Virus record (IMG/VR): IMGVR_UViG_3300027833_000028
Span: 1-64,000 of that record
Length of the DNA: 64,000 nucleotides
Reading direction: 5' to 3' (one strand)
Origin: a virus
Shown: positions 1 to 64,000 of the stretch, piece after piece
Layout: each line of letters starts with the position of its first letter
Numbering within the stretch: position 1 is the stretch's first letter
Notes under the pieces: model-generated
Database searches by the model: none
What the model saw: only the letters and a program-made list of their open reading frames with translations
Told to the model about the DNA's origin: nothing
Position numbers and translations under genes: made by a program

Positions 1-102
1 AAAATGAAAGCAAAGCGTAAGTCTTTTAAAGCTAGACACGGAAAGAATATAAAGAAAGGTAAGATGTCTGCAGCATACTGGGCAGATAAAGTTAAATGGT
101 AG
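1..102 (+). CDS. C-terminal part of a small basic phage protein (...KRKSFKARHGKNIKKGKMSAAYWADKVKW)
   Basis: Frame 1 is open from base 1 to TAG at 100-102. K/R-rich, ending SAAYWADKVKW, a type of C-terminus I recall from small phage proteins. Not in the ORF track. Confidence 0.7.
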   Translation, partial: KMKAKRKSFKARHGKNIKKGKMSAAYWADKVKW

Positions 103-105
103 ATT

Positions 106-366
106 ATGACAGCAGCACAATTAAGAGAATTAGGATTTACTAAAATGGGTCATCATGAAGATGATGATTGGCCAGAAGGATATTATTATTTTAGTATTGA
201 GTTTGGTGATATGCTATTTCACTCTGGAGGTAATGATGAAGCAGAAGAAGATGGTGGATGGTATATTCAAGATCCGTCATATACAATTAAAATATGGCAA
301 TACTCGGAAGCCAAAATGTTAATAGACGTATTGAGACGTAATACGGTTTCTAAAATAAGTATCTAA
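106..366 (+). CDS. Hypothetical acidic protein
   Basis: 86-aa ORF starting 3 nt after the upstream stop. Confidence 0.7.
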   Translation: MTAAQLRELGFTKMGHHEDDDWPEGYYYFSIEFGDMLFHSGGNDEAEEDGGWYIQDPSYTIKIWQYSEAKMLIDVLRRNTVSKISI

Positions 367-392
367 ACTTTTTTTATTTAAACTATTTTTGT

Positions 393-400
393 TACCTTTG
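393..400 (+). promoter_or_regulatory. Bacteroidota sigma-A -7 element (TACCTTTG)
   Basis: Exact TAnnTTTG consensus in an intergenic gap, 23 nt upstream of the ATG at 424. Confidence 0.6.
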
Positions 401-423
401 TTTTTATTAACTTTAAAAAACAT

Positions 424-738
424 ATGATGACAGATTTTAAAACCAATGAAAATCTTCAAGACAAAGATCCAAAAATGTCTAAAGAAGAAATGGCAGCACG
501 TAGAGATGAAATTACTACATTCTACAAAGACAACATACCACATTTAGAAGTACAAGCAGATTATGAAACTCTTTTAGCTGCAATTGAAAAAGCTAGGGCA
601 GAGCGTATGCAAGCACAAATGTTTATGGCACAACAATATGCTGCACAAAAAGGTGAGGGAACTCCTGATCCTGAATCTCCAGAAGGAAAGGCATTTCAAG
701 ATGCAATGGCTAAAGCAATGACAAATGAAACAGCTTAA
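424..738 (+). CDS. Hypothetical helical/coiled-coil protein
   Basis: 104-aa ORF rich in A/E/Q/K, with an A-rich leader. Confidence 0.75.
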   Translation: MMTDFKTNENLQDKDPKMSKEEMAARRDEITTFYKDNIPHLEVQADYETLLAAIEKARAERMQAQMFMAQQYAAQKGEGTPDPESPEGKAFQDAMAKAMTNETA

Positions 739-1648
739 GAAAGGAGATAGAGGTTCTGACGTAAAAACTCTACAAACAAAATTAGGGCTGTCAGTTGATG
801 GTGTGTTTGGTCCTATAACAGAAAAAGCTGTTGAGAGATTTCAATTAGACAAGGACATAATGGTTACTGGTGTAGTTGATTCAAACATGTGGGTTTTAGT
901 ACTTAACATGGAATATAAAATTGATGATTCAATAATTGAAGATACTGATGCGTCATCACAATACTTTACTACAAGATTTAATCAAATAATTCACAAACAT
1001 TATTTACCTAAAGATGAATATGTAAAAGGACCAATACAAAACAGTTATATATTTTTGCATCATACGGCAGGAAATCCTAACCCATACAGGTGTATTGATC
1101 ATTGGGGAAGAGATAGCAGAGGACGTATTGCCACTGAATTTGTTTTAGGTGGTATTAATCATAGAAATGGAGATGATGAGTTTGATGGTGTAATGGTACA
1201 AGCATTTCCAGAAGGTAGTCAAGCATATCATTTAGGAAAAACAGGATCAGGTTATATGAACCGTCATTCTGTAGGACTAGAGATTTGTAACATGGGATAT
1301 TTAAATAGCAAAGATATGACTACATATGTTGGCTCAAAATGTATCAAGGAGCAAGTTTATGAATTACCTGAACACTTTAAAGGTAAGTTACATTGGCATA
1401 ACTATTCTGAAGCCCAAATTAAAGAAACTGAAAAGTGGATAAAATATGTTGCTGAGAGAGATGAAATAGATGTTAGGTTAGGATTAAAACAATACATCAA
1501 AAAATTTGGAGCAACAAAAGGCTTTGACTTTCAAGAGGATGCTTATTATGGAAAAGTCAAAGGATTATTAACACATACCAATGTAAGAAAAGGAAAAATG
1601 GATTGTTATCCTCATCCTGATTTTGTTGATATGATAATGAGTTTATAA
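725..1648 (+). CDS. Endolysin: N-terminal peptidoglycan-binding domain plus Zn-dependent N-acetylmuramoyl-L-alanine amidase (Amidase_2 type)
   Basis: LKKGDRGSDVKTLQ...DGVFGPITEKAVERFQ is a PG_binding_1 pattern. IFLHHTAG, SVGLEICN and LLTHTNVRKGKMDC supply His/His/Cys zinc ligands. Confidence 0.88.
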   Translation: MKQLKKGDRGSDVKTLQTKLGLSVDGVFGPITEKAVERFQLDKDIMVTGVVDSNMWVLVLNMEYKIDDSIIEDTDASSQYFTTRFNQIIHKHYLPKDEYVKGPIQNSYIFLHHTAGNPNPYRCIDHWGRDSRGRIATEFVLGGINHRNGDDEFDGVMVQAFPEGSQAYHLGKTGSGYMNRHSVGLEICNMGYLNSKDMTTYVGSKCIKEQVYELPEHFKGKLHWHNYSEAQIKETEKWIKYVAERDEIDVRLGLKQYIKKFGATKGFDFQEDAYYGKVKGLLTHTNVRKGKMDCYPHPDFVDMIMSL

Positions 1649-1649
1649 A

Positions 1650-2021
1650 ATGGCAATTGTAAATAAAGTAGATCTTAAACATCAAGTAGATATTAATGTT
1701 TCAATAAAGTATCAAATAGTTACATACTGTTTCTTTAATGATACATTGATAAGTAATTCTGACTTAAAGTTTTTAACTGAACTAGCAAAAGAAAAAGGTA
1801 TTGAATTAACTAAGTTTTGTAACAAGACTGTTAATGAAGATATATTTAAAAGTGCACAATCAGCTAGAAATGCAATAACTAAAGCAGAAAAAAAAGGTCT
1901 GCTTGTTAAGACAGGACATAATAAAAAAACTATTAAGTTAAATCCTGATATTAATGTACAATCTAATGGTTTAGTATTATTAGATTATAAAATATTAGGA
2001 CGTGAATCCGAAAAGTCATAA
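1650..2021 (+). CDS. Putative winged-helix DNA-binding protein
   Basis: SARNAITKAEKKGLLVK followed by a beta-hairpin resembles a wHTH recognition helix and wing. Confidence 0.5.
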   Translation: MAIVNKVDLKHQVDINVSIKYQIVTYCFFNDTLISNSDLKFLTELAKEKGIELTKFCNKTVNEDIFKSAQSARNAITKAEKKGLLVKTGHNKKTIKLNPDINVQSNGLVLLDYKILGRESEKS

Positions 2022-2358
2022 AGATCTAAGAAAGGGTATTGCTGATGAAGTTGGTGTTCATCCTACTGTTGTAGATGATTTTATATCATTTTATTATGCA
2101 AAAGTTAGAAAGAAACTTTCAACTTTAGCTTATCCTAGAATAAATATAGACGGGTTAGGTACATTTTATCTAAGAAAAAATAAACTTGATAAAGCAATTT
2201 TAAAAAATAAAAGTTTATTGGGAAATATTGCTAAAAGAACTTACAACGGTTTTGCACAAAGTGAAGATATACATAAGAATATAGTTGAGATGGAGTCAGC
2301 AATGAAGCAGTTAGAAAAAGATATTAAAATTAAAAAAAAATTTAAAAATGAAAGGTAA
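2002..2358 (+). CDS. HU/IHF-like DNA-binding protein (GTG start)
   Basis: Helices DLRKGIADEVGV..VVDDFI followed by RINIDGLGTFYLR, the HU/IHF signature strand. Confidence 0.7.
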   Translation: MNPKSHKDLRKGIADEVGVHPTVVDDFISFYYAKVRKKLSTLAYPRINIDGLGTFYLRKNKLDKAILKNKSLLGNIAKRTYNGFAQSEDIHKNIVEMESAMKQLEKDIKIKKKFKNER

Positions 2359-2680
2359 GTGGGGTAAATATCTTGATGTGTTTAAAAACGCTGATGCTAT
2401 TGTAGATGGTATTGCAAATACTATATTTAAAAAAGAACATGTTGAAGCTGCTGCAGCTGAAAGATTTATAGTTTGTATAGGTTGTTCTTTATTTGATGCT
2501 AAAGGTGATGACTGTTTAGTGCCGGGTACCCAACCTTGTTGTAGTGACTGTGGGTGTTCTTTGGCATTTAAAGTTAGATCATTATCATCAGAGTGTCCTA
2601 AAGGATATTGGGATGCATATACAACGGAGGAACAAGAAGAAATAATAACTAAACAAATTGAAAATGGAAAAGCTGACTAA
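2348..2680 (+). CDS. Small Cys-rich putative metal-binding protein
   Basis: R..vCxxC...C.....CCxxCGC...K......CP..yW pattern. Confidence 0.7.
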   Translation: MKGKWGKYLDVFKNADAIVDGIANTIFKKEHVEAAAAERFIVCIGCSLFDAKGDDCLVPGTQPCCSDCGCSLAFKVRSLSSECPKGYWDAYTTEEQEEIITKQIENGKAD

Positions 2681-2822
2681 AGAACAAATAGTAGGAGAAC
2701 TATTAGCTGAAGGGCAAATAACCGCAGAAGAAGCAGTTACTTTATTAACTGAAAAAGCTAGTACAATAATAAATAATTACACAACTCCTGAAAAATATTA
2801 TTATACAACAACAACAACATAA
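2664..2822 (+). CDS. Small hypothetical protein, 52 aa (MEKLTKEQIVGELLAEGQITAEEAVTLL...)
   Basis: ATG 2664 to TAA 2820-2822 fills the gap between neighbours. GQITAEEA..LL is a short helix-turn-helix-like motif. Below the ORF-track cutoff. Confidence 0.65.
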   Translation: MEKLTKEQIVGELLAEGQITAEEAVTLLTEKASTIINNYTTPEKYYYTTTTT

Positions 2823-2832
2823 AAACTAAATC

Positions 2833-3648
2833 ATGGGACTAAAATTTGTAGAAGAGGGTCATGTGTATGAAAGTACAAATGATGAAAAAATAAATTGGCT
2901 AAGTGTTACTTCATTTATTGCTAAGTTTAAACCTAAGTTTGATAGAGATGGTCAAGCTAAGAAATCATCTAAAAATAAAAGGTCCAAGTGGTATGGTATG
3001 ACACCAAAAGAAATCCTGGCTGCATGGGATGGTGAGACAGCAAGAGCTATTAAGTTAGGTAACTTTTATCATGATCAAAGAGAAGCAGATATGCTTGATT
3101 TAAAAACAATAGGTAGACATGGTGTGGAAGTTCCCATCATTAAGCCTATTATTGATGAACAAGGAACTAAATTTGCACCAAAACAAAAACTTGATGAAGG
3201 TGTTTATCCAGAACATTTAGTATATTTAAAATCAGCTGGTTTATGTGGTCAAGCAGATGTAGTTGAAGTAGTTAATGGTTATATAAACATTAATGATTAC
3301 AAGACAAACAAAGAAATAAAAGAAAAAGGATTTACTAATTGGGAGGGCATTACTAATAAAATGTATAAGCCAGTTAATCATTTGGATGATTGTAATTTAA
3401 ATCATTATAACTTACAGCTTAGTCTTTATGCGTATATTATTAAGAAGCATAACCCTAAACTTAAAATAGGTAAGTTGACTATACAACATGTAAAGTTTAA
3501 ACAGGTTGGTGAAGATGCAAATGGTTATCCTATAAATGAACATGTAAATGGAGAACCCGTTTTAGAAAAAATTAAAATTTATGAATTACCATATTTAAAA
3601 GATGAAGTAAATTCAATTATTATGTGGTTAAAAGACAATCAATTATGA
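2833..3648 (+). CDS. PD-(D/E)XK family exonuclease
   Basis: LSVTSFI, GNFYH, GQADVV...INDYKT and YNLQLSLYAY motifs. Confidence 0.85.
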   Translation: MGLKFVEEGHVYESTNDEKINWLSVTSFIAKFKPKFDRDGQAKKSSKNKRSKWYGMTPKEILAAWDGETARAIKLGNFYHDQREADMLDLKTIGRHGVEVPIIKPIIDEQGTKFAPKQKLDEGVYPEHLVYLKSAGLCGQADVVEVVNGYININDYKTNKEIKEKGFTNWEGITNKMYKPVNHLDDCNLNHYNLQLSLYAYIIKKHNPKLKIGKLTIQHVKFKQVGEDANGYPINEHVNGEPVLEKIKIYELPYLKDEVNSIIMWLKDNQL

Positions 3649-3902
3649 AAGAATATATAGCAGCAGTAGCAGTACAATCATTAAAATCTAAAGTTCCAAC
3701 AGATTTTAGATTTGAGGAAACAAAAATAATGATTAACTTAGATAGGGTATCATGGTTTAAACAATATTGGAATGTAGCTACAGAAAAGTTTAAACATACT
3801 TATACTGAAGTACTTATTCATGGGCAAGAAATACCTATATTAATAGTAATACCATATGAAGAATTTAAACAAGATATTTCTAACTTTTTAAAACACATAT
3901 AA
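3645..3902 (+). CDS. Hypothetical protein
   Basis: ATG at 3645 overlaps the upstream TGA (ATGA coupling), so it is preferred over the track start at 3624. Confidence 0.65.
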   Translation: MKEYIAAVAVQSLKSKVPTDFRFEETKIMINLDRVSWFKQYWNVATEKFKHTYTEVLIHGQEIPILIVIPYEEFKQDISNFLKHI

Positions 3903-4420
3903 TGGTAATAAGATTATTTGACATACAGAACAGTAAGGTTGTCTTAACAGAACACTGTTATGCATTGCCATTTCTAAAGAGTATAATGGAGAAGTATCCA
4001 GACACACATATGCAAGTATATCAATACTTATTTTACATGACATGTCCTAATCCAGATTTAAATCCATTCTTTAATCTTCCAGAACATGAGAAAGAAGATA
4101 TTATTATTGAAGAGATTGGCTTAGAAGAATCTCCAGAAGATGGTAAGATAAGATATGCAATAGATATGTGTAAGCAAATGTATGAAACACCTACCTATAG
4201 GGCCTATGTGGGTATTAAAGCTATGTTAGATAGATTAGCAAGGTATATGGAGGTAACCCCTATTGAACACGGTAGAGATGGTAATATGAATTCTATGATT
4301 AATGCAGCTGCTAAGTTTGAACAAATTAGACAATCATATAAAGGTGCATTTACTGATATGCAACAAGAACAAGAAAGTTCAGTACGTGGTGGTGCTGGAT
4401 TAGCTTATGATCAAATCTAA
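3902..4420 (+). CDS. Conserved phage protein, candidate small terminase subunit
   Basis: 172 aa, helical, C-terminal VRGG, just upstream of terL. The function is inferred from position only. Confidence 0.45.
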   Translation: MVIRLFDIQNSKVVLTEHCYALPFLKSIMEKYPDTHMQVYQYLFYMTCPNPDLNPFFNLPEHEKEDIIIEEIGLEESPEDGKIRYAIDMCKQMYETPTYRAYVGIKAMLDRLARYMEVTPIEHGRDGNMNSMINAAAKFEQIRQSYKGAFTDMQQEQESSVRGGAGLAYDQI

Positions 4421-4567
4421 ATGAATAAAAAAAAATCAGAATGGCTCTTTTGTTATTGGGATGAACCAAAATTTAATAATAAATCAACAAATAAAAAGAA
4501 TGAAAAATCAAGTAGTAGTACCAGTAGGAATGAAGTTACTAATAAAGGAGATAAAAGCAGAGACTAA
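4421..4567 (+). CDS. Possible 48-aa micro-ORF (MNKKKSEWLFCYWDEPKF...)
   Basis: ATG immediately follows the upstream stop and the ORF fills the gap before groES; its 3' half overlaps groES. Confidence 0.3.
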   Translation: MNKKKSEWLFCYWDEPKFNNKSTNKKNEKSSSSTSRNEVTNKGDKSRD

Positions 4568-4778
4568 AACTGCCTCTGGAATTATATTACCTGAAATGGC
4601 ACGTAAAAAAACTTTTCAAGGTGAAGTTGTAGGACGGGGAGATGAGGTAAAAGAAATTCAAATAGGAGATGTAGTGCAATATGCTGATCATGCAATGCCA
4701 ACACCAATGCAACATCATAATGAAGAACATTTATTATTGCAAGTAGGAGACGTATATGCTATCATAAGATATGAGTAG
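4500..4778 (+). CDS. groES: Co-chaperonin GroES (Cpn10)
   Basis: VPVGMKLLIK, mobile loop KTASGIILP, GEVVGRG, IQIGDVV, LLLQVGDVYAII. Start at ATG 4500 gives a typical 92 aa. Confidence 0.92.
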   Translation: MKNQVVVPVGMKLLIKEIKAETKTASGIILPEMARKKTFQGEVVGRGDEVKEIQIGDVVQYADHAMPTPMQHHNEEHLLLQVGDVYAIIRYE

Positions 4779-6960
4779 AGTTATACCTACATATGAGAAA
4801 GGTTTATGGACAACAACTGAATTTAATACGGATATAGAATTTAGAGAATATCTTGAGTCTATATTTAAGGAACCGGGTAAGTATGATTTTACAAAAATTG
4901 CTTTAAAGTTTAATCAAGAAGCAAGAACATTTAATAAGGATGGTTATTATATCAATGCTCCTTTTAGATCTAAAGATTTTACAGCTTATTGGGAAGATCA
5001 AAAGAATAAATGTAGAGTTGGAGTAATATATAAAGATCAAGGAAAAGCCTGGTATCTAACTAGGGATTACTATATGTGGTTAAACTTCTTACCTATCTTT
5101 GATAAAGAAGAGAAACATTATGGTTTTGCTAAAGTAAGAGATGCACAATATCATATGGCATTGTATGAAGTAATATCTGAATTAAATAATCAGCATGTTG
5201 CTATATTAAAAAAACGTCAGATAGCATCTTCTTATTTTCATATGGGTAAAATCATAAACCAATATTGGTTTGAAGAAGGATCTATATGTAAAATTGGTGC
5301 TTCATTAAAAGATTATATTAATGATAAAGGATCATGGAAGTTTCTAGAAGAATACAAAACATTTCTTAATGAACATACTGCATGGTATAGACCTAGTAAT
5401 CCAGAAAAAGTATTATTATGGCAACAGCAAATAGAAGTCAAAGTAAACAATAGAAAAACATCAAGAGGTCTTAAATCAAAGATACAAGGTGCTTCATTTG
5501 AAAAGAATGCTACCACAGGGGTAGGGGGGCCTTGTACATATTTCTTTCATGAGGAAGCAGGAATTGCAAAAAACATGATGCAGACTTATGAGTACTTGCG
5601 TCCTGCAATGTCTTCAGGTATGATGACAACAGGTCAATTTATAGCTGCTGGTTCAGTTGGTGATTTAGAACAATGTGGTCCATTAAAGGATATGATTTTA
5701 AATCCAGGTGCAAATGACATATATGCGGTAGAGACTAACCTAATGGACGCTGATGGTACTATTGGTATGGCAGGGTTATTTATTCCTGAACAGTGGTCTA
5801 TGCCACCTTATATTGATGATTATGGTAACTCTCAAGTTGAAGAAGCTATTAAAGCAATTAATATAGAAAGGGATAGATGGAGAAATGAATTAAGTGGAGA
5901 ACAATTTCAATTAAGAATATCTCAGAAACCTTTAAATATTGCTGAAGCATTTGCATATAGAAAAGAATCAGTATTTCCTCAAGGTGTATTATCCAGACAA
6001 TTAAAAAGAATTGAGGAAAAAGAATATCCTTATGAGTTAATTGAACTAGATAGAGATAGCACAGGTATTGTTGCTAAGCGTACAAGTAAATTACCTATAT
6101 CTTCATTTCCAGTAAATAAAAAAGAAGTTGATAAAACAGGTTCAATTGTTGTATGGGAAAGACCAGTAAAGAGCCCATCTTTTGGAGCATACTACGGTTC
6201 TATTGATCCTGTCTCAGAAGGTAAAACAACAACCTCTGATTCATTGTGTAGTATATTTATATATAAAAATGCAATTGAAGTAACAAGAACAACTGTATCA
6301 GGTGAAATAGAACAGTTTATAGAAAAAGATAAAATTGTGGCAGCATGGTGTGGACGTTTTGATGATATAAACAAAACCCATGAAAGGTTAGAAATGATTA
6401 TTGAATGGTACAATGCCTGGACAATAGTTGAAAATAATATATCATTATTTATTCAACATATGATTGCCAGAAAAAAACAAAGATACCTTGTACCTAAACA
6501 ACAAATACTTTTTCTAAAAGATTTAGGATCAAACAGAACTGTATATCAAGAGTATGGTTGGAAAAATACAGGTACATTATTTAAAAGTCATTTGATATCT
6601 TATGCAATAGAATTTTTAAGAGAGGTTATTGATGAAGAGCTTGATGAAAATGGTAATGTAATGAAACAAACATTAGGTGTAGAAAGAATTCCTGATCCTA
6701 TGTTACTGAAAGAAATGTTAGCTTATTATCCTGGATTAAACGTAGATAGACTTGTTACATTTGGTGCATTAATAGCATTTGTAAAAATACAACAATCAAA
6801 TAGAGGTTATACAAAGAGACGTGAATCAGAAGGTAATTCTTTGGATAGTTCAGAAAAAATGAGTAAATTAAAGTATAGTGGTCCTTTTAGAAATATAGGG
6901 CGTAACAAGACATTTGGAAGTTCTAAAAATAGAAGGTCCGGATTCAAGAATATAAAATAG
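4771..6960 (+). CDS. terL: Terminase large subunit
   Basis: Walker A-like ILKKRQIASS, Walker B YFFHEEAG, nuclease-domain GSIDP and NVDR; adjacent to the portal gene. Confidence 0.92.
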   Translation: MSRVIPTYEKGLWTTTEFNTDIEFREYLESIFKEPGKYDFTKIALKFNQEARTFNKDGYYINAPFRSKDFTAYWEDQKNKCRVGVIYKDQGKAWYLTRDYYMWLNFLPIFDKEEKHYGFAKVRDAQYHMALYEVISELNNQHVAILKKRQIASSYFHMGKIINQYWFEEGSICKIGASLKDYINDKGSWKFLEEYKTFLNEHTAWYRPSNPEKVLLWQQQIEVKVNNRKTSRGLKSKIQGASFEKNATTGVGGPCTYFFHEEAGIAKNMMQTYEYLRPAMSSGMMTTGQFIAAGSVGDLEQCGPLKDMILNPGANDIYAVETNLMDADGTIGMAGLFIPEQWSMPPYIDDYGNSQVEEAIKAINIERDRWRNELSGEQFQLRISQKPLNIAEAFAYRKESVFPQGVLSRQLKRIEEKEYPYELIELDRDSTGIVAKRTSKLPISSFPVNKKEVDKTGSIVVWERPVKSPSFGAYYGSIDPVSEGKTTTSDSLCSIFIYKNAIEVTRTTVSGEIEQFIEKDKIVAAWCGRFDDINKTHERLEMIIEWYNAWTIVENNISLFIQHMIARKKQRYLVPKQQILFLKDLGSNRTVYQEYGWKNTGTLFKSHLISYAIEFLREVIDEELDENGNVMKQTLGVERIPDPMLLKEMLAYYPGLNVDRLVTFGALIAFVKIQQSNRGYTKRRESEGNSLDSSEKMSKLKYSGPFRNIGRNKTFGSSKNRRSGFKNIK

Positions 6961-6970
6961 AACAAAGGAT

Positions 6971-9721
6971 ATGAGAGTATTAAACGCAATGCAAATGAAG
7001 AATGGGGCCAAAGCTGAAAGCGGGCCAACATTTTCTAGCTTAACACAGCCTATCCAGTTTTTACCTTACAAAGAAAAAACGGATGATTGGGCTGCATGGA
7101 ATTTAGATTGGCTAGAACTTCAAGGTATTGAGTTCTTACGTGTTAACTCTAGAAGATTGCTTAAAAATTATAAACTTGCTAAAGGGATTATTGACAAGAC
7201 TGATTACATTGTTGAACCAGACAATGAATATAAAGATCTTATGGATACCCTTACAGCAGAAAATGATTCTGCACTAGAGTTAAAGTTTTATCCAATTGTA
7301 CCCAATGTAATTAATGTATTAACTGGTGAATTTGCAAAGAGATATTCTAAAGTTCAATTTAGAGCTGTAGATGATGCATCATATAATGAAATGCTTGATG
7401 CTAAAAAAGTTCAGATAGAAGAAGCATTGTTATCTGAAGCAGAATCTAATCTAGTAACTAAGATGGTAGAGATGGGTATGGATCCTAGCTCAGAAGAAGC
7501 ACAAAAACAATTATCACCAGAAGGTTTAAAATCATTACCAGAAATAGAAGATTTTTTTAGTAAGTCTTATAGAAGTATGGTAGAAGAATGGGCATCCCAT
7601 CAACTTGCAGTAGATGAAGAAAGATTTAAAATGCAAGAACTTGAGGAAAGAGGATTTCAAGATATGCTTATTGCAGATAGAGAATTTTGGCATTTTAGAA
7701 TGTTAGAAGATGACTATGATGTAGAGTTATGGAATCCAGTATTAACTTTCTATCAAAAATCACCAGACCAAAGATATATAGCAGATTCTAACTATGCAGG
7801 TAAAGTAGATTTAATGACTGTATCAGATGTAGTAGATAGATATGGATATTTGATGGATGAAAAACAATTAAAATCTTTACAAAGAGTATATCCTGCTAGA
7901 TCTGCACAGTATCAAGTAAGTGGATATCAAAATGATGGTGCATACTATGACGCAACAAGATCACATGAATGGAATACTAATGCACCAGGATTAGCATACA
8001 GACAGTTTACATCTAATTATTGGGAAGACCCGGCAGCAGGTGGAGATATACTTAGTGAGATCTTAAATGAAAATGAAGATATTTCAATGTGGGGTGAAGG
8101 TGACTTGATGAGGGTTGCTACAATATATTGGAAAACACAAAGAAGAATAGGTCATCTTACAAAAATAGAAGATGATGGAGAAGTGACACAAGAGATTATA
8201 GATGAGACCTTTAAGAAAACAAAAAAGGCCATATATGACACTTCTATATTTAAACAAAAAACAAAAGAAACATTACTAGAGGGTGAACATATAGACTGGA
8301 TATGGATTAATGAAGTTTGGGGTGGTGTAAAAATTGGACCAAACTTACCTGCTATGTGGCAGTCTAGTATGGGTGATAATGTAAATCCAATATACTTAGG
8401 TATTAATAGAACTAAACCAGGTAGACTACCTTTTCAATTTAAAGGAGATAATTCATTATATGGTTGTAAACTACCTGTAGAGGGTAGAGTATTTTCAGAT
8501 AGAAATACTAGATCAACATCTTTAGTAGATTTAATGAAGGCGTATCAAGTTGGATATAATATGGTTAACAACCAAATTGCTGACATTCTAATAGATGAAT
8601 TAGGAACAGTAATAATGTTTGATCAGAATGCTTTACCACGTCACTCAATGGGAGAAGACTGGGGTAAGAATAATTATGCTAAAGCATATGTAGCAATGAA
8701 AGATTTTCAGATGCTACCTCTTGATACATCTATTACTAATACTGAGAATGCAACTAACTTTAATCACTATCAAACTCTAAACATGGAGCAGACTAGTAGA
8801 TTAATGTCTAGAATTCAACTTGCAAATTATTTTAAACAACAATGTTTTGATGCTATAGGTATTAACCCACAACGTCTTGGAGGAGCTGTATCAGCTCAAA
8901 CAGCTACAGGAGTAGTACAAGCTATGCAACAATCATATGCACAAACAGAAATGTATTTTGTACAGCATTCTGATCATTTGATGCCACGTATTCACCAGAT
9001 GAGAACTGACTTAGCACAATATTACTATAGTACTAATCCAAGTATTAGATTACAGTATATATCTACAGAAGCTGAGAAAGTTAATTTCCAAATTAATGGT
9101 ACAGATTTATTACTTAGAGATTTTAATGTATTTGCAACTACTAAGACTAACCATAGAGCTATCTTAGAAAACTTAAAGCAAATGGCATTAACTAACAATA
9201 CTACTGGAGCAAGTATATATGAGCTTGGTAATATTGTTAAAGCTGATAATATAGCTGAAGTATCAGATATACTAAAAGACTCTGAAGCAAGAGTTAAAGC
9301 ACAAAGAGAGCAGGACATGGCACAACAACGTGAAATGCAAGAGCAACAAATCAAAGCTAAACAACAAGAAGAGCAGCAGAAGTTGCAAGTTGAGATGGCA
9401 GAGAATGATAAAGACAGAAAGAATGATGTATTGTTAGCTGAGATTAGATCAGCTGGATATGGTTCTATGGTTGATTTGAATGAAAACAAACGATCTGATT
9501 ATCAAGATGCTATGAAAGATATAAAAGAAACTACCCAGTACAGAGAACAGATGAATTTTAAACGTCAAGAAAGCGCTACAAAATCTGTTCAAGAAAATGC
9601 TAGGTTGGGTGTTGAAAGAGAAAAGATTGCTGCTCAAAAACAAATAGCTGATACCAAACTACAAATTGCAAGAGAGAATAAAAACAAGTATGATGTAAAA
9701 AATAATAAGGATAAAAAGTAG
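6971..9721 (+). CDS. Portal protein
   Basis: 916 aa directly after terL. FYPIVPNVINVLTGE, GINPQRLG..SAQTATGV and a C-terminal coiled coil; size and position fit crAss-like portals. Confidence 0.85.
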   Translation: MRVLNAMQMKNGAKAESGPTFSSLTQPIQFLPYKEKTDDWAAWNLDWLELQGIEFLRVNSRRLLKNYKLAKGIIDKTDYIVEPDNEYKDLMDTLTAENDSALELKFYPIVPNVINVLTGEFAKRYSKVQFRAVDDASYNEMLDAKKVQIEEALLSEAESNLVTKMVEMGMDPSSEEAQKQLSPEGLKSLPEIEDFFSKSYRSMVEEWASHQLAVDEERFKMQELEERGFQDMLIADREFWHFRMLEDDYDVELWNPVLTFYQKSPDQRYIADSNYAGKVDLMTVSDVVDRYGYLMDEKQLKSLQRVYPARSAQYQVSGYQNDGAYYDATRSHEWNTNAPGLAYRQFTSNYWEDPAAGGDILSEILNENEDISMWGEGDLMRVATIYWKTQRRIGHLTKIEDDGEVTQEIIDETFKKTKKAIYDTSIFKQKTKETLLEGEHIDWIWINEVWGGVKIGPNLPAMWQSSMGDNVNPIYLGINRTKPGRLPFQFKGDNSLYGCKLPVEGRVFSDRNTRSTSLVDLMKAYQVGYNMVNNQIADILIDELGTVIMFDQNALPRHSMGEDWGKNNYAKAYVAMKDFQMLPLDTSITNTENATNFNHYQTLNMEQTSRLMSRIQLANYFKQQCFDAIGINPQRLGGAVSAQTATGVVQAMQQSYAQTEMYFVQHSDHLMPRIHQMRTDLAQYYYSTNPSIRLQYISTEAEKVNFQINGTDLLLRDFNVFATTKTNHRAILENLKQMALTNNTTGASIYELGNIVKADNIAEVSDILKDSEARVKAQREQDMAQQREMQEQQIKAKQQEEQQKLQVEMAENDKDRKNDVLLAEIRSAGYGSMVDLNENKRSDYQDAMKDIKETTQYREQMNFKRQESATKSVQENARLGVEREKIAAQKQIADTKLQIARENKNKYDVKNNKDKK

Positions 9722-9799
9722 TGTTAGCTATATACTGCTAAAAACTTTCACTAACCTTAAAATATTTTAAGTTTAACTTGATAGTTATAACAGAAACAT

Positions 9800-9811
9800 T
9801 TCTTATATTAT
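9800..9811 (+). promoter_or_regulatory. Variant of the recurrent TTTGTATATTAT motif (TTCTTATATTAT)
   Basis: Intergenic, about 40 nt upstream of the scaffold/MCP unit. Confidence 0.4.
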
Positions 9812-9850
9812 ATATGTAACAAGATATTAATTATTAAAACCAACATAATT

Positions 9851-11170
9851 ATGAGTACAACAACACAAACACAACCTGTGAAAAGTAACGTAGCACAAAA
9901 TGTAGAAGTTAATTTGGATGAAATATTCAATGCTGCCCCAAGCGGTGCTGATATGATTCAAGATGACAAACAACCTAAGAATATCTTTTCTGGATTACAA
10001 GAGAAAGCAGATATGTCTTTTGCTGATCCTGATAAAGATGATGCAACAGATGTATTAGCTAAGTCAGAAGAAAAAGATGAAGCTACTGAAGAGGTTAAGA
10101 ATGAAGCTACTGAAGAAGTAGTTAAAGAAGGTAAAGAAACTTCAAATGAAAGCGTTGAAGAAATCTTTGGTGAACCTGGACAAGAAGAAACTGAAGAAGA
10201 AGTTCAAACAAAAGAAAAAAGAGGAAGAAAATCTATTAACGGTATATCAGATGTATTTGGTAAGTTGATTAAAGATGACAAGATTGTTCCTTTTGATGAT
10301 GAAAAAGATTTAGAAGATTATTCTGCTAAAGATTGGGAAGAGTTAATTGAAGCTAACTTAGAAGAGAAAGCTAGGCAGGTTAGAAGTGAAACTCCTAAAC
10401 AATTTTTTAACAGCTTACCACAAGAATTACAAATTGCTGCAAGATATGTAGCTGATGGTGGTAAAGATTTAAAAGGATTGTTTACTACTTTAGGTCAAGT
10501 TGAAGAAACTAAAAGTATTGATATCAAATCAGTTACTGGACAAGAAAGAGTAATCACAGAATATTTAAGTGCAACCGGTTATGGAACTGCAGAAGATATT
10601 CAAGAAGAAATAGAAATTTGGAAAGACTTAGGTAAGCTTGAAACTCAAGCAAGTAAGTTCAAACCAAAACTTGATAAGATGCAAGAAAAGGTTGTTGCTC
10701 AAAAACTTGAAGAACAAGATCTTAAAAAGAAACAACAAGAGAACGCATCTCAAGCATACATGAAAAATGTATATGAAACATTAAAAGAAGGACAATTAGG
10801 TGATATAAAAGTAGATAGAAAAACTCAAGCCATGTTATACAATGGTTTAGTACAACCTAATTATCCATCAGTAAGTGGACGTAATACTAATCTATTAGGA
10901 CACTTGCTAGAAAAATATCAATTTGTGGAACCTAATTATGGATTAATCTCAGAAGCTCTGTGGCTCTTACAAGACCCTACAGGATATAAAGCTAAGATTA
11001 TGGATAAGGGTGCACAAAAAAGTGTTGAGAAGACGGTTAGAAAATTGAAAAGTGAACAATCAAATATTGGTGGTGCATCATTAGGTGTTAATCAAGCAGA
11101 AAAAGAATCTGCAAAGAAAAGTTCAAAAAGAAAAATTCAAAGACCAAACAACATATTTAAAAGAATTTAA
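9851..11170 (+). CDS. Putative capsid scaffolding/assembly protein
   Basis: Very acidic N-terminal half and helical C-terminal half, lying between portal and MCP. Confidence 0.55.
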   Translation: MSTTTQTQPVKSNVAQNVEVNLDEIFNAAPSGADMIQDDKQPKNIFSGLQEKADMSFADPDKDDATDVLAKSEEKDEATEEVKNEATEEVVKEGKETSNESVEEIFGEPGQEETEEEVQTKEKRGRKSINGISDVFGKLIKDDKIVPFDDEKDLEDYSAKDWEELIEANLEEKARQVRSETPKQFFNSLPQELQIAARYVADGGKDLKGLFTTLGQVEETKSIDIKSVTGQERVITEYLSATGYGTAEDIQEEIEIWKDLGKLETQASKFKPKLDKMQEKVVAQKLEEQDLKKKQQENASQAYMKNVYETLKEGQLGDIKVDRKTQAMLYNGLVQPNYPSVSGRNTNLLGHLLEKYQFVEPNYGLISEALWLLQDPTGYKAKIMDKGAQKSVEKTVRKLKSEQSNIGGASLGVNQAEKESAKKSSKRKIQRPNNIFKRI

Positions 11171-11232
11171 TTAAGTAAATTAAATATAAACAGAGTAAAA
11201 CAATTATTAACAATTAAAAACAATCAAAAATT

Positions 11233-12852
11233 ATGGCAACTCCAGTTTTAAATAATGGGATTTTCCTACGTGATACAAGCTACAAAGCTAGTTCTCATGT
11301 TGATTCTTATCACCTTACCCAAATGCTTGGTAACCCTGAGCCTATGGATATGGGACCAATTGATCTATGGGCTATGACCCAAAAGGTAGAAATGCCTTTG
11401 TATCAAATGGCTTCATTCGGTGGAAAGAATACAATCATGGTGGATAACGCTAGAGGTGAGTACAAGTGGCAAACTCCTATTGCACAAGATCTTCCCTACA
11501 TAGTAGCGGATATTGAACCAGGCTCCTCCACTAAAGGTGTAGATGGAACAACATTTAAGATCAAAATTAACAAAAGAACTTTTGGACACGGTGACATTAT
11601 TACTTATGATAAGTATAATGGACTTGAACTTTACATCACAGCTGATGATATTATCCCAGCAGGTGACGGTTATGTTTATACTGTTCAATTAGTTAACAAC
11701 AACAATGCGGCTATCTTGGATAACAAGTATTTAGCTAAAGGTACAAAGTTCTTCAGAAAAGGTTCTGCAAGAGGTGAGTACGGAGAAAGATTCTCTGACA
11801 TTGAAACAGGTTCTGGTTTCCGTGAATTTTACAATTTTGTAGGAGGAGCAGAAGCACATGTACACTATTCAATTTCTTCTAGAGCAGACTTAATGATCAA
11901 AGGCGGATTAAACGCTGATGGTACTGTGCCTGTTACTGAAATCTGGAGAAACTTTGACAATGATCCAAACAATCCATCAGTACCAAGTATTGAAGGACTT
12001 GTAGCAACTATGGGTAAAGCTGGTGCTAGAGATGCATTTGAAAATGGAACTCTAACACGTACTTTCATTACAAATATGGAAGCAGCACATTTATCTAAAA
12101 TTGCAACGGATATTGAGACTTACCTAATGTGGGGTAAAGGTGGTAGAATTAAACAAGATGGACCGGATGATATTAGATTATCTGTAGGTTTATGGTCACA
12201 GTTAGATAACTCTTTCAAGAGAGTATATAACAAGTCATCATTTACTCTTGACATGTTTAAGTCTGAACTTTACAACTTCTATCAAGGTAAAGTTGAATTC
12301 AAAGGGCCAGACCCACAAAGATCACTTGTTGTACAAACAGGTATTGGAGGTATGCAACTAATCAACAAAGCAATTGCTGATGAGGTGTATGGTTCAGGTC
12401 TAGTTCAAAATGCATCAGATATTGGAGCTGTTAAAGGCTCAGGTATGGATTTAGATTATGGTTTTGCTTACACAAGCTTTACTATTCCTTTCTTAGCTAA
12501 CGTTAAGTTTGTATTGAATCCAGCATTTGATAACTTAAACACAAATGATATTGAGAATCCATTGATTGATGGAAGACCTCTAAGTTCATTTAGCTTTATT
12601 ATCTTTGATGTGACTGACGAAGGAAATGACAACATTCACTTGTTGAAACTTTCTTGGGATAATCAACTCAAGTGGTTCTACCAAAATGGTACTATGGACT
12701 ACATGGGAAGAACTCAAGGGTTTGCTTCTACTGGTCAATTCAATGGATATAGAGTTTATATGACTCAGACTATGCCAGCTATTTGGGTTAAGGATCCAAC
12801 CAAAGTTCTTAAAATTGTAATGAGAAACCCTGTAACAGGAGGATCATTCTAG
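11233..12852 (+). CDS. Major capsid protein
   Basis: 539 aa. EYKWQ, IETYLMWGKG...GLWSQL and ..IWVKDPTK match my recollection of crAss-like HK97-fold MCPs. Frequent C-ending codons (AAC, TTC, TAC) suggest high expression. Followed by a terminator. Confidence 0.88.
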   Translation: MATPVLNNGIFLRDTSYKASSHVDSYHLTQMLGNPEPMDMGPIDLWAMTQKVEMPLYQMASFGGKNTIMVDNARGEYKWQTPIAQDLPYIVADIEPGSSTKGVDGTTFKIKINKRTFGHGDIITYDKYNGLELYITADDIIPAGDGYVYTVQLVNNNNAAILDNKYLAKGTKFFRKGSARGEYGERFSDIETGSGFREFYNFVGGAEAHVHYSISSRADLMIKGGLNADGTVPVTEIWRNFDNDPNNPSVPSIEGLVATMGKAGARDAFENGTLTRTFITNMEAAHLSKIATDIETYLMWGKGGRIKQDGPDDIRLSVGLWSQLDNSFKRVYNKSSFTLDMFKSELYNFYQGKVEFKGPDPQRSLVVQTGIGGMQLINKAIADEVYGSGLVQNASDIGAVKGSGMDLDYGFAYTSFTIPFLANVKFVLNPAFDNLNTNDIENPLIDGRPLSSFSFIIFDVTDEGNDNIHLLKLSWDNQLKWFYQNGTMDYMGRTQGFASTGQFNGYRVYMTQTMPAIWVKDPTKVLKIVMRNPVTGGSF

Positions 12853-12863
12853 GAACTATAATT

Positions 12864-12900
12864 AAAGGGGAGGGGCTAATACCTCCTCCCTTTTTATTTT
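12864..12900 (+). terminator. Rho-independent terminator after the MCP gene
   Basis: GGGAGG/CCTCCC stem followed by TTTTTATTTT. Confidence 0.8.
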
Positions 12901-12921
12901 TAACTAATAAATATAACAATC

Positions 12922-13164
12922 ATGGCAGCACCAAAACAAATAACTAAGTTGAAGCAACAATTTGAGAGCCCGGCTTATGAAGGTGTATCAAGAGCAGCAA
13001 CAGGAAACGCAAGATTACTTCATGTAAATGAGGTTATTTCTTGGATACGTGATGTAGCTGTTTCTTCTTCTTATGCAGACAATGCAGCAGCAATTGCAGC
13101 AGGTCTTAAACTAGGAGATATATATCATACAGGCGGAGCACTAAAAATTGTTATTGCAGAATAG
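12922..13164 (+). CDS. Small virion protein (head fibre/decoration-like)
   Basis: YADNAAAIAAGLKLGDIYHT motif; immediately downstream of MCP. Confidence 0.55.
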   Translation: MAAPKQITKLKQQFESPAYEGVSRAATGNARLLHVNEVISWIRDVAVSSSYADNAAAIAAGLKLGDIYHTGGALKIVIAE

Positions 13165-13247
13165 TCAAATACTTTAGCAAGGATAAAACCTTGCTTTAGA
13201 AATATTAGTAATAATAGAAGCGTATACTACGGTATACAATTTGACTA
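13162..13247 (+). ncRNA. Candidate four-way-junction structured RNA
   Basis: P1 TAGTCAAAT/ATTTGACTA (9 bp), P2 AGCAAGG/CCTTGCT, P3 TATTA-GTAA-TAATA (GNRA loop), P4 GTATAC-TACG-GTATAC (cUNCGg loop). Confidence 0.6.
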
Positions 13248-13280
13248 GAGTAATAATTATTAATTTTTAAAAACCAAAAA

Positions 13281-14300
13281 ATGGAAGATTACACAATTGT
13301 TGAAAAGTATCAACAGACAAAAAAGACTAGCACTATTGCTATAAGACCTTATTTTAATCCTAACAAGGAAAATATGGGTTTAGAAACTTACGGACTTTCT
13401 CTACATGATGGAGTATTTCATGAGGAATCACTTGCATGTTTAGAAATGAATGGAGTGAAGAGGTATATAACTGGATTAAATGAATTTGATCCAAAAGTTA
13501 AAATGTTACCTGCTAAAGAAAAAAAGGTAAAGATTGCAGAAATCAGAAAAGTAGTTTCAGAGCTTGAAGCTGAATTAGCTGCTAATGTAGTTGACCCAGG
13601 AGATAAAGATTTTTGGAACAAATTGACTGTGATGAAACCAGATAACTCTAAGTTTTGGGATAAGATTAGTTTAAGATGTGGTAATGATCCGGTATTTTTA
13701 GATGGTGAGGTAGATCCTTATGATAGAATTAAACTTCATGCAATTAAAGCAGGTGGATTTTCTATTGTTGCTGCTTCATTAAAGGATGCAAAGCAATCAC
13801 AGAATAACCCAAAGTTTTATTTAGATACTGTTGAAGAAACTCTTACAACAAGAACTGAATTAACTAAATTAAAAAATAAAGCATTATCAGCATTGCAGAA
13901 TTTATATGATAGCAACCCTACAAAATTAATGTATGTTTCAAAAGTAGCTGATGTAGATAGTGTACAATATACTAAGAATACACCTAATGATATTATGTAT
14001 GAAAACATGGATACATATATTAATGGGCATGGTGCAGAATCAAATAAGAAAAGAGCTGCCAGCCAATTTTTAGATGTTTCTAAATTAGGAATGGAAGAAT
14101 TGAAATTAAGAGCATTGATTAAAGATGGTCTTTATTATAGATTTATAACAACAAAAGCAGGTGGTTGGATTGAGCCAATTGACAGTGGTATCAGAATGGG
14201 TAAAAGACCTTCAGAAGTATTAGAGTTTTTGTTAAAACCTGATAATGAAGAACAACTTCTTTCTTTGTTGGATAAGGTTGAACCATATTGGAATTCATAA
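13281..14300 (+). CDS. Conserved capsid-module protein of unknown function
   Basis: 339-aa ORF in the post-MCP position that is conserved in crAss-like phages (synteny inference). Confidence 0.6.
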   Translation: MEDYTIVEKYQQTKKTSTIAIRPYFNPNKENMGLETYGLSLHDGVFHEESLACLEMNGVKRYITGLNEFDPKVKMLPAKEKKVKIAEIRKVVSELEAELAANVVDPGDKDFWNKLTVMKPDNSKFWDKISLRCGNDPVFLDGEVDPYDRIKLHAIKAGGFSIVAASLKDAKQSQNNPKFYLDTVEETLTTRTELTKLKNKALSALQNLYDSNPTKLMYVSKVADVDSVQYTKNTPNDIMYENMDTYINGHGAESNKKRAASQFLDVSKLGMEELKLRALIKDGLYYRFITTKAGGWIEPIDSGIRMGKRPSEVLEFLLKPDNEEQLLSLLDKVEPYWNS

Positions 14301-14312
14301 ATATAATTAATA

Positions 14313-15017
14313 ATGGAAAATAGTACACTCTTACTTAAACTTAAACAAAGGCTTAACAAGCTTGATAGTCAGGATTATGATAATATTGAATGTTGGCAAT
14401 TTGTGGAAGCTTTTAATAAAGCACAAATAGAGTGGTGTAGAAGAAATTTACACGGGGGTAATATGTATAAGGAAGGTGATGAACTATCTAAAAAAAGAAT
14501 AGATGATTTACAACCATTACTTAGAGAATTAACTCTTACTGGTACTGAGACAGATAATTATTTTGAAACAGATAATTTTCCAGTTGATACATATTTAGAA
14601 TTTAAACGTGTCACTACAGAAGCAAAAGATGATTGTTGTACACCAAGGTCAATGACTGTATATTTAGCTGAAGAAGCAAATGTATCTTTGTTATTGAGAG
14701 ATCCATTGAAGAATCCGGATTTTGACTGGGGTGAAACATTTTGTACAATGCTAGGAAATACAATAAGAATATATAGGAATAGCAATTTTAATATTGTTAA
14801 TCCTATATTAACTTATTATCAAAAACCTACACTAATTCAAGTTCAAGGTTGTGTTGATCCTTATACAGGTGACTTAAGTTTAGTAAATGTAAATTGTGAA
14901 TTTAAAGATGATTTAGTAGAAGTTATGTTAGACGATACTGCTGCATTAATTGCAGGTGATATTGAAAACATATATCAATCTCAAAGAGGTACACAAGCTG
15001 CAGAAAGAAACAATTAA
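14313..15017 (+). CDS. Putative head-tail ring/adaptor protein
   Basis: 234 aa. N-terminal LNKLDS...AFNKAQ helices, C-terminal YYQKP...CEF; fits synteny. Confidence 0.6.
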   Translation: MENSTLLLKLKQRLNKLDSQDYDNIECWQFVEAFNKAQIEWCRRNLHGGNMYKEGDELSKKRIDDLQPLLRELTLTGTETDNYFETDNFPVDTYLEFKRVTTEAKDDCCTPRSMTVYLAEEANVSLLLRDPLKNPDFDWGETFCTMLGNTIRIYRNSNFNIVNPILTYYQKPTLIQVQGCVDPYTGDLSLVNVNCEFKDDLVEVMLDDTAALIAGDIENIYQSQRGTQAAERNN

Positions 15018-15037
15018 TATATGATTTTACACAAAAA

Positions 15038-15050
15038 TTGTGTATATTAT
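15038..15050 (+). promoter_or_regulatory. Recurrent promoter-like motif (TTGTGTATATTAT)
   Basis: Intergenic copy of the motif also seen at 16439, 28145, 32394 and 45301. Confidence 0.55.
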
Positions 15051-15143
15051 TATAGTAACACAGAAGTTACGAGCAGAGTAAACTGTTAAAATCATTTATA
15101 TATAACCAGTGAGGGTAATGGTCTTCACACAAAATTAATAATT

Positions 15144-16364
15144 ATGGCTTATTTTAATCATGCGTTTAACAAGACGTTTATTGCAAATAGCACGCTGGAA
15201 ACAGCTGATACTGCAACAAGCGCACTTACCGCTGGTCAAGTAGCTTTAGTAAGTGATGCAACTTGGGCATCTGTAGCAATACCGGGAGCACCTGCAAAGG
15301 GAGCACTTGGCTACATTGTACAAGGTTCATTCTATACTAAAGATACTATTGGAAACAATCCAGGACACGGTGGGTATCAAGAATCTGTAAAATCTAAAGG
15401 GATTAACCCAAGATATATTACAAGATTATGGAGTGCAACATGTCAGTCTGCTGTACAAGCTACAGCTAGCTTATCTTTAGCATCTGATTGTGCACCATGT
15501 GGTAAAACACAATTTATGAGAATTGACGTGAAGGGATCTCCTGCACTAAGATTCTTAAACCACAATGCATATGCTATTGGTGATTCTGCCAATGTATGTT
15601 GTATTGAAGGACAAGAGTTTATTGATCCAGCAGTAGTTGCTGCAACAATGGCTCAGATGGTTCTTGGAGATCCACTAATCAAGCCTTTTGTAGCTGAGAA
15701 AAATGGTGGTGGTGTAGATGTAACAGTAACTACAGGTGGTGTAGGTACAACAAGTACTTATACAATTGCTGAAGTATTAGACGGAACATATACTCCTTCT
15801 ACTGATCCTAATGGAGTAGATAAAGTATCTGTAAAAGTAAACTTTGTTGGAGCTTATGTAGATACTGTATTTGGAAATTGTTCTTTTGACACAAGAGATC
15901 ACTTTAATGCTGAGCCAGTAGAAATCATTACTTCATTGTTAGATGAAACTGGTAATCCATGTAATGACTGTGGTGTATCTGAAAGAACTCCAGGACAAAT
16001 GCAACAGACTCAAGGTGAAGAAGTAATTAGAGATTTAATTATGTCTGAAAGATACCGTCAGTCTCCTTATAACCAAGGAAATGCTGATAGTGCAAGATTC
16101 AGAGAAATTGAAATGTCTGATGAATTACTTTCTGCTGTTGATAGAAGTGCAACTTACAAAGCATATTACGTACAACATTCTGTACCAAGATTTAACAATC
16201 CATCTGGAGTGTTTGATAATGATCAGTATGTATACAAGATTTTTGTAAAATGTTCTGATGCCGCTGCTCAATTAGAAGCAGAAGTTTTAATGGATGCTTT
16301 AGCAACCTGGGCTGATGGAACAGGAAACTATGTACCATTTGAAAAAGATATAGACGCAATTTAA
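15144..16364 (+). CDS. Abundant structural protein (auxiliary capsid protein-like)
   Basis: 406 aa with its own promoter-like motif and terminator, consistent with high copy number. Identity inferred from synteny. Confidence 0.6.
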   Translation: MAYFNHAFNKTFIANSTLETADTATSALTAGQVALVSDATWASVAIPGAPAKGALGYIVQGSFYTKDTIGNNPGHGGYQESVKSKGINPRYITRLWSATCQSAVQATASLSLASDCAPCGKTQFMRIDVKGSPALRFLNHNAYAIGDSANVCCIEGQEFIDPAVVAATMAQMVLGDPLIKPFVAEKNGGGVDVTVTTGGVGTTSTYTIAEVLDGTYTPSTDPNGVDKVSVKVNFVGAYVDTVFGNCSFDTRDHFNAEPVEIITSLLDETGNPCNDCGVSERTPGQMQQTQGEEVIRDLIMSERYRQSPYNQGNADSARFREIEMSDELLSAVDRSATYKAYYVQHSVPRFNNPSGVFDNDQYVYKIFVKCSDAAAQLEAEVLMDALATWADGTGNYVPFEKDIDAI

Positions 16365-16387
16365 AAAAGCAACTATATTTAAATAAT

Positions 16388-16422
16388 AGAGCAGGGGAGA
16401 AATCTCCTGCTCTTTTTATTTT
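16388..16422 (+). terminator. Rho-independent terminator
   Basis: AGAGCAGGGGA-GAAA-TCTCCTGCTCT followed by a T tract. Confidence 0.9.
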
Positions 16423-16438
16423 ATATTGTCTGTTATTT

Positions 16439-16450
16439 TTTGTATATTAT
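16439..16450 (+). promoter_or_regulatory. Recurrent promoter-like motif TTTGTATATTAT
   Basis: Just after a terminator and 27 nt before ATG 16478. Confidence 0.6.
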
Positions 16451-16477
16451 CTATATAGTCTAATAAAGTACTAAAAC

Positions 16478-17053
16478 ATGGCAAGCAAACATATATTAAG
16501 TTTAGAAATACCTACAGTATCAAACTGTGATTTACTGTGTATTAAAGATACAAGTCAATACAGTTCAGAGCTTGCTGTGGATTGTGAAGAACTATTAATT
16601 ACACTACCTGGATTTAGTGTACCAGTACTTATAAAAGTAGATAAAGAATTTGACATGTGTTTGACTGCATGTACATTAGCATTACAAACATTAAATTGTG
16701 GTACATCTCAGGATAAAATCCCTGACGGAATATACATTGTTAAATATAGTGTCTCACCTAACTCTAAAGTTTATGTAGAATATAACCATTTAAGAGTAAC
16801 TAGATTGCTTACAACATACTATGAAGTGTTATGTGATTTAGAAGTACAAGCATGTCAACCAGATTCTGATAAACAAGAATTGTTATCAGAGATGAGTTTT
16901 ATAAAAACTTTAATAGATGCAGCAGTAGCTAATGTAGAATATTGTCAATCTGCCGTACAAGGAATGCAACTATATAATTATGCTAAAAGTAGATTAAACA
17001 AAATTGCTTGTCCTTCAGGAAACTGTGGATCAAGCTCAACATATTTAACATAA
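16478..17053 (+). CDS. Cys-rich structural protein (tail hub/collar-like)
   Basis: IKDTSQY and IPDGIYIVKYSV motifs; precedes the fibre genes. Confidence 0.55.
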   Translation: MASKHILSLEIPTVSNCDLLCIKDTSQYSSELAVDCEELLITLPGFSVPVLIKVDKEFDMCLTACTLALQTLNCGTSQDKIPDGIYIVKYSVSPNSKVYVEYNHLRVTRLLTTYYEVLCDLEVQACQPDSDKQELLSEMSFIKTLIDAAVANVEYCQSAVQGMQLYNYAKSRLNKIACPSGNCGSSSTYLT

Positions 17054-17063
17054 ACCAAACAAT

Positions 17064-17243
17064 ATGTCAAACTGTGCACACTGTAATAAAAGATTTACCT
17101 GCGGATGTCAAAAAGCTTCATTAGGTAATGGAGTTATTGTATGTAAACAATGTAAAACAAAAGCTGAAGCAGATGTATCTACCTCAAGTAATTTGAATAG
17201 AGAATTGGCTAGGCAACAGATACAAGATTTAAGAAATAAATAA
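17064..17243 (+). CDS. 59-aa Cys-rich protein (CxxC...CGC...CxxC)
   Basis: ATG 17064 to TAA 17241-17243 fills the gap: MSNCAHCNKRFTCGCQK...VCKQCK. Below the ORF-track cutoff. Confidence 0.8.
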   Translation: MSNCAHCNKRFTCGCQKASLGNGVIVCKQCKTKAEADVSTSSNLNRELARQQIQDLRNK

Positions 17244-17244
17244 T

Positions 17245-17787
17245 ATGGCTAAAGCAATAAGATCATATTCTAATGCAGAGCAAGTAAAAGAACAAGCTTT
17301 AATAAAAAGAATTAAAGTAGAACAAACTTTTGCTAAGCAAGTATACGCTAATTTTCAATCTATTAGATTTGGAATAGAAGCATGCTGCTATACAGATATG
17401 GAACAAGCTATACTAAGAAAAGATATATGTGATTGGCAGAATGCCGCAAGTTTTAAAGTTATTGCTGCTACAGAATCACCAGGTGTATTTGTTGAACCAT
17501 TAGCTAAAATAAATTTAAAAGCAAGCATGAGTTGTCCTGAGACACCATCAAGTGTTTGTACAATATTAGATTTAGAAGAGATATTAGAAGATAAAGGGAC
17601 ATACACAGTATGTTTTGAAGAAGCATCTAGTGTATGGACTGTATCACACAATTTAGGTAGTTTTCCATCTGTTACTGTTGTAGATAGCGGTAATACAGTA
17701 GTAGTGGGTAATGTAGATTATATAAGCAGTCAACAATTAGTAATAACATTTAATGCATCATTTTCAGGATGTGTATTTTTAAATTAA
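17245..17787 (+). CDS. Structural protein with a C-terminal fibre-associated beta domain
   Basis: C-terminus WTVSHNLGSFPSVTVVD...ITFNASFSG, a module common in phage fibre-associated proteins. Confidence 0.65.
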   Translation: MAKAIRSYSNAEQVKEQALIKRIKVEQTFAKQVYANFQSIRFGIEACCYTDMEQAILRKDICDWQNAASFKVIAATESPGVFVEPLAKINLKASMSCPETPSSVCTILDLEEILEDKGTYTVCFEEASSVWTVSHNLGSFPSVTVVDSGNTVVVGNVDYISSQQLVITFNASFSGCVFLN

Positions 17788-17819
17788 TAAATAAATAAAT
17801 AATAAATAAATAAAATAAA
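17785..17819 (+). repeat. Imperfect (TAAA)n microsatellite leader
   Basis: TAATAAATAAATAAATAATAAATAAATAAAATAAA fills the whole spacer before ATG 17820. Confidence 0.7.
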
Positions 17820-20222
17820 ATGGCAGTACAATTTTTAACGGGACTAGATGTCCAAGGAAATTTAAATCTGAATAATAATCAAATACAAAATGTTATTATT
17901 CAACCTCTTGGCGCAGACCCGTCAGGAATTGCAGGTAAAATTTATTATAACTCTGGTACAAGTAAACTAAGGTTATATGATGGTTCTGCTTGGGTAGATT
18001 TAACAACAGGTGCAGATGGTGACACAACTTATGATTTAGAAGGTGTTGGTTCTACAAACGGATCAGCTGGTATAAGACTAAAAGGTTCAGATGCAACTGA
18101 TGATGATGTATTAATAGTAGGAGCTGGTACAACAACTGTAAGTAGATCTGGTAATACATTAACAGTTACATCAAATGATCAGTTTGATGGAACAGTTACA
18201 GATGTAAGTGCAGGTACAGGAATTACTGTCACAGGTACATCAACTGTAACACCAACCGTAAACATTACATATAGTGGTGCAGCCAATGCTATCTTAGAAG
18301 CAGCCTCACTAGCTATTAAAGCTGACGATTACTTATGGTTCTCAGCTAAAGAAGATAATACTATTTACAAGACTACTCTTGCTACTATGCCAGGATTTGG
18401 TAAAGATGGTACAGTTACTTCTGTAGGATCTGGAGCAGGTTTAACAGGTGGTGCAATTACTGCATCAGGAACACTAGCAGTAGATTATGCAGGTGCAGAT
18501 AACGTTGTATTAGCAGCAGCAGATGGAACAGCTGTTACATTAGCAGGAACTGATAAAGTAATATTTTCTGATGCTACAGATAGCAATGCTAAATTTGCAA
18601 ACCTATCTCAGGTAGCAACATATATTAATGCAGGTGCAGGTTCTGTAACTTCTGTTGATGTAAGTGGTGGAACTACAGGTTTAACAACAAGTGGTGGTCC
18701 AATTACAAGTAATGGTACAATAACACTTGCTGGTACATTAACTGAAGCAAATGGTGGTACAGGAACAGGTTCTTACACTAAAGGAGATATATTATTTTCA
18801 GATGCTACAAATTCATTAGCTAAATTAGGAATTGGTGGAAACGGGCAAAGACTTGCTGTTTCTTCAACGGGTGTAGTAGAGTGGGTTAATGACTCTGGAT
18901 CAGGTGTAACAAGTATAGAAATTACTGAAACAGGTAATGCATTAACAATTACTGGAGGTCCTATTACTACTTCAGGTACAATTAACATTGCTGGAGCAGG
19001 TTCTTCTTCTCAAGTAATATTGGGTGATTTAACTTTAGGATCTTATACACAAGGTACAGTAACAAGTGTTGCTACAGGTCCAGGTCTTAAGGGTGGAACA
19101 ATAACAGCTACAGGTACAGTTGAAGTTGATTATGGTGTAGCAGGTCTTATAGAAGATGCCCCACAAATGGCACAAACACCAAAGTCTGATGACTTAATAT
19201 TAATACAAGATGTAGCAAGTGGTACAGGTGTAACAGCTAAACAACCACTTGGTAAGGTTTCATTATCTGTATTTGATGCACCTACTGCTGATTTAAGTTT
19301 TGGAAACTTCAAACTTACATCTCTAGCAAATGGTACAGCATCAAAGGATGGAGTTAACTTAGGACAAGTACAAGCACTTGTAGCCGGAGTTGGTGTATTC
19401 CAAGGTGGATATGACGCATCTGCAAACTTACCAGCAATAGCAGGAGCAAGTAATATTGCTCTTACAACGGGTGATTTCTATGTTGTTACTAAAGATGGTA
19501 CTATAGCATTTAATGGAAGTACGGTAGCAGTAGAGGTTGGTGATACAATTTATGCTAATCAAGCAATTGCAGCAGGTTCTAATCCTCCAGCTTCAGATTA
19601 TGCTATAGTAATACAAGATCAAAACATTGCGGGTGTAGGTGCTACAGATGGAGCAACTGAAAAAGGTGTTGCTGGATTTAGTAGTGCAACTTTTGCTGGT
19701 ACAGCAACTGGATTCATTACTGTTAAAGCAGGTGGAATTAGTGATGCTCAACTAGCAAGTACATTCAACAAAGAGATTGGTACTAGTACAGATCTTGATA
19801 CAGCTGATGTAGATGTAGTAGATGAGATTAATGTTACTGATGGTGTTATTACATCAATGAGTAAAAGAACATTACCTAATGCTGCAACAGGATCAGTTGG
19901 TGTTACACAGATAGCAACACAAGCTCAAGTAGATGCAGGAACAGATACATTTAGATATGTAACTCCAGCAACATTAGCAAGTGCTCAAGCTAAAAGATCA
20001 TATACAGGTACTTATCCAGCAACTGTTACAAACACTTTTTCAATTGCAACAGGTGTTCATGGATTAGCTAACGGACCATGGATTATTCAAACTTATGATA
20101 GTAAAGGTGCACAGGTATTTATGGATGTTCTTGCTGATCAAACAACGGGAACTGTAACATTTACTACTTCTAATAACTTAGGTGTAAATGATATTACAGT
20201 AGTAATGCAACTTGTAGGATAA
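17820..20222 (+). CDS. Tail fibre protein
   Basis: G/T/S-rich with repeated GTVTSV..G.GLTGG.IT.SGT units. Confidence 0.85.
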   Translation: MAVQFLTGLDVQGNLNLNNNQIQNVIIQPLGADPSGIAGKIYYNSGTSKLRLYDGSAWVDLTTGADGDTTYDLEGVGSTNGSAGIRLKGSDATDDDVLIVGAGTTTVSRSGNTLTVTSNDQFDGTVTDVSAGTGITVTGTSTVTPTVNITYSGAANAILEAASLAIKADDYLWFSAKEDNTIYKTTLATMPGFGKDGTVTSVGSGAGLTGGAITASGTLAVDYAGADNVVLAAADGTAVTLAGTDKVIFSDATDSNAKFANLSQVATYINAGAGSVTSVDVSGGTTGLTTSGGPITSNGTITLAGTLTEANGGTGTGSYTKGDILFSDATNSLAKLGIGGNGQRLAVSSTGVVEWVNDSGSGVTSIEITETGNALTITGGPITTSGTINIAGAGSSSQVILGDLTLGSYTQGTVTSVATGPGLKGGTITATGTVEVDYGVAGLIEDAPQMAQTPKSDDLILIQDVASGTGVTAKQPLGKVSLSVFDAPTADLSFGNFKLTSLANGTASKDGVNLGQVQALVAGVGVFQGGYDASANLPAIAGASNIALTTGDFYVVTKDGTIAFNGSTVAVEVGDTIYANQAIAAGSNPPASDYAIVIQDQNIAGVGATDGATEKGVAGFSSATFAGTATGFITVKAGGISDAQLASTFNKEIGTSTDLDTADVDVVDEINVTDGVITSMSKRTLPNAATGSVGVTQIATQAQVDAGTDTFRYVTPATLASAQAKRSYTGTYPATVTNTFSIATGVHGLANGPWIIQTYDSKGAQVFMDVLADQTTGTVTFTTSNNLGVNDITVVMQLVG

Positions 20223-20237
20223 TAAAGAGTAAAATTT

Positions 20238-20283
20238 AAAGGGGAAGCATTTAAATTAAAAATTTAGTGTTTCCCCTTTTTTT
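20238..20283 (+). terminator. Rho-independent terminator
   Basis: AAAGGGGAAGCA...TGTTTCCCCTTT stem plus T tract. Confidence 0.85.
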
Positions 20284-20318
20284 AAAATACGTATATTGCA
20301 AAAAAAGAATAAAATGTC

Positions 20319-21905
20319 ATGGCTATAAGTTTTTTATCTTCAATAGAAATAACCGGATCATGCACTGTTACTAGTATAAGCAATGATAACAGTACATATA
20401 CTGGTATATTAGTTTGGGATGGTTCTGCAATGAAGTATAGAACTAAAGCACAACTTTTATCTGATATTGGTGCAGGAAGTGGAACAGGTACTGTAACCTC
20501 AGTTACTGTTACGGGTTCTAATGGTTTATCTGGTACAGGTACAATAACATCAAGCGGTACAATAACTTTATCAAATAGTGATAGAGGATCAGCTCAAAAC
20601 ATATTTAAAAATATTGCAGCAGCTGGTCAATCTGATATTGTTGCAGATAATAATAATGATACACTTACATTTAAGGCAGGTACTAACATTACAATAAAGA
20701 CTGATGTTTCTACAGATACTATTGAGATTATTTCTAAAGATACAACAACAAATTATTATTTAAGTTCTGCATCTTTTAATACATCTAATGGTGTATTAAC
20801 ACTTAATAGATCTGGTCTTAGTGCAGTAACAGTTGATCTTGACGGAAGATATGTTACAAGTTCAGGTGTTACTTCTATAGCTACTACAAACGGTATTACG
20901 GGTGGTACAATAACATCAACGGGAACTATTCAATTAGACAGTACTGTTATAAGAACTACAGGTAATCAAACTAAAGCAGGAAACCTAACATTAAGCAATT
21001 CATTAACTGTAACAAGTGATATACTTGGTAATGATTTAAGATGTAGATCAGGACAACAGCTTGTTCTTAATGCAGGTGAGTCTTACAGTCAAGCAACAGG
21101 ACAAACAAATGAGTTAGTTTATTTAAATGCTGAGTCAGGAATACAGATTAATTCTTCTCCTGATAACTGGAATAGTGGATGGGCAAATAGAAAAACAACA
21201 ACAATAAATGATTCAAGTGGTAATTCTACTTTTGCTAATGATATAACAGTATCAGGTGGTGATATTACTCTTGGAGGAACTGGTAGAATACAAGGTGTAG
21301 ATACAGTTTCATCTGGTACAGATGCAACAAGTAAAACATATGTAGATAATGCTATAAGCAATCATAGACCTACAGCACCAGGTGCTCCTACTAATGTATC
21401 AACAAAAATTGTAGGTGACACTATTGAAGTTATTTTTGGTAAATCATCAACAAGTAGTATAGATTACTATCAAGTTTGGTCATCAGATGATGGTGCAGAC
21501 TTTGGCATTATAGGTCAAGTACCAATAGATGATTTTTCTGCCACAATGACTATTGTAGATACTACCTTTAATACAGGCGGTACAATGGCATATAGAGTGT
21601 ATGCTGTTAAAGAAGGTGTATATTCAAGTCCTACATTGGTAAGTCAAGCATATACTGTAGGTGCATTAACTGTAGGTAACATGAGTGTTGTTAATTTAAA
21701 CACTGCATATTATGTACAATATGAAAAACCAGAAAGTAGATTCATAGATCATATAGAAATATATATGGATTCACAACCAACTCAAGCTGCATTGTCAAGA
21801 TCTAATGCATCAATAGTTTATAGTGGGCAAAACGCATCATATATGTATAATGTTGCTAAGAGTAGAAATTTCCATCAGTTTTGGGTTGAAGTAGTAACAA
21901 CATAA
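20319..21905 (+). CDS. Tail fibre protein with C-terminal fibronectin type III-like domains
   Basis: GTVTSV shaft repeats; APGAPTNVS...IDYYQVW...YRVYAV...S is an FN3 pattern. Confidence 0.8.
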   Translation: MAISFLSSIEITGSCTVTSISNDNSTYTGILVWDGSAMKYRTKAQLLSDIGAGSGTGTVTSVTVTGSNGLSGTGTITSSGTITLSNSDRGSAQNIFKNIAAAGQSDIVADNNNDTLTFKAGTNITIKTDVSTDTIEIISKDTTTNYYLSSASFNTSNGVLTLNRSGLSAVTVDLDGRYVTSSGVTSIATTNGITGGTITSTGTIQLDSTVIRTTGNQTKAGNLTLSNSLTVTSDILGNDLRCRSGQQLVLNAGESYSQATGQTNELVYLNAESGIQINSSPDNWNSGWANRKTTTINDSSGNSTFANDITVSGGDITLGGTGRIQGVDTVSSGTDATSKTYVDNAISNHRPTAPGAPTNVSTKIVGDTIEVIFGKSSTSSIDYYQVWSSDDGADFGIIGQVPIDDFSATMTIVDTTFNTGGTMAYRVYAVKEGVYSSPTLVSQAYTVGALTVGNMSVVNLNTAYYVQYEKPESRFIDHIEIYMDSQPTQAALSRSNASIVYSGQNASYMYNVAKSRNFHQFWVEVVTT

Positions 21906-21907
21906 TT

Positions 21908-22078
21908 ATGGCAGAAAAAGGTACAGGAACAGATAGAGAATATTGGCTAAATTGTTTAGCAGAATATGAGCTTGCACTTGAAGAAGAATTTCAAATGGAA
22001 GCTGGCTATGGGTTTAATGATGAAATGATACAATTATTAAAATTTGAAATAGAAGAATGTTTAAAGCAGCTTACTTAA
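21908..22078 (+). CDS. 56-aa acidic helical protein (MAEKGTGTDREYWLNCLAEYELALEEE...)
   Basis: ATG 21908 to TAA 22076-22078 fills the gap. Below the ORF-track cutoff. Confidence 0.7.
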   Translation: MAEKGTGTDREYWLNCLAEYELALEEEFQMEAGYGFNDEMIQLLKFEIEECLKQLT

Positions 22079-23787
22079 ATAGAAGTGATATAAAAGAAGT
22101 TATAGGTTGTGCTGCTAATGATTATGGTGGTCAAGTTGCTATTGTACCTGTGCAAAAAAGGGGTATGAGTAATACTACCGTATCTTCAGGTAGTGGTGAG
22201 TATGATGGTGGTGATAGATGTATAGGTTTTACAAACTCTTATGAAATAGATGGTGACTTGCTTTTTACAGTTGGTTGGGGTGATGGTTTTGCTGTACGTA
22301 GATTGAATGATGATGGTACTATGACCAGGTTATATCATGATACCTATTTTCTTTGGAGAGATACTACTAGTACTTATAATCATATTACATCAGTTGCAAT
22401 AGATAAAATAAATAAGAAGGGTGTTGCAATGTCATATAATGTGGAAGGATATACTACATTTGATTACAGCGGTCTTGTTAATGGAGGATCAACATTTGTT
22501 AAAGATCCAAGACCTACACATAGTAATCCAGATACTTTTATAGGGTCACAAGATACAGCTGGTGGTTATGTTAATAGAGTAGGTTCATCTTACTTTAGTG
22601 GTTTAGTAGCTGCAGGAGAATGGATATATGCAGGTGATCATGACTCTCATCATTACAAAAAAATAATGAGAAGAAACCTAAAAACAGGTGCTGAGGAAAG
22701 AATACAAGCTGATGATGCAGCTAACATGTATCCTGGATCTACTCCTATGGATAGGAATGGTTATAGGAACTGGATGATGTATGATGAAGTTAATGATAGA
22801 GTTTTATACGGATATTATTACAATGCCAATTTTGCTTTAGTGCTTGATGCATCAACAGCTAAACCAAAAATTGTATGGTGTGACATGGGTGATATTGGTC
22901 TTGGTGATGACGGCTATGAACAAGGTTGGTATATACCAGATCCTAAAGGAGCACCAAATGTTTTCTGGGTTGGAGTAAATTCAAGTATAGCTAAAGTTGA
23001 TGTAACACCGTGTTTTAGTGGAGCAAAAGCAATTTTATTAAAAAGGAGATATACAGAATCTCAAACACCTGGTAACAATTATTCTGTTCAATTTAGGGCA
23101 GGTACTAAATACCAATCAGATGCAGCAGGACAACCAACAGATAGAATGCCAGGATATGACTTTTGTCCAACAACAGGAGATAGAGGTAAAGCAATGATAC
23201 CAGGTTGGATAGATGAAGATAATAATAGAGTTATTGCATTGTTAAGATATAATGATGTGACTAATGATAGCTCTTCTTTAGGTAGAGGAAGAAACTATAG
23301 AGTAGATTATGGATCTAATATGACAAGAATGTATTCTACTAATGGGGTACCTTGGTGGATTCATAGTGGTTATGGTGCAGATGGTCATGGTTTTAGAATA
23401 TGGAGTGATAATTATAAAAATGAGTTAATAGGAGATTGGTCAATAACATATGGTGATTATACACTTGACAATAGTCAAGAAATAAATGTAGTTTATTGGG
23501 AAACAATTGATTGGTTTATTCCTACAGGGTGTTCATTAAGTTATTTTGTATCTAATGATGGAGGATCTACATGGGAAGGTTATAATACGGGTACTAATCA
23601 CGTATTTCCAAATCCAGGTACTTCTTTAAGAGTTAAGGCGGTTGCAACAGGCCATCCAAATAAAGCTCCATATAAGATGTCTGGTGATAGAGATGTGCTA
23701 GTATACGGTAGTATGTATCAAGGTGCTATGGATCCACAAATCAAAATGAAAATGACAAGATTTAAATTAAAAGGAAAAAAGAAATAA
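22057..23787 (+). CDS. Putative receptor-binding beta-propeller protein
   Basis: Rich in G/D/Y/W beta strands; Asp-box SNDGGSTW at 23551-23574; inside the fibre cluster. Confidence 0.6.
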
Positions 23788-23788
23788 T

Positions 23789-26700
23789 ATGGCAACTATA
23801 CCAGGCTCACAAAGATTATTAGATATTGATGGTGACAAGTTACATTCAAGTGTACAGCTAGGCACTGATGATGCATTCTTGGATAGTTCAGGATCTGCTG
23901 GCTCAAATGGTCAGGTACTTAGTAGTACAGGTTCTGCTGTAAAATGGGTTAATGATCAGACAGGTACAAATAACTATGTATCAGGTGTTAGCTTTAATAC
24001 TAGCAATGGAGTTTTAACAATGACACGTTCAGGTCTAGCAGACCTTACAGTAGATTTAGATGGTAGATATTTAACATCTGCATCAAACTTTTATCTCAAT
24101 GGTATAACTAAATCAGGTAACATACTAACGTTTAGCGTTAGTGGTGCAACTAACCAAACATATACATTTGGATCAAATGCATTTAATAGTTCAACTATTT
24201 ATGCTCAGCCAGGTATATTTAGTGGTGGTGGTACACCAACTTTAGCTTCCGGTGTAACTGGAGCAGAAGTAAGGTCATTAATTGGGGCTGGAACAGGTTC
24301 AGGATCTATGAGTTCTTGGACAATAAAAGAAGGTAATGGTACTGAGTCAACTTCTGTTACTAATGGAGAGACTTTTACTATTGCTCAAGGTACAGGTATT
24401 ACATCTGAGATGACATCAACAAGTAGTGGTGGAACTATAACCATTACTAACACACTACCAGATACTGGTAGACCAGCAATATTATCTGATGGAGCAACTC
24501 CAACTTTAAATACAGGGATAACTGGAGCAGAGGTTAGATCTCTTATAGGAGCAGGAACAGGAAATGGTAGTTCTAACTTAGTTATTGGTACAACATCAAC
24601 AACTGCAATGGCAGGTAATACTACAACTATCACTGCTCAACAAGCTACAGATATTGTAAATAACAATAAGAAAATAACAGATAGTGGAACACCAGCAGTT
24701 TTATCTAATGGTACCACTCCTTCACTAAACTCAGGAATATCAGCTTCAGAAATGAGAAATCTTATTGGGGCAGGTACAGGTAATGGATCATCTAATTTAG
24801 TAATTGGGACTACCTCTACAACAGCTAAGGCAGGTAATATAACTACTATTACAGGTGCTCAAGCAACTGCCATAACTGCAAATACTGCTAAGAAAACTGA
24901 TACAGGAACACCAGCAATTTTGTCTAATGGCACAACACCTACTTTAAATTCAGGTATATCTGCTGCTGAAGTAAGAACCCTTATTGGAGCAGGTACTTCA
25001 AGTAGTGCTGGAGTTACAAGAGTAAGAGGTACTGCAAATAGAATATCAGTAACTGCAGGAACAGATCCTATAGTAAATGCAATTACAGGTACAGTAACTT
25101 CTTCTTCTGCTAATTTAGCAACAGGAGCTCAGATACAAACAGCTATTAATTCAGCTGTAACAGGAGTATTAAAGTATAAAGGAACTTGGGATGCTGCTGC
25201 AAATAGTCCAGCACTAATAAGTGCAAAGGGAACTGTTGGTGAATATTATATTGTTTCTAAAGCTGGATCAACAAATTTAGATGGAATTACAGATTGGGCA
25301 GTTGGTGACTGGGCAGTATTCTCTGATCAAGCTACAGATGCTTGGCAGAAAATAGATAACACTCAAGTAGGTAATGTAACAGGTAGTGGTTCATCAGGTA
25401 GAGTAGCATATTGGAATGGCTCATCTAACATTACAAGTGATGCAGGATTAACATTTAATGGCAGTACAAATGCTTTAACGGTTAGTGGTGCGGTAACTTG
25501 GAGTGGTGGTAGTTCAGCAGAATCTAATTCTGCATATGATAATACTATTACAGGATTCTCTGATAGTGGATCTTCAACAAAGACTTTAACATTAACACAA
25601 AGAGATGGTGGTACTTTAACAACATCTTTTAGTGTACCACAAGGAACAATGTCTTCATGGACTATTAAAGAAGGAAATGGAACAGAAAGTACAGCTGTTA
25701 CAAATGGTGAAACATTAACAATAGCACAAGGTAGTGGTATACAATCAGAAATGACTTCTACAACTAGTGGAGGTACTATTACTATTACAAATACAGATAA
25801 AGGTTCTTCTCAAAATATATTTAAAAATGTAACTGATGGTAAATTTACTACTACAGCTAATGTAAATAATGATACTTTAACTATTGTAGGTTGTAAAGGA
25901 ACAAATATAGAAATTGATGAAGAAGCACAGACTGTATCTATATGTGCCGATCAGCAAACATTATCCGTAGTAGGACAAACACTTACTATTAGTGATGGTA
26001 ATTCTGTAACAATGCCAACTAATACAGGACCGCAGGGTCCTAAAGGTGATCAGGGTATACAAGGTATACAAGGAGTTACAGGTTCCGCTGGTGCCAAGGG
26101 AGATCAAGGTGATCAAGGTATTAGAGGTCTTACCGGAGCTGCAGGAGCTGCCGGTGCCAAAGGTGATACAGGAAGTCAAGGTATACAAGGGATACGAGGA
26201 TTAACTGGAGCAGCTGGAGCAGCGGGAGCCAAAGGAGATACTGGAGATAGAGGTCTTCAAGGTATACAAGGAAATCCTGGTGCAGCAGGTGCTAAGGGAG
26301 ATACGGGAGCAAGAGGATCTGCGGGTGCTGCTGGTGCAGCCGGAGCAAAAGGGGACACAGGATCACAGGGTGCAAAGGGTGATACTGGATCACAAGGTCC
26401 AGCTGGTCCTAATGGTGGAACATATCACTACACAAATTCAGGTGATAATGCAAGTAAATATAGATTTTGGGGTACTTCATCTACTTATGGTATTGGTATG
26501 GTGTCCGGTCAATCTTATGGTTATTTAAATGACTATGCTACAGTATTCCAAATGAATAATGATGCAGACCGTGGATGGGTTTGGAAATATGAAGGTCAGG
26601 GAAATAATGATGGTGCTATGTCACTAACAACTTCCGGTAAATTAAAAGTTAAAGGAGTTGTTGATGCTGGTTCTGTGGCTATAGATGGTAATGAAGTAAT

Positions 26701-27292
26701 TAATATTAAAGGTGATTGGGTTGGTAATCCCACAGGTTTAACAGGACCTAAAGGAGACACCGGTTCACAAGGTATTCAGGGTATTCAAGGTGCTACAGGA
26801 TCTCAGGGTCCGGCTGGTGCTAAAGGTAATACAGGTAGCACTGGTGCTGCCGGTACTAATGGAACTAATGGAAGTAATGGAGCACCGGGTGCAACAGGTT
26901 CCACTGGACCAAAAGGTGCAACTGGATCAGCTGGAGCTACAGGAAGTCAAGGACCACAGGGACCACAAGGTGATAAAGGACCTACAGGTAGTCAAGGACC
27001 AACCGGAGACAGAGGGCCTCAAGGTTTAACTGGTCCAACAGGGAGCCAAGGCCCGCAGGGAATACAAGGTCCTGCAGGTTCTAAAGGTAATACGGGAGCT
27101 ACTGGTGCACAGGGACCTAAAGGAGATCCTGGTCAAGATGGTTCAAGTTTTCCAGTTAAGGTTGATTCTAAAGACAGTTCAATTAAAAGCATGGACTTTT
27201 TTGTTGAAGGACAAAAATTCCCTATTATGCAGATAACACTAGAAGACGGAACACAACTTTGCTTTACTGCAGGAGATTGTCCTAGATTTTAA
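23789..27292 (+). CDS. Tail fibre protein with internal repeats and two collagen-like segments
   Basis: 73-aa tandem repeats, a duplicated 49-aa module and two long Gly-X-Y tracts. Confidence 0.88.
24461..25000 (+). repeat. 219-bp (73-aa) tandem repeat, about 2.5 copies
   Basis: Units start at 24461, 24680 and 24899 (D[TS]G.PA[IV]LS[DN]G.TP.LN.GI...E.R.LIGAGT). Confidence 0.85.
26027..26413 (+). repeat. Collagen-like (Gly-X-Y)43
   Basis: Uninterrupted triplets from GPQ to GPN. Confidence 0.95.
26735..27148 (+). repeat. Collagen-like (Gly-X-Y), about 46 triplets
   Basis: Triplets from GLT to GSS. Confidence 0.93.
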
Positions 27293-27309
27293 TATTTAAA
27301 CTAACTATT

Positions 27310-27759
27310 ATGGCAAGAAAGAAAAAAACATCAACTAAAAAAGCAATTAAAAAACCTACTAAGAAAAGAGTAGTGAAAAAAAAGGTTGTAAAAGAAGTAG
27401 AGGTGCCTGTAGTAAAAGAGTACTTATCTCAAAGATTTTATTTTGATATTGAGTCTTTAGTTACAAATGGTAATTCTTTAATAAAGGAAATAGTATTTAC
27501 TTATACAGGTTCACTAGTTATACCTAAGTCATTAAAATCAACATATGAAAAGAAAAGTGTAACTGTACACGGATCATATATTGTAAAAGATACTGATGAA
27601 GGTGTTGTTACTACAACTGACTATAAACAACTATCAAAATCAGATGTTAAATCATTTTTACAAATGCATTTACGTGATGACTATATTAATGGAATGCAGG
27701 ATGTAATTAAGAAAGATTTACTACCTGAAACAAATTTAGTTGTTGATCTTCCTTGGTAG
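27310..27759 (+). CDS. Putative fibre assembly chaperone with a Lys-rich N-terminal tail
   Basis: Follows the fibre gene and ends DLPW, as many phage fibre chaperones do. N-terminus MARKKKTSTKKAIKKPTKKRVVKKK. Confidence 0.5.
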   Translation: MARKKKTSTKKAIKKPTKKRVVKKKVVKEVEVPVVKEYLSQRFYFDIESLVTNGNSLIKEIVFTYTGSLVIPKSLKSTYEKKSVTVHGSYIVKDTDEGVVTTTDYKQLSKSDVKSFLQMHLRDDYINGMQDVIKKDLLPETNLVVDLPW

Positions 27760-27774
27760 TTAAAAAATTATTAT

Positions 27775-27782
27775 TATCTTTG
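27775..27782 (+). promoter_or_regulatory. Bacteroidota sigma-A -7 element (TATCTTTG)
   Basis: Exact TAnnTTTG, intergenic, 31 nt before ATG 27814. Confidence 0.6.
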
Positions 27783-27813
27783 AAAAGTATACAAACATTT
27801 AAAACCAATTATA

Positions 27814-28077
27814 ATGGCAAAGAAAAGCAAAAAGATTTCTTCAAAGGAATTGACTGAAGTTAAAGAGCTTCAAAATCAAATCAACACACTACTAATGAAC
27901 ATTGGTAATGCAGAACTAGTTAAGAATCAATTAGTATCTAAACATTCAGAATTACAAGTTGAATGGAAAACTTTAAGTGAATCATTAGAAACAAAATATG
28001 GTTCAGTTAATATTAGTCTTGAAGATGGTGCTATATCTGATATTGAAAAAGAAGATGCTTCTCTAGAAAAAGCTTAA
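27814..28077 (+). CDS. Small coiled-coil protein
   Basis: Heptad-rich, ending LETKYGSVNISLEDG. Confidence 0.75.
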   Translation: MAKKSKKISSKELTEVKELQNQINTLLMNIGNAELVKNQLVSKHSELQVEWKTLSESLETKYGSVNISLEDGAISDIEKEDASLEKA

Positions 28078-28144
28078 ATCTTATTTCCATAAGTGTTTGC
28101 AAAATTTTTTAAAACTGGCATTAACTTGTTTGGTTTTAAAAAAT

Positions 28145-28156
28145 TTTGTATATTAT
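28145..28156 (+). promoter_or_regulatory. Recurrent promoter-like motif TTTGTATATTAT overlapping the arm of a long inverted repeat
   Basis: Identical to the 16439 copy; overlaps the hairpin at 28098-28150. Confidence 0.6.
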
Positions 28157-28206
28157 AAATGTATAGTTTACAATACGGCAGTACATTATAGTAAAATAAA
28201 ACATTT

Positions 28207-30435
28207 ATGATTCCAACAAACTCAAGCGGCACCACAAATGGATGTGACAGTATATCTTCTAATTGTGTAATATGGCAAGGACCGGACATTTCATGCATAG
28301 ACTTATGTAATGGGGATTCTATTTCTGAAGTAGTATTTAAATTAGCTACTAAACTGTGTGATCTTATAGAAAGTGGGGTTGAGGCAAACCCTAATTTAAC
28401 AGGGTTAGATTTATCATGTTTAGATTTACCAGGTACTGACCCTACTGAAATTGTACCTGTATTACAGGCTATGGTAGTGCAGATATGTGCTAATGCTGAC
28501 ACAACACCAGTTGTTGCACGCCTTACTACTGCTAGCATGCCAATAATGACATTGCAGCAATGTTTAGAATATAACGATGCAAATGGAAATCCTGTAACTG
28601 AATTACCTTTAGATGAGTATGCTACTCTTATAGCACAACAGGTATGTAGAAATGTTCAGGAAATAATTGACATTAAAGCTCAAATTGCCAATATAACTTC
28701 AAGATTAACTTTAATAGAAAATTGTGTGTTTGTTGGTGGTGTGTGCCAAGTTGGTACATCAGACGAAGTACAAATTATTCCAACTTGTGTTAGTACAGTT
28801 GGACAATTAACAGATGTATCCGTTGTAGTACTGGCACTTGAAAGTGCTTTTTGTGCTTTACGAGATGCTGTAGGTACACCAGCATTAATTAGTAATGCTG
28901 TAGCTCAAACAATAATAACTGGCTCAACATCAATGTTGAGTGTAGAAGGTGCAACATATAATTCAATAGGAGGTTACAATACATCACCTTCAACATTAGC
29001 ACAGTCTGTGCAAAATGCATGGGTGGTTATTGATGATATGTATAATGCAATTCAAAGTATACAAACTAATTGCTGCCCAGGCGGGTGTGACTCAGTCATA
29101 TTTGGATATACAACAGCAGTGAGATTAGATACAGTAGGAGTGATAGAAGCAATTAATTTTGATTTTACTAGTTCTTCAATACCTACTGGTTTTAATGATA
29201 CATCAGGACGTTCTTTAATTACACTTACTGATGCAAATGGATCTTCATTGAGTGAAGTAGTAAATGTAGCATCATTACAAAATAATGCATCTGGTATACA
29301 AATATCTACAGGATCATTAAATGTATTTCAAGACATAAGCATTACAGTTGACTTTGTTGTATCAAATGGAACTGATACATGTGAAACAAGAATAGCAAGT
29401 TTATCAAATGGAATTATACCATGCCCAACCGTGTTAGTGGGAACAGTAACCGGAACAGAAGCTGAATTAAGCTTTTCAAATAATTTAGGAATAACAGCTC
29501 AGTATACTTTAGATTTACTTCAAAGTTCTGTTGTAGTACAATCACATGTATTCAACAATCCAGGAGTAGGCTTATCACATAACTTTACAGGATTGACTCC
29601 TAATACAGCATATCAAGCTAGACTTACAATAGTTATTGATGGGGCTACTAAGGTTTGCCCAATACTAGTAGATGTTGTAACAATTGCTGGTGCAGCACCA
29701 TGTACAGAAGGTATGGATGTAGCATTTGTAATTGATTATACATTTAGTATGAGTGGTATTATAGATGGTGTAAAATCAGGTGTAGCTTCTCTTGTTAGTA
29801 CAATAGATACAGCATCAGGATCTAATGACTATAGATTAGCATTAATTACTGCTGATGAAAGAGCTAATCCTTCACCAAAATATTCTTCTTGTGTAGACTA
29901 TACAAGTTTACCAACATCTCAAAAAGTTGCAAATTTAGGCTCAGCAGGAAATTATCAATTTATAACATCATGGGAGCAATTTGGAACTAACAATGGTGCA
30001 ACGTTTACAACACAATTAGATAAATTAAATGGAGGGGTAGATGGTACTTGTGTAAATCTTGGAGATGGTAATGGACTTCCTGAACCAACAGATTATGCAT
30101 CTCAGTTAGTTGTAGGGGGTGCTGCATTAAGTGGAACTCTTAGAAGCAATGTAGCTAAGTATGTTATTATTATAACAGATGCTTTACCAGGTGGAACATC
30201 TGATGCATTTAATGCAACAACATGGTCTGGTATTCAGTCAATGATTGCATTTGCAAATACTAATGGAATTAAATATAATGTATGTGGACCTGGAGTAAAT
30301 TTATCAGGATCAATACCTCCTGTAACAGATCCTATTTTCCCATGGAGAGAATTAGCAACACAAACAGGTGGGGTTTGGAATGCATCTGCTGATGCATCAC
30401 AAATTAGTGCTGATATAATAGCTGGTTGCTCATAA
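28207..30435 (+). CDS. Cys-rich virion appendage protein with FN3 and C-terminal von Willebrand A domain
   Basis: FTGLTPNTAYQARL (FN3); DVAFVIDYTFSM (MIDAS DxTxS at 29734-29748) and VIIITDA. Confidence 0.8.
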   Translation: MIPTNSSGTTNGCDSISSNCVIWQGPDISCIDLCNGDSISEVVFKLATKLCDLIESGVEANPNLTGLDLSCLDLPGTDPTEIVPVLQAMVVQICANADTTPVVARLTTASMPIMTLQQCLEYNDANGNPVTELPLDEYATLIAQQVCRNVQEIIDIKAQIANITSRLTLIENCVFVGGVCQVGTSDEVQIIPTCVSTVGQLTDVSVVVLALESAFCALRDAVGTPALISNAVAQTIITGSTSMLSVEGATYNSIGGYNTSPSTLAQSVQNAWVVIDDMYNAIQSIQTNCCPGGCDSVIFGYTTAVRLDTVGVIEAINFDFTSSSIPTGFNDTSGRSLITLTDANGSSLSEVVNVASLQNNASGIQISTGSLNVFQDISITVDFVVSNGTDTCETRIASLSNGIIPCPTVLVGTVTGTEAELSFSNNLGITAQYTLDLLQSSVVVQSHVFNNPGVGLSHNFTGLTPNTAYQARLTIVIDGATKVCPILVDVVTIAGAAPCTEGMDVAFVIDYTFSMSGIIDGVKSGVASLVSTIDTASGSNDYRLALITADERANPSPKYSSCVDYTSLPTSQKVANLGSAGNYQFITSWEQFGTNNGATFTTQLDKLNGGVDGTCVNLGDGNGLPEPTDYASQLVVGGAALSGTLRSNVAKYVIIITDALPGGTSDAFNATTWSGIQSMIAFANTNGIKYNVCGPGVNLSGSIPPVTDPIFPWRELATQTGGVWNASADASQISADIIAGCS

Positions 30436-30450
30436 AATAAAAAATAAAAA

Positions 30451-31017
30451 ATGGCTTGTAATTGTACAAAATGTAGTAATAAATGTAGTTGTGCTGATAC
30501 AGCATTAACTAATGCATGTACTTATACTGATTGTAGTGTAGGTAGTGAAAGATGTAATGATGTTCAAAGTGCAGCATGTGTAAGCTATACGGGTACATCA
30601 TTTCAAATAGGTGATACTAATAGTAAAATAGTTATAACCTCCGGTGAACGGTTGGATTCTATTATACAAAAGTTTTCTATGATACTATCAAATGGGTTAG
30701 GGGCTTGTACTTCTAATGATGTTCAGCATGATCCATATAATGTATATGCAGGTGTAATAACTAGTAGTACTATTTCAGTATTGTGGAATGGCATATGGAG
30801 TAATAGTACAGGTATTAATATATATACTGCACCTCAAATAGGAGGAGGAAGTAATGTCTGGACGCTACAGAATAGTACACCAATTGTTACTAATGTAAGT
30901 AATTTTACTATAACAAATTTAGTAGCAAGTACAGCATATAAGGTAAAAGTTGTTGATAACGGCAACAGTGCTGCATGCAAACCAATAGAGCTTTTAATTT
31001 CTACTCTAGCAGCATAA
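30451..31017 (+). CDS. Cys-rich protein with an FN3 domain
   Basis: MACNCTKCSNKCSC N-terminus; TISVLWN...FTITNLVASTAYKVKV is an FN3 pattern. Confidence 0.78.
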   Translation: MACNCTKCSNKCSCADTALTNACTYTDCSVGSERCNDVQSAACVSYTGTSFQIGDTNSKIVITSGERLDSIIQKFSMILSNGLGACTSNDVQHDPYNVYAGVITSSTISVLWNGIWSNSTGINIYTAPQIGGGSNVWTLQNSTPIVTNVSNFTITNLVASTAYKVKVVDNGNSAACKPIELLISTLAA

Positions 31018-31063
31018 AAAAACAACACGTGGTGGTTTGTTGGTTTTCTACTACAAACGTTGG

Positions 31064-31097
31064 AAGAGGCTGGATATATTCCAGTCTCTTTTTTTTT
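31064..31097 (+). terminator. Rho-independent terminator
   Basis: AAGAGGCTGGA-TATAT-TCCAGTCTCTT plus T tract. Confidence 0.88.
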
Positions 31098-31134
31098 CTT
31101 ATCTTTACAATAAAAAAATCAAATTATTTAACTT

Positions 31135-32358
31135 ATGGATAATATAAAGCAAAAAGTTCTTGACAGTTTAAAATGGAAAAAGCACCCATCATATTGTGCT
31201 GAAAAACTGAACATTACAGAAAAGCAGTATAAGAAAGTAAAGAAAGAATTATTAGCAGAAAGAAAAAATAAAAAAAAGAAATCAATATTTTTTAGCAAAG
31301 CTGCAGACAATGCACAAATTGCAGAAGCAATTGATTTAGAAAATGGAACTGGAAAGTTATCAGGAACGTTTGATCATGAGCCTAAAAGTGCAGAAGAAAT
31401 AGTTATCTTATTAAAAATAGATACAGATAAATGGAAATTATCTCAGTATTGGAATAAACAAATGGGTGATCACTGGAGAGTTTCAGCATTAGTATCACAA
31501 ATAAAAAATCCAGAAGAAAAACTATTTGAAGACTTACTGAAAAACTGGACTCCCAAAAAATATAAAATATCAAATATACCTTATAAAAATAAATTTACTG
31601 ATGATCCACATTGTGCAGTGATATCTCTACAAGATATTCATTTTGGTAAAGAAGGTAATGATACCATAGATAAAGATTTTGAAGATACAGTTAAGAACTT
31701 AGTAAGTAGAGCAAATGCTATACATTACATAGAAACCATGTATTTTGTTGTAGGAGGTGATTTAATCAACATGGATACCTTTCAGGGCACAACCACAAGC
31801 GGAACACCTTTAGACAACTGTATGAGCGCTACAGAGGCTTATGTGCAAGCATTTGATGCAATGCATTGGGCTGTAACATATATTAAAGCTCACTGTGATA
31901 AATTAGTTGTAGTATATGTCCCTGGAAATCATGATAGACTTTCTTCTTTTCATTTAGCTCATGCTCTCTCAAGATCAATAGATTGTGATAAAATAACATG
32001 GGATGTAAAATATGAAGAAAGAAAGGTTCATGTATGGCATAATAACTTTAATGCATTTGAACATGGTGATAAGCGTAGCAAGAATAATCCTTTAATATAT
32101 GCATCAGAGTATCCAAAGGCTTGGGGTGACACAACAAATAGAACATTATTTAAAGGTCATATACATACAGATAGAAAGGTTGAATATATGACATCAAATG
32201 AAACAGCAGGTTTTATAGAAAAGACTTTACCTAGCCTAGGTAAAACAGATTACTATCATTACAGTAACAAATATGTAGGTAACAGACGTTCAGGTAAACT
32301 AGAAATACAACACCCTACTATGGGTAATATATGTGAATTAACTTACCAAGCATTGTAA
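31135..32358 (+). CDS. Calcineurin-like metallophosphoesterase with an N-terminal HTH-like region
   Basis: All five motifs present: DIHFG, GGDLINMD, GNHD, EHGD, GHIH. TATCTTTA promoter-like box at 31100-31107. Confidence 0.88.
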   Translation: MDNIKQKVLDSLKWKKHPSYCAEKLNITEKQYKKVKKELLAERKNKKKKSIFFSKAADNAQIAEAIDLENGTGKLSGTFDHEPKSAEEIVILLKIDTDKWKLSQYWNKQMGDHWRVSALVSQIKNPEEKLFEDLLKNWTPKKYKISNIPYKNKFTDDPHCAVISLQDIHFGKEGNDTIDKDFEDTVKNLVSRANAIHYIETMYFVVGGDLINMDTFQGTTTSGTPLDNCMSATEAYVQAFDAMHWAVTYIKAHCDKLVVVYVPGNHDRLSSFHLAHALSRSIDCDKITWDVKYEERKVHVWHNNFNAFEHGDKRSKNNPLIYASEYPKAWGDTTNRTLFKGHIHTDRKVEYMTSNETAGFIEKTLPSLGKTDYYHYSNKYVGNRRSGKLEIQHPTMGNICELTYQAL

Positions 32359-32396
32359 AGACCTTACTTTTAATTTCATTAAGTGGTCTTTTTTTT
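32357..32396 (+). terminator. Probable Rho-independent terminator
   Basis: AAAGACC..ACTT/AAGT-GGTCTTT stem plus a T tract that runs into the motif variant TTTGTAAATTAT (32394-32405). Confidence 0.65.
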
Positions 32397-32417
32397 GTAA
32401 ATTATAAATATAACTGT

Positions 32418-32984
32418 ATGATCAACAATTTTAAAAAACCCAATTTAAATGCTCCAAGATATAGAGAGAAAAGACTGGGATTGTTAAATGAACAAACAAT
32501 TAAAGAGTTTAAAGAAAAAAAGCCTTTGTACTCAGATATAGATAACGTTAAATTAAAAAAAATAATTAAATTATATAATGTTAAACTTTGGAATACTGTA
32601 GTAGAAAATAGAGATGGGGTAGAATTACCTGATTCATTAGGTTATTTATTTATTGGAACATGCCCCTCTTCTAAATCTATTAATACAAATTACGCATTAT
32701 CAAAACAATATGGTAAAGTTTTACAAAATAAAAACTGGGAGACAGATGGAAATTTAGGTAAAATATTTTATACAAACTACTCTACAAAGTATAGATTTAA
32801 AAATAGAGAGTTGTGGAGGTTTGTAGCATGCAGAGAGTTTAAAAGAACTGTTGCAAAAACTTACCCTAATAACTGGACAAAGTATTTAGTTATGAAAAAT
32901 AAATATAAGGTGGCTCATCTATATGATGAAAACCCTGAAGAAACCAACAAAGCATTAAAGTATTATAATGAATTTGAAAAATAA
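32418..32984 (+). CDS. Divergent IHF/HU-like protein
   Basis: LKKIIKLYN...DGVELPDSLGYLFI. crAss-like phages carry IHF-like genes just before the tail tube genes. Confidence 0.6.
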   Translation: MINNFKKPNLNAPRYREKRLGLLNEQTIKEFKEKKPLYSDIDNVKLKKIIKLYNVKLWNTVVENRDGVELPDSLGYLFIGTCPSSKSINTNYALSKQYGKVLQNKNWETDGNLGKIFYTNYSTKYRFKNRELWRFVACREFKRTVAKTYPNNWTKYLVMKNKYKVAHLYDENPEETNKALKYYNEFEK

Positions 32985-32989
32985 GAAAC

Positions 32990-33664
32990 ATGGCAACAAT
33001 AGCAGACGTAGTATCTAGAATTAGAGGTCAAGTAAAAGCTGAAGTTCAAGATGCATTTACTACAGATAGATATATTTACAGTCTAATTGAAAAGTATGCT
33101 CAAGTTTTAATGAGAAGGCAAGACTATGCAAATAAATTAATGAAGTTTAATTCAGTATGGAAAACATTACCATATGTAGAATTGATTGACGTAGATAAAG
33201 TAGAAGCACATTGTGCTGGAATACAAAGCGGTTGTACAATAAAACGTACAAAACATAGATTACCTTCAATGTTTGAAGGTTACTGGGGCCCTCTAATACG
33301 TACCATTAGTTCAATAGATGGTTCACAAGAGTTACAAGGAACCCAACCTGGTACATATACTTCAATGACTAAAACAACATCTTTTAAATATAACAACACG
33401 TTATATTTTTGGTGGTTAGATGGATATATTTATTGTCCAAATATAGCATGGGATGCAATTAAAGTTGAAGGTGTATTTGATTCAGATATTACAAAATGGA
33501 ATTGTGACACAGAAGATGACTGTACACCTAGATATGAACAAGAAATTTACATACCTGAAGCATTGTTTGCTGAAATAGAAAGTCAAGTAATTCAGACTAT
33601 GGTAGGTACATTAAAAATACCATCTGATGATTCAGATAATAAACGTAACCTAGCAAGAACATAA
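32990..33664 (+). CDS. Tail ring protein (putative)
   Basis: 224 aa; synteny between the IHF-like and muzzle genes. Confidence 0.55.
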   Translation: MATIADVVSRIRGQVKAEVQDAFTTDRYIYSLIEKYAQVLMRRQDYANKLMKFNSVWKTLPYVELIDVDKVEAHCAGIQSGCTIKRTKHRLPSMFEGYWGPLIRTISSIDGSQELQGTQPGTYTSMTKTTSFKYNNTLYFWWLDGYIYCPNIAWDAIKVEGVFDSDITKWNCDTEDDCTPRYEQEIYIPEALFAEIESQVIQTMVGTLKIPSDDSDNKRNLART

Positions 33665-33674
33665 AACAATAACA

Positions 33675-34610
33675 ATGGGAGTATCACAAAAATATAGAAC
33701 ATTTAGTCAATTAATGGAAGACGTATCTATTGATTTTTCTAACTATGCGTTAGAAGGAATGATAGAACCTGCTCAATTGATAAAAGTTGCAACCAGAGTA
33801 AACTATGATTTGGGCTTAAAGATTCATAGAACTAAAGAAGTAGTAATAGATATTGAACACGGAAAAGGACAATTACCATTTGACTTTCAATATTTAAATT
33901 ATGCTTTTAAATGCGGAGAATATACAGTTAATAATACAATGCCTTCTGGCACTCATGTAGAAACTTTTAATGATGTACCCTATGTACCAGCGCCAGGTGA
34001 ATCAGCACCATGTGAAGATGGGGAAGCATGTAAAGATGTATGTGTTGTTAAAACATGTAATGATACAAATAGTTATCAATTAGTACAAAGAGTTGGGGCA
34101 GGTCAATTTAGAACATTCACAGATTGGACTGAGCTAAGAATTAAAAATGTTAATGATAAAGTTTGCTATTGTCCAAGTCTAGGAGCACAAGCCGTAGATA
34201 TAGCAGAAATTAAAGACGGTTTTTTAATTACAACTTTCCGTACAGGTAAAGTTTATTTGAGTTTTCAAGGAGCAATGGAAAATGCTGTTGGTGATTTACT
34301 AGTATTAGATCAACCATACTGTAATGAATATTATGAGTATGCACTAAAACAAAGAATATTAGAAAATATGGTTTGGAATGGTGAGAATGTTTCTCAGCAA
34401 TTAGGTTTAGTTGAAACAAGATTAAGAGCCGCTAGAAATAATGCATTAAGTTTTGTTAATACACCAGACTTTGCAGAAATGAGAAAGGTATGGACTATGA
34501 ATAGAAGAGCGCAGTATCATAATTATTACAATATGTTTTTAAGTTATGCCCCTGTCAATCCTAGAGTTGTTACAGGACCTTCTACATTAGGATCATCAAC
34601 ATCATATTAA
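33675..34610 (+). CDS. Tail tubular/ring protein (P22 gp4-like position)
   Basis: 311 aa; GQLPFDF and GKVYLSF...YEYALKQRILE; synteny. Confidence 0.55.
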   Translation: MGVSQKYRTFSQLMEDVSIDFSNYALEGMIEPAQLIKVATRVNYDLGLKIHRTKEVVIDIEHGKGQLPFDFQYLNYAFKCGEYTVNNTMPSGTHVETFNDVPYVPAPGESAPCEDGEACKDVCVVKTCNDTNSYQLVQRVGAGQFRTFTDWTELRIKNVNDKVCYCPSLGAQAVDIAEIKDGFLITTFRTGKVYLSFQGAMENAVGDLLVLDQPYCNEYYEYALKQRILENMVWNGENVSQQLGLVETRLRAARNNALSFVNTPDFAEMRKVWTMNRRAQYHNYYNMFLSYAPVNPRVVTGPSTLGSSTSY

Positions 34611-34624
34611 AGAAGTAATATATT

Positions 34625-37600
34625 ATGGCAAAAAAGAAATCTTCTTCACCAAGGGGTACACAGGGTCAAGGATCATCCTCAGTAAATACAAATTCATTTA
34701 CAAAAGGAATGAACAAAGATGTTACACCTTCCTTTGAAAGTAAAGAGTCATGGTGGCATGCACGTAATGTAGCAAACAATTCTGAAGATGGAGATTTAGG
34801 AATAATAGGGAATGAGCCATCAAATTTATTGTGTGGTGTTATTCCATATACTGTTATTGGAGCAATACATAGATATGGTGATGAATGGATTATTTATTCC
34901 ACGGATAATATAAATTCTGAGATAGGAACTTTTGATGATAGTGAATGTAAGTATACAGCTTTAGTAAATGATCAATGTTTAAATTTTAATAAGAAATTTT
35001 TAATAACAGGTGCATCTAAAGAAAACTTTGACTGTACATGGCAAGTATATTGGGATGATGGAAACAATCCATCTAGAACATTAAATATTGATAAGATTCC
35101 ATGGAAACAAGAACAAATTACAGGTCCAGATATTAATGGATCTGATTGTGTTGAGTTTGCAGATATAATACCAAGAACATTAAATTGTGAAAAAATAAGA
35201 TTAGCACCGTTAGTAGATACACCTTGTGTTGAAATAACACAATCAGTTGATTCAGGTCAAGTAGCTAATGGAGCATATCAAGCATTTATAGCTTACACAG
35301 AGAATGAACAAAAAATAGGGGATTACATTGGTATATCTAATATACAAACTATATTTAGTCATTTAGGTACTAATGGTTCATTAGATATATCTGTATCTAA
35401 TTTAGATGAAAAGTATGACTATTATGAATTAGTTATATTAAGAAGAAATCAAGGTCAAACATCTGCAAAAAAGATAGGTCTCTACAGCACTCAACAAAAG
35501 CAAATTAATATTGATTATATAGATGAGGCATTGGTTGCTATTGATTTAGTACAAATTCCTTTGATGAGTCCAGCTTATGAAAAGTCTGAATCAATGTTTG
35601 TTGTAAATGATTGGCTTATTAGACAGGGGCCTGTTGAACAATTTGATTTTAATTATCAACCTATAGCAAATGATATAAAAGTGGAATGGGTTACTAATTC
35701 AGTACCATCTAATTATTATCATAAAGGAGGAAATAAATATAATTTTCTAAGGGATGAACAGTATGCATTTTTTATAAGATGGATATACAATACAGGTGAA
35801 AGATCTTCTTCATATCATATCCCAGGTAGAGCTCCAGAAGTAGTTGATATAGGAGGTGTACCATATAATGAAGATCAACTTTTCAATGGTGCTAATGTAT
35901 TAAATACTATAGATGGTGAAAAACTATTTAAAGTATATAATACTGCTACTGTTGAAAGCACAGCTGTAAGTCAGTTACCTGATGGTTCAACAATAACATC
36001 AAGAGGTAAAATGGGTTTTTGGGAATCTACAGAAAGATATCCAAATGAACCAGATATTTGGGGTGATCTATGTGGTAAATTTATTAGGCATCATAAAATG
36101 CCTACTGAGGAAACTGGACCTTCTGTAGCTTTATCAAATACAGGAAATGATTTAATAAATCTTTTAGGTGTTCAATTTAATAATATTGGTAGACCTAAAT
36201 ATAATGATGGTACATATATTCCAAATGTAGTAGGTTATGAGTTATTAAAAGGTTCAAGACTAGGAGCTAAATCTATATTAGGAAAAGGCTTGTTTAGAAA
36301 CATGCGTAAATATGAAGTACCTAATCCTGAAGACTTAATAGGTAATGGGGTACAGGGATTATATCCTAACCATCCATACAATGATTTAAGACCTGATGTA
36401 TATTTTCAGAATGGAACAAATGATAAATTAACAAATGGGTGTGATAAATTTGGTGATTCAATAACTAGGTTTAAACCTTTAGGTTTTGCAGGAATAGTAA
36501 ATGGTGAACAATCAGGATATTCTCAATCAGTTTTTACATTTTCATCACCTGACTTAAACTTTACAAAGCCTTTTTTAAATGCATATGAGACACGTTTATA
36601 TGGTCAGATATCAGGTAGGTCATCAGGATACTTTATACCATCAGAAGATCACCCTAAACAAAAAATAATAAGAGGTATTGCTGCATTTGCTGCAGCTATA
36701 ATTGGGTTTGGATATGCAATACATCAATTAAGAGGTACTACTGGTAGAAATGCCACAAGTAATAGTACTAATTTATCTAGTACAACAGTTAAAGGTGAAG
36801 AAATTATAGGTAAAAGACAAGGAGGGGGTGGTGGATTTGTAAGTTTAACGGTACCACCCGGTGTTGCAACAGTAAACTTAAATAATAGAAATGGTGGAGA
36901 GATTTCTGGTGGTGATTTTCAAGGACCATGGGATGATAGGTTTGATGATTATATTGATGCTGCTAGGGACGAGGCTATAAGATCTGGAGAGGATTCCGGA
37001 ACTCTAATGAACTCTAGTGGAACAATAGATTTTGCCCCTGAGTCAGGAGCTCAAGGAGGATTTGGTTTAGCTGGTTTAGCTGATTTATATGCTGGTGGTA
37101 GTGCTACAGATAATGCTGAACAAAGAAACGCTGATGATAATGCTGAAGAAGGTGCAATACCAGGTGTTCAAAGTGGTAAAGTAGAAACAAGTAAATTAAA
37201 AGATACTAATATATCAAACTTACCAAGGTTTCTTAGAGTAGTTACAAATATATTAAGCATGCAAACCAACATTGCCATTGCAGGTAATGAAATTATTGAT
37301 GGTTTTTATAACTCAACTGACTTCCGTGATTACATGTGGAAGTACAATTCTGATGGACAATTTACAGATTTTACTCCTGTTAGTAGTGGTTTATGGAGAA
37401 TTAAGAATGAAGACTCAAATTATATAGGTTCTTCTTTTCAAACTTTTGATAATGGTAAATATAAAATAAATAATTTATTTAGACCAAGCACAGTTGCTGT
37501 TTCATTAAGTCAAAATATAGATGACCCTACTGTACAAGATAATTCTAGATTTGTGGTAGGAGGTTCAGTTAATGCTGATGGTACTGATAATGTTCATAGT

Positions 37601-40600
37601 GATGATTATTTTATATCACCCGGTAAAGACAATCCACGTAGTTCAAATATATCAGGACATTATGGTGCATTAAAGTTTAACTTTGATAATCAATACGGTC
37701 AACTATCCGGTATAAAACAAATACCTATGAGAGGTTGTGTTGAATTACTAGATCCTGAAAAACCTCTAGCATATTTATATTCTTCTCAACCAATATTTGC
37801 AGGGGATACATTTGTTGGAAGATATACTGAAAAAAATATTATGCCTATATACACTAGGTATTTATTAGGTCAACCTGATGGGTTTACATTTGATTATGCT
37901 TTGTATGTGAATATACCATACCCAAGATATTGGATGAATTCACAAAGGTTTGATATAACTAACTTAGCTAGAGCAATATCAAGTTTAGGTCTCTCAGGTA
38001 TATTTGGTGGATGGGATGATATAGTTCCAAATGATTTATACTATCTAGACAGGGGAGAAAACTCATGTAGTGATATGTTTGATGCATCTACATGGAATGG
38101 TGATGATCCTAATGGCTTCTTTGAAATGAGATATGCATATGGATATACACATACTAATGGTATATTAGATTTTTATACTGAGTCAGATGTAAATTTAGCT
38201 AATAGAGATTGGGAAGATGAACCTAAGAAAAGAATATATGAACCATATGATTACAATGATGTAGATGAATTGTTTCATGCAAAAATTGAGAAGGCAGATA
38301 ACTTTTACAAATATGATGACTCATTAAGCCCAAGCAAGTTTCCTACACAAATGACAAGCTTTGGTTTATTACAACCTTTGGATTATGATCCAATAACAGC
38401 TGAGGAGTGTTTTGTAAATTATCCTAAAAGATTAATATATTCACTACAAGCACAAGAAGAATCTAAGAAAGATTTTTGGAGAGTCTTTTTACAAAATAAT
38501 TATAAAGACTTTAAGAATGATGTTAGTGTAATTAAACCTATAAATAAAAATGGTGCATTAATATTTTTCCCTCATCTATCTCCTCAAATGTTTCAAGGTC
38601 TTGATACATTGAAGACTCAATTAAATACAAAACTTACAATAGGTGATGGAGGATTATTTAGTCAACCATTTCAAAATGTTGCTAATGCAGATTTATCAAA
38701 TGAGTATGGCTCATCAGAAAGTTTAAGGGGTGTAATAAATACTCCATTAGGTTTATTTTTTATATCTCAAGCACAAGGTAAAATATTTCAATATGGTGGT
38801 AAAGGTTTAGATCCTATATCTAATCAAGGTATGAAATGGTGGTTTGCAAAATACTTGCCATCTAAATTTATAAAACAATTCCCTAACTCTGAAAAATCTG
38901 TTTGGTCAGATAATCCAGTTGCAGGAGTTGGATGTCATGTTATTTATGATTCAGTAGATGACATAGTATATTTTATGAAAAAGGATTACCAGCTTAAACC
39001 ACAATATATAGCCGGAGCAGAATTTACAAATAGTATAACTAAGCCAGTTACAATTACTTTAGGTACTACACTTATTCCTGTAGATATAGGTGATCCAATA
39101 TATTTTGATGATTGTTCATGGACTGTATCATATGATCCAAAAGCAAAGGCTTGGATATCTTTTCATGATTGGCATCCAGGCTTAGCATTACCTAGCATTA
39201 ATCATTTCTTTACAACTAATCAATTTGAAGATTTAGATAATCCACAGTGTCCACCAGGTTATACATTTAATCCAGTAAATGGTTTATGTGAAATAAGTAT
39301 AAACGAAACAGAATTATCAGAAGTAACTATAGATAATGTTGCAGCTACTGTTACAGGTGGAGCAACGAATTGTTTATTAGATATTGTTATTGCAATGGAT
39401 GTATCAGGAAGTACTACACCAGCTGGTCCTCCACAATATATTCCTATGCAGTTTATTGGAGGAAATCAAGTTCCCGGTACAGGAGTCATGGGAGATACAC
39501 AAAACTCAACTGCACAACTACGTTGGTTAGATGTATTTATGAATAGCCCTGAAGTAACAACCGCATTGGCTGCAGGCACAATGCAAATAGGTACTACAAT
39601 GTGGGCAGACAATAGCACTCAACTACTTCAGGGAACAGTAAGTATGAGTAATACAGCAACAGGTGCATCACTATGTAATCTGTATACTGCAGCTTGGCCT
39701 GGTGGTGGGGGTACTGATGCTGATAATGCTATTTTTGGTTCTGGGGGAATTAATAATCCTTTAGGAGGTAATGGAGGGTTAGCAATGCTAAACAATAAAG
39801 CTGCCTCTAGCTTAAGTGCAAGTTACCCAGCAAGAACACAAGACCCTAGTTTTAAGCAAATTTTAATTGTTGTTACAGATGGAACAGGAGGAGATCAAGC
39901 AACTCAAAATCCAAACGGTACACCTCAATATCAATCACCTCTGATTAATTCAGGTACACAGCCAAATCCTAATACTGGTAATTGGGCATCTGGAGCAAAT
40001 CAATCAGCATTGATAGATTTGCAAGATAGTCAGAAGCAAGAAATTTATGCTGTTTATTGTGGATCAACTGATCCAGTACCAGGTACTTCTGCATTATTAG
40101 ATAGTATTAGTAATTCAACATATAATGTTGGTATTGGACCGGGCCCAAATCAATATGCAATGGCAGCTAATAATAATAATTCATTGCTGCTTTCAGCAAC
40201 AGCAATAGCTGGTGATGTTTGTTCTACACCTTTTGTATGTGAATGCCCTACAGGTTACACACTAGTTTACCCTGACCCAACTACATCAACATATAGTTCA
40301 GCTACTGGTACATGTACTGATGATCCAGTTGAAAGACCTATATGTAGAAAAGTAGAATGTGAATGTCCACCAGCTACAGTACCTGGAACAGTTATAACAG
40401 AGCTAGGAACTTGTCCAGACAGTGCACCATTGATTTATCAAATTGGTGATCCTAATTTTGTACAAACTGATCCTGCTCAATGTAATTACTTTTATTACGT
40501 AAGTACACAAGCTAATTATGTATATGGTGGTATTTGGAGGCATAATGTACGTTGTGATTCATTTGCTAATTATTATACTACAGATTACCCATGGGAGATT

Positions 40601-41143
40601 GATTTAATTTCTAACACTGGCCAATCAGTAAACACAGTAAGAAGCTTTGAATACCAATTAGAAACTTATGTATATAAAGGAGATCCACAATACAACATGT
40701 GTGGTGGTGATAAGTGGGAGGATTTAGATTTTAATTTTGATGCTTCCATTATATATAACAATGATCAGGTTTCAGGTTTATTAGTGTTAAATCCACAACC
40801 TGTAAATAACCCTTGGAATAATTTAACTTATCCAATAGTAAATCTAAATAGTATAGATGTATTAGTATCTAAAGTAGAACACAAATTTAGGTTTAATCAG
40901 TTTTGGGATATAACTAATGATAGAGGAGAATTTACAAATGTTGAGCAATCAATATTTAATACAGAGTCTAATGGTTATATTAGACCATTAAATACTCTTA
41001 ATTTAAATTATCAAAAATCACCTACACAACGTAAAAAGTTTAGACACTATTCTAATAATTTAATTTTACGTAGGAATGTATCAGGAAACAGAAAGATGTT
41101 ATTGAGATTAAATAATACTAAACTTTTACTATCACAAAGATAA
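34625..41143 (+). CDS. Tail stabilisation/muzzle protein with an inserted vWA domain
   Basis: N-terminal NSFTKGMNKD, VYWDDGNNPSR, FLRDEQYAFFIRW and WTVSYD...WISFHDW are typical of crAss-like muzzle (P22 gp10-like) proteins. MIDAS DVSGS at 39398-39412. Confidence 0.75.
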   Translation: MAKKKSSSPRGTQGQGSSSVNTNSFTKGMNKDVTPSFESKESWWHARNVANNSEDGDLGIIGNEPSNLLCGVIPYTVIGAIHRYGDEWIIYSTDNINSEIGTFDDSECKYTALVNDQCLNFNKKFLITGASKENFDCTWQVYWDDGNNPSRTLNIDKIPWKQEQITGPDINGSDCVEFADIIPRTLNCEKIRLAPLVDTPCVEITQSVDSGQVANGAYQAFIAYTENEQKIGDYIGISNIQTIFSHLGTNGSLDISVSNLDEKYDYYELVILRRNQGQTSAKKIGLYSTQQKQINIDYIDEALVAIDLVQIPLMSPAYEKSESMFVVNDWLIRQGPVEQFDFNYQPIANDIKVEWVTNSVPSNYYHKGGNKYNFLRDEQYAFFIRWIYNTGERSSSYHIPGRAPEVVDIGGVPYNEDQLFNGANVLNTIDGEKLFKVYNTATVESTAVSQLPDGSTITSRGKMGFWESTERYPNEPDIWGDLCGKFIRHHKMPTEETGPSVALSNTGNDLINLLGVQFNNIGRPKYNDGTYIPNVVGYELLKGSRLGAKSILGKGLFRNMRKYEVPNPEDLIGNGVQGLYPNHPYNDLRPDVYFQNGTNDKLTNGCDKFGDSITRFKPLGFAGIVNGEQSGYSQSVFTFSSPDLNFTKPFLNAYETRLYGQISGRSSGYFIPSEDHPKQKIIRGIAAFAAAIIGFGYAIHQLRGTTGRNATSNSTNLSSTTVKGEEIIGKRQGGGGGFVSLTVPPGVATVNLNNRNGGEISGGDFQGPWDDRFDDYIDAARDEAIRSGEDSGTLMNSSGTIDFAPESGAQGGFGLAGLADLYAGGSATDNAEQRNADDNAEEGAIPGVQSGKVETSKLKDTNISNLPRFLRVVTNILSMQTNIAIAGNEIIDGFYNSTDFRDYMWKYNSDGQFTDFTPVSSGLWRIKNEDSNYIGSSFQTFDNGKYKINNLFRPSTVAVSLSQNIDDPTVQDNSRFVVGGSVNADGTDNVHSDDYFISPGKDNPRSSNISGHYGALKFNFDNQYGQLSGIKQIPMRGCVELLDPEKPLAYLYSSQPIFAGDTFVGRYTEKNIMPIYTRYLLGQPDGFTFDYALYVNIPYPRYWMNSQRFDITNLARAISSLGLSGIFGGWDDIVPNDLYYLDRGENSCSDMFDASTWNGDDPNGFFEMRYAYGYTHTNGILDFYTESDVNLANRDWEDEPKKRIYEPYDYNDVDELFHAKIEKADNFYKYDDSLSPSKFPTQMTSFGLLQPLDYDPITAEECFVNYPKRLIYSLQAQEESKKDFWRVFLQNNYKDFKNDVSVIKPINKNGALIFFPHLSPQMFQGLDTLKTQLNTKLTIGDGGLFSQPFQNVANADLSNEYGSSESLRGVINTPLGLFFISQAQGKIFQYGGKGLDPISNQGMKWWFAKYLPSKFIKQFPNSEKSVWSDNPVAGVGCHVIYDSVDDIVYFMKKDYQLKPQYIAGAEFTNSITKPVTITLGTTLIPVDIGDPIYFDDCSWTVSYDPKAKAWISFHDWHPGLALPSINHFFTTNQFEDLDNPQCPPGYTFNPVNGLCEISINETELSEVTIDNVAATVTGGATNCLLDIVIAMDVSGSTTPAGPPQYIPMQFIGGNQVPGTGVMGDTQNSTAQLRWLDVFMNSPEVTTALAAGTMQIGTTMWADNSTQLLQGTVSMSNTATGASLCNLYTAAWPGGGGTDADNAIFGSGGINNPLGGNGGLAMLNNKAASSLSASYPARTQDPSFKQILIVVTDGTGGDQATQNPNGTPQYQSPLINSGTQPNPNTGNWASGANQSALIDLQDSQKQEIYAVYCGSTDPVPGTSALLDSISNSTYNVGIGPGPNQYAMAANNNNSLLLSATAIAGDVCSTPFVCECPTGYTLVYPDPTTSTYSSATGTCTDDPVERPICRKVECECPPATVPGTVITELGTCPDSAPLIYQIGDPNFVQTDPAQCNYFYYVSTQANYVYGGIWRHNVRCDSFANYYTTDYPWEIDLISNTGQSVNTVRSFEYQLETYVYKGDPQYNMCGGDKWEDLDFNFDASIIYNNDQVSGLLVLNPQPVNNPWNNLTYPIVNLNSIDVLVSKVEHKFRFNQFWDITNDRGEFTNVEQSIFNTESNGYIRPLNTLNLNYQKSPTQRKKFRHYSNNLILRRNVSGNRKMLLRLNNTKLLLSQR

Positions 41144-44100
41144 TGGCACATAAAAAAAGCACAGGACTTAAAGGAGGACCAAATGAATATATAACAGATA
41201 TATCTGAATTTGTTTCTATAGAAGGATATAAAAGAAATAGTCCTGATGTAAACAATCCGTACAACATTATTGAGTCAGGTAATATTACTATGGAAGGTGT
41301 AGACTTTCCTGTTAGGGGATATGGTAATAATGGTATGGTTCAGGATATGATACCAGGGGTAGAAAATTATGATTATGGTAATGCAGACTATGTTGTTGAA
41401 GTACCAATAGCAAAACGTGGTGGTGGATTACTAGACAAAACCATGAAGTGCAACAGCTGTAGTTGGGAATGGAAAGCTGCTGATGGTGGATCTGATATAG
41501 ACACATGTCACAAATGTGGAGGCAAAGCTTTACCAAAAGCCCAAAATGCAGGAGAAACAGGTAATGCTGTAGTATTTGTAGAATCACCTACAAGAGATAA
41601 ACATACATATGATCTTTATGATACTTCAAAGAAAAACTTACCTGCTGAATTATTACAATTTAAAGAAGACTTTAATTTTGGTGAGAGTATGCTTCAAGGT
41701 CTTTATGGTGATATGTCAAAAGAAAAACTTGATAATAAATATTTAAAGTTTTTAAATGGATTATATAAGGATTTATATAATCAAGAACGTCAATCTGACA
41801 TAGATGGTGAAGCTTCGGATCAAATACATGCACAACGAATGCAAGTTTATAAAGTTATACAAGGTGAAGAAAAGAAAATTGATCAGAAGTATGAAGAAGA
41901 GATTGACCTTTATGGTCAAATGGTAAACCTTGGTCAGGAAAGTTTTAATAATAGTGAGTTGAATCCAAGGACTATATCAATGGATTCTACGTTTTACAAA
42001 GAAGCGGAGAATCTTAAAAAAGTTTATGCAAGGCTACATCCAAATTCTAATGTTGATATAGTTCCTATATATGATAACCCTGATTTAGTGAGAGATAAAG
42101 TTGCTGGGTTAAATCCAAATGATTCAATGTATTTTTTTGGTCATAGTGGAGATAGGATGGGTGGTATACCAAATGAAGAAATAGCAACTATTTTAGGAGG
42201 CTCTAAAGCAGAGAATTGTTATTTGGGTACTTGTGAATTAGAAGGGCAAGAACTACAACCATTTCAAGAAGCTCTACAAGGAAAGAATCTTCAATATAGA
42301 CCTGCAGGTTCTTGGTGGGGAGTAAACCCAAGTGGAAGTTCAATAGAAGATGCTATGTGGTCTAGAGTTACTAAAGATTGGTCAGACCCTCTTGGTACAG
42401 GACGAACTGCAACAGTAGTAAAACCTAAATTAGGAAAAGATTATAATAAAGAACAAGACGGTGGACAACCCACACAACCTGAAACATGGCAAGATACAAT
42501 TAACTATATTGATCAAGAAAAATTAAAAAGAGCAATTGCTCAGGCAGAAAGTTTAAATGGTAAACTTATGAAAAACCCTGACTCAACTGCTTCTGGATTA
42601 TATGGTCAACGTTTTTCAGAATTACAAAAGGGTAAATTATATGATGGCACAAGAGATGAGTTTATAGCTGATTTAGATGCACAGAATAGGATGTTTGATG
42701 TTAGACTTAATGAAGGTTTTAAATCAAATAAGACTACACCTTTATTAAAGGACGCATATGATTTAATGAATGAGTATAAACCTCAGATTGAAAACTTTGA
42801 TTTCTCTTATGAGGACATTATATCTTTATCTAATTTTTTAGGCAGACAAGGTGCAAGAGAGTATTTAGGAAATGTAATTAGAGATGGTAAAACTTTACAA
42901 GATGTATATCCTAAGTTATATGGAGACTCTGTTGAGCAAGCAAATAAAACACCTGAAGAATATTTAAATATAACAAGAGGGTATTATAAACAATATGCTG
43001 GTGAAATAAATGAAGTTGTTCAAGACAACACAAGAGTTGCTCCACGTATTATTAGAGACTTACCTGACTTAGGATTTCAACCTCAAAGTCCATTGCAACA
43101 ATTTTTAATTGATGCTGAGTCAGAATTAGATTTATTAAATATAAATAATAGAACAGTAGCTCAAGATAATACTGCTGTTACCAGACGGTTTGAACCACCA
43201 ATTAATATTGGCGATAGCAGAGCAATAGTTGATTATGACCAAATTGTAGGTGATATCCGTCAAGAAAATGATTTAGAAGAGTCATTATATGATAGTCCTG
43301 CATTGATTGCAGAGTTTATTAGGAAATCAAATGAGTATGCATCAGGGTGGAAAGATATGACAGATGCATCTGATGCAGAAGTAAGAGATCTACAAAATGT
43401 TTTATTAGGTAAAGGTTATGGTATTGGACCAACAGGTGCTGATGGTGATTATGGAACAAAAACATTAGCAGCTCATAGAGCTATGGTAGATGATACAAAT
43501 CTAAATCCATCAGCAATATCAAGATATTATAATAAATTTAATTTAGATAATAAACAAGAAGTAATGGGTATTCAGAAAATTCTTGTTGATAAAGGATTTT
43601 TAGCTCCTACATTAATTGGTAAACAGTCAACTAGTATTGATGGCAAATTTGGTAATCAAACTAAAGATGCATTGGATGCATTTAATACAGAGAATGCTGA
43701 AGATGATCCTCAAGCTCTTGTTTTTGATTATATACCAAGTACATTAGAAGAGCCTAGATGTGCGGCAGGTATGTGTCAGATATTAGAAGGAAACCAAGTT
43801 TTAACAGATGCACTGGGTGTTAAGTTTAAAGATGCTTGGGACATATTTGAAAATATGACTGAGTCTAAAAACAGTGATAGTATATTTAATATATATGATG
43901 ATAAAGCATTTGATAATGTTAGTTCAGTAGAAGATTTAAAAAGAATTACAAAAAAAGTAAAAAGAAAAAAACAAACAACAGAGAGTGATTATGAAATTGG
44001 AGATATTGTAGGTTTGTACTGGGATGGTTCATCTCATCATAATGAAACATTAAGTTCAAAAACACATAATACTCATAGTGGTTTTGTGTCAGATATAGTT

Positions 44101-45270
44101 GATGGTGTACCTATTATAACTCATAATGTAAATGGTAATGTTAGACAACAACCTTATAATGAATTGGTAACAGCATGGATTAGAAGACCTAATGAAAACT
44201 TAGATATCAAATCTCAATATAATGTAGATGGTATTGAAGAGATGCAATTTGACTCAAGTGGAATTCAAAATTTAGCTTTTAGATATTCTGGAACTGATGT
44301 TGATGATAAAGTTGTATATGAGGGAGAAAGACTTGAGCAACTTGAAAATATATTTAAAAGAGTACAATTTAATGCTAATAAAATACCAAAAATATTAAAT
44401 TCTTCTGTAGATAGTAAATGGTTAGAGTCAACTGTAGTTGGTATAACTGGAGTTGAGACAGGAGTTGGGAAAACTGTTCCAAGAACTGTAGAAGATTATG
44501 GTAGACTTAGAAACTTGGTGTATGATGCTAAGGGTAAAAAAGATGAAGATGTTTCATTGGGTATTGGTAAAACTAAATTTAATTCATTAGATAGTTTTGC
44601 AAAAGAATATTTTGACATAAAGTCTGTAGATGATTTAGCAGAAGACAATAAAGGTATTGATGCAGTTACATATATGATTACAAAAAATTATGAACTCTTT
44701 AAAGATTATTCTAAGACATATCCTCAATTAGGTTTAACAGAAACGGATATAAGAAATATGACTATATTATCATACAACCAAGGAGCCAGTAGATTATTAA
44801 AAACTGGACGTGTAGATGATAATAGAAGTGCACAAGAAGAGGTAGATGCTTTAAGAGAACTATATGATGCTACTTTACTGGACATTAGTTCAACTAATTA
44901 TAAACATGTACCTCTTGTAGCTGATGCTGCTTTTAAAGTAGGTCAAATGATACCAGAATTTTTGCCTGGATCTGTAAGACCATCTGATTCCTATATTAAA
45001 AAAGTAAATCAATATAGAGCAGATGTATTTCCAGAAACATTTGCTTCTGTAGAAGAAGATATTTCCCCTTTTGAGATGTCATCTATGGCGCAGGGAGGTG
45101 AGTATGGTGTATATAATAATTATATATCCGGTAAATATGATGGTACCAGTAGAGAAAAGGGTGCTATGGAATTATATGACAAATTAAATAGAAAGCATTA
45201 TCAAGAAGCAAAACAAACAGGTATGAGTGTTCCTAATTACATTATGAGTCAACTTATAAAAGATTCTTAA
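41143..45270 (+). CDS. Modular virion cargo protein: Zn ribbon, caspase-fold protease, two lysozyme/SLT-like domains, two PG-binding domains, NlpC/P60-CHAP-like amidase
   Basis: CNSC...CHKC; YFFGHSG...CYLGTC; AIAQAES...STASGLYGQ; two LQ..L..KG...DG.[YF]G..T units; RCAAG...GDIVG...THSGFV...ITHN; GVET...SLGIG...SYNQG...YIKKV. Confidence 0.75.
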   Translation: MAHKKSTGLKGGPNEYITDISEFVSIEGYKRNSPDVNNPYNIIESGNITMEGVDFPVRGYGNNGMVQDMIPGVENYDYGNADYVVEVPIAKRGGGLLDKTMKCNSCSWEWKAADGGSDIDTCHKCGGKALPKAQNAGETGNAVVFVESPTRDKHTYDLYDTSKKNLPAELLQFKEDFNFGESMLQGLYGDMSKEKLDNKYLKFLNGLYKDLYNQERQSDIDGEASDQIHAQRMQVYKVIQGEEKKIDQKYEEEIDLYGQMVNLGQESFNNSELNPRTISMDSTFYKEAENLKKVYARLHPNSNVDIVPIYDNPDLVRDKVAGLNPNDSMYFFGHSGDRMGGIPNEEIATILGGSKAENCYLGTCELEGQELQPFQEALQGKNLQYRPAGSWWGVNPSGSSIEDAMWSRVTKDWSDPLGTGRTATVVKPKLGKDYNKEQDGGQPTQPETWQDTINYIDQEKLKRAIAQAESLNGKLMKNPDSTASGLYGQRFSELQKGKLYDGTRDEFIADLDAQNRMFDVRLNEGFKSNKTTPLLKDAYDLMNEYKPQIENFDFSYEDIISLSNFLGRQGAREYLGNVIRDGKTLQDVYPKLYGDSVEQANKTPEEYLNITRGYYKQYAGEINEVVQDNTRVAPRIIRDLPDLGFQPQSPLQQFLIDAESELDLLNINNRTVAQDNTAVTRRFEPPINIGDSRAIVDYDQIVGDIRQENDLEESLYDSPALIAEFIRKSNEYASGWKDMTDASDAEVRDLQNVLLGKGYGIGPTGADGDYGTKTLAAHRAMVDDTNLNPSAISRYYNKFNLDNKQEVMGIQKILVDKGFLAPTLIGKQSTSIDGKFGNQTKDALDAFNTENAEDDPQALVFDYIPSTLEEPRCAAGMCQILEGNQVLTDALGVKFKDAWDIFENMTESKNSDSIFNIYDDKAFDNVSSVEDLKRITKKVKRKKQTTESDYEIGDIVGLYWDGSSHHNETLSSKTHNTHSGFVSDIVDGVPIITHNVNGNVRQQPYNELVTAWIRRPNENLDIKSQYNVDGIEEMQFDSSGIQNLAFRYSGTDVDDKVVYEGERLEQLENIFKRVQFNANKIPKILNSSVDSKWLESTVVGITGVETGVGKTVPRTVEDYGRLRNLVYDAKGKKDEDVSLGIGKTKFNSLDSFAKEYFDIKSVDDLAEDNKGIDAVTYMITKNYELFKDYSKTYPQLGLTETDIRNMTILSYNQGASRLLKTGRVDDNRSAQEEVDALRELYDATLLDISSTNYKHVPLVADAAFKVGQMIPEFLPGSVRPSDSYIKKVNQYRADVFPETFASVEEDISPFEMSSMAQGGEYGVYNNYISGKYDGTSREKGAMELYDKLNRKHYQEAKQTGMSVPNYIMSQLIKDS

Positions 45271-45300
45271 ACCCTAAAGATTAGTGAATCTCCTTAATTA

Positions 45301-45312
45301 TTTGTATATTAA
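45301..45312 (+). promoter_or_regulatory. Recurrent promoter-like motif (TTTGTATATTAA)
   Basis: Intergenic, 18 nt before GTG 45331. Confidence 0.55.
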
Positions 45313-45330
45313 TAATATAATATTATCAAC

Positions 45331-48300
45331 GTGGATTTAAACAAAAAAAGTGTAAAACAACAAGGTGGTGCTATGATACCTCAACAACCAGGCATGCAAC
45401 AACAGCCGCAAGTTGATCCTCAAGTTATGCAAATAACTGAGGTATTTTCTCAATCTATGGGACAAGGTAAAGAACCACAAGAAATAGTAATGGGTTTAAT
45501 GGAACAGCAGGTTGATCAAAACCTTATAGGCCAAGCTCTTATGACTATGGGATATGAGCAAGAAATGGTAGTGCAATTATTTAAACAAATTGCAGAATCA
45601 CAAAGACCTCAATCACCAAGTCCACAAGAGATAACAAATAATCCACAACAGTTAGCTAGAGCAGAAGAAATGCAAAAAGAAGCTCCAGCTATGAATATGA
45701 ATATTGATCCTATTGATATGGCTAAATCTGGTATAGAAATTAAACCAGAAAACAAAGGTAAGTTTACAGCATGGGCTAAATCACGTGGTATGAGCGTTAA
45801 GGAGGCTGCTAACAAGGTTATGGCAAATCCTAAGAGATACCCTCCATCTGTAGTAAAGATGGCTAATTTTGCAAAGAACGCAGCTGGATTTAAAAAACAA
45901 CCCGGTGGTGCAGTAACTCAAAATGATACTAATGATATTGAAATTCAAATAGCACTACTGCAACAACAAGCTGCAATTGCAAAAGCACAAGCAGAGCATG
46001 CTGCTAAAATGGAGTTGTTAGAAGATCCATCAATGTCTAGAACTATAACTCCAGAAAGAAAGATAGAGATGGAGGAAATAGGTAAACTTGATGCTATTAA
46101 TGAGTCAATGTATAGAACCCTAACTCCACAAAGACAATTTGAACAGGACTACATAAACTACACAGAAAAAAATGGTCCAATATCCGTCCAAGATTATAGT
46201 AAACTAACTGGTATGGATGCGTCAATGTATAGAACTATAACTCCTGAAAGACAACTTGAAGATGATATTATAAAAAAACAAGGTGGTGAATTTAAACCAC
46301 ACTTTATGTACAAAGGTAAAAGAAAGATAAGAGCTAAAGATTTGGCTACCCACCTTAGACTGAAGAAAGCTGGTTATAATCATAAAGCTCCAAAGGCCCA
46401 AACTGGTGGAGAAGGTATGTATGATACACCTATGTCAGATAGAACACCGGGTGCATATGCACCAAAAATGTATACAGGTGGTAATGTTCCAATTGGTTTT
46501 AATCCAGATCCAAAAGTACAAGCTGAATTAGAAAAGAAGTTTGGTGATAATCCTATGGCTAATCAACTTAATGATTTTTTAAAACTAACAGCAAACGGTA
46601 AACAAAATAAATTAATAGATCAAAAGGATAATGGTTATGTGGCACCAAACCCAATGTATTTTAATCCAGCAATGTTTGGAGATATGGATGTTAATGTTGC
46701 AGATATTATAAATACTACATCTAGCGTTGTTGGTGACTTGTTTGGGGAAGAAGGATCAATTTCAAACTTTGGTGAGAACAGCGCAAATGATAAATTAAGA
46801 AAGCTTACCAATTCATCTTATGATGTTAAAGCAGATTTATCTCCAGAAAATCAACAAGCATTTCAAGATTATGTTACGCAATTTAAATATGAAAATCCTG
46901 AAAAAGATATACTAGGTAATCTAGTAGAGGAATCAGAAAAAATTGCAAGTGAAATTTCTACAGAAAACATTGATCTAAAAGATCCTCAAATATTAAAATT
47001 TCTTAAGATGTCTACTAAGAACATGTCTAAGAAAGGTCAAGAATTATATGATCAACTCAAACTTAAATTTTTTCCAGATGGTGTACCTGATGTAGAAGTT
47101 GAAGAGACTGAAGAAGTTACAGAAGAAGGTACTACTAATGTTAAATATGGAGGTTCTCCTTTCTTACCAAAGGCACAGTTTAATATTCCAGACTTTATGT
47201 ATGGCAAACAAGATGCTGAGTATGATATGACCGGTGGAGGTTTTAATCCTTACACAGATGATTTAGGTGAGTTTATGAGTAATGCTGGTCAAACTAATTA
47301 TAGGGAAGATACTGAATTAGTAGATAGAGCTGCTATTGATGCAGGTACATATGGTAATAGAACACAGGACCCAACACAATCATCTGCACCACTAGATACT
47401 GAATATGACAAAGATGGAGATGGAATACCAGATATGATAGATATTGATGGTGGTAATGGAACAGGTGAAGGATTTCCAGGTACAGCAGGAAGCCCATCTG
47501 CAGATGAATTAAGAAGTAGGATAAATAAACCTACAGTAAAAAGAAATAGAAATCCTTTGGCTGCAGCAGAAAACATGTTTAACACAGCAGGTGCTGGGGT
47601 TTTTGCTGATATATCTAATGGTATTTATCAAGGTACTAGAATAGCAAATGATATAGGTGATGCTAAAAGAGCAAGACAAGCTGAGTATGATTTAAAAACT
47701 GTAGATACCATAGCTGATAATACATATGGTGTTATGACAGATATGAATTTTAAACGTGGTAAAGGTGAGTTAGTAAATCCAGGTGGTTTTGGTAGTGAAG
47801 GTGATAGAACTACTGGACTATACATGGATACAGCTAAAGAAGGTGGAGGTGTAAATAATGCAGGATTTAAAGCATTACCCCCAGCAGTACAACAAAAAAT
47901 ATTAAAATCCTTACAGGTTGGAGGAGGTGCAGGAGGCACAGCAGCTATTGATACAGCTGCAATTCTAAAAGGTTTACCATATGATTTTATGTCTACAAGT
48001 ATGGGCAAGCAGCTTTTAAATGTACAACCAGATACAGCAACTGATATTATGGATGTATATCGTAAAGCTCAAAACATTAGTAGCTTAAGTGATGGTCTTG
48101 ATTTCTTTACATCTGTAAGTAAAAAGGACATTAAAAATGTAATGAATGAGTCAGGTATAGATAAATACACTGTTAGAGATTATGTGAAAAACCAAGATTT
48201 TTATAATGATGCTAGTTGGGCAACCCAACAAGCTATAAAACTAGCAATGAAAACTAAAGGTTTAAAACAAGGTGGGGAAACAGTAAACGTAGATTCAAGA

Positions 48301-48348
48301 ATGTTGGCAAAATTAATTGCAGCCGGAGCTGATATAGAAAAATTATAA
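45331..48348 (+). CDS. Modular virion cargo protein (GTG start) made of many short modules separated by KxQxGG-like motifs
   Basis: 1005 aa; Q/M/P-rich N-terminus; about 10 motif copies. Confidence 0.7.
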   Translation: MDLNKKSVKQQGGAMIPQQPGMQQQPQVDPQVMQITEVFSQSMGQGKEPQEIVMGLMEQQVDQNLIGQALMTMGYEQEMVVQLFKQIAESQRPQSPSPQEITNNPQQLARAEEMQKEAPAMNMNIDPIDMAKSGIEIKPENKGKFTAWAKSRGMSVKEAANKVMANPKRYPPSVVKMANFAKNAAGFKKQPGGAVTQNDTNDIEIQIALLQQQAAIAKAQAEHAAKMELLEDPSMSRTITPERKIEMEEIGKLDAINESMYRTLTPQRQFEQDYINYTEKNGPISVQDYSKLTGMDASMYRTITPERQLEDDIIKKQGGEFKPHFMYKGKRKIRAKDLATHLRLKKAGYNHKAPKAQTGGEGMYDTPMSDRTPGAYAPKMYTGGNVPIGFNPDPKVQAELEKKFGDNPMANQLNDFLKLTANGKQNKLIDQKDNGYVAPNPMYFNPAMFGDMDVNVADIINTTSSVVGDLFGEEGSISNFGENSANDKLRKLTNSSYDVKADLSPENQQAFQDYVTQFKYENPEKDILGNLVEESEKIASEISTENIDLKDPQILKFLKMSTKNMSKKGQELYDQLKLKFFPDGVPDVEVEETEEVTEEGTTNVKYGGSPFLPKAQFNIPDFMYGKQDAEYDMTGGGFNPYTDDLGEFMSNAGQTNYREDTELVDRAAIDAGTYGNRTQDPTQSSAPLDTEYDKDGDGIPDMIDIDGGNGTGEGFPGTAGSPSADELRSRINKPTVKRNRNPLAAAENMFNTAGAGVFADISNGIYQGTRIANDIGDAKRARQAEYDLKTVDTIADNTYGVMTDMNFKRGKGELVNPGGFGSEGDRTTGLYMDTAKEGGGVNNAGFKALPPAVQQKILKSLQVGGGAGGTAAIDTAAILKGLPYDFMSTSMGKQLLNVQPDTATDIMDVYRKAQNISSLSDGLDFFTSVSKKDIKNVMNESGIDKYTVRDYVKNQDFYNDASWATQQAIKLAMKTKGLKQGGETVNVDSRMLAKLIAAGADIEKL

Positions 48349-48350
48349 TT

Positions 48351-51347
48351 ATGGCAAAAATTAAAATAAATAAATTACCTGAAGGTTTTAGTATCCGCAA
48401 CGGAGAAGTTGTTGAAGATACAAAGTCCATGCAAGAAGGTGGTATGACAACGGGTGATCAAGCTGATTATGGCTTAGTTACAACTCCACAGGCATATTAT
48501 GGTGATACTAATTTTAACAATTCAAGAGACGAATCTGTTAGATATAGTTTATCAAGTGTACCTAGAGAAGATGCTAATTTAGAAGCAGAAGGTGGAGAAA
48601 CAGTATTAACTGATTTAAATGATGATGGTACTTTTGGTTTATATGACATTGTAGGACCAAGACATGGTAGCGGTGGTGTACCAATGTTTTTACCTGAGCA
48701 ATCTTTTGTTTTTTCTGACACACGTAAATTAAAATTATCAAAAGATGAAATGTCAGAATTTGGTATGGGCGGAAGTAGAAAAACGCCAGCTAAAGTTTCT
48801 AAGAAATTTGGTTTGCAAGATTACTATGGGGAATTAAACTCACAGTATTCTGATGATATATCTGCCACTAGTGCAGAATTAATGTTAAAGAAAAATATGA
48901 ATGATCTTTCTAGATTAGCATTTATGCAAGAAGCAAAGAAAGAATTTTCTGATGGTGTACCATTAGCATCTCATCCATATTTAGTTTCTATAGGAGAGGA
49001 CCCAATAGAGTTTACAGCTAAGATAGAAGAAATATCTAGAAAAGAAGCAGAAGCAAAAGCATTACAAGCTTTGCCACTAGAGCAACAGCAACAGTTAATG
49101 ATGATGCAGCAAATGATGGCTCAACAAGAACAGCAACAAGGTATGCAACAACAAGGTATGCCTGCACCAATGGATGCATTTATGCCTCCAGCAGGTGAAC
49201 CAGGCTTAGCTATGGAAAATAATGCTATGTTAGATACTGCTAGATTTGGTACAGAGCTGGGAGATTTTATACAGAAAGCACAAGAAGGTAATGGTGAGAA
49301 AAAAGAAACTTATACTTTAAATAGACAACCAGCTACTAGAGCAGAATATTATGATTATATGATTAGACATAATATGCATAGAAATTTTGATGGTTCTGTT
49401 CAGCCAAAATTTTTAGATCAGTTAACTGCAGGAGAAAAATATTTATATGGTAAAGCATTAACTAAGATTGATGATTATGATCCAATGAGCATAACAGAAT
49501 CTAATGACGGTGATCTCTCACTTACTGAAGAAGAATTTGCTGTACAGTTTCCTGAAGATGTAGAAGGTTTTGTAGGTCCTACACAAACTAATGTAGAAAA
49601 AGCACAAAACAATCAGGTTTCTAAAACAGAGATGCCAGTAACTAAGAAAGAAACTGATAAAGTTGAGGATAATAAAAATCCATTTAAAGCAGGTACTGCG
49701 GATGCTATAGAGTTTGATCAAAATATTATGGATGGTTATAGCCCTGTTGTAGTAAAAAACGAGAGTGGTAAAAGTATAATTAGGTTTATTAAACCTGCGT
49801 CAGATGAAAGAAAAGATACAAGACAAAGTAGAACTAAAGGAGAAATTTCTGAAGGTGATATAGTAGGTACTGGTAATAGGACAGATGTATACACAGATGA
49901 GGTACAGGAACAACAAAAGATAACAGATGCATCTGGAATAGCATCTTTTATACCTGGTATGTATGATTTAGCAAAACTACCTGATGAACAGCTTGGAGCT
50001 GATGAATTTGGCTATGGTTCATCATTATTTTCTAGTGAAGAAGCAGAAGAAGATTTCATGTATAGAAATCAATCTATTGTTGATGAGTTAGGACCTGAGT
50101 GGAAGTACAATTATCCAAAATCTGATAAAAAAGGTTATGATAAAAACTGGAGAGATTTCCAAAATAAATATGAGGAGAAAAGAAGAGATTACTTTAAAAA
50201 GAAAGGTCTTCCATATATACCATATTTCTTTAATGATGAATCTTTAAAGCAAGCTTTTGCTGATAGTCCAGAAACCTATGATAAAGACGGTGATGGTAAA
50301 ATAGATGCGGAATGGAAAAAAAGAAAGTTTGATGGAATGAGAGGTGGTTATACTGCCAATGCTCCAGGTTTTGATATTGACTATAGTCCGGAAGATATAA
50401 GAGAGATGTCATTACCAGAAGAAACACCAACAATAAAAACACCTGGGGTAAAAGAGTATGATGGTTACCCAGCACAATGGTGGGCTCAAGACATTAATAA
50501 TCTTAATACTGTTGGGGCTATAAAGGATACTTTACGTTTACCATATGCTCCTGAACTAGAGGATCAAAAAATTGATTATGTACTTGATGATTATACAGGA
50601 AGAGTAAATGCTAATACATCAGCATTAAATACTATGGCAGGTGCATTAGGTGCATATGGACCACAAGCTCTTGCAAGAAGTAATGTATTTGGAAAAACAT
50701 TAGATGCTAATGCTAAAGCAATTAATCAAGTAAATAGCAATAATGTTAGAACAATGAATCAAGTTGCTACAATGCAACCTCAGTTAAACATGAAAGTTGA
50801 TATGACTAACAATGCTACTAATAAGCAATTGTATGATGACACAATAACAGCACTACAACAAAAAGATAATTTTACTAACTGGAGAACAGGTAAGTACAAT
50901 GAATTATTTAATGCTGGATTAACTAATTTAGCTAATACATATAACTTAAATACAATTAATCCTAATATGAATGTCAATCCAAATCAATTTGGTATGATTG
51001 AATTTACCGAAGATGGTAGAAAATTATATAAAGATGGAGATACTGATATAGCATTACAAAGAGCACAACAATTTCAAAGAGCTCAGCGGTTGATTGGAGA
51101 AGATAGTGATGGTAAACAAAGACCTGTAACAAAAGAATATTTAGAATTTTTGTATCCTAATAGTGCAACAACAAAAACAAGTAGGGCTAACCAAACTAGA
51201 GGACAATATGATCTGGAAAACAATGGTTTGCCTCCTGGCTATCAACAACCAATTGCACAATCAAAAATGGGTAGTGAAAAGAAAAAAGACAAAACCAGTT
51301 TATCAAAGTGGGCAGTGCCGTTTTACACAGGTAAGATAGGTATGTAA
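48351..51347 (+). CDS. Virion cargo protein
   Basis: 998 aa; NLEAEGGETV and GPRHGSGGV motifs, Q/M-rich linker, N-rich helical C-terminus. Confidence 0.7.
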   Translation: MAKIKINKLPEGFSIRNGEVVEDTKSMQEGGMTTGDQADYGLVTTPQAYYGDTNFNNSRDESVRYSLSSVPREDANLEAEGGETVLTDLNDDGTFGLYDIVGPRHGSGGVPMFLPEQSFVFSDTRKLKLSKDEMSEFGMGGSRKTPAKVSKKFGLQDYYGELNSQYSDDISATSAELMLKKNMNDLSRLAFMQEAKKEFSDGVPLASHPYLVSIGEDPIEFTAKIEEISRKEAEAKALQALPLEQQQQLMMMQQMMAQQEQQQGMQQQGMPAPMDAFMPPAGEPGLAMENNAMLDTARFGTELGDFIQKAQEGNGEKKETYTLNRQPATRAEYYDYMIRHNMHRNFDGSVQPKFLDQLTAGEKYLYGKALTKIDDYDPMSITESNDGDLSLTEEEFAVQFPEDVEGFVGPTQTNVEKAQNNQVSKTEMPVTKKETDKVEDNKNPFKAGTADAIEFDQNIMDGYSPVVVKNESGKSIIRFIKPASDERKDTRQSRTKGEISEGDIVGTGNRTDVYTDEVQEQQKITDASGIASFIPGMYDLAKLPDEQLGADEFGYGSSLFSSEEAEEDFMYRNQSIVDELGPEWKYNYPKSDKKGYDKNWRDFQNKYEEKRRDYFKKKGLPYIPYFFNDESLKQAFADSPETYDKDGDGKIDAEWKKRKFDGMRGGYTANAPGFDIDYSPEDIREMSLPEETPTIKTPGVKEYDGYPAQWWAQDINNLNTVGAIKDTLRLPYAPELEDQKIDYVLDDYTGRVNANTSALNTMAGALGAYGPQALARSNVFGKTLDANAKAINQVNSNNVRTMNQVATMQPQLNMKVDMTNNATNKQLYDDTITALQQKDNFTNWRTGKYNELFNAGLTNLANTYNLNTINPNMNVNPNQFGMIEFTEDGRKLYKDGDTDIALQRAQQFQRAQRLIGEDSDGKQRPVTKEYLEFLYPNSATTKTSRANQTRGQYDLENNGLPPGYQQPIAQSKMGSEKKKDKTSLSKWAVPFYTGKIGM

Positions 51348-51406
51348 ACCTAAAGGGTTTATACAAAACACTTTGTAAACTTATATAATTATATTAATTT
51401 TACATT

Positions 51407-54400
51407 ATGGCAACATACATAAAAGGAGCAGATACATATTTACCGGATATTAAGCCGTTCACACCGGATTATAAATTCTTGTCTGCAGTTTTGGAGACAA
51501 GACAAGATAAGTATGATACTAATTTTAAGGCTACCAATGACTTATATAACAAGGTAGTCTATGCTGATTTGTCTAGGAATGATACTAAAGAAAGAAGAGA
51601 TCAGTATGCAGAACAAATAGCACCACAGATAGAAAAAATATCTGGTATGGATTTATCATTAGCTCAAAATGTTAATGCAGCTAAGGATGTCTTTGCACCA
51701 TTTTATGAAGATGATATAACTGTAAAAGATGTTGTATATACATCTAGGTATAGAGAAGAAATGAAGACAGCAAATCTATTGCTTAATTCACCAGATAGAA
51801 CTGTACAAGCAACATACTGGAAGACTGGTGAGAGAGCAATGCAATATCAAATGGATGCATTTATAAATGCAGATCCTGATAAAGCATTACAAATGGGTTT
51901 ACCTAAATATGTACCAGATGCAAATTTGTTTGAAATGAGTCAACAGATGTTGGAAAACATGGATCCTCCTTTAAAGATGAAGAGAGATAGGTTTGCCAAA
52001 AAAGCTAATCCAAAGTTTAACCCTAATAAACCTGTATCAGAAACTAATCAAAGAGAGATTGCAAATTCTGATTGGATTATTACAGAACAAAATGGTGCTC
52101 AAGTAACTGGTGCTGCATTACAGCAGATCAGAAATAGACTTATGGAAGCTCCAAGAGTACAAGCTGCATATCAAACAGAAGCATATGTTAAAGGTATGGA
52201 TTGGGCAACGCAAGCTGTGAACGAAGGTAGAGCTGCTAACTTAGAACAAGGACAAGAACTTTGGGCTTCTGAAACAATAAGAAGGCTTGATAAAATTAAT
52301 GAATTAAGAATGGCTCAAGACATGCAGGCTTTATCTAAAGCAGAAAAAGCAAATGTTTCATGGGCAAATTATAAAGGTGCTAATGGTATTATAGAAGGGT
52401 CACAACTTGATCAAGCTAATACAGAACAACTTTCAAGAACTGAACAATTTAAAGCAGCTTTAGAAGCTAAAAAAAGAATTAGAGAAGAAGCAGCATTACC
52501 TAGTAAGACGCTGGGTAATACTTTGAATAAAGCATATAGTATGCTAATGCAGAATAATATCATGGCTGACATGAGAGAGTCTGCACAAGCATGGAGCGCA
52601 AGAGATTATGAGTATGAAATGCGTGAAAATAAATATGCTCTTCAAGACAAACAATTTAAAATGGACATGAGTAAGATTAGAGCTAATGCATCAAATGCTC
52701 TTAATCTAGAAAAAGTTAAACAAAAAAATAGAGTTGATCTTAAACTATTAGAAAATGAATTAGAAGGATCTAGATCAAATAGCCCACTTGGGGATGCTGT
52801 GTCAAGTGCTTATACTACCCTTGGGGATGGAAATACAATTGATTTAGCAACTGATAAAAAAAATAAGATTACCGAAAATCCTGATATGATTCAAAGAACC
52901 AAGGATCAGTTTACTGAAGCAGATGGTAAATTAGCAGCAACTCAGGTTAATGATATTGTTAATATGATGTCATTAATGAATCCTAGAGGTGACAACTCAA
53001 GCCAAGATCAAACGTATGGTATTCAAGTAACTGGAGAGAATGGTGAGTTAAAAGAATTTAGAGGGTCAATAGAACAGATAAAAACAAAACTATTAGAGCA
53101 ATCTACAAATGATGAAGGTGTCTCTACAGGTTATAAAAACAGAGATTTAATAGCTAAAATATATTCTGATAAGAATACAGAGTTTACTAACACAAGACAA
53201 CAAGCATTAGATAATCCAAATATGGTATTATCAAGAGACCAAAGAACTTCTTATGATCAGCTCTATGAAAAGATGAATGGTATAAATGGTACTAACACTC
53301 AAGTAAAAGGTGTAGAGCAATTTGTACAAACAGCATATAATAAATTTGAGGAAGCTAATAATGTTACAACTGCTAGTGTAAAAAAAGAAGAGAAGCATGT
53401 TAGAAACTTAATGGACAATGGTAATTTCCCAAATATTTTTAAAGACGGTATACCTTTAAATAAAGAAGAATACATTAACATGGTAAAGGAAGGTATTAAA
53501 GATGGTAAAATTACTAATGTTAATTTAGATTGGAAAGTAGATACTGGAACTAATAATAAAGATTATATGATTCAAGCTACAGAGACAGAATATACTGAAA
53601 ACTATGCAACCACAGTATACTTAAGAAATCCAGACGGTTCTCCGAAAATGATTCTTGATGAGAAAGCAGTTAATGATGAAGCAGGAATGGTTTATGACGC
53701 ACTTAAAAAAGGATTAAACAAAAGACTTACTGGTCAACAAGATTCTAATGTTAATTCAGGAGATTTTAATTCTGCTAGATATGGAATCAACGGGAGCTTT
53801 ACAGATGTAGTCAGTAATCCTACGTACAACTATTCTATTAATCCTTTAGTAAACAATCCTGACAATGAACAGGAAATGGCTAATATGATTAATCAAGTTA
53901 AATCTTTACAAGCTACCAACACACCTTATGGATTAGGAGTTGGAAGGTTAAATAAAGACTCAGAGTTGTTAAGCAAAAATGCTTTAGCATCAAAGGTTTA
54001 TAATTTATGGTTAGAAGATTTAAATACTTGGATTAATAATCCTAAAAGATCTAACACAGATGCAATAGCACCTATTGGTGTTTTAGCATATATGCCAGTC
54101 TATGATAAAGCAAATGTAGGAGATAAAACTCATGCAGGTTATGAACTTAAGTTTAGTCAAGAGTGGCTTGCATCAAAAGTTAAAGGACCAAAAGATGCAG
54201 AGTATGGTGCATTAACTAAAGAAGATTTAAAAAAATTAAAAGGTGTAGGTGAAAATAATAATGACAGTGGTATATTTTTAGTTTTTGATCAGAGTCAAGA
54301 TTTAAATGTTAAAGCAAAAAAGAATGATTATTATTCTTCAACAGAAATAGATATTCTTGGTGGTGATGATAGCAACTATCATGATTATTCAGTACCTAAT

Positions 54401-54679
54401 GATAATGGTATAACTAATACAGCTGACTATAGAGTTATTAAAAATGGGACTGGAAATTACATGCTTGATTATTCAGTTAATTATTATAATCCTTATGATC
54501 CAAATGCTGAAAATTATAGTGAATATACAACTGACACAGGCACAGTTCAAATGGATTTTAGAAATGGCTTAATGGGAATTGATCAACAGATGATAAATCT
54601 GCAAGCTCAGTATCAAGAAATTAGAAGAAATAACCAGGCCTTAAGAGAAAAAGATCAGGCTATTTACGGTAAAAAATAA
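51407..54679 (+). CDS. Large virion cargo/ejection protein
   Basis: 1090 aa with a helical N-terminal half; directly upstream of the giant gene. Confidence 0.65.
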   Translation: MATYIKGADTYLPDIKPFTPDYKFLSAVLETRQDKYDTNFKATNDLYNKVVYADLSRNDTKERRDQYAEQIAPQIEKISGMDLSLAQNVNAAKDVFAPFYEDDITVKDVVYTSRYREEMKTANLLLNSPDRTVQATYWKTGERAMQYQMDAFINADPDKALQMGLPKYVPDANLFEMSQQMLENMDPPLKMKRDRFAKKANPKFNPNKPVSETNQREIANSDWIITEQNGAQVTGAALQQIRNRLMEAPRVQAAYQTEAYVKGMDWATQAVNEGRAANLEQGQELWASETIRRLDKINELRMAQDMQALSKAEKANVSWANYKGANGIIEGSQLDQANTEQLSRTEQFKAALEAKKRIREEAALPSKTLGNTLNKAYSMLMQNNIMADMRESAQAWSARDYEYEMRENKYALQDKQFKMDMSKIRANASNALNLEKVKQKNRVDLKLLENELEGSRSNSPLGDAVSSAYTTLGDGNTIDLATDKKNKITENPDMIQRTKDQFTEADGKLAATQVNDIVNMMSLMNPRGDNSSQDQTYGIQVTGENGELKEFRGSIEQIKTKLLEQSTNDEGVSTGYKNRDLIAKIYSDKNTEFTNTRQQALDNPNMVLSRDQRTSYDQLYEKMNGINGTNTQVKGVEQFVQTAYNKFEEANNVTTASVKKEEKHVRNLMDNGNFPNIFKDGIPLNKEEYINMVKEGIKDGKITNVNLDWKVDTGTNNKDYMIQATETEYTENYATTVYLRNPDGSPKMILDEKAVNDEAGMVYDALKKGLNKRLTGQQDSNVNSGDFNSARYGINGSFTDVVSNPTYNYSINPLVNNPDNEQEMANMINQVKSLQATNTPYGLGVGRLNKDSELLSKNALASKVYNLWLEDLNTWINNPKRSNTDAIAPIGVLAYMPVYDKANVGDKTHAGYELKFSQEWLASKVKGPKDAEYGALTKEDLKKLKGVGENNNDSGIFLVFDQSQDLNVKAKKNDYYSSTEIDILGGDDSNYHDYSVPNDNGITNTADYRVIKNGTGNYMLDYSVNYYNPYDPNAENYSEYTTDTGTVQMDFRNGLMGIDQQMINLQAQYQEIRRNNQALREKDQAIYGKK

Positions 54680-54690
54680 ATCATAAGTAA

Positions 54691-57600
54691 ATGGAAAACG
54701 AATCAAAAACACCATTACAAGAACTCAACCAAGCATCTTTAAGACCTGCCCCAAGTGTAATACCTGACGGGCAGTTCCGCTTTGAGCCTATTGAAGAGTT
54801 GTTTGAAACCCCAGAGGAAAAGTTTAATGATTATGCTATGAGTGGTAATTTAGCTGCTGATGATATATCTGGAGTTAATTTAGTGAAGTCTGATATAGAT
54901 AAATATGGTATTGGAGCTATGGCTAGTTTGGGTATAGCTGATCCTGGTACTGCTACTGATACATATAATCCAATAAAACAAAATAGACCTGATAGTAATG
55001 AGAATACCTTTTCAATGACGAAGAGGTTACTAACTTTAGATGACACACCTGTGTCAGAGAAAAAGGTTGCCCCTGCATTTTCAGGCATGAGGCAAACTCA
55101 ATTTATGAGGTATTACGAACATCCTGAATTTAATAACTTAGGATATTCTCCATATGCAAATATGGAAAACTACTATAATGAAAACTCAACTATTTATGAT
55201 GACATGGCTAGGATGAGAGGAAACTGGTGGTCATTAGTTGGTACTGGTCTTGATTCTGTATATGGATCTATGTTTAGTGGAGGAGATTTTTTAGAACCTG
55301 ATCTTGAATCTGCTACTGCATTTGAAGACAAGATGGGAATCATGAGTTCTACAAGAGGTGGTTTTGGAGGCTTTGTAAATAACCTAGCAGCTAACTCTGC
55401 TTACACGGGAGGTATACTTATTTCTATAGCAGCTGAAGAATTGATATTAGCTGGAGTAACTGCTTTGTCTGGAGGTACAGCAGCACCAGTTACTATTGCT
55501 AAGACAGGTGCAAATGTTGTTAAAGGTGCTAAAGCAATTTTTAGCTTTACTAAAATGTTTGAAAAAACAAGAAAGATATTATCAAAAGCTAAAGAGATTG
55601 AAACTGCTAGAGATTTTTGGGTTGCCGCTAATGGTGGTAGAAAGATGGTTGCTGGTGCATTAAAAAAAGGATTTACCCCAAACACTTATAAAGCATTTAA
55701 AGAAATAAAGACTGCAAAAAATGCAGGTCAAAATATGTCTAATCTTGCCAAAATGAATTTAAAGTTTGGTGGATTTTATAGAGATATGAGAGCTGTTAAT
55801 TTAGCTGCGTCAGAGGCTAAGCTTGAAGCAGGTATGGCATACAACCAAGTCTTGAAGAATGGTATGAATAATTATTCTGCTGCTAATGGAGGCAAGAGTG
55901 TTGATGAATATGAAATGTCAAGAATTAGTAATGCGGCTAATAAAGCAGCATTTAAAACTATGATTGCTAATGCTCCTTTAATATATGCAAGCAACTGGCT
56001 TGTTCTTGGTAATGCATTAGGTGGATTTCAAAGAGGTGTTCAAAATACATTAGGTTCTGCTTTTGGAAAAGGCATTACTAAAAATGTAATTAATACAGCA
56101 GGTAAAAAAGTTGTTGATGCTGCGGGTAAAGTAATTAAAAATCCTTTTAAATATTTAGGAGGAAAAGAAGCAGGGTTCTTAGGACTCAAAAGATTAGGTG
56201 CAAAAATTAAAGCTGCTGGTGGTTGGAAAAGTGTGGCTGGTAGTGGTAGTATAGTTATGTTAGATTACTTTGCTGCAAATGTTGCAGAAGGTATACAAGA
56301 AGTTTCTCAAGAAGCAATTTCTGCAGCAACTGTTGGATACTATACAGAAATACTACAGAACCCAGCACAAGGTGGAGTTGCTTTGCAAAATCAAATGATA
56401 CTATCAGCAATGGGAGATCAGTTTTCTTCTGAAGGTGCTGGTGTATTTATGTCTGGTTTTTTAATGGGTGGTCTTGTACAACCTGTTCAATCAGTTTTTA
56501 TGCAAGGTGTACCTTCTGTATTTAAGTATGGATTACAGGAAGCAGGTATAGGTCTAGCCACAAAGAAACAAAAGGAAACCTACGCTGAGTTTAGAAAAAC
56601 AAAGGACGAGATGATAGAGAGAATTGTTGACTCCTATAATAAATCTTGGAATAGTCAGGCTATAGATCCTTCTGAACTTTTTGATGTAAATAGATTAAAC
56701 TTCATGGTTCAGAAAGAGATGGCTGAAAAAATGAAAGATAGTACTTACAGACAAGATTTCTTTGGATTTAAAGATGCAGCAGATAATGCTAAGTTTCAGC
56801 AGTTCTATACTATGTTTGAAACTAATGGTACACAAAACTTTAGAAATCAACTACAAGGATTTTTAGAAATGTCTGATACTGAAATGATTGAGGCCTTTCC
56901 TGGAGTATCTAAGAAAGATCAAAAAGATGGTAAGTTAAGACAACGTATAAATGACACTATTATCCAGATGGATAAAATGGAAGAGAATTATAATAAACTT
57001 AAAGATAAATTTATTAATCCATTTGATGAAACAAAATATAACCGCAAGACACAAGAGAAAGAATACATTAATGAGTTAGTAAATAGAGCAGGGTATGATC
57101 ATGCACGTTATTTATATATGTTTACTAATCAAGGATTCATGTCTGCTGTAGAAAGAGCAGATGGAATATACAGTAAACTTCAAGCAGAACCATTATTTCA
57201 AAAAATGGCTGCTAGTGATATTACTACTTTGCTTGACCCAGCATCAATAGAAAGAGAGATAATTATTCTTGAACAAGAAATTGAAGCCTTTGAAGGAACC
57301 CCAGAAGGAGCAGCAACAGCAGCATCACCTAAAAAGGAAAAAATAAATAGACTTAAAGCTATTCAAAAGATTGTTAATGATCCTAAAAATAGATTTAAGA
57401 ACGGAACATTTAAAAGAAACAAGGCACTTAAAGACAGTTTAAGGTCAGAGTTTAAAAACTATGTAAGATTCCTAGCAAAGAATGAAGGTTCTTTTATTAA
57501 TGAAGATAATATTGATTCTGCATTAACTGATATTGTAGACTACTATGCTTTAAACAATAGAGCTAAGGTGTATGATAAGGCAATTGAGTTCATGAATAAC

Positions 57601-60600
57601 CCTGAGAAATTTGCTGAAATGGTAGCTAGATCTCAAGCTCTATCTAAAAATAGATTAGATGGCAGAATTAAAGAAACAAAAGCTGCATTAGAAAAATACA
57701 CAGATATTATTTTAGCAAATCAATTAGTAAATGATTTAACTAAAGATCCAATTGGAGCTTATGCTGATGAAGGGCAAATGGCATTGTTTTTACAAACAGG
57801 AGATTCACGCTTTTTAATAAACTTCTATGATGAAAATGGAGAGATAATTGAAGGTGTTCATGATGTTAAGTATAAAATGATACAAAGACTTATTGAGGTA
57901 TATAACTCTACTAGGTCTGATCAAACAACTGAAAAGGATTTAACAGAAGATCAAAAAGAAGATGCTAAAGTTAATGATGTAGAAAATCAAAAGTCTGATA
58001 TTGAAATGATGCTTGAGAATGCAGGTATTGAATTATCTGTTGATACAATAACTATAAGCCCATATCTAGATGAGGTCTTAAGAAACGCATATAGAAAGTA
58101 TAAAGCAAGAATGGCTGCCTCTGGTAAGCCCAGCTTATCTGCACAAGAATGGAAAAGTACTGCTGAGGCATTAGATTTAAAAAATGTTTTTAATGCTATT
58201 AAACAAGTATGGGCAGCTGGTGCAATGACACAAAACCCTGCTGGAGAAACTTTATTTACAAGTCCTATAGAGCAATCACTTGTTGACTCTGATACAGGAT
58301 TTAAAGAATTTTTATCTACACCTAAACAGCAATTGTTAGCAGAGAACCCATTAATTACTTCAATATTAAATCAAACAACTATTACACTAGATGATATATT
58401 TGAGCAACCAAACGTTGCTGATAATACAGAAGTAGCTGGAGGAGTAGATCCTGTTGGTGAAGGTGTAGTTGCTGATCTATATAAACGAGAAGTAAAAACA
58501 TCCGGAGAAGAAACAATTATAATCTATGAGTTACTTGATAAAAAAGGAAATAAATTATCTCCTGAAATATTAGATTTTGTAGATGAACAATTTGATTCAT
58601 TAAGAGGAACATTTAATGAGTCTCAGGCTACTGAAGCATATGAAGCTTTAAAAGCTATTGATTCACAAGCACCAGATTCAACACCGTTTGAGTTTGATGG
58701 TGTTGACGGTTTGTTTTATGGAATGACTATTTACAAAGGAAGTGAAAAGTATATTATAATTCAAAAGCCTAACAAATCAAAAACATTTGGTAAGAATCAA
58801 AAGCTTAGAGTAATTAAAGCATCTAATAATGTAGGACCAATATCTGAAAGAAAATTTGAGTACATAAAACAAGGTGAGTTTTCAAATGTATTTACTCAAG
58901 AAGAAATAACAATGGATGTATTGGATGACACTGTTAGTAAATTAGATGTCAACTCATTACTTAGTCCTTATGCACATGCAAATAGAGCAGATACAAAAGG
59001 TATGTCTGAAGATGCAATAGCATCAATGATGACATCACAAAATGCTGAAGGTAAGGAAAGATTAAAAATTATATTAAAGGAATTAACTACTGAGGAAAGA
59101 GAACAGTTAGAATTTGTTGTATATGCAAATCCTAGCCCAACAACTGTAAATGATTATGTTATACGTAATATGTCAGGTGTTGAATATAAATCAGCTAATC
59201 CTCTTATAAAAAGATATTCTAGTGAATATGTTATTGGTATTAGAATAAACAATACAGTAACTCAAGAAAGAATAAATGCAAAATTAATTGAACAGAAGGT
59301 TGATCCAAGTGATTCACCAGATGGAATTTTTGCATATATGAATAATGCTTCATTCTTAATTAAAGATCAATTGACAGGAGCTGATGTAGATCCTAGAACA
59401 ATGAACTTAAGACAAGCTCAAAATGTAATGTATAGTGCGTTTGGAAAAACCATTACTACAGAAGAGCAGTTAAAAGAAATACAAAAAGCATTTATTCTAA
59501 ATTCTATAATTACTACAACATTTAACAATCTTGGTGTAGATGGAGAGAAGCAATTCTTTGGTATTAATGATCTACCTTTTAATATTGATTTAAATCAGAA
59601 AGGTGGTAGAACAGTATATAGCAATGGTAATCCTGTGTTTATAGAAGCTCTTGACTATCAATATGCTGATGAAAATAATAACTACTTTGTGTTTGATTTA
59701 AAGTATGACAAAGGAGTTGGTGGAAGAATATATAACTATAGTTCAACTGCAGAGGATAGTGTTGCTTTAGAAAAACAAATTCTCCTTCAATTAGAAAAGC
59801 AAGGTATTAATAAAGATACTATGCTAGCTGGTAAAGACAGATATTTAGCTGCAGTAAAGTTACCCAATGGGCAGTATAGATTGGTTAATCTTAAAGCTGT
59901 ATCATATACAAAAATAGAACGTGATGCACTTTTTGTTGAAATAATTGACAAGTCCAAAGAGATTCAAAAGATTAAAGATGCTGCCAAAAGACAAGCTGCA
60001 GCATTTAAATATAATGAGGAACTGCAAGAAAAACTTTTCCTAAGTAGTGCACGAGGGAATCAAATTGAATTAAACATTGGTGAAGACGGTAGCATATACT
60101 TATCACTTGACAGAACTGTTGGAGAAGAAAATGAAAAGATTGCTAATGAAGGAATTGATACCGATGTAGTTAATTCAGATACAGATGCTGTTAAGATTAT
60201 AGAAGGTTTATTTACTAAGTATAATAGTAATGAGGCAGTAAATGATTATGATGCAAAAATAAGAGATAAGAATATAAGAAAGTCTTTTCCAACTGGAGCT
60301 CCTACTCAAGATATTATTGATAAGAGTACAACTGAGGTTGCTATACAGGTTGCAACGGACAATTCATTAGTGCTTTCTGCTGAGGCAGATGCAATAAATG
60401 CACAGAGAGCTGTTGCATTTGCTAGCATTAAACCTAAAAATGAAGACAGAAGAGTTGAAGATGAGGCAGCTTTACCTGAGATAGCAGAAGAAGCTGAGGA
60501 TAGTACTGCAGACATGTCAGATGATGAGATACAAAAAAGGGTTGATAATGACTTTAATAGTAATCCATTAGGCATTGAGCATATAATCAATAAGGAACTT

Positions 60601-63600
60601 AGAGGTGAAGAACTTAATGATGCAGAAAAGAAAATGATGAATAACCCTGTTATTGCTAACGGGGTAAACATACGTGTTAGTTTAGCAGGTGGTAGAGGAA
60701 GTCTAGTACCTGAAGGAAAAACAAAAGAAACCTCATTAGATAAAGAAAAAGCAAAACTAAAAGCACTTAGAGATAAATTAATAGAAGGTAAAAAAGGTGT
60801 AGATAAAATTGATGCTTTAGATAAAAGTCCTGAGTATCAAAAACAATTAGCATTAGTAAAGAAGCTTTCTAAAACAGCAAACAAATTAGTTGAAGCAACT
60901 ACAGAAACAGAAAGAATAGAAGACTATAATGAATTTCTTGACTGGGCTAATGAATCATTACCATCTATAATTGGTATTGAAGATATTTTAACATTGGCTG
61001 ATAACGGTATTAGCAAAGGCTACAAAAGAGTTGGTGCATTTGTATTAGATATCCATCAAGTAGCTGGGGGTGTCAGTGTAAACGGAACTGTTTATGTTGG
61101 GGCAAACAATCCATTTAAATATCATGAGGCTTTTCATGGTGTGTTTAGAATGTTACTTACACAAGAACAAATAGATAGATACAGAAAGTTTGCTAAGATA
61201 GAACTAAAAGCAAAATATGGCTCTCAATATAAAACAGAGCTAGAAAAATTTAGAACTTCTGCTAAGCAATATGAAGACATGTCTGATCTTGAATTAGAAA
61301 ATGAATTTGCAGAAGAATACATGGCAGATGAATTTGAAGCATTTAAAAAAGATCCTAGAAGTTCAAAAACCAATACAGAAATAAAATCATTTTTTACTAA
61401 GATAATAGAATGGATTAAAGGTGTGCTAGGTAAATACACATCTAATGAACTTCTAACATTATATGAAAATATTGATGCTGGTAAGTTTAAGAGTGCAACA
61501 TTACAACAAAATGAATTTACTTCTTTAGCAGGAATAACTGTTGCTAATGCTTTAGTAAGACATGATGTAGTATCTAAAGATGAAGATGTATCAGGTTTCT
61601 TATATTTAGATTCTGATGTAGTAGATCCTTTAATTAGATCTATGGCAGGTATGTTTATAACTAAGGTTAATAAAATAGAAGAAGCAACTTATAATCCTAA
61701 TGATGTTTATAATGACTTGTCTAGAGACTTTAGAGTCTTATTAGATCCAGATGACCCAAGCAATAAAATCTTAGGGCCTGGTAAAGTTAAACAACTTCAA
61801 GAATTAGAAGATGCATTTACTAATTACCCAGAAGATATTAAGAAAGAAGTTTTTGGTTTAATTAATATTATATCAGATCAAGATTCACAAAATGAATTAA
61901 ATTCAGAAATTGAAGAGGACGGAACAGGAGTAAGAAAAGCAGATGAATTTGATAAAGATGCATCTGAGATAGGTGGATTTAATTCATTGGCTCAGAAGGT
62001 GAGAGCATATATTGCTACAACAACAATGGTAGGTGTTGACTTTTTTGGTAAGACTGAATTAAAAGATGGTGTGCCTTTGATTGTACCTGTCAAATTTAAT
62101 GAAGCATATAACGGATTATTAAAAGCTGTTTCAAACATAAGTGATCCTATAGTAATGCTAAGAAGGATGTATACATATTCAAGGTTAAATCCTAATATGT
62201 CTTCTGTAGTTGATAAGCTATTTAATGATGCAAACTTAGACCTTGATACCTTGGCTTCTGATACACCATTTATAAATGTATCTAATCCAAACCTATTACA
62301 ATCAATGCTTAAAGGTTTTGAAAACTATAAGGTAGATTATTTATTCAATGAAAGAGATGGTGCAGGAAACATACTAATATACACCGCATCTGAAAGAGAT
62401 GATATAAATGCTCAACTAGACGAATGGTCTCAAGCATATATATTTAAAAGAAAACAAATGAACCTTGATGCTTCAGGTAGCAGGATAGAGGATTTACTTG
62501 GTCTGGTTAAGAACATGGAGAATATACTTGGATCAAAAACCAAGAACAAATCAAACGAAGCAACTCAAAAACTTGCAGTAGAGCATTCAGAAAAATTATT
62601 TGAATTAACTGGGATAAGATTAAGTCCAATGTTTCTTAACTACAGTTACGTTAAAACATTTGACTACAGTAAACTAGATGCTGAGCAAAAGATATTATAT
62701 AACTCATATTCTATAGAGCCAATATCAGAACAGTTCTTAGTTACTTTGTATGATCTTATGTATAAGGATTCTAATATATTTTCTAAGAAGTCTGATGGTA
62801 TGGCTTCTAGACTTACCTATATCAGTTTAAGTAACGCTGCGCTTGATGAGTCTATTGGAGCATCTTCTTTTATTAATCCTAATGGAGATTTGGTTTATGG
62901 ACATCAACTACCAACTTATCATTTAAAAGCGGTAGCACAATTAAACAACTCAAATATATTAGATAAATTTTCTGCTGATAAATATTTAGATAGAAATTAT
63001 TTATTAAATAATGTAGCATTTCTAAATTTATCTGATCAAGGTAGAATTAAAGTAACTAGAATAGCAGGTAGTAAAATAAAATCTGTTGTTTCTACTGATC
63101 TAAACAATGATGCTCAAGAAGATATATTAAATACATCTTTGAATGATAGTAGATCTACACAAAGCTTTGGTGAGTTTACTCCTCAAGAGTTTGCTGTATC
63201 TTTAATTAATAATTACGTTGCTAACTTTAACAGAAGAAGTGGTAAGAATGATATGGTAGATGGTGTTGGACAAATACCTACAGCAACAGCACCTGTATTC
63301 TTACGAGTTATGGAAGCTGCTAATACAGGAGACTTAGTTAGTCTGCCTATAATTAAAGCGGTAACAATGAAAGGTGATAATGTTGAATTAACACCTCAAC
63401 TTGTAAATGCATTTATAAATAGAATAGCATCAGAGTTTGAAAGAATAAACAGAGAAGCTATAGCCTTTGAAGAATTTGGAGATAATATTGCAGGTTATAA
63501 TGATTCTATGCAAGGCAGAGCATTTAGTTTTGTAAACACAGGTTTGTTATTAGATCCTCTTACTCAGCAAACATTAGCTAATGTAGCTATCACAGCAGGT

Positions 63601-64000
63601 AAGGCTAAACAAGAAATGACATTTGAACAAGGAGTTAAGTTAGCATTGGGTATATCTACTTCAGGTATAAGAGCCGAAGTGGAAAATGGATTAAATGAAG
63701 CATTTGCAGGATTTGATGCAATGCTTAATAAACTTCAAGTAAAGAATAATTTATCTACTCAAGTTAGACAAGGATTAACAATAGGTGAAGGGGTGGCTAG
63801 AACTATGGTTGATATAGCCGGTTCTCAGTTAAACTTAAATACTAATGAATCACATAACTTACAACAGATATTTTTTAATAACTGGATTAACGCAGCATCA
63901 ATTAATGATCTTTTATTAGGAGATCAAGCAGTCTCTTTACAAAGTATGATTGATAAAGTTAAAAGAGCTAAGCTAAATAATTCTGCATATTACAGTGCAT
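54691..64000 (+). CDS. Giant virion protein (over 3100 aa, 3' truncated) with a zincin-like metallopeptidase motif; probable virion RNA polymerase-associated polyprotein
   Basis: ATG 54691 (MENESKTPLQ); frame 1 is open wherever spot-checked, and the track lists no closed + ORF here. Hydrophobic G/A-rich segments, AEGIQEVSQE, HEAFH at 61123-61137, EEYMADEF at about 61312-61335. Confidence 0.85.
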   Translation, partial: MENESKTPLQELNQASLRPAPSVIPDGQFRFEPIEELFETPEEKFNDYAMSGNLAADDISGVNLVKSDIDKYGIGAMASLGIADPGTATDTYNPIKQNRPDSNENTFSMTKRLLTLDDTPVSEKKVAPAFSGMRQTQFMRYYEHPEFNNLGYSPYANMENYYNENSTIYDDMARMRGNWWSLVGTGLDSVYGSMFSGGDFLEPDLESATAFEDKMGIMSSTRGGFGGFVNNLAANSAYTGGILISIAAEELILAGVTALSGGTAAPVTIAKTGANVVKGAKAIFSFTKMFEKTRKILSKAKEIETARDFWVAANGGRKMVAGALKKGFTPNTYKAFKEIKTAKNAGQNMSNLAKMNLKFGGFYRDMRAVNLAASEAKLEAGMAYNQVLKNGMNNYSAANGGKSVDEYEMSRISNAANKAAFKTMIANAPLIYASNWLVLGNALGGFQRGVQNTLGSAFGKGITKNVINTAGKKVVDAAGKVIKNPFKYLGGKEAGFLGLKRLGAKIKAAGGWKSVAGSGSIVMLDYFAANVAEGIQEVSQEAISAATVGYYTEILQNPAQGGVALQNQMILSAMGDQFSSEGAGVFMSGFLMGGLVQPVQSVFMQGVPSVFKYGLQEAGIGLATKKQKETYAEFRKTKDEMIERIVDSYNKSWNSQAIDPSELFDVNRLNFMVQKEMAEKMKDSTYRQDFFGFKDAADNAKFQQFYTMFETNGTQNFRNQLQGFLEMSDTEMIEAFPGVSKKDQKDGKLRQRINDTIIQMDKMEENYNKLKDKFINPFDETKYNRKTQEKEYINELVNRAGYDHARYLYMFTNQGFMSAVERADGIYSKLQAEPLFQKMAASDITTLLDPASIEREIIILEQEIEAFEGTPEGAATAASPKKEKINRLKAIQKIVNDPKNRFKNGTFKRNKALKDSLRSEFKNYVRFLAKNEGSFINEDNIDSALTDIVDYYALNNRAKVYDKAIEFMNNPEKFAEMVARSQALSKNRLDGRIKETKAALEKYTDIILANQLVNDLTKDPIGAYADEGQMALFLQTGDSRFLINFYDENGEIIEGVHDVKYKMIQRLIEVYNSTRSDQTTEKDLTEDQKEDAKVNDVENQKSDIEMMLENAGIELSVDTITISPYLDEVLRNAYRKYKARMAASGKPSLSAQEWKSTAEALDLKNVFNAIKQVWAAGAMTQNPAGETLFTSPIEQSLVDSDTGFKEFLSTPKQQLLAENPLITSILNQTTITLDDIFEQPNVADNTEVAGGVDPVGEGVVADLYKREVKTSGEETIIIYELLDKKGNKLSPEILDFVDEQFDSLRGTFNESQATEAYEALKAIDSQAPDSTPFEFDGVDGLFYGMTIYKGSEKYIIIQKPNKSKTFGKNQKLRVIKASNNVGPISERKFEYIKQGEFSNVFTQEEITMDVLDDTVSKLDVNSLLSPYAHANRADTKGMSEDAIASMMTSQNAEGKERLKIILKELTTEEREQLEFVVYANPSPTTVNDYVIRNMSGVEYKSANPLIKRYSSEYVIGIRINNTVTQERINAKLIEQKVDPSDSPDGIFAYMNNASFLIKDQLTGADVDPRTMNLRQAQNVMYSAFGKTITTEEQLKEIQKAFILNSIITTTFNNLGVDGEKQFFGINDLPFNIDLNQKGGRTVYSNGNPVFIEALDYQYADENNNYFVFDLKYDKGVGGRIYNYSSTAEDSVALEKQILLQLEKQGINKDTMLAGKDRYLAAVKLPNGQYRLVNLKAVSYTKIERDALFVEIIDKSKEIQKIKDAAKRQAAAFKYNEELQEKLFLSSARGNQIELNIGEDGSIYLSLDRTVGEENEKIANEGIDTDVVNSDTDAVKIIEGLFTKYNSNEAVNDYDAKIRDKNIRKSFPTGAPTQDIIDKSTTEVAIQVATDNSLVLSAEADAINAQRAVAFASIKPKNEDRRVEDEAALPEIAEEAEDSTADMSDDEIQKRVDNDFNSNPLGIEHIINKELRGEELNDAEKKMMNNPVIANGVNIRVSLAGGRGSLVPEGKTKETSLDKEKAKLKALRDKLIEGKKGVDKIDALDKSPEYQKQLALVKKLSKTANKLVEATTETERIEDYNEFLDWANESLPSIIGIEDILTLADNGISKGYKRVGAFVLDIHQVAGGVSVNGTVYVGANNPFKYHEAFHGVFRMLLTQEQIDRYRKFAKIELKAKYGSQYKTELEKFRTSAKQYEDMSDLELENEFAEEYMADEFEAFKKDPRSSKTNTEIKSFFTKIIEWIKGVLGKYTSNELLTLYENIDAGKFKSATLQQNEFTSLAGITVANALVRHDVVSKDEDVSGFLYLDSDVVDPLIRSMAGMFITKVNKIEEATYNPNDVYNDLSRDFRVLLDPDDPSNKILGPGKVKQLQELEDAFTNYPEDIKKEVFGLINIISDQDSQNELNSEIEEDGTGVRKADEFDKDASEIGGFNSLAQKVRAYIATTTMVGVDFFGKTELKDGVPLIVPVKFNEAYNGLLKAVSNISDPIVMLRRMYTYSRLNPNMSSVVDKLFNDANLDLDTLASDTPFINVSNPNLLQSMLKGFENYKVDYLFNERDGAGNILIYTASERDDINAQLDEWSQAYIFKRKQMNLDASGSRIEDLLGLVKNMENILGSKTKNKSNEATQKLAVEHSEKLFELTGIRLSPMFLNYSYVKTFDYSKLDAEQKILYNSYSIEPISEQFLVTLYDLMYKDSNIFSKKSDGMASRLTYISLSNAALDESIGASSFINPNGDLVYGHQLPTYHLKAVAQLNNSNILDKFSADKYLDRNYLLNNVAFLNLSDQGRIKVTRIAGSKIKSVVSTDLNNDAQEDILNTSLNDSRSTQSFGEFTPQEFAVSLINNYVANFNRRSGKNDMVDGVGQIPTATAPVFLRVMEAANTGDLVSLPIIKAVTMKGDNVELTPQLVNAFINRIASEFERINREAIAFEEFGDNIAGYNDSMQGRAFSFVNTGLLLDPLTQQTLANVAITAGKAKQEMTFEQGVKLALGISTSGIRAEVENGLNEAFAGFDAMLNKLQVKNNLSTQVRQGLTIGEGVARTMVDIAGSQLNLNTNESHNLQQIFFNNWINAASINDLLLGDQAVSLQSMIDKVKRAKLNNSAYYSA

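What the first reader, a model, noticed from the sequence alone, without database searches (positions are those of the whole stretch)
41407..51275. Repeated KAQxGG-like motif punctuates three cargo proteins at module boundaries: candidate phage polyprotein or cargo-tagging system
Seen: about 18 copies of a degenerate x-[AMKLVES]-[QKR]-x-[GA]-G motif. ORF 41143: IAKRGG 41407, KAQNAG 41536, KEQDGG 42448, YKQYAG 42985, SMAQGG 45082. ORF 45331: VKQQGG 45352, MAKSG 45718, KKQPGG 45892, IKKQGG 46270, KAQTGG 46393, KMYTGG 46465, NVKYGG 47137, KAQFN 47170, TAKEGG 47830, SLQVGG 47908, GLKQGG 48259. ORF 48351: SMQEGG 48426, TARFGT 49236, KAQEGN 49275, QSKMGS 51258 (the last few are weak). Where domains are recognisable, the motifs sit at their edges: they bracket the Zn ribbon, the protease, the first lysozyme domain and the PG-hydrolase block. 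Codons differ between copies, so conservation is at protein level. Known: ASFV pS273R and adenovirus protease mature virion proteins at Gly-Gly sites. Inference: these genes encode polyproteins cut into independent injected effectors, or the motif is a multivalent capsid-loading tag that lets modules be shuffled freely. I do not know of a description of this in crAss-like phages.
Basis: partly seen in the sequence, partly recalled or inferred. Interest (0 to 1): 0.88.

Follow-up and report, generated by a model that had tools for sequence, protein, structure and literature searches.

The report
Gly-Gly junction motif in phage cargo

Summary
All 20 listed peptides are in frame at the stated coordinates. 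Against composition-matched shuffles, [QKR]-x-G-G is enriched in ORF 45331 (8 vs 1.4, P<=0.001) and ORF 41143 (5 vs 1.3, P=0.011). It is not enriched in ORF 48351, which has one conserved N-terminal copy.

Hundreds of metagenomic homologues keep the motif. In 50 syntenic loci it runs at 4.0x and 2.9x expectation in these two families and about 1x in the neighbouring muzzle and ORF51407 families. Homology breakpoints and indel cassettes fall on it, and it sits in low-confidence linkers.

ORF 45331 is a homologue of crAss001 cargo protein C1 (gp45). C1 relatives in other lineages are also GG-rich, with different flanking residues.

Cleavage is not supported. Pfam models of three Gly-Gly-directed protease families find nothing. 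The embedded MARTX-CPD-like module is absent from five complete related genomes that keep the motif. In crAss001, three GG sites lie inside a resolved gp45 domain.

Best reading (0.45): an uncut helix-stop/Gly-Gly/helix-start junction that separates docking or folding modules in thread-like ejected proteins. A cut site or a specific docking tag remains possible.

This scan reached the same conclusion on at least eight other genomes.

The parts
32990..34610 (+). Context: tail ring proteins R2 (32990-33664) and R1 (33675-34610). These are followed by the 2172-aa muzzle-like gene (34625-41143), which sets the crAss-type gene order ring-ring-muzzle-cargo.
   Evidence: Pfam CrAss_Ring_2 E=1.3e-18 and CrAss_Ring_1 E=1.3e-4 (below cut-off). 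The same gene order is kept in the listed related loci.
41143..45270 (+). ORF 41143 (1375 aa), a polyvalent cargo protein. It has a conserved N-terminal ~90 aa, exchangeable modules in the middle and a conserved C-terminal ~56 aa.
   Evidence: Homologues share the first ~90-140 aa at 60-80% identity. After that they carry varying sets of LysM, SLT, YkuD, PG_binding_1 and ART-PolyVal (PF18760) domains. PG_binding_1 lies at residues 805-847.
41152..41178 (+). N-terminal end tag KKSTGLKGG (residues 4-12) of ORF 41143.
   Evidence: G[LV]xGGP occurs within the first 30 residues in 114 of 120 homologues and is never internal. Pro follows the GG.
41407..41553 (+). Zn-ribbon cassette (Cys103/106/122/125) bracketed by IAKRGG (41407-41424) and KAQNAG (41536-41553).
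   Evidence: In homologues the same cassette, with its two flanking copies, sits at different distances from the N-terminus (residues ~90, ~186, ~268, ~361, ~465).
41554..42447 (+). Clan-CD-like (MARTX/TcdA CPD-like) cysteine-protease module. His334 (42142), Cys359 (42217) and Cys364 (42232) are invariant. It is followed by KEQDGG (42448-42465).
   Evidence: AF2 mean pLDDT 79, with flanks below 50. Best structural match is the V. cholerae RtxA CPD 3fzy (Z 10.0, rmsd 3.4, 139 residues aligned); TcdA CPD gives Z 8.5. SAVED-CHAT, caspase-6 and legumain also appear, but unrelated flavodoxin-like folds score as high. Invariant residues. The module is sporadic among relatives.
45082..45267 (+). SMAQGG (45082-45099) followed by the conserved C-terminal tail of ORF 41143 (...NYIMSQLIKDS).
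   Evidence: Consensus of alignment A1. The end peptide NY[IV]M[ST] is terminal in 94 sequences and internal in 1.
45331..48348 (+). ORF 45331 (1005 aa, GTG start), a homologue of crAss001 cargo protein 1 (gp45). It is mostly disordered and is the main carrier of the motif.
   Evidence: hhalign of A2 against gp45: E=9.5e-6, 45% identity over 64 columns (residues 128-199 against gp45 367-438). AF2 mean pLDDT 42. 705 homologues found.
45352..45369 (+). VKQQGG, the N-terminal copy of ORF 45331, part of the end tag (N)KKSVKQQGG.
   Evidence: Present at residue ~10 in nearly all homologues listed. Terminal in 140 sequences and never internal.
45718..45909 (+). The small domain KGKFTAW...NFAKNAAGF (phrog_20603) with its two flanking copies, MAKSG (45718) and KKQPGG (45892).
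   Evidence: PHROG E=5.8e-8. crAss001 gp45 has the same arrangement: IAKDGG - KNKGKFTAY...NARNWNAFGG.
46024..46274 (+). Three copies of the SM[SY]RT[IL]TP[EQ]R repeat. They lie inside a cassette that is present only in close relatives and is bounded by KKQPGG and IKKQGG (46270-46287).
   Evidence: DNA repeat families D1 and D2. The cassette is absent or has a different copy number in homologues; where it is absent the two flanking copies collapse into one, WKKEEGG|EF.
46393..47925 (+). Internal copies of ORF 45331: KAQTGG 46393, KMYTGG 46465, NVKYGG 47137, TAKEGG 47830, SLQVGG 47908.
   Evidence: G607, G838 and G839 are invariant in a 19-sequence alignment reaching down to 42% identity. All five lie in pLDDT<50 stretches.
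48259..48345 (+). GLKQGG followed by the conserved C-terminal tail ETVNVDSRMLAKLIAAGADIEKL.
   Evidence: Residues 992-1003 are invariant. The tail is terminal in 135 sequences and internal in 1.
48351..51347 (+). ORF 48351 (998 aa), the third cargo-cluster protein. It has one good copy, SMQEGG at 48426-48443 (residues 26-31).
   Evidence: No enrichment: 1 observed, 1.0 expected. The copy M-[KRQ]-x-G-G after MAKIKINKLPxGF is kept in almost all of the ~40 relatives listed, and G30/G31 are invariant.

Best explanation
The motif (bulky or Ala/Lys residue, Lys/Gln, any residue, Gly-Gly, then mostly Glu/Ser) is an uncut junction element of crAss-type cargo (ejection) proteins. It ends one small folding or docking unit, gives a flexible Gly-Gly break and starts the next unit.

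ORF 45331 is the counterpart of crAss001 cargo protein C1. In crAss001, C1 is reported with one domain on the portal and a helical segment in the tail barrel, and the authors infer a continuous chain bridging the two. ORF 41143 uses the same junction to string exchangeable cell-wall-attacking and other modules between a fixed N-terminal tag and a fixed C-terminal tag.

Shown here:
- The motif is enriched and conserved.
- It sits at module and indel boundaries and in low-confidence linkers.
- The Gly-Gly is kept across lineages while the flanking residues change.
- The end peptides are strictly terminal.

Inferred:
- The chain stays intact in the virion.
- The junctions let the protein be stored extended and threaded out through the tail.
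- The junctions make cassettes swappable without harming their neighbours.
- The copies next to the protein ends belong to docking handles.
For: 1. Family-level enrichment. Observed/expected [QKR]xGG in 50 syntenic loci is 4.0 for C1-like and 2.9 for ORF41143-like proteins. It is 0.9 for both the muzzle-like and ORF51407-like families.

2. Boundaries. HSP ends are 3.5-4.4 times enriched within 5 aa of a copy. Cassettes are flanked by two copies, and one cassette sits behind different junctions in different homologues. Copies lie 2-5 aa upstream of LysM domains.

3. Flanking residues fit helix ends. K/Q at -2 is 46% against 14% background. Glu follows GG in 46% and 32% of contexts against 7% background, with Ser/Thr/Ala/Asp also common; Pro is 2-3% against 5%. 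Positive residues at a helix C-terminus, Gly at the cap and acidic or Ser/Thr residues at the next N-terminus are the textbook helix-dipole and capping preferences. In the AF2 model of ORF 45331, five of nine copies lie between two predicted elements, each within 10 residues.

4. The Gly-Gly is old and the flanks are lineage-specific. C1-like proteins have 10.6-23.8 GG per 1000 aa, against 3.2-7.2 in the controls. Distant lineages prefer F/Y/W/M at -3 (45% vs 12%) and a hydrophobic residue at +2 (61% vs 27%) rather than K/Q at -2.

5. crAss001 precedent. The gp45 segments reported as resolved are 214-245 (tail barrel) and 425-552 (portal-bound domain). The first starts just after AYGG (209-210). 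The second starts at AFGG (427-428) and also contains the GG at 434 and 447, so those sites lie within one modelled domain.

6. No processing enzyme travels with the motif.
Against: - A plain hinge does not need the degree of conservation seen: invariant Gly at four copies and a six-fold Glu preference after GG.
- It also does not explain why some sub-lineages use nearly uniform copies, for example [KQ]-[EN]-G-G-S-L. That uniformity suggests one shared reader, either a protease or a binding site.
- A conserved 72-aa protein made of little more than three copies is hard to explain as a hinge.
- AF2 gives no confident local structure at the copies.
- No data on virion proteins exist for this clade, so 'uncut' is extrapolated from crAss001. 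There the GG sites known to be intact lie inside a folded domain, not in linkers.
- The published crAss001 tryptic peptides (79-101, 181-190, 275-300, 307-320) span no GG site.
Confidence: 0.45

Rival explanations
1. Cleavage sites. The cargo proteins are polyproteins, and a phage or host protease cuts after or within the Gly-Gly. This removes short N-terminal leaders and releases modules in the head or after ejection, as in T4, phiKZ and SPN3US head maturation or MARTX toxin autoprocessing.
For: - The motif lies in disordered linkers at module edges.
- All three proteins have a copy within the first 12-31 residues, like a cleavable leader.
- Pro is depleted and Glu/Ser preferred right after GG, which resembles a P1' preference.
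- The shape of the motif recalls Gly-Gly-directed viral cysteine proteases: adenain (M/I/L)XGG|X and ASFV pS273R GG|X (established knowledge).
- Iyer et al. 2017 predict that polyvalent proteins are processed into single units by an embedded peptidase (PMC5512222).
- ORF 41143 carries a CPD-like module flanked by copies.
Against: - No C48, C39 or C5 match in the record.
- No prohead protease in Pfam or PHROGs scans.
- The CPD-like module is in 1 of 80 loci and is missing from five complete genomes that keep the motif.
- The N-terminal tag of the ORF 41143 family has Pro after GG in 114 of 120 proteins.
- Up to ~30 GG sites per C1-like protein in other lineages.
- In crAss001 gp45 the GG sites at 427, 434 and 447 lie inside one resolved domain, and the authors model the protein as a continuous chain.
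- The hydrophobic residue sits one position further from the GG than in the adenain consensus.
Confidence: 0.2
2. Multivalent docking or loading tag. Each copy is a short linear motif read by one shared partner, such as the portal, tail-barrel rings, muzzle, inner capsid face or an assembly chaperone. This would load any module that carries the tag into the particle or hold it in the cargo zones.
For: - The end peptides are conserved and strictly terminal, and the N-terminal tags of ORF 41143 and ORF 45331 resemble each other (KKSTGLKGG and KKSVKQQGG).
- Some sub-lineages use nearly uniform copies.
- A conserved 72-aa protein consists of three copies.
- In crAss001, short gp45 segments bind the tail rings and a short fragment binds the muzzle (PMC10172136).
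Against: - The register of K/Q differs between the two cargo proteins of one genome (L053: K/Q at -1 in the C1-like protein, at -2 in its neighbour).
- The flanks drift freely between lineages while only the GG stays.
- In crAss001 the resolved tail-barrel segment begins after the GG and does not include it.
- No partner has been identified.
Confidence: 0.25
3. Chance or composition: a degenerate pattern that turns up by chance in Lys/Gln/Gly-rich proteins.
For:
- Seven of the 20 listed copies are not Gly-Gly.
- ORF 48351 shows no enrichment.
Against: - Shuffle tests give P<=0.001 for ORF 45331.
- Enrichment of 4.0x and 2.9x over composition repeats across 46 proteins of each family.
- Individual copies are conserved in position down to ~42% identity.
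Confidence: 0.03

Closest known systems
Cargo protein 1 (C1, gp45) of Bacteroides phage crAss001 (Bayfield et al. 2023, PMC10172136; PDB 7QOG chain M and related entries)
   Same: - The gene follows the ring, ring and muzzle genes. Here ORF 41143 lies between the muzzle gene and the C1 homologue.
- It shares the small domain KGKFTA[WY]...NA..W with a GG on each side (hhalign E=9.5e-6).
- It is GG-rich (20 GG in 842 aa).
- The chain is mostly unresolved or disordered, with small structured islands.
   Different: - The flanks differ: [AS]-[FY]-G-G in gp45 against [KQ]-x-G-G-E here.
- There is no Pfam crAss_CARG1 (portal-bound domain) match in ORF 45331 or 18 relatives.
- ORF 45331 has no glycine-zipper hydrophobic stretch like the one in gp45.
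- The authors did not describe a motif.
Polyvalent proteins of phages and conjugative elements (Iyer, Burroughs, Anand, de Souza, Aravind 2017, PMC5512222)
   Same: - ORF 41143 and its relatives put many unrelated effector-type domains into one virion-associated polypeptide (LysM, SLT, YkuD, PG-binding, ART-PolyVal, peptidase).
- The paper predicts processing into single units by an embedded peptidase.
   Different: - The peptidase here is clan-CD-like, not the zincin-like MPTase, and it is sporadic.
- The paper describes no junction motif; the words 'glycine' and 'linker' do not occur in it.
Head-maturation proteolysis of ejected or internal proteins: T4 gp21 (L/I-x-E|), phiKZ gp175 and SPN3US gp245 (A/S/G-x-E|) (PMC10052503, PMC7411985)
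   Same: - A short degenerate motif recurs in packaged, ejected proteins.
- Some copies sit near the N-terminus, like leader or targeting peptides.
   Different: - The motif is different.
- No prohead protease was found here.
- No cleavage data exist.
MARTX / TcdA-TcdB cysteine protease domains (MEROPS C80)
   Same: - The module in ORF 41143 is the best structural match to 3fzy (Z 10.0), and to 3ho6 at Z 8.5.
- It has an invariant His and Cys after consecutive strands.
- It sits inside a multi-effector protein, between disordered linkers.
   Different: - Unrelated flavodoxin-like folds score as high, and Foldseek finds nothing significant.
- The His-Cys spacing is 25-30 residues.
- C80 enzymes cut after Leu and need inositol hexakisphosphate.
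- The module is missing from most relatives that carry the motif.
Gly-Gly-directed viral cysteine proteases: adenain, ASFV pS273R, Ulp/SENP (clan CE)
   Same: Substrate sites end in G-G and have a hydrophobic residue a few positions upstream.
   Different: - No clan-CE domain was detected.
- The hydrophobic residue is at P5 rather than P4.
- Glu is strongly preferred after the GG.
- The N-terminal copy of ORF 41143 has Pro after the GG.

Membership tests
crAss-type cargo protein C1 (gp45 family) | Gene lies downstream of the tail ring and muzzle genes, in the cargo cluster ahead of the virion RNA polymerase genes | tested here: met
   R2 and R1 Pfam matches at 32990-34610, muzzle-like gene 34625-41143, then ORFs 41143, 45331, 48351 and 51407 and the 4599-aa giant ORF. 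The order is conserved in the listed loci.
crAss-type cargo protein C1 (gp45 family) | Sequence homology to gp45 | tested here: met
   hhalign of A2 against gp45: probability 83%, E=9.5e-6, 64 columns, 45% identity. The match covers only one small domain.
crAss-type cargo protein C1 (gp45 family) | Portal-bound domain (Pfam PF25725 crAss_CARG1) | tested here: inconclusive
   No match in ORF 45331 or 18 relatives at E<=1. One distant C1-like protein (L057) gives a weak match, E=0.014.
Polyvalent proteins (Iyer et al. 2017) | Two to 15 unrelated effector-type domains in one polypeptide of a phage or plasmid | tested here: met
   The ORF 41143 family carries LysM, SLT, YkuD, PG_binding_1, ART-PolyVal (PF18760) and the protease-like module in varying combinations.
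Polyvalent proteins (Iyer et al. 2017) | Embedded zincin-like MPTase that processes the protein | tested here: not met
   No such domain in ORF 41143 by Pfam. The embedded peptidase-like module is clan-CD-like and sporadic. Processing itself cannot be tested here.
Gly-Gly-directed polyprotein processing (adenain / pS273R / Ulp type, or C39 double-glycine leader peptidases) | A protease of that family is encoded by the virus | tested here: inconclusive
   Six-frame searches of the 88.6-kb record with Peptidase_C48, C39 and C5 found nothing at E<=1. The record is only 77% complete, and divergent proteases could escape these models.
Gly-Gly-directed polyprotein processing (adenain / pS273R / Ulp type, or C39 double-glycine leader peptidases) | Substrates are cut at the motif | not testable with these tools
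   This needs virion proteomics. Indirect evidence argues against it: GG sites lie inside a resolved crAss001 gp45 domain.
Prohead-protease maturation of ejection proteins (T4 / phiKZ / SPN3US type) | Prohead protease gene in the head module, and an x-x-Glu| type site | tested here: not met
   No protease family appears in Pfam or PHROGs scans of the ORFs around the portal and major capsid protein genes. That absence alone is inconclusive. The motif itself is different (Gly-Gly, with Glu after it rather than before the cut).
C80 cysteine protease domains (MARTX, TcdA/B), for the module at 41554-42447 | Caspase-like fold with a His...Cys dyad after adjacent strands | tested here: inconclusive
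   Best VIA-align match is 3fzy, Z 10.0, rmsd 3.4, 139 residues aligned. Unrelated alpha/beta folds tie within 1 Z, and Foldseek's best E-value is 0.06. His334, Cys359 and Cys364 are invariant in 17 sequences.
C80 cysteine protease domains (MARTX, TcdA/B), for the module at 41554-42447 | The module travels with the sites it is supposed to cut | tested here: not met
   Found in 1 of 80 loci and absent from 5 of 5 complete related genomes whose cargo proteins carry the motif.

The most novel reading that the evidence does not exclude
The Gly-Gly peptide is a shared code of Crassvirales-type phages, read by one still unidentified component. That component could be a new Gly-Gly-directed maturation protease or a docking site in the portal-tail channel. 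The code would decide which proteins are loaded, in what order they leave the particle, and where they are separated. Any module that carries the tag could then be recruited as injected cargo.
Probability: 0.2. Interest if true: 0.8.

Novelty: new variant of a known kind. Interest (0 to 1): 0.5.

Why it matters
[quoted passage not shown] How they load and eject megadaltons of protein cargo is an open question.

A short junction peptide that is conserved from marine lineages to crAss001 would be useful in three ways:
- It would give a handle for finding cargo proteins in metagenomes.
- It would help predict where modules can be exchanged.
- It would allow direct tests (proteomics, mutagenesis, tagging) of whether cargo is cut, docked or simply hinged.

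If the junction is an ordinary linker signature, its value is mainly for annotation.

Tried and rejected
- tblastn of ORF 41143 and ORF 45331 against 50,697 cultured-phage records found no match. megablast of the region also found nothing. The nearest cultured portal is Leptolyngbya phage Lbo-JY46 at 31% identity, followed by crAss-like and Cellulophaga phages.
I used IMG/VR loci instead.
- Foldseek of the protease-like model against the PDB found nothing at E<=0.001.
- A profile of the C1-like alignment against PDB sequences did not reach gp45, because the shared stretch is too short. gp45 itself is in the PDB as 7QOG chain M.
- Pfam scans for a known repeat family (RHS/YD, cell-wall-binding and similar) in six distant C1-like proteins found none.
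- Complex prediction of the C-terminal tail of ORF 45331 (residues 940-1005) with the N-terminal 100 residues of ORF 48351 returned no verdict (score 0.03, controls not run). This tested the idea that cargo proteins dock head to tail. The result says nothing either way.
- I looked for fused or split forms in which the end peptides become internal and found essentially none.
- A DNA-level repeat as the source of the motif is rejected.
- The embedded protease as the enzyme that reads the motif is rejected as a general explanation.
- Closeness of the ORF 45331 copies to confidence-island edges was not significant (P=0.10).
Full report
**What the window is.** All large genes lie on the + strand. 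PHROGs identifies the large terminase (4771-6960), portal (6971-9721) and major head protein (11233-12852). Pfam identifies crAss-type tail ring proteins R2 (32990-33664, E=1.3e-18) and, weakly, R1 (33675-34610).

These are followed by a 2172-aa muzzle-like virion protein (34625-41143). After it come ORF 41143, ORF 45331, ORF 48351, ORF 51407 and a giant ORF that runs to 68490 in the 88.6-kb record (4599 aa). The portal is 31% identical to that of Leptolyngbya phage Lbo-JY46 and 22-28% identical to crAss-like and Cellulophaga phages. The three target proteins have no tblastn match in cultured phages but hundreds in marine and other metagenomes. The record is 77% complete by CheckV; complete relatives are 114-118 kb.

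Results for the strict form [QKR]-x-G-G against 1000 residue shuffles per protein:

| Protein | Observed | Expected | P |
|---|---|---|---|
| ORF 45331 | 8 | 1.4 | <=0.001 |
| ORF 41143 | 5 | 1.3 | 0.011 |
| ORF 48351 | 1 | 1.0 | 0.65 |

- The three ORFs together have 4.1 copies per 1000 aa against 0.8 in the other 25,019 residues of the record (Fisher P=1.5e-5).
- In ORF 45331, 8 of 13 GG dipeptides have K/Q/R at -2. In the rest of the proteome it is 19 of 145.
- Of the five hits in ORF 41143, two are one overlapping site, one lies in the Zn ribbon (HKCGG) and one in the core of the protease-like module (DRMGG).
- No DNA repeat links the copies.

**Conservation.** Homologues of ORF 45331 keep SVKQQGG at residue ~10 and KGLKQGGET about 25 residues before the end. 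The number of internal KAQxGG, KMQxGG and KEGGEF copies varies. In a 19-sequence alignment reaching 42% identity, G318, G607, G838, G839 and G981 are invariant, while the mean column identity is 43%.

The ORF 41143 family keeps the first ~90-140 residues and then varies freely in domain content. Its linkers carry copies such as KKLKKGGGI, GQFQNGGSL, FIYKEGGDL and DKLQEGGEY. ORF 48351 relatives all keep M-[KRQ]-x-G-G at residues ~27-31.

In 50 syntenic IMG/VR loci the ratio of observed to composition-expected copies is as follows:

| Family | Observed/expected |
|---|---|
| C1-like (ORF 45331) | 4.0 |
| ORF 41143-like | 2.9 |
| Giant ORF, N-terminal part | 1.6 |
| ORF 48351-like | 1.5 |
| Muzzle-like | 0.9 |
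| ORF 51407-like | 0.9 |

**Position at module boundaries.**
- In all-against-all BLASTP within each family, internal ends of homology lie within 5 residues of a copy in 15-17% of cases, against 4% for random positions. Part of this may be alignments extending into the shared motif, and the sequences are related to one another.
- The alignment shows concrete cases. The segment between FKKQPGG and IIKKQGG|EF of ORF 45331 is an insert found only in close relatives; elsewhere the two copies are one (WKKEEGG|EF). One homologue has an extra cassette, GG|EAAYLANRDRVIKREMAKAQGGG|E, before the C-terminal tail. The unit GG|EFKPH[FM]MY follows a different GG junction in P0109.
- In six ORF 41143-like proteins, copies sit 2-5 residues before LysM domains, with only one hit inside a domain.
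- The AF2 model of ORF 41143 residues 119-448 is confident in the core (mean pLDDT 79) and below 50 in both tails, which hold KAQNAG and KEQDGG.
- The AF2 model of ORF 45331 is mostly low confidence (mean pLDDT 42). All nine copies lie in stretches below 50 (chance 0.03). Their closeness to the edges of confident islands is not significant (P=0.10).

**What ORF 45331 is.** Its residues 128-199 match crAss001 gp45 residues 367-438 (hhalign E=9.5e-6, 45% identity). The shared small domain (KGKFTA[WY]...NA..W, phrog_20603) has a GG-type copy on both sides in both phages: MAKSG / KKQPGG here, IAKDGG / NAFGG in gp45.

gp45 is cargo protein 1 of crAss001. Residues 425-552 form a portal-bound domain inside the capsid. 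Residues 214-245 are a helical segment bound in 12 copies to the tail-barrel rings. A further short helix sits at the muzzle. The authors model the protein as one chain reaching through the portal (PMC10172136).

gp45 has 20 GG in 842 residues, often as [AS]-[FY]-G-G. The 214-245 segment starts just after AYGG (209-210). The 425-552 domain starts at AFGG (427-428) and contains the GG at 434 and 447. C1-like proteins of more distant lineages have up to ~30 GG sites and prefer F/Y/W/M at -3 (45% vs 12% background) and a hydrophobic residue two positions after GG (61% vs 27%). The clade of this window prefers K/Q at -2 (46% vs 14%).

The Gly-Gly punctuation is therefore an old hallmark of the C1 family, and its flanks vary by lineage.

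**The protease question.** The module at 41554-42447 has invariant His334, Cys359 and Cys364. Its model is closest to the MARTX cysteine protease domain (3fzy: Z 10.0, rmsd 3.4, 139 residues aligned) and to the TcdA domain (Z 8.5). SAVED-CHAT, caspase-6 and legumain also appear. Unrelated flavodoxin-like folds score equally well, and Foldseek finds nothing significant. It is plausibly a clan-CD protease, which would make ORF 41143 a phage analogue of self-processing multi-effector toxins.

It cannot be the general reader of the motif, for two reasons:
- It occurs in 1 of 80 loci and about 21 of 120 homologues.
- It is absent from five 100%-complete related genomes whose cargo proteins carry the motif.

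Searches of the record with Peptidase_C48, C39 and C5 found nothing. Pfam and PHROGs found no prohead protease among the virion genes.

**Reading the flanks.** After [KQ]-x-G-G the next residue is Glu in 46% (C1-like) and 32% (ORF 41143-like) of distinct contexts, against ~7% background. Ser, Thr, Ala and Asp are the next most common. Pro is 2-3% against 5%.

Lys/Gln before a Gly, and Glu/Ser/Thr/Asp after it, match textbook preferences for the C-terminal end of one helix and the N-terminal cap of the next. In the ORF 45331 model, helices end 3 residues before two copies and 7 residues before a third, and elements start 3-6 residues after several copies. This is the basis for my preferred reading: a stop/break/start junction that insulates small units in a protein that has to be stored extended and threaded through the tail.

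The same numbers would also fit a P1' preference of a protease, so they do not settle the matter.

**End tags.** The start peptides (GLxGGPN; KKSVKQxGG; KIKINKLP) and end peptides (NYIM[ST]...; GADIExL) of the three families are terminal in 48-159 sequences each and internal in at most one. The N-terminal tags of ORF 41143 and ORF 45331 resemble each other (KKSTGLKGG and KKSVKQQGG). The ORF 41143 tag has Pro after the GG in 114 of 120 proteins, which argues against cutting there by a ubiquitin-like-specific protease. These tags fit docking handles, by analogy with the gp45 segments in the tail.

**Verdict.** The motif is real, conserved and, as far as the searched literature goes, undescribed. 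The cleavage mechanism is not supported by anything testable here, and several indirect results count against it. A docking role remains open.

My confidences are:
- Uncut junction or hinge, with the terminal copies part of docking handles: 0.45.
- Specific docking or loading tag: 0.25.
- Cleavage site: 0.20.
- Chance: 0.03.

Earlier follow-ups of this scan on at least eight other genomes reached the same open verdict. New here:
- The embedded protease-like module is absent from five complete relatives.
- Glu is preferred after the Gly-Gly.
- One cassette sits behind different junctions in different homologues.
- A conserved 72-aa protein consists of three copies.

Noticed in passing
G000:C1:78836-79054 (outside the window; L082:4560-4778): A 72-aa basic protein made of little more than three motif copies (LMRTGGEL, KMRKGGDA, YKLGGW). 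It lies upstream of a tail-fibre-like gene and a holin gene. It is conserved in 5 of 5 complete related genomes, and the Gly-Gly is kept at all but one site in one of the five genomes.
   Followed up: partly
G000:C1:80798-81028 (outside the window; L082:6522-6752): A 76-aa ORF with QYGKGGT at its N-terminus and RELRQGGSS near its C-terminus, just after the holin-like gene (phrog_3427). It was not checked in relatives.
   Followed up: no
window 41554-42447: A clan-CD-like cysteine protease module with invariant His334, Cys359 and Cys364. Its best structural match is the MARTX toxin CPD (3fzy, Z 10.0). It behaves as a mobile cassette, found at positions from residue ~100 to ~1870 in different homologues, and is always followed about 100 residues after the His by a Gly-Gly copy.
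   Followed up: partly
window 46024-46274: Three copies of an SM[SY]RT[IL]TP[EQ]R peptide repeat in ORF 45331, also visible as DNA repeats. The copy number differs among homologues that are 92-98% identical.
   Followed up: partly
window 41143-45270, 45331-48348, 48351-51347: Each of the three cargo-cluster proteins has a conserved N-terminal and a conserved C-terminal peptide that is (almost) never found internally in more than 300 related sequences. The interior of ORF 41143 and ORF 45331 is highly variable.
   Followed up: yes
window 45751-45894; L083:13086-13300 (crAss001 gp45): A ~50-residue domain, KGKFTA[WY]...A.FA.NA..W (phrog_20603), is the most widely conserved part of C1-like cargo proteins. 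It is also hit in many otherwise unrelated phage contigs (loci L051-L080). Its function is unknown, and it is not resolved in the crAss001 maps.
   Followed up: partly
window 725-1648: A separate PG_binding_1 + Amidase_2 protein (a likely endolysin) is encoded far from the cargo cluster. The cell-wall-related domains in ORF 41143 are therefore probably for entry, not lysis.
   Followed up: no
whole record: The record is 88.6 kb and 77% complete by CheckV. Complete relatives with terminal repeats are 114-118 kb. Absence of a gene from this record is therefore weak evidence.
   Followed up: partly
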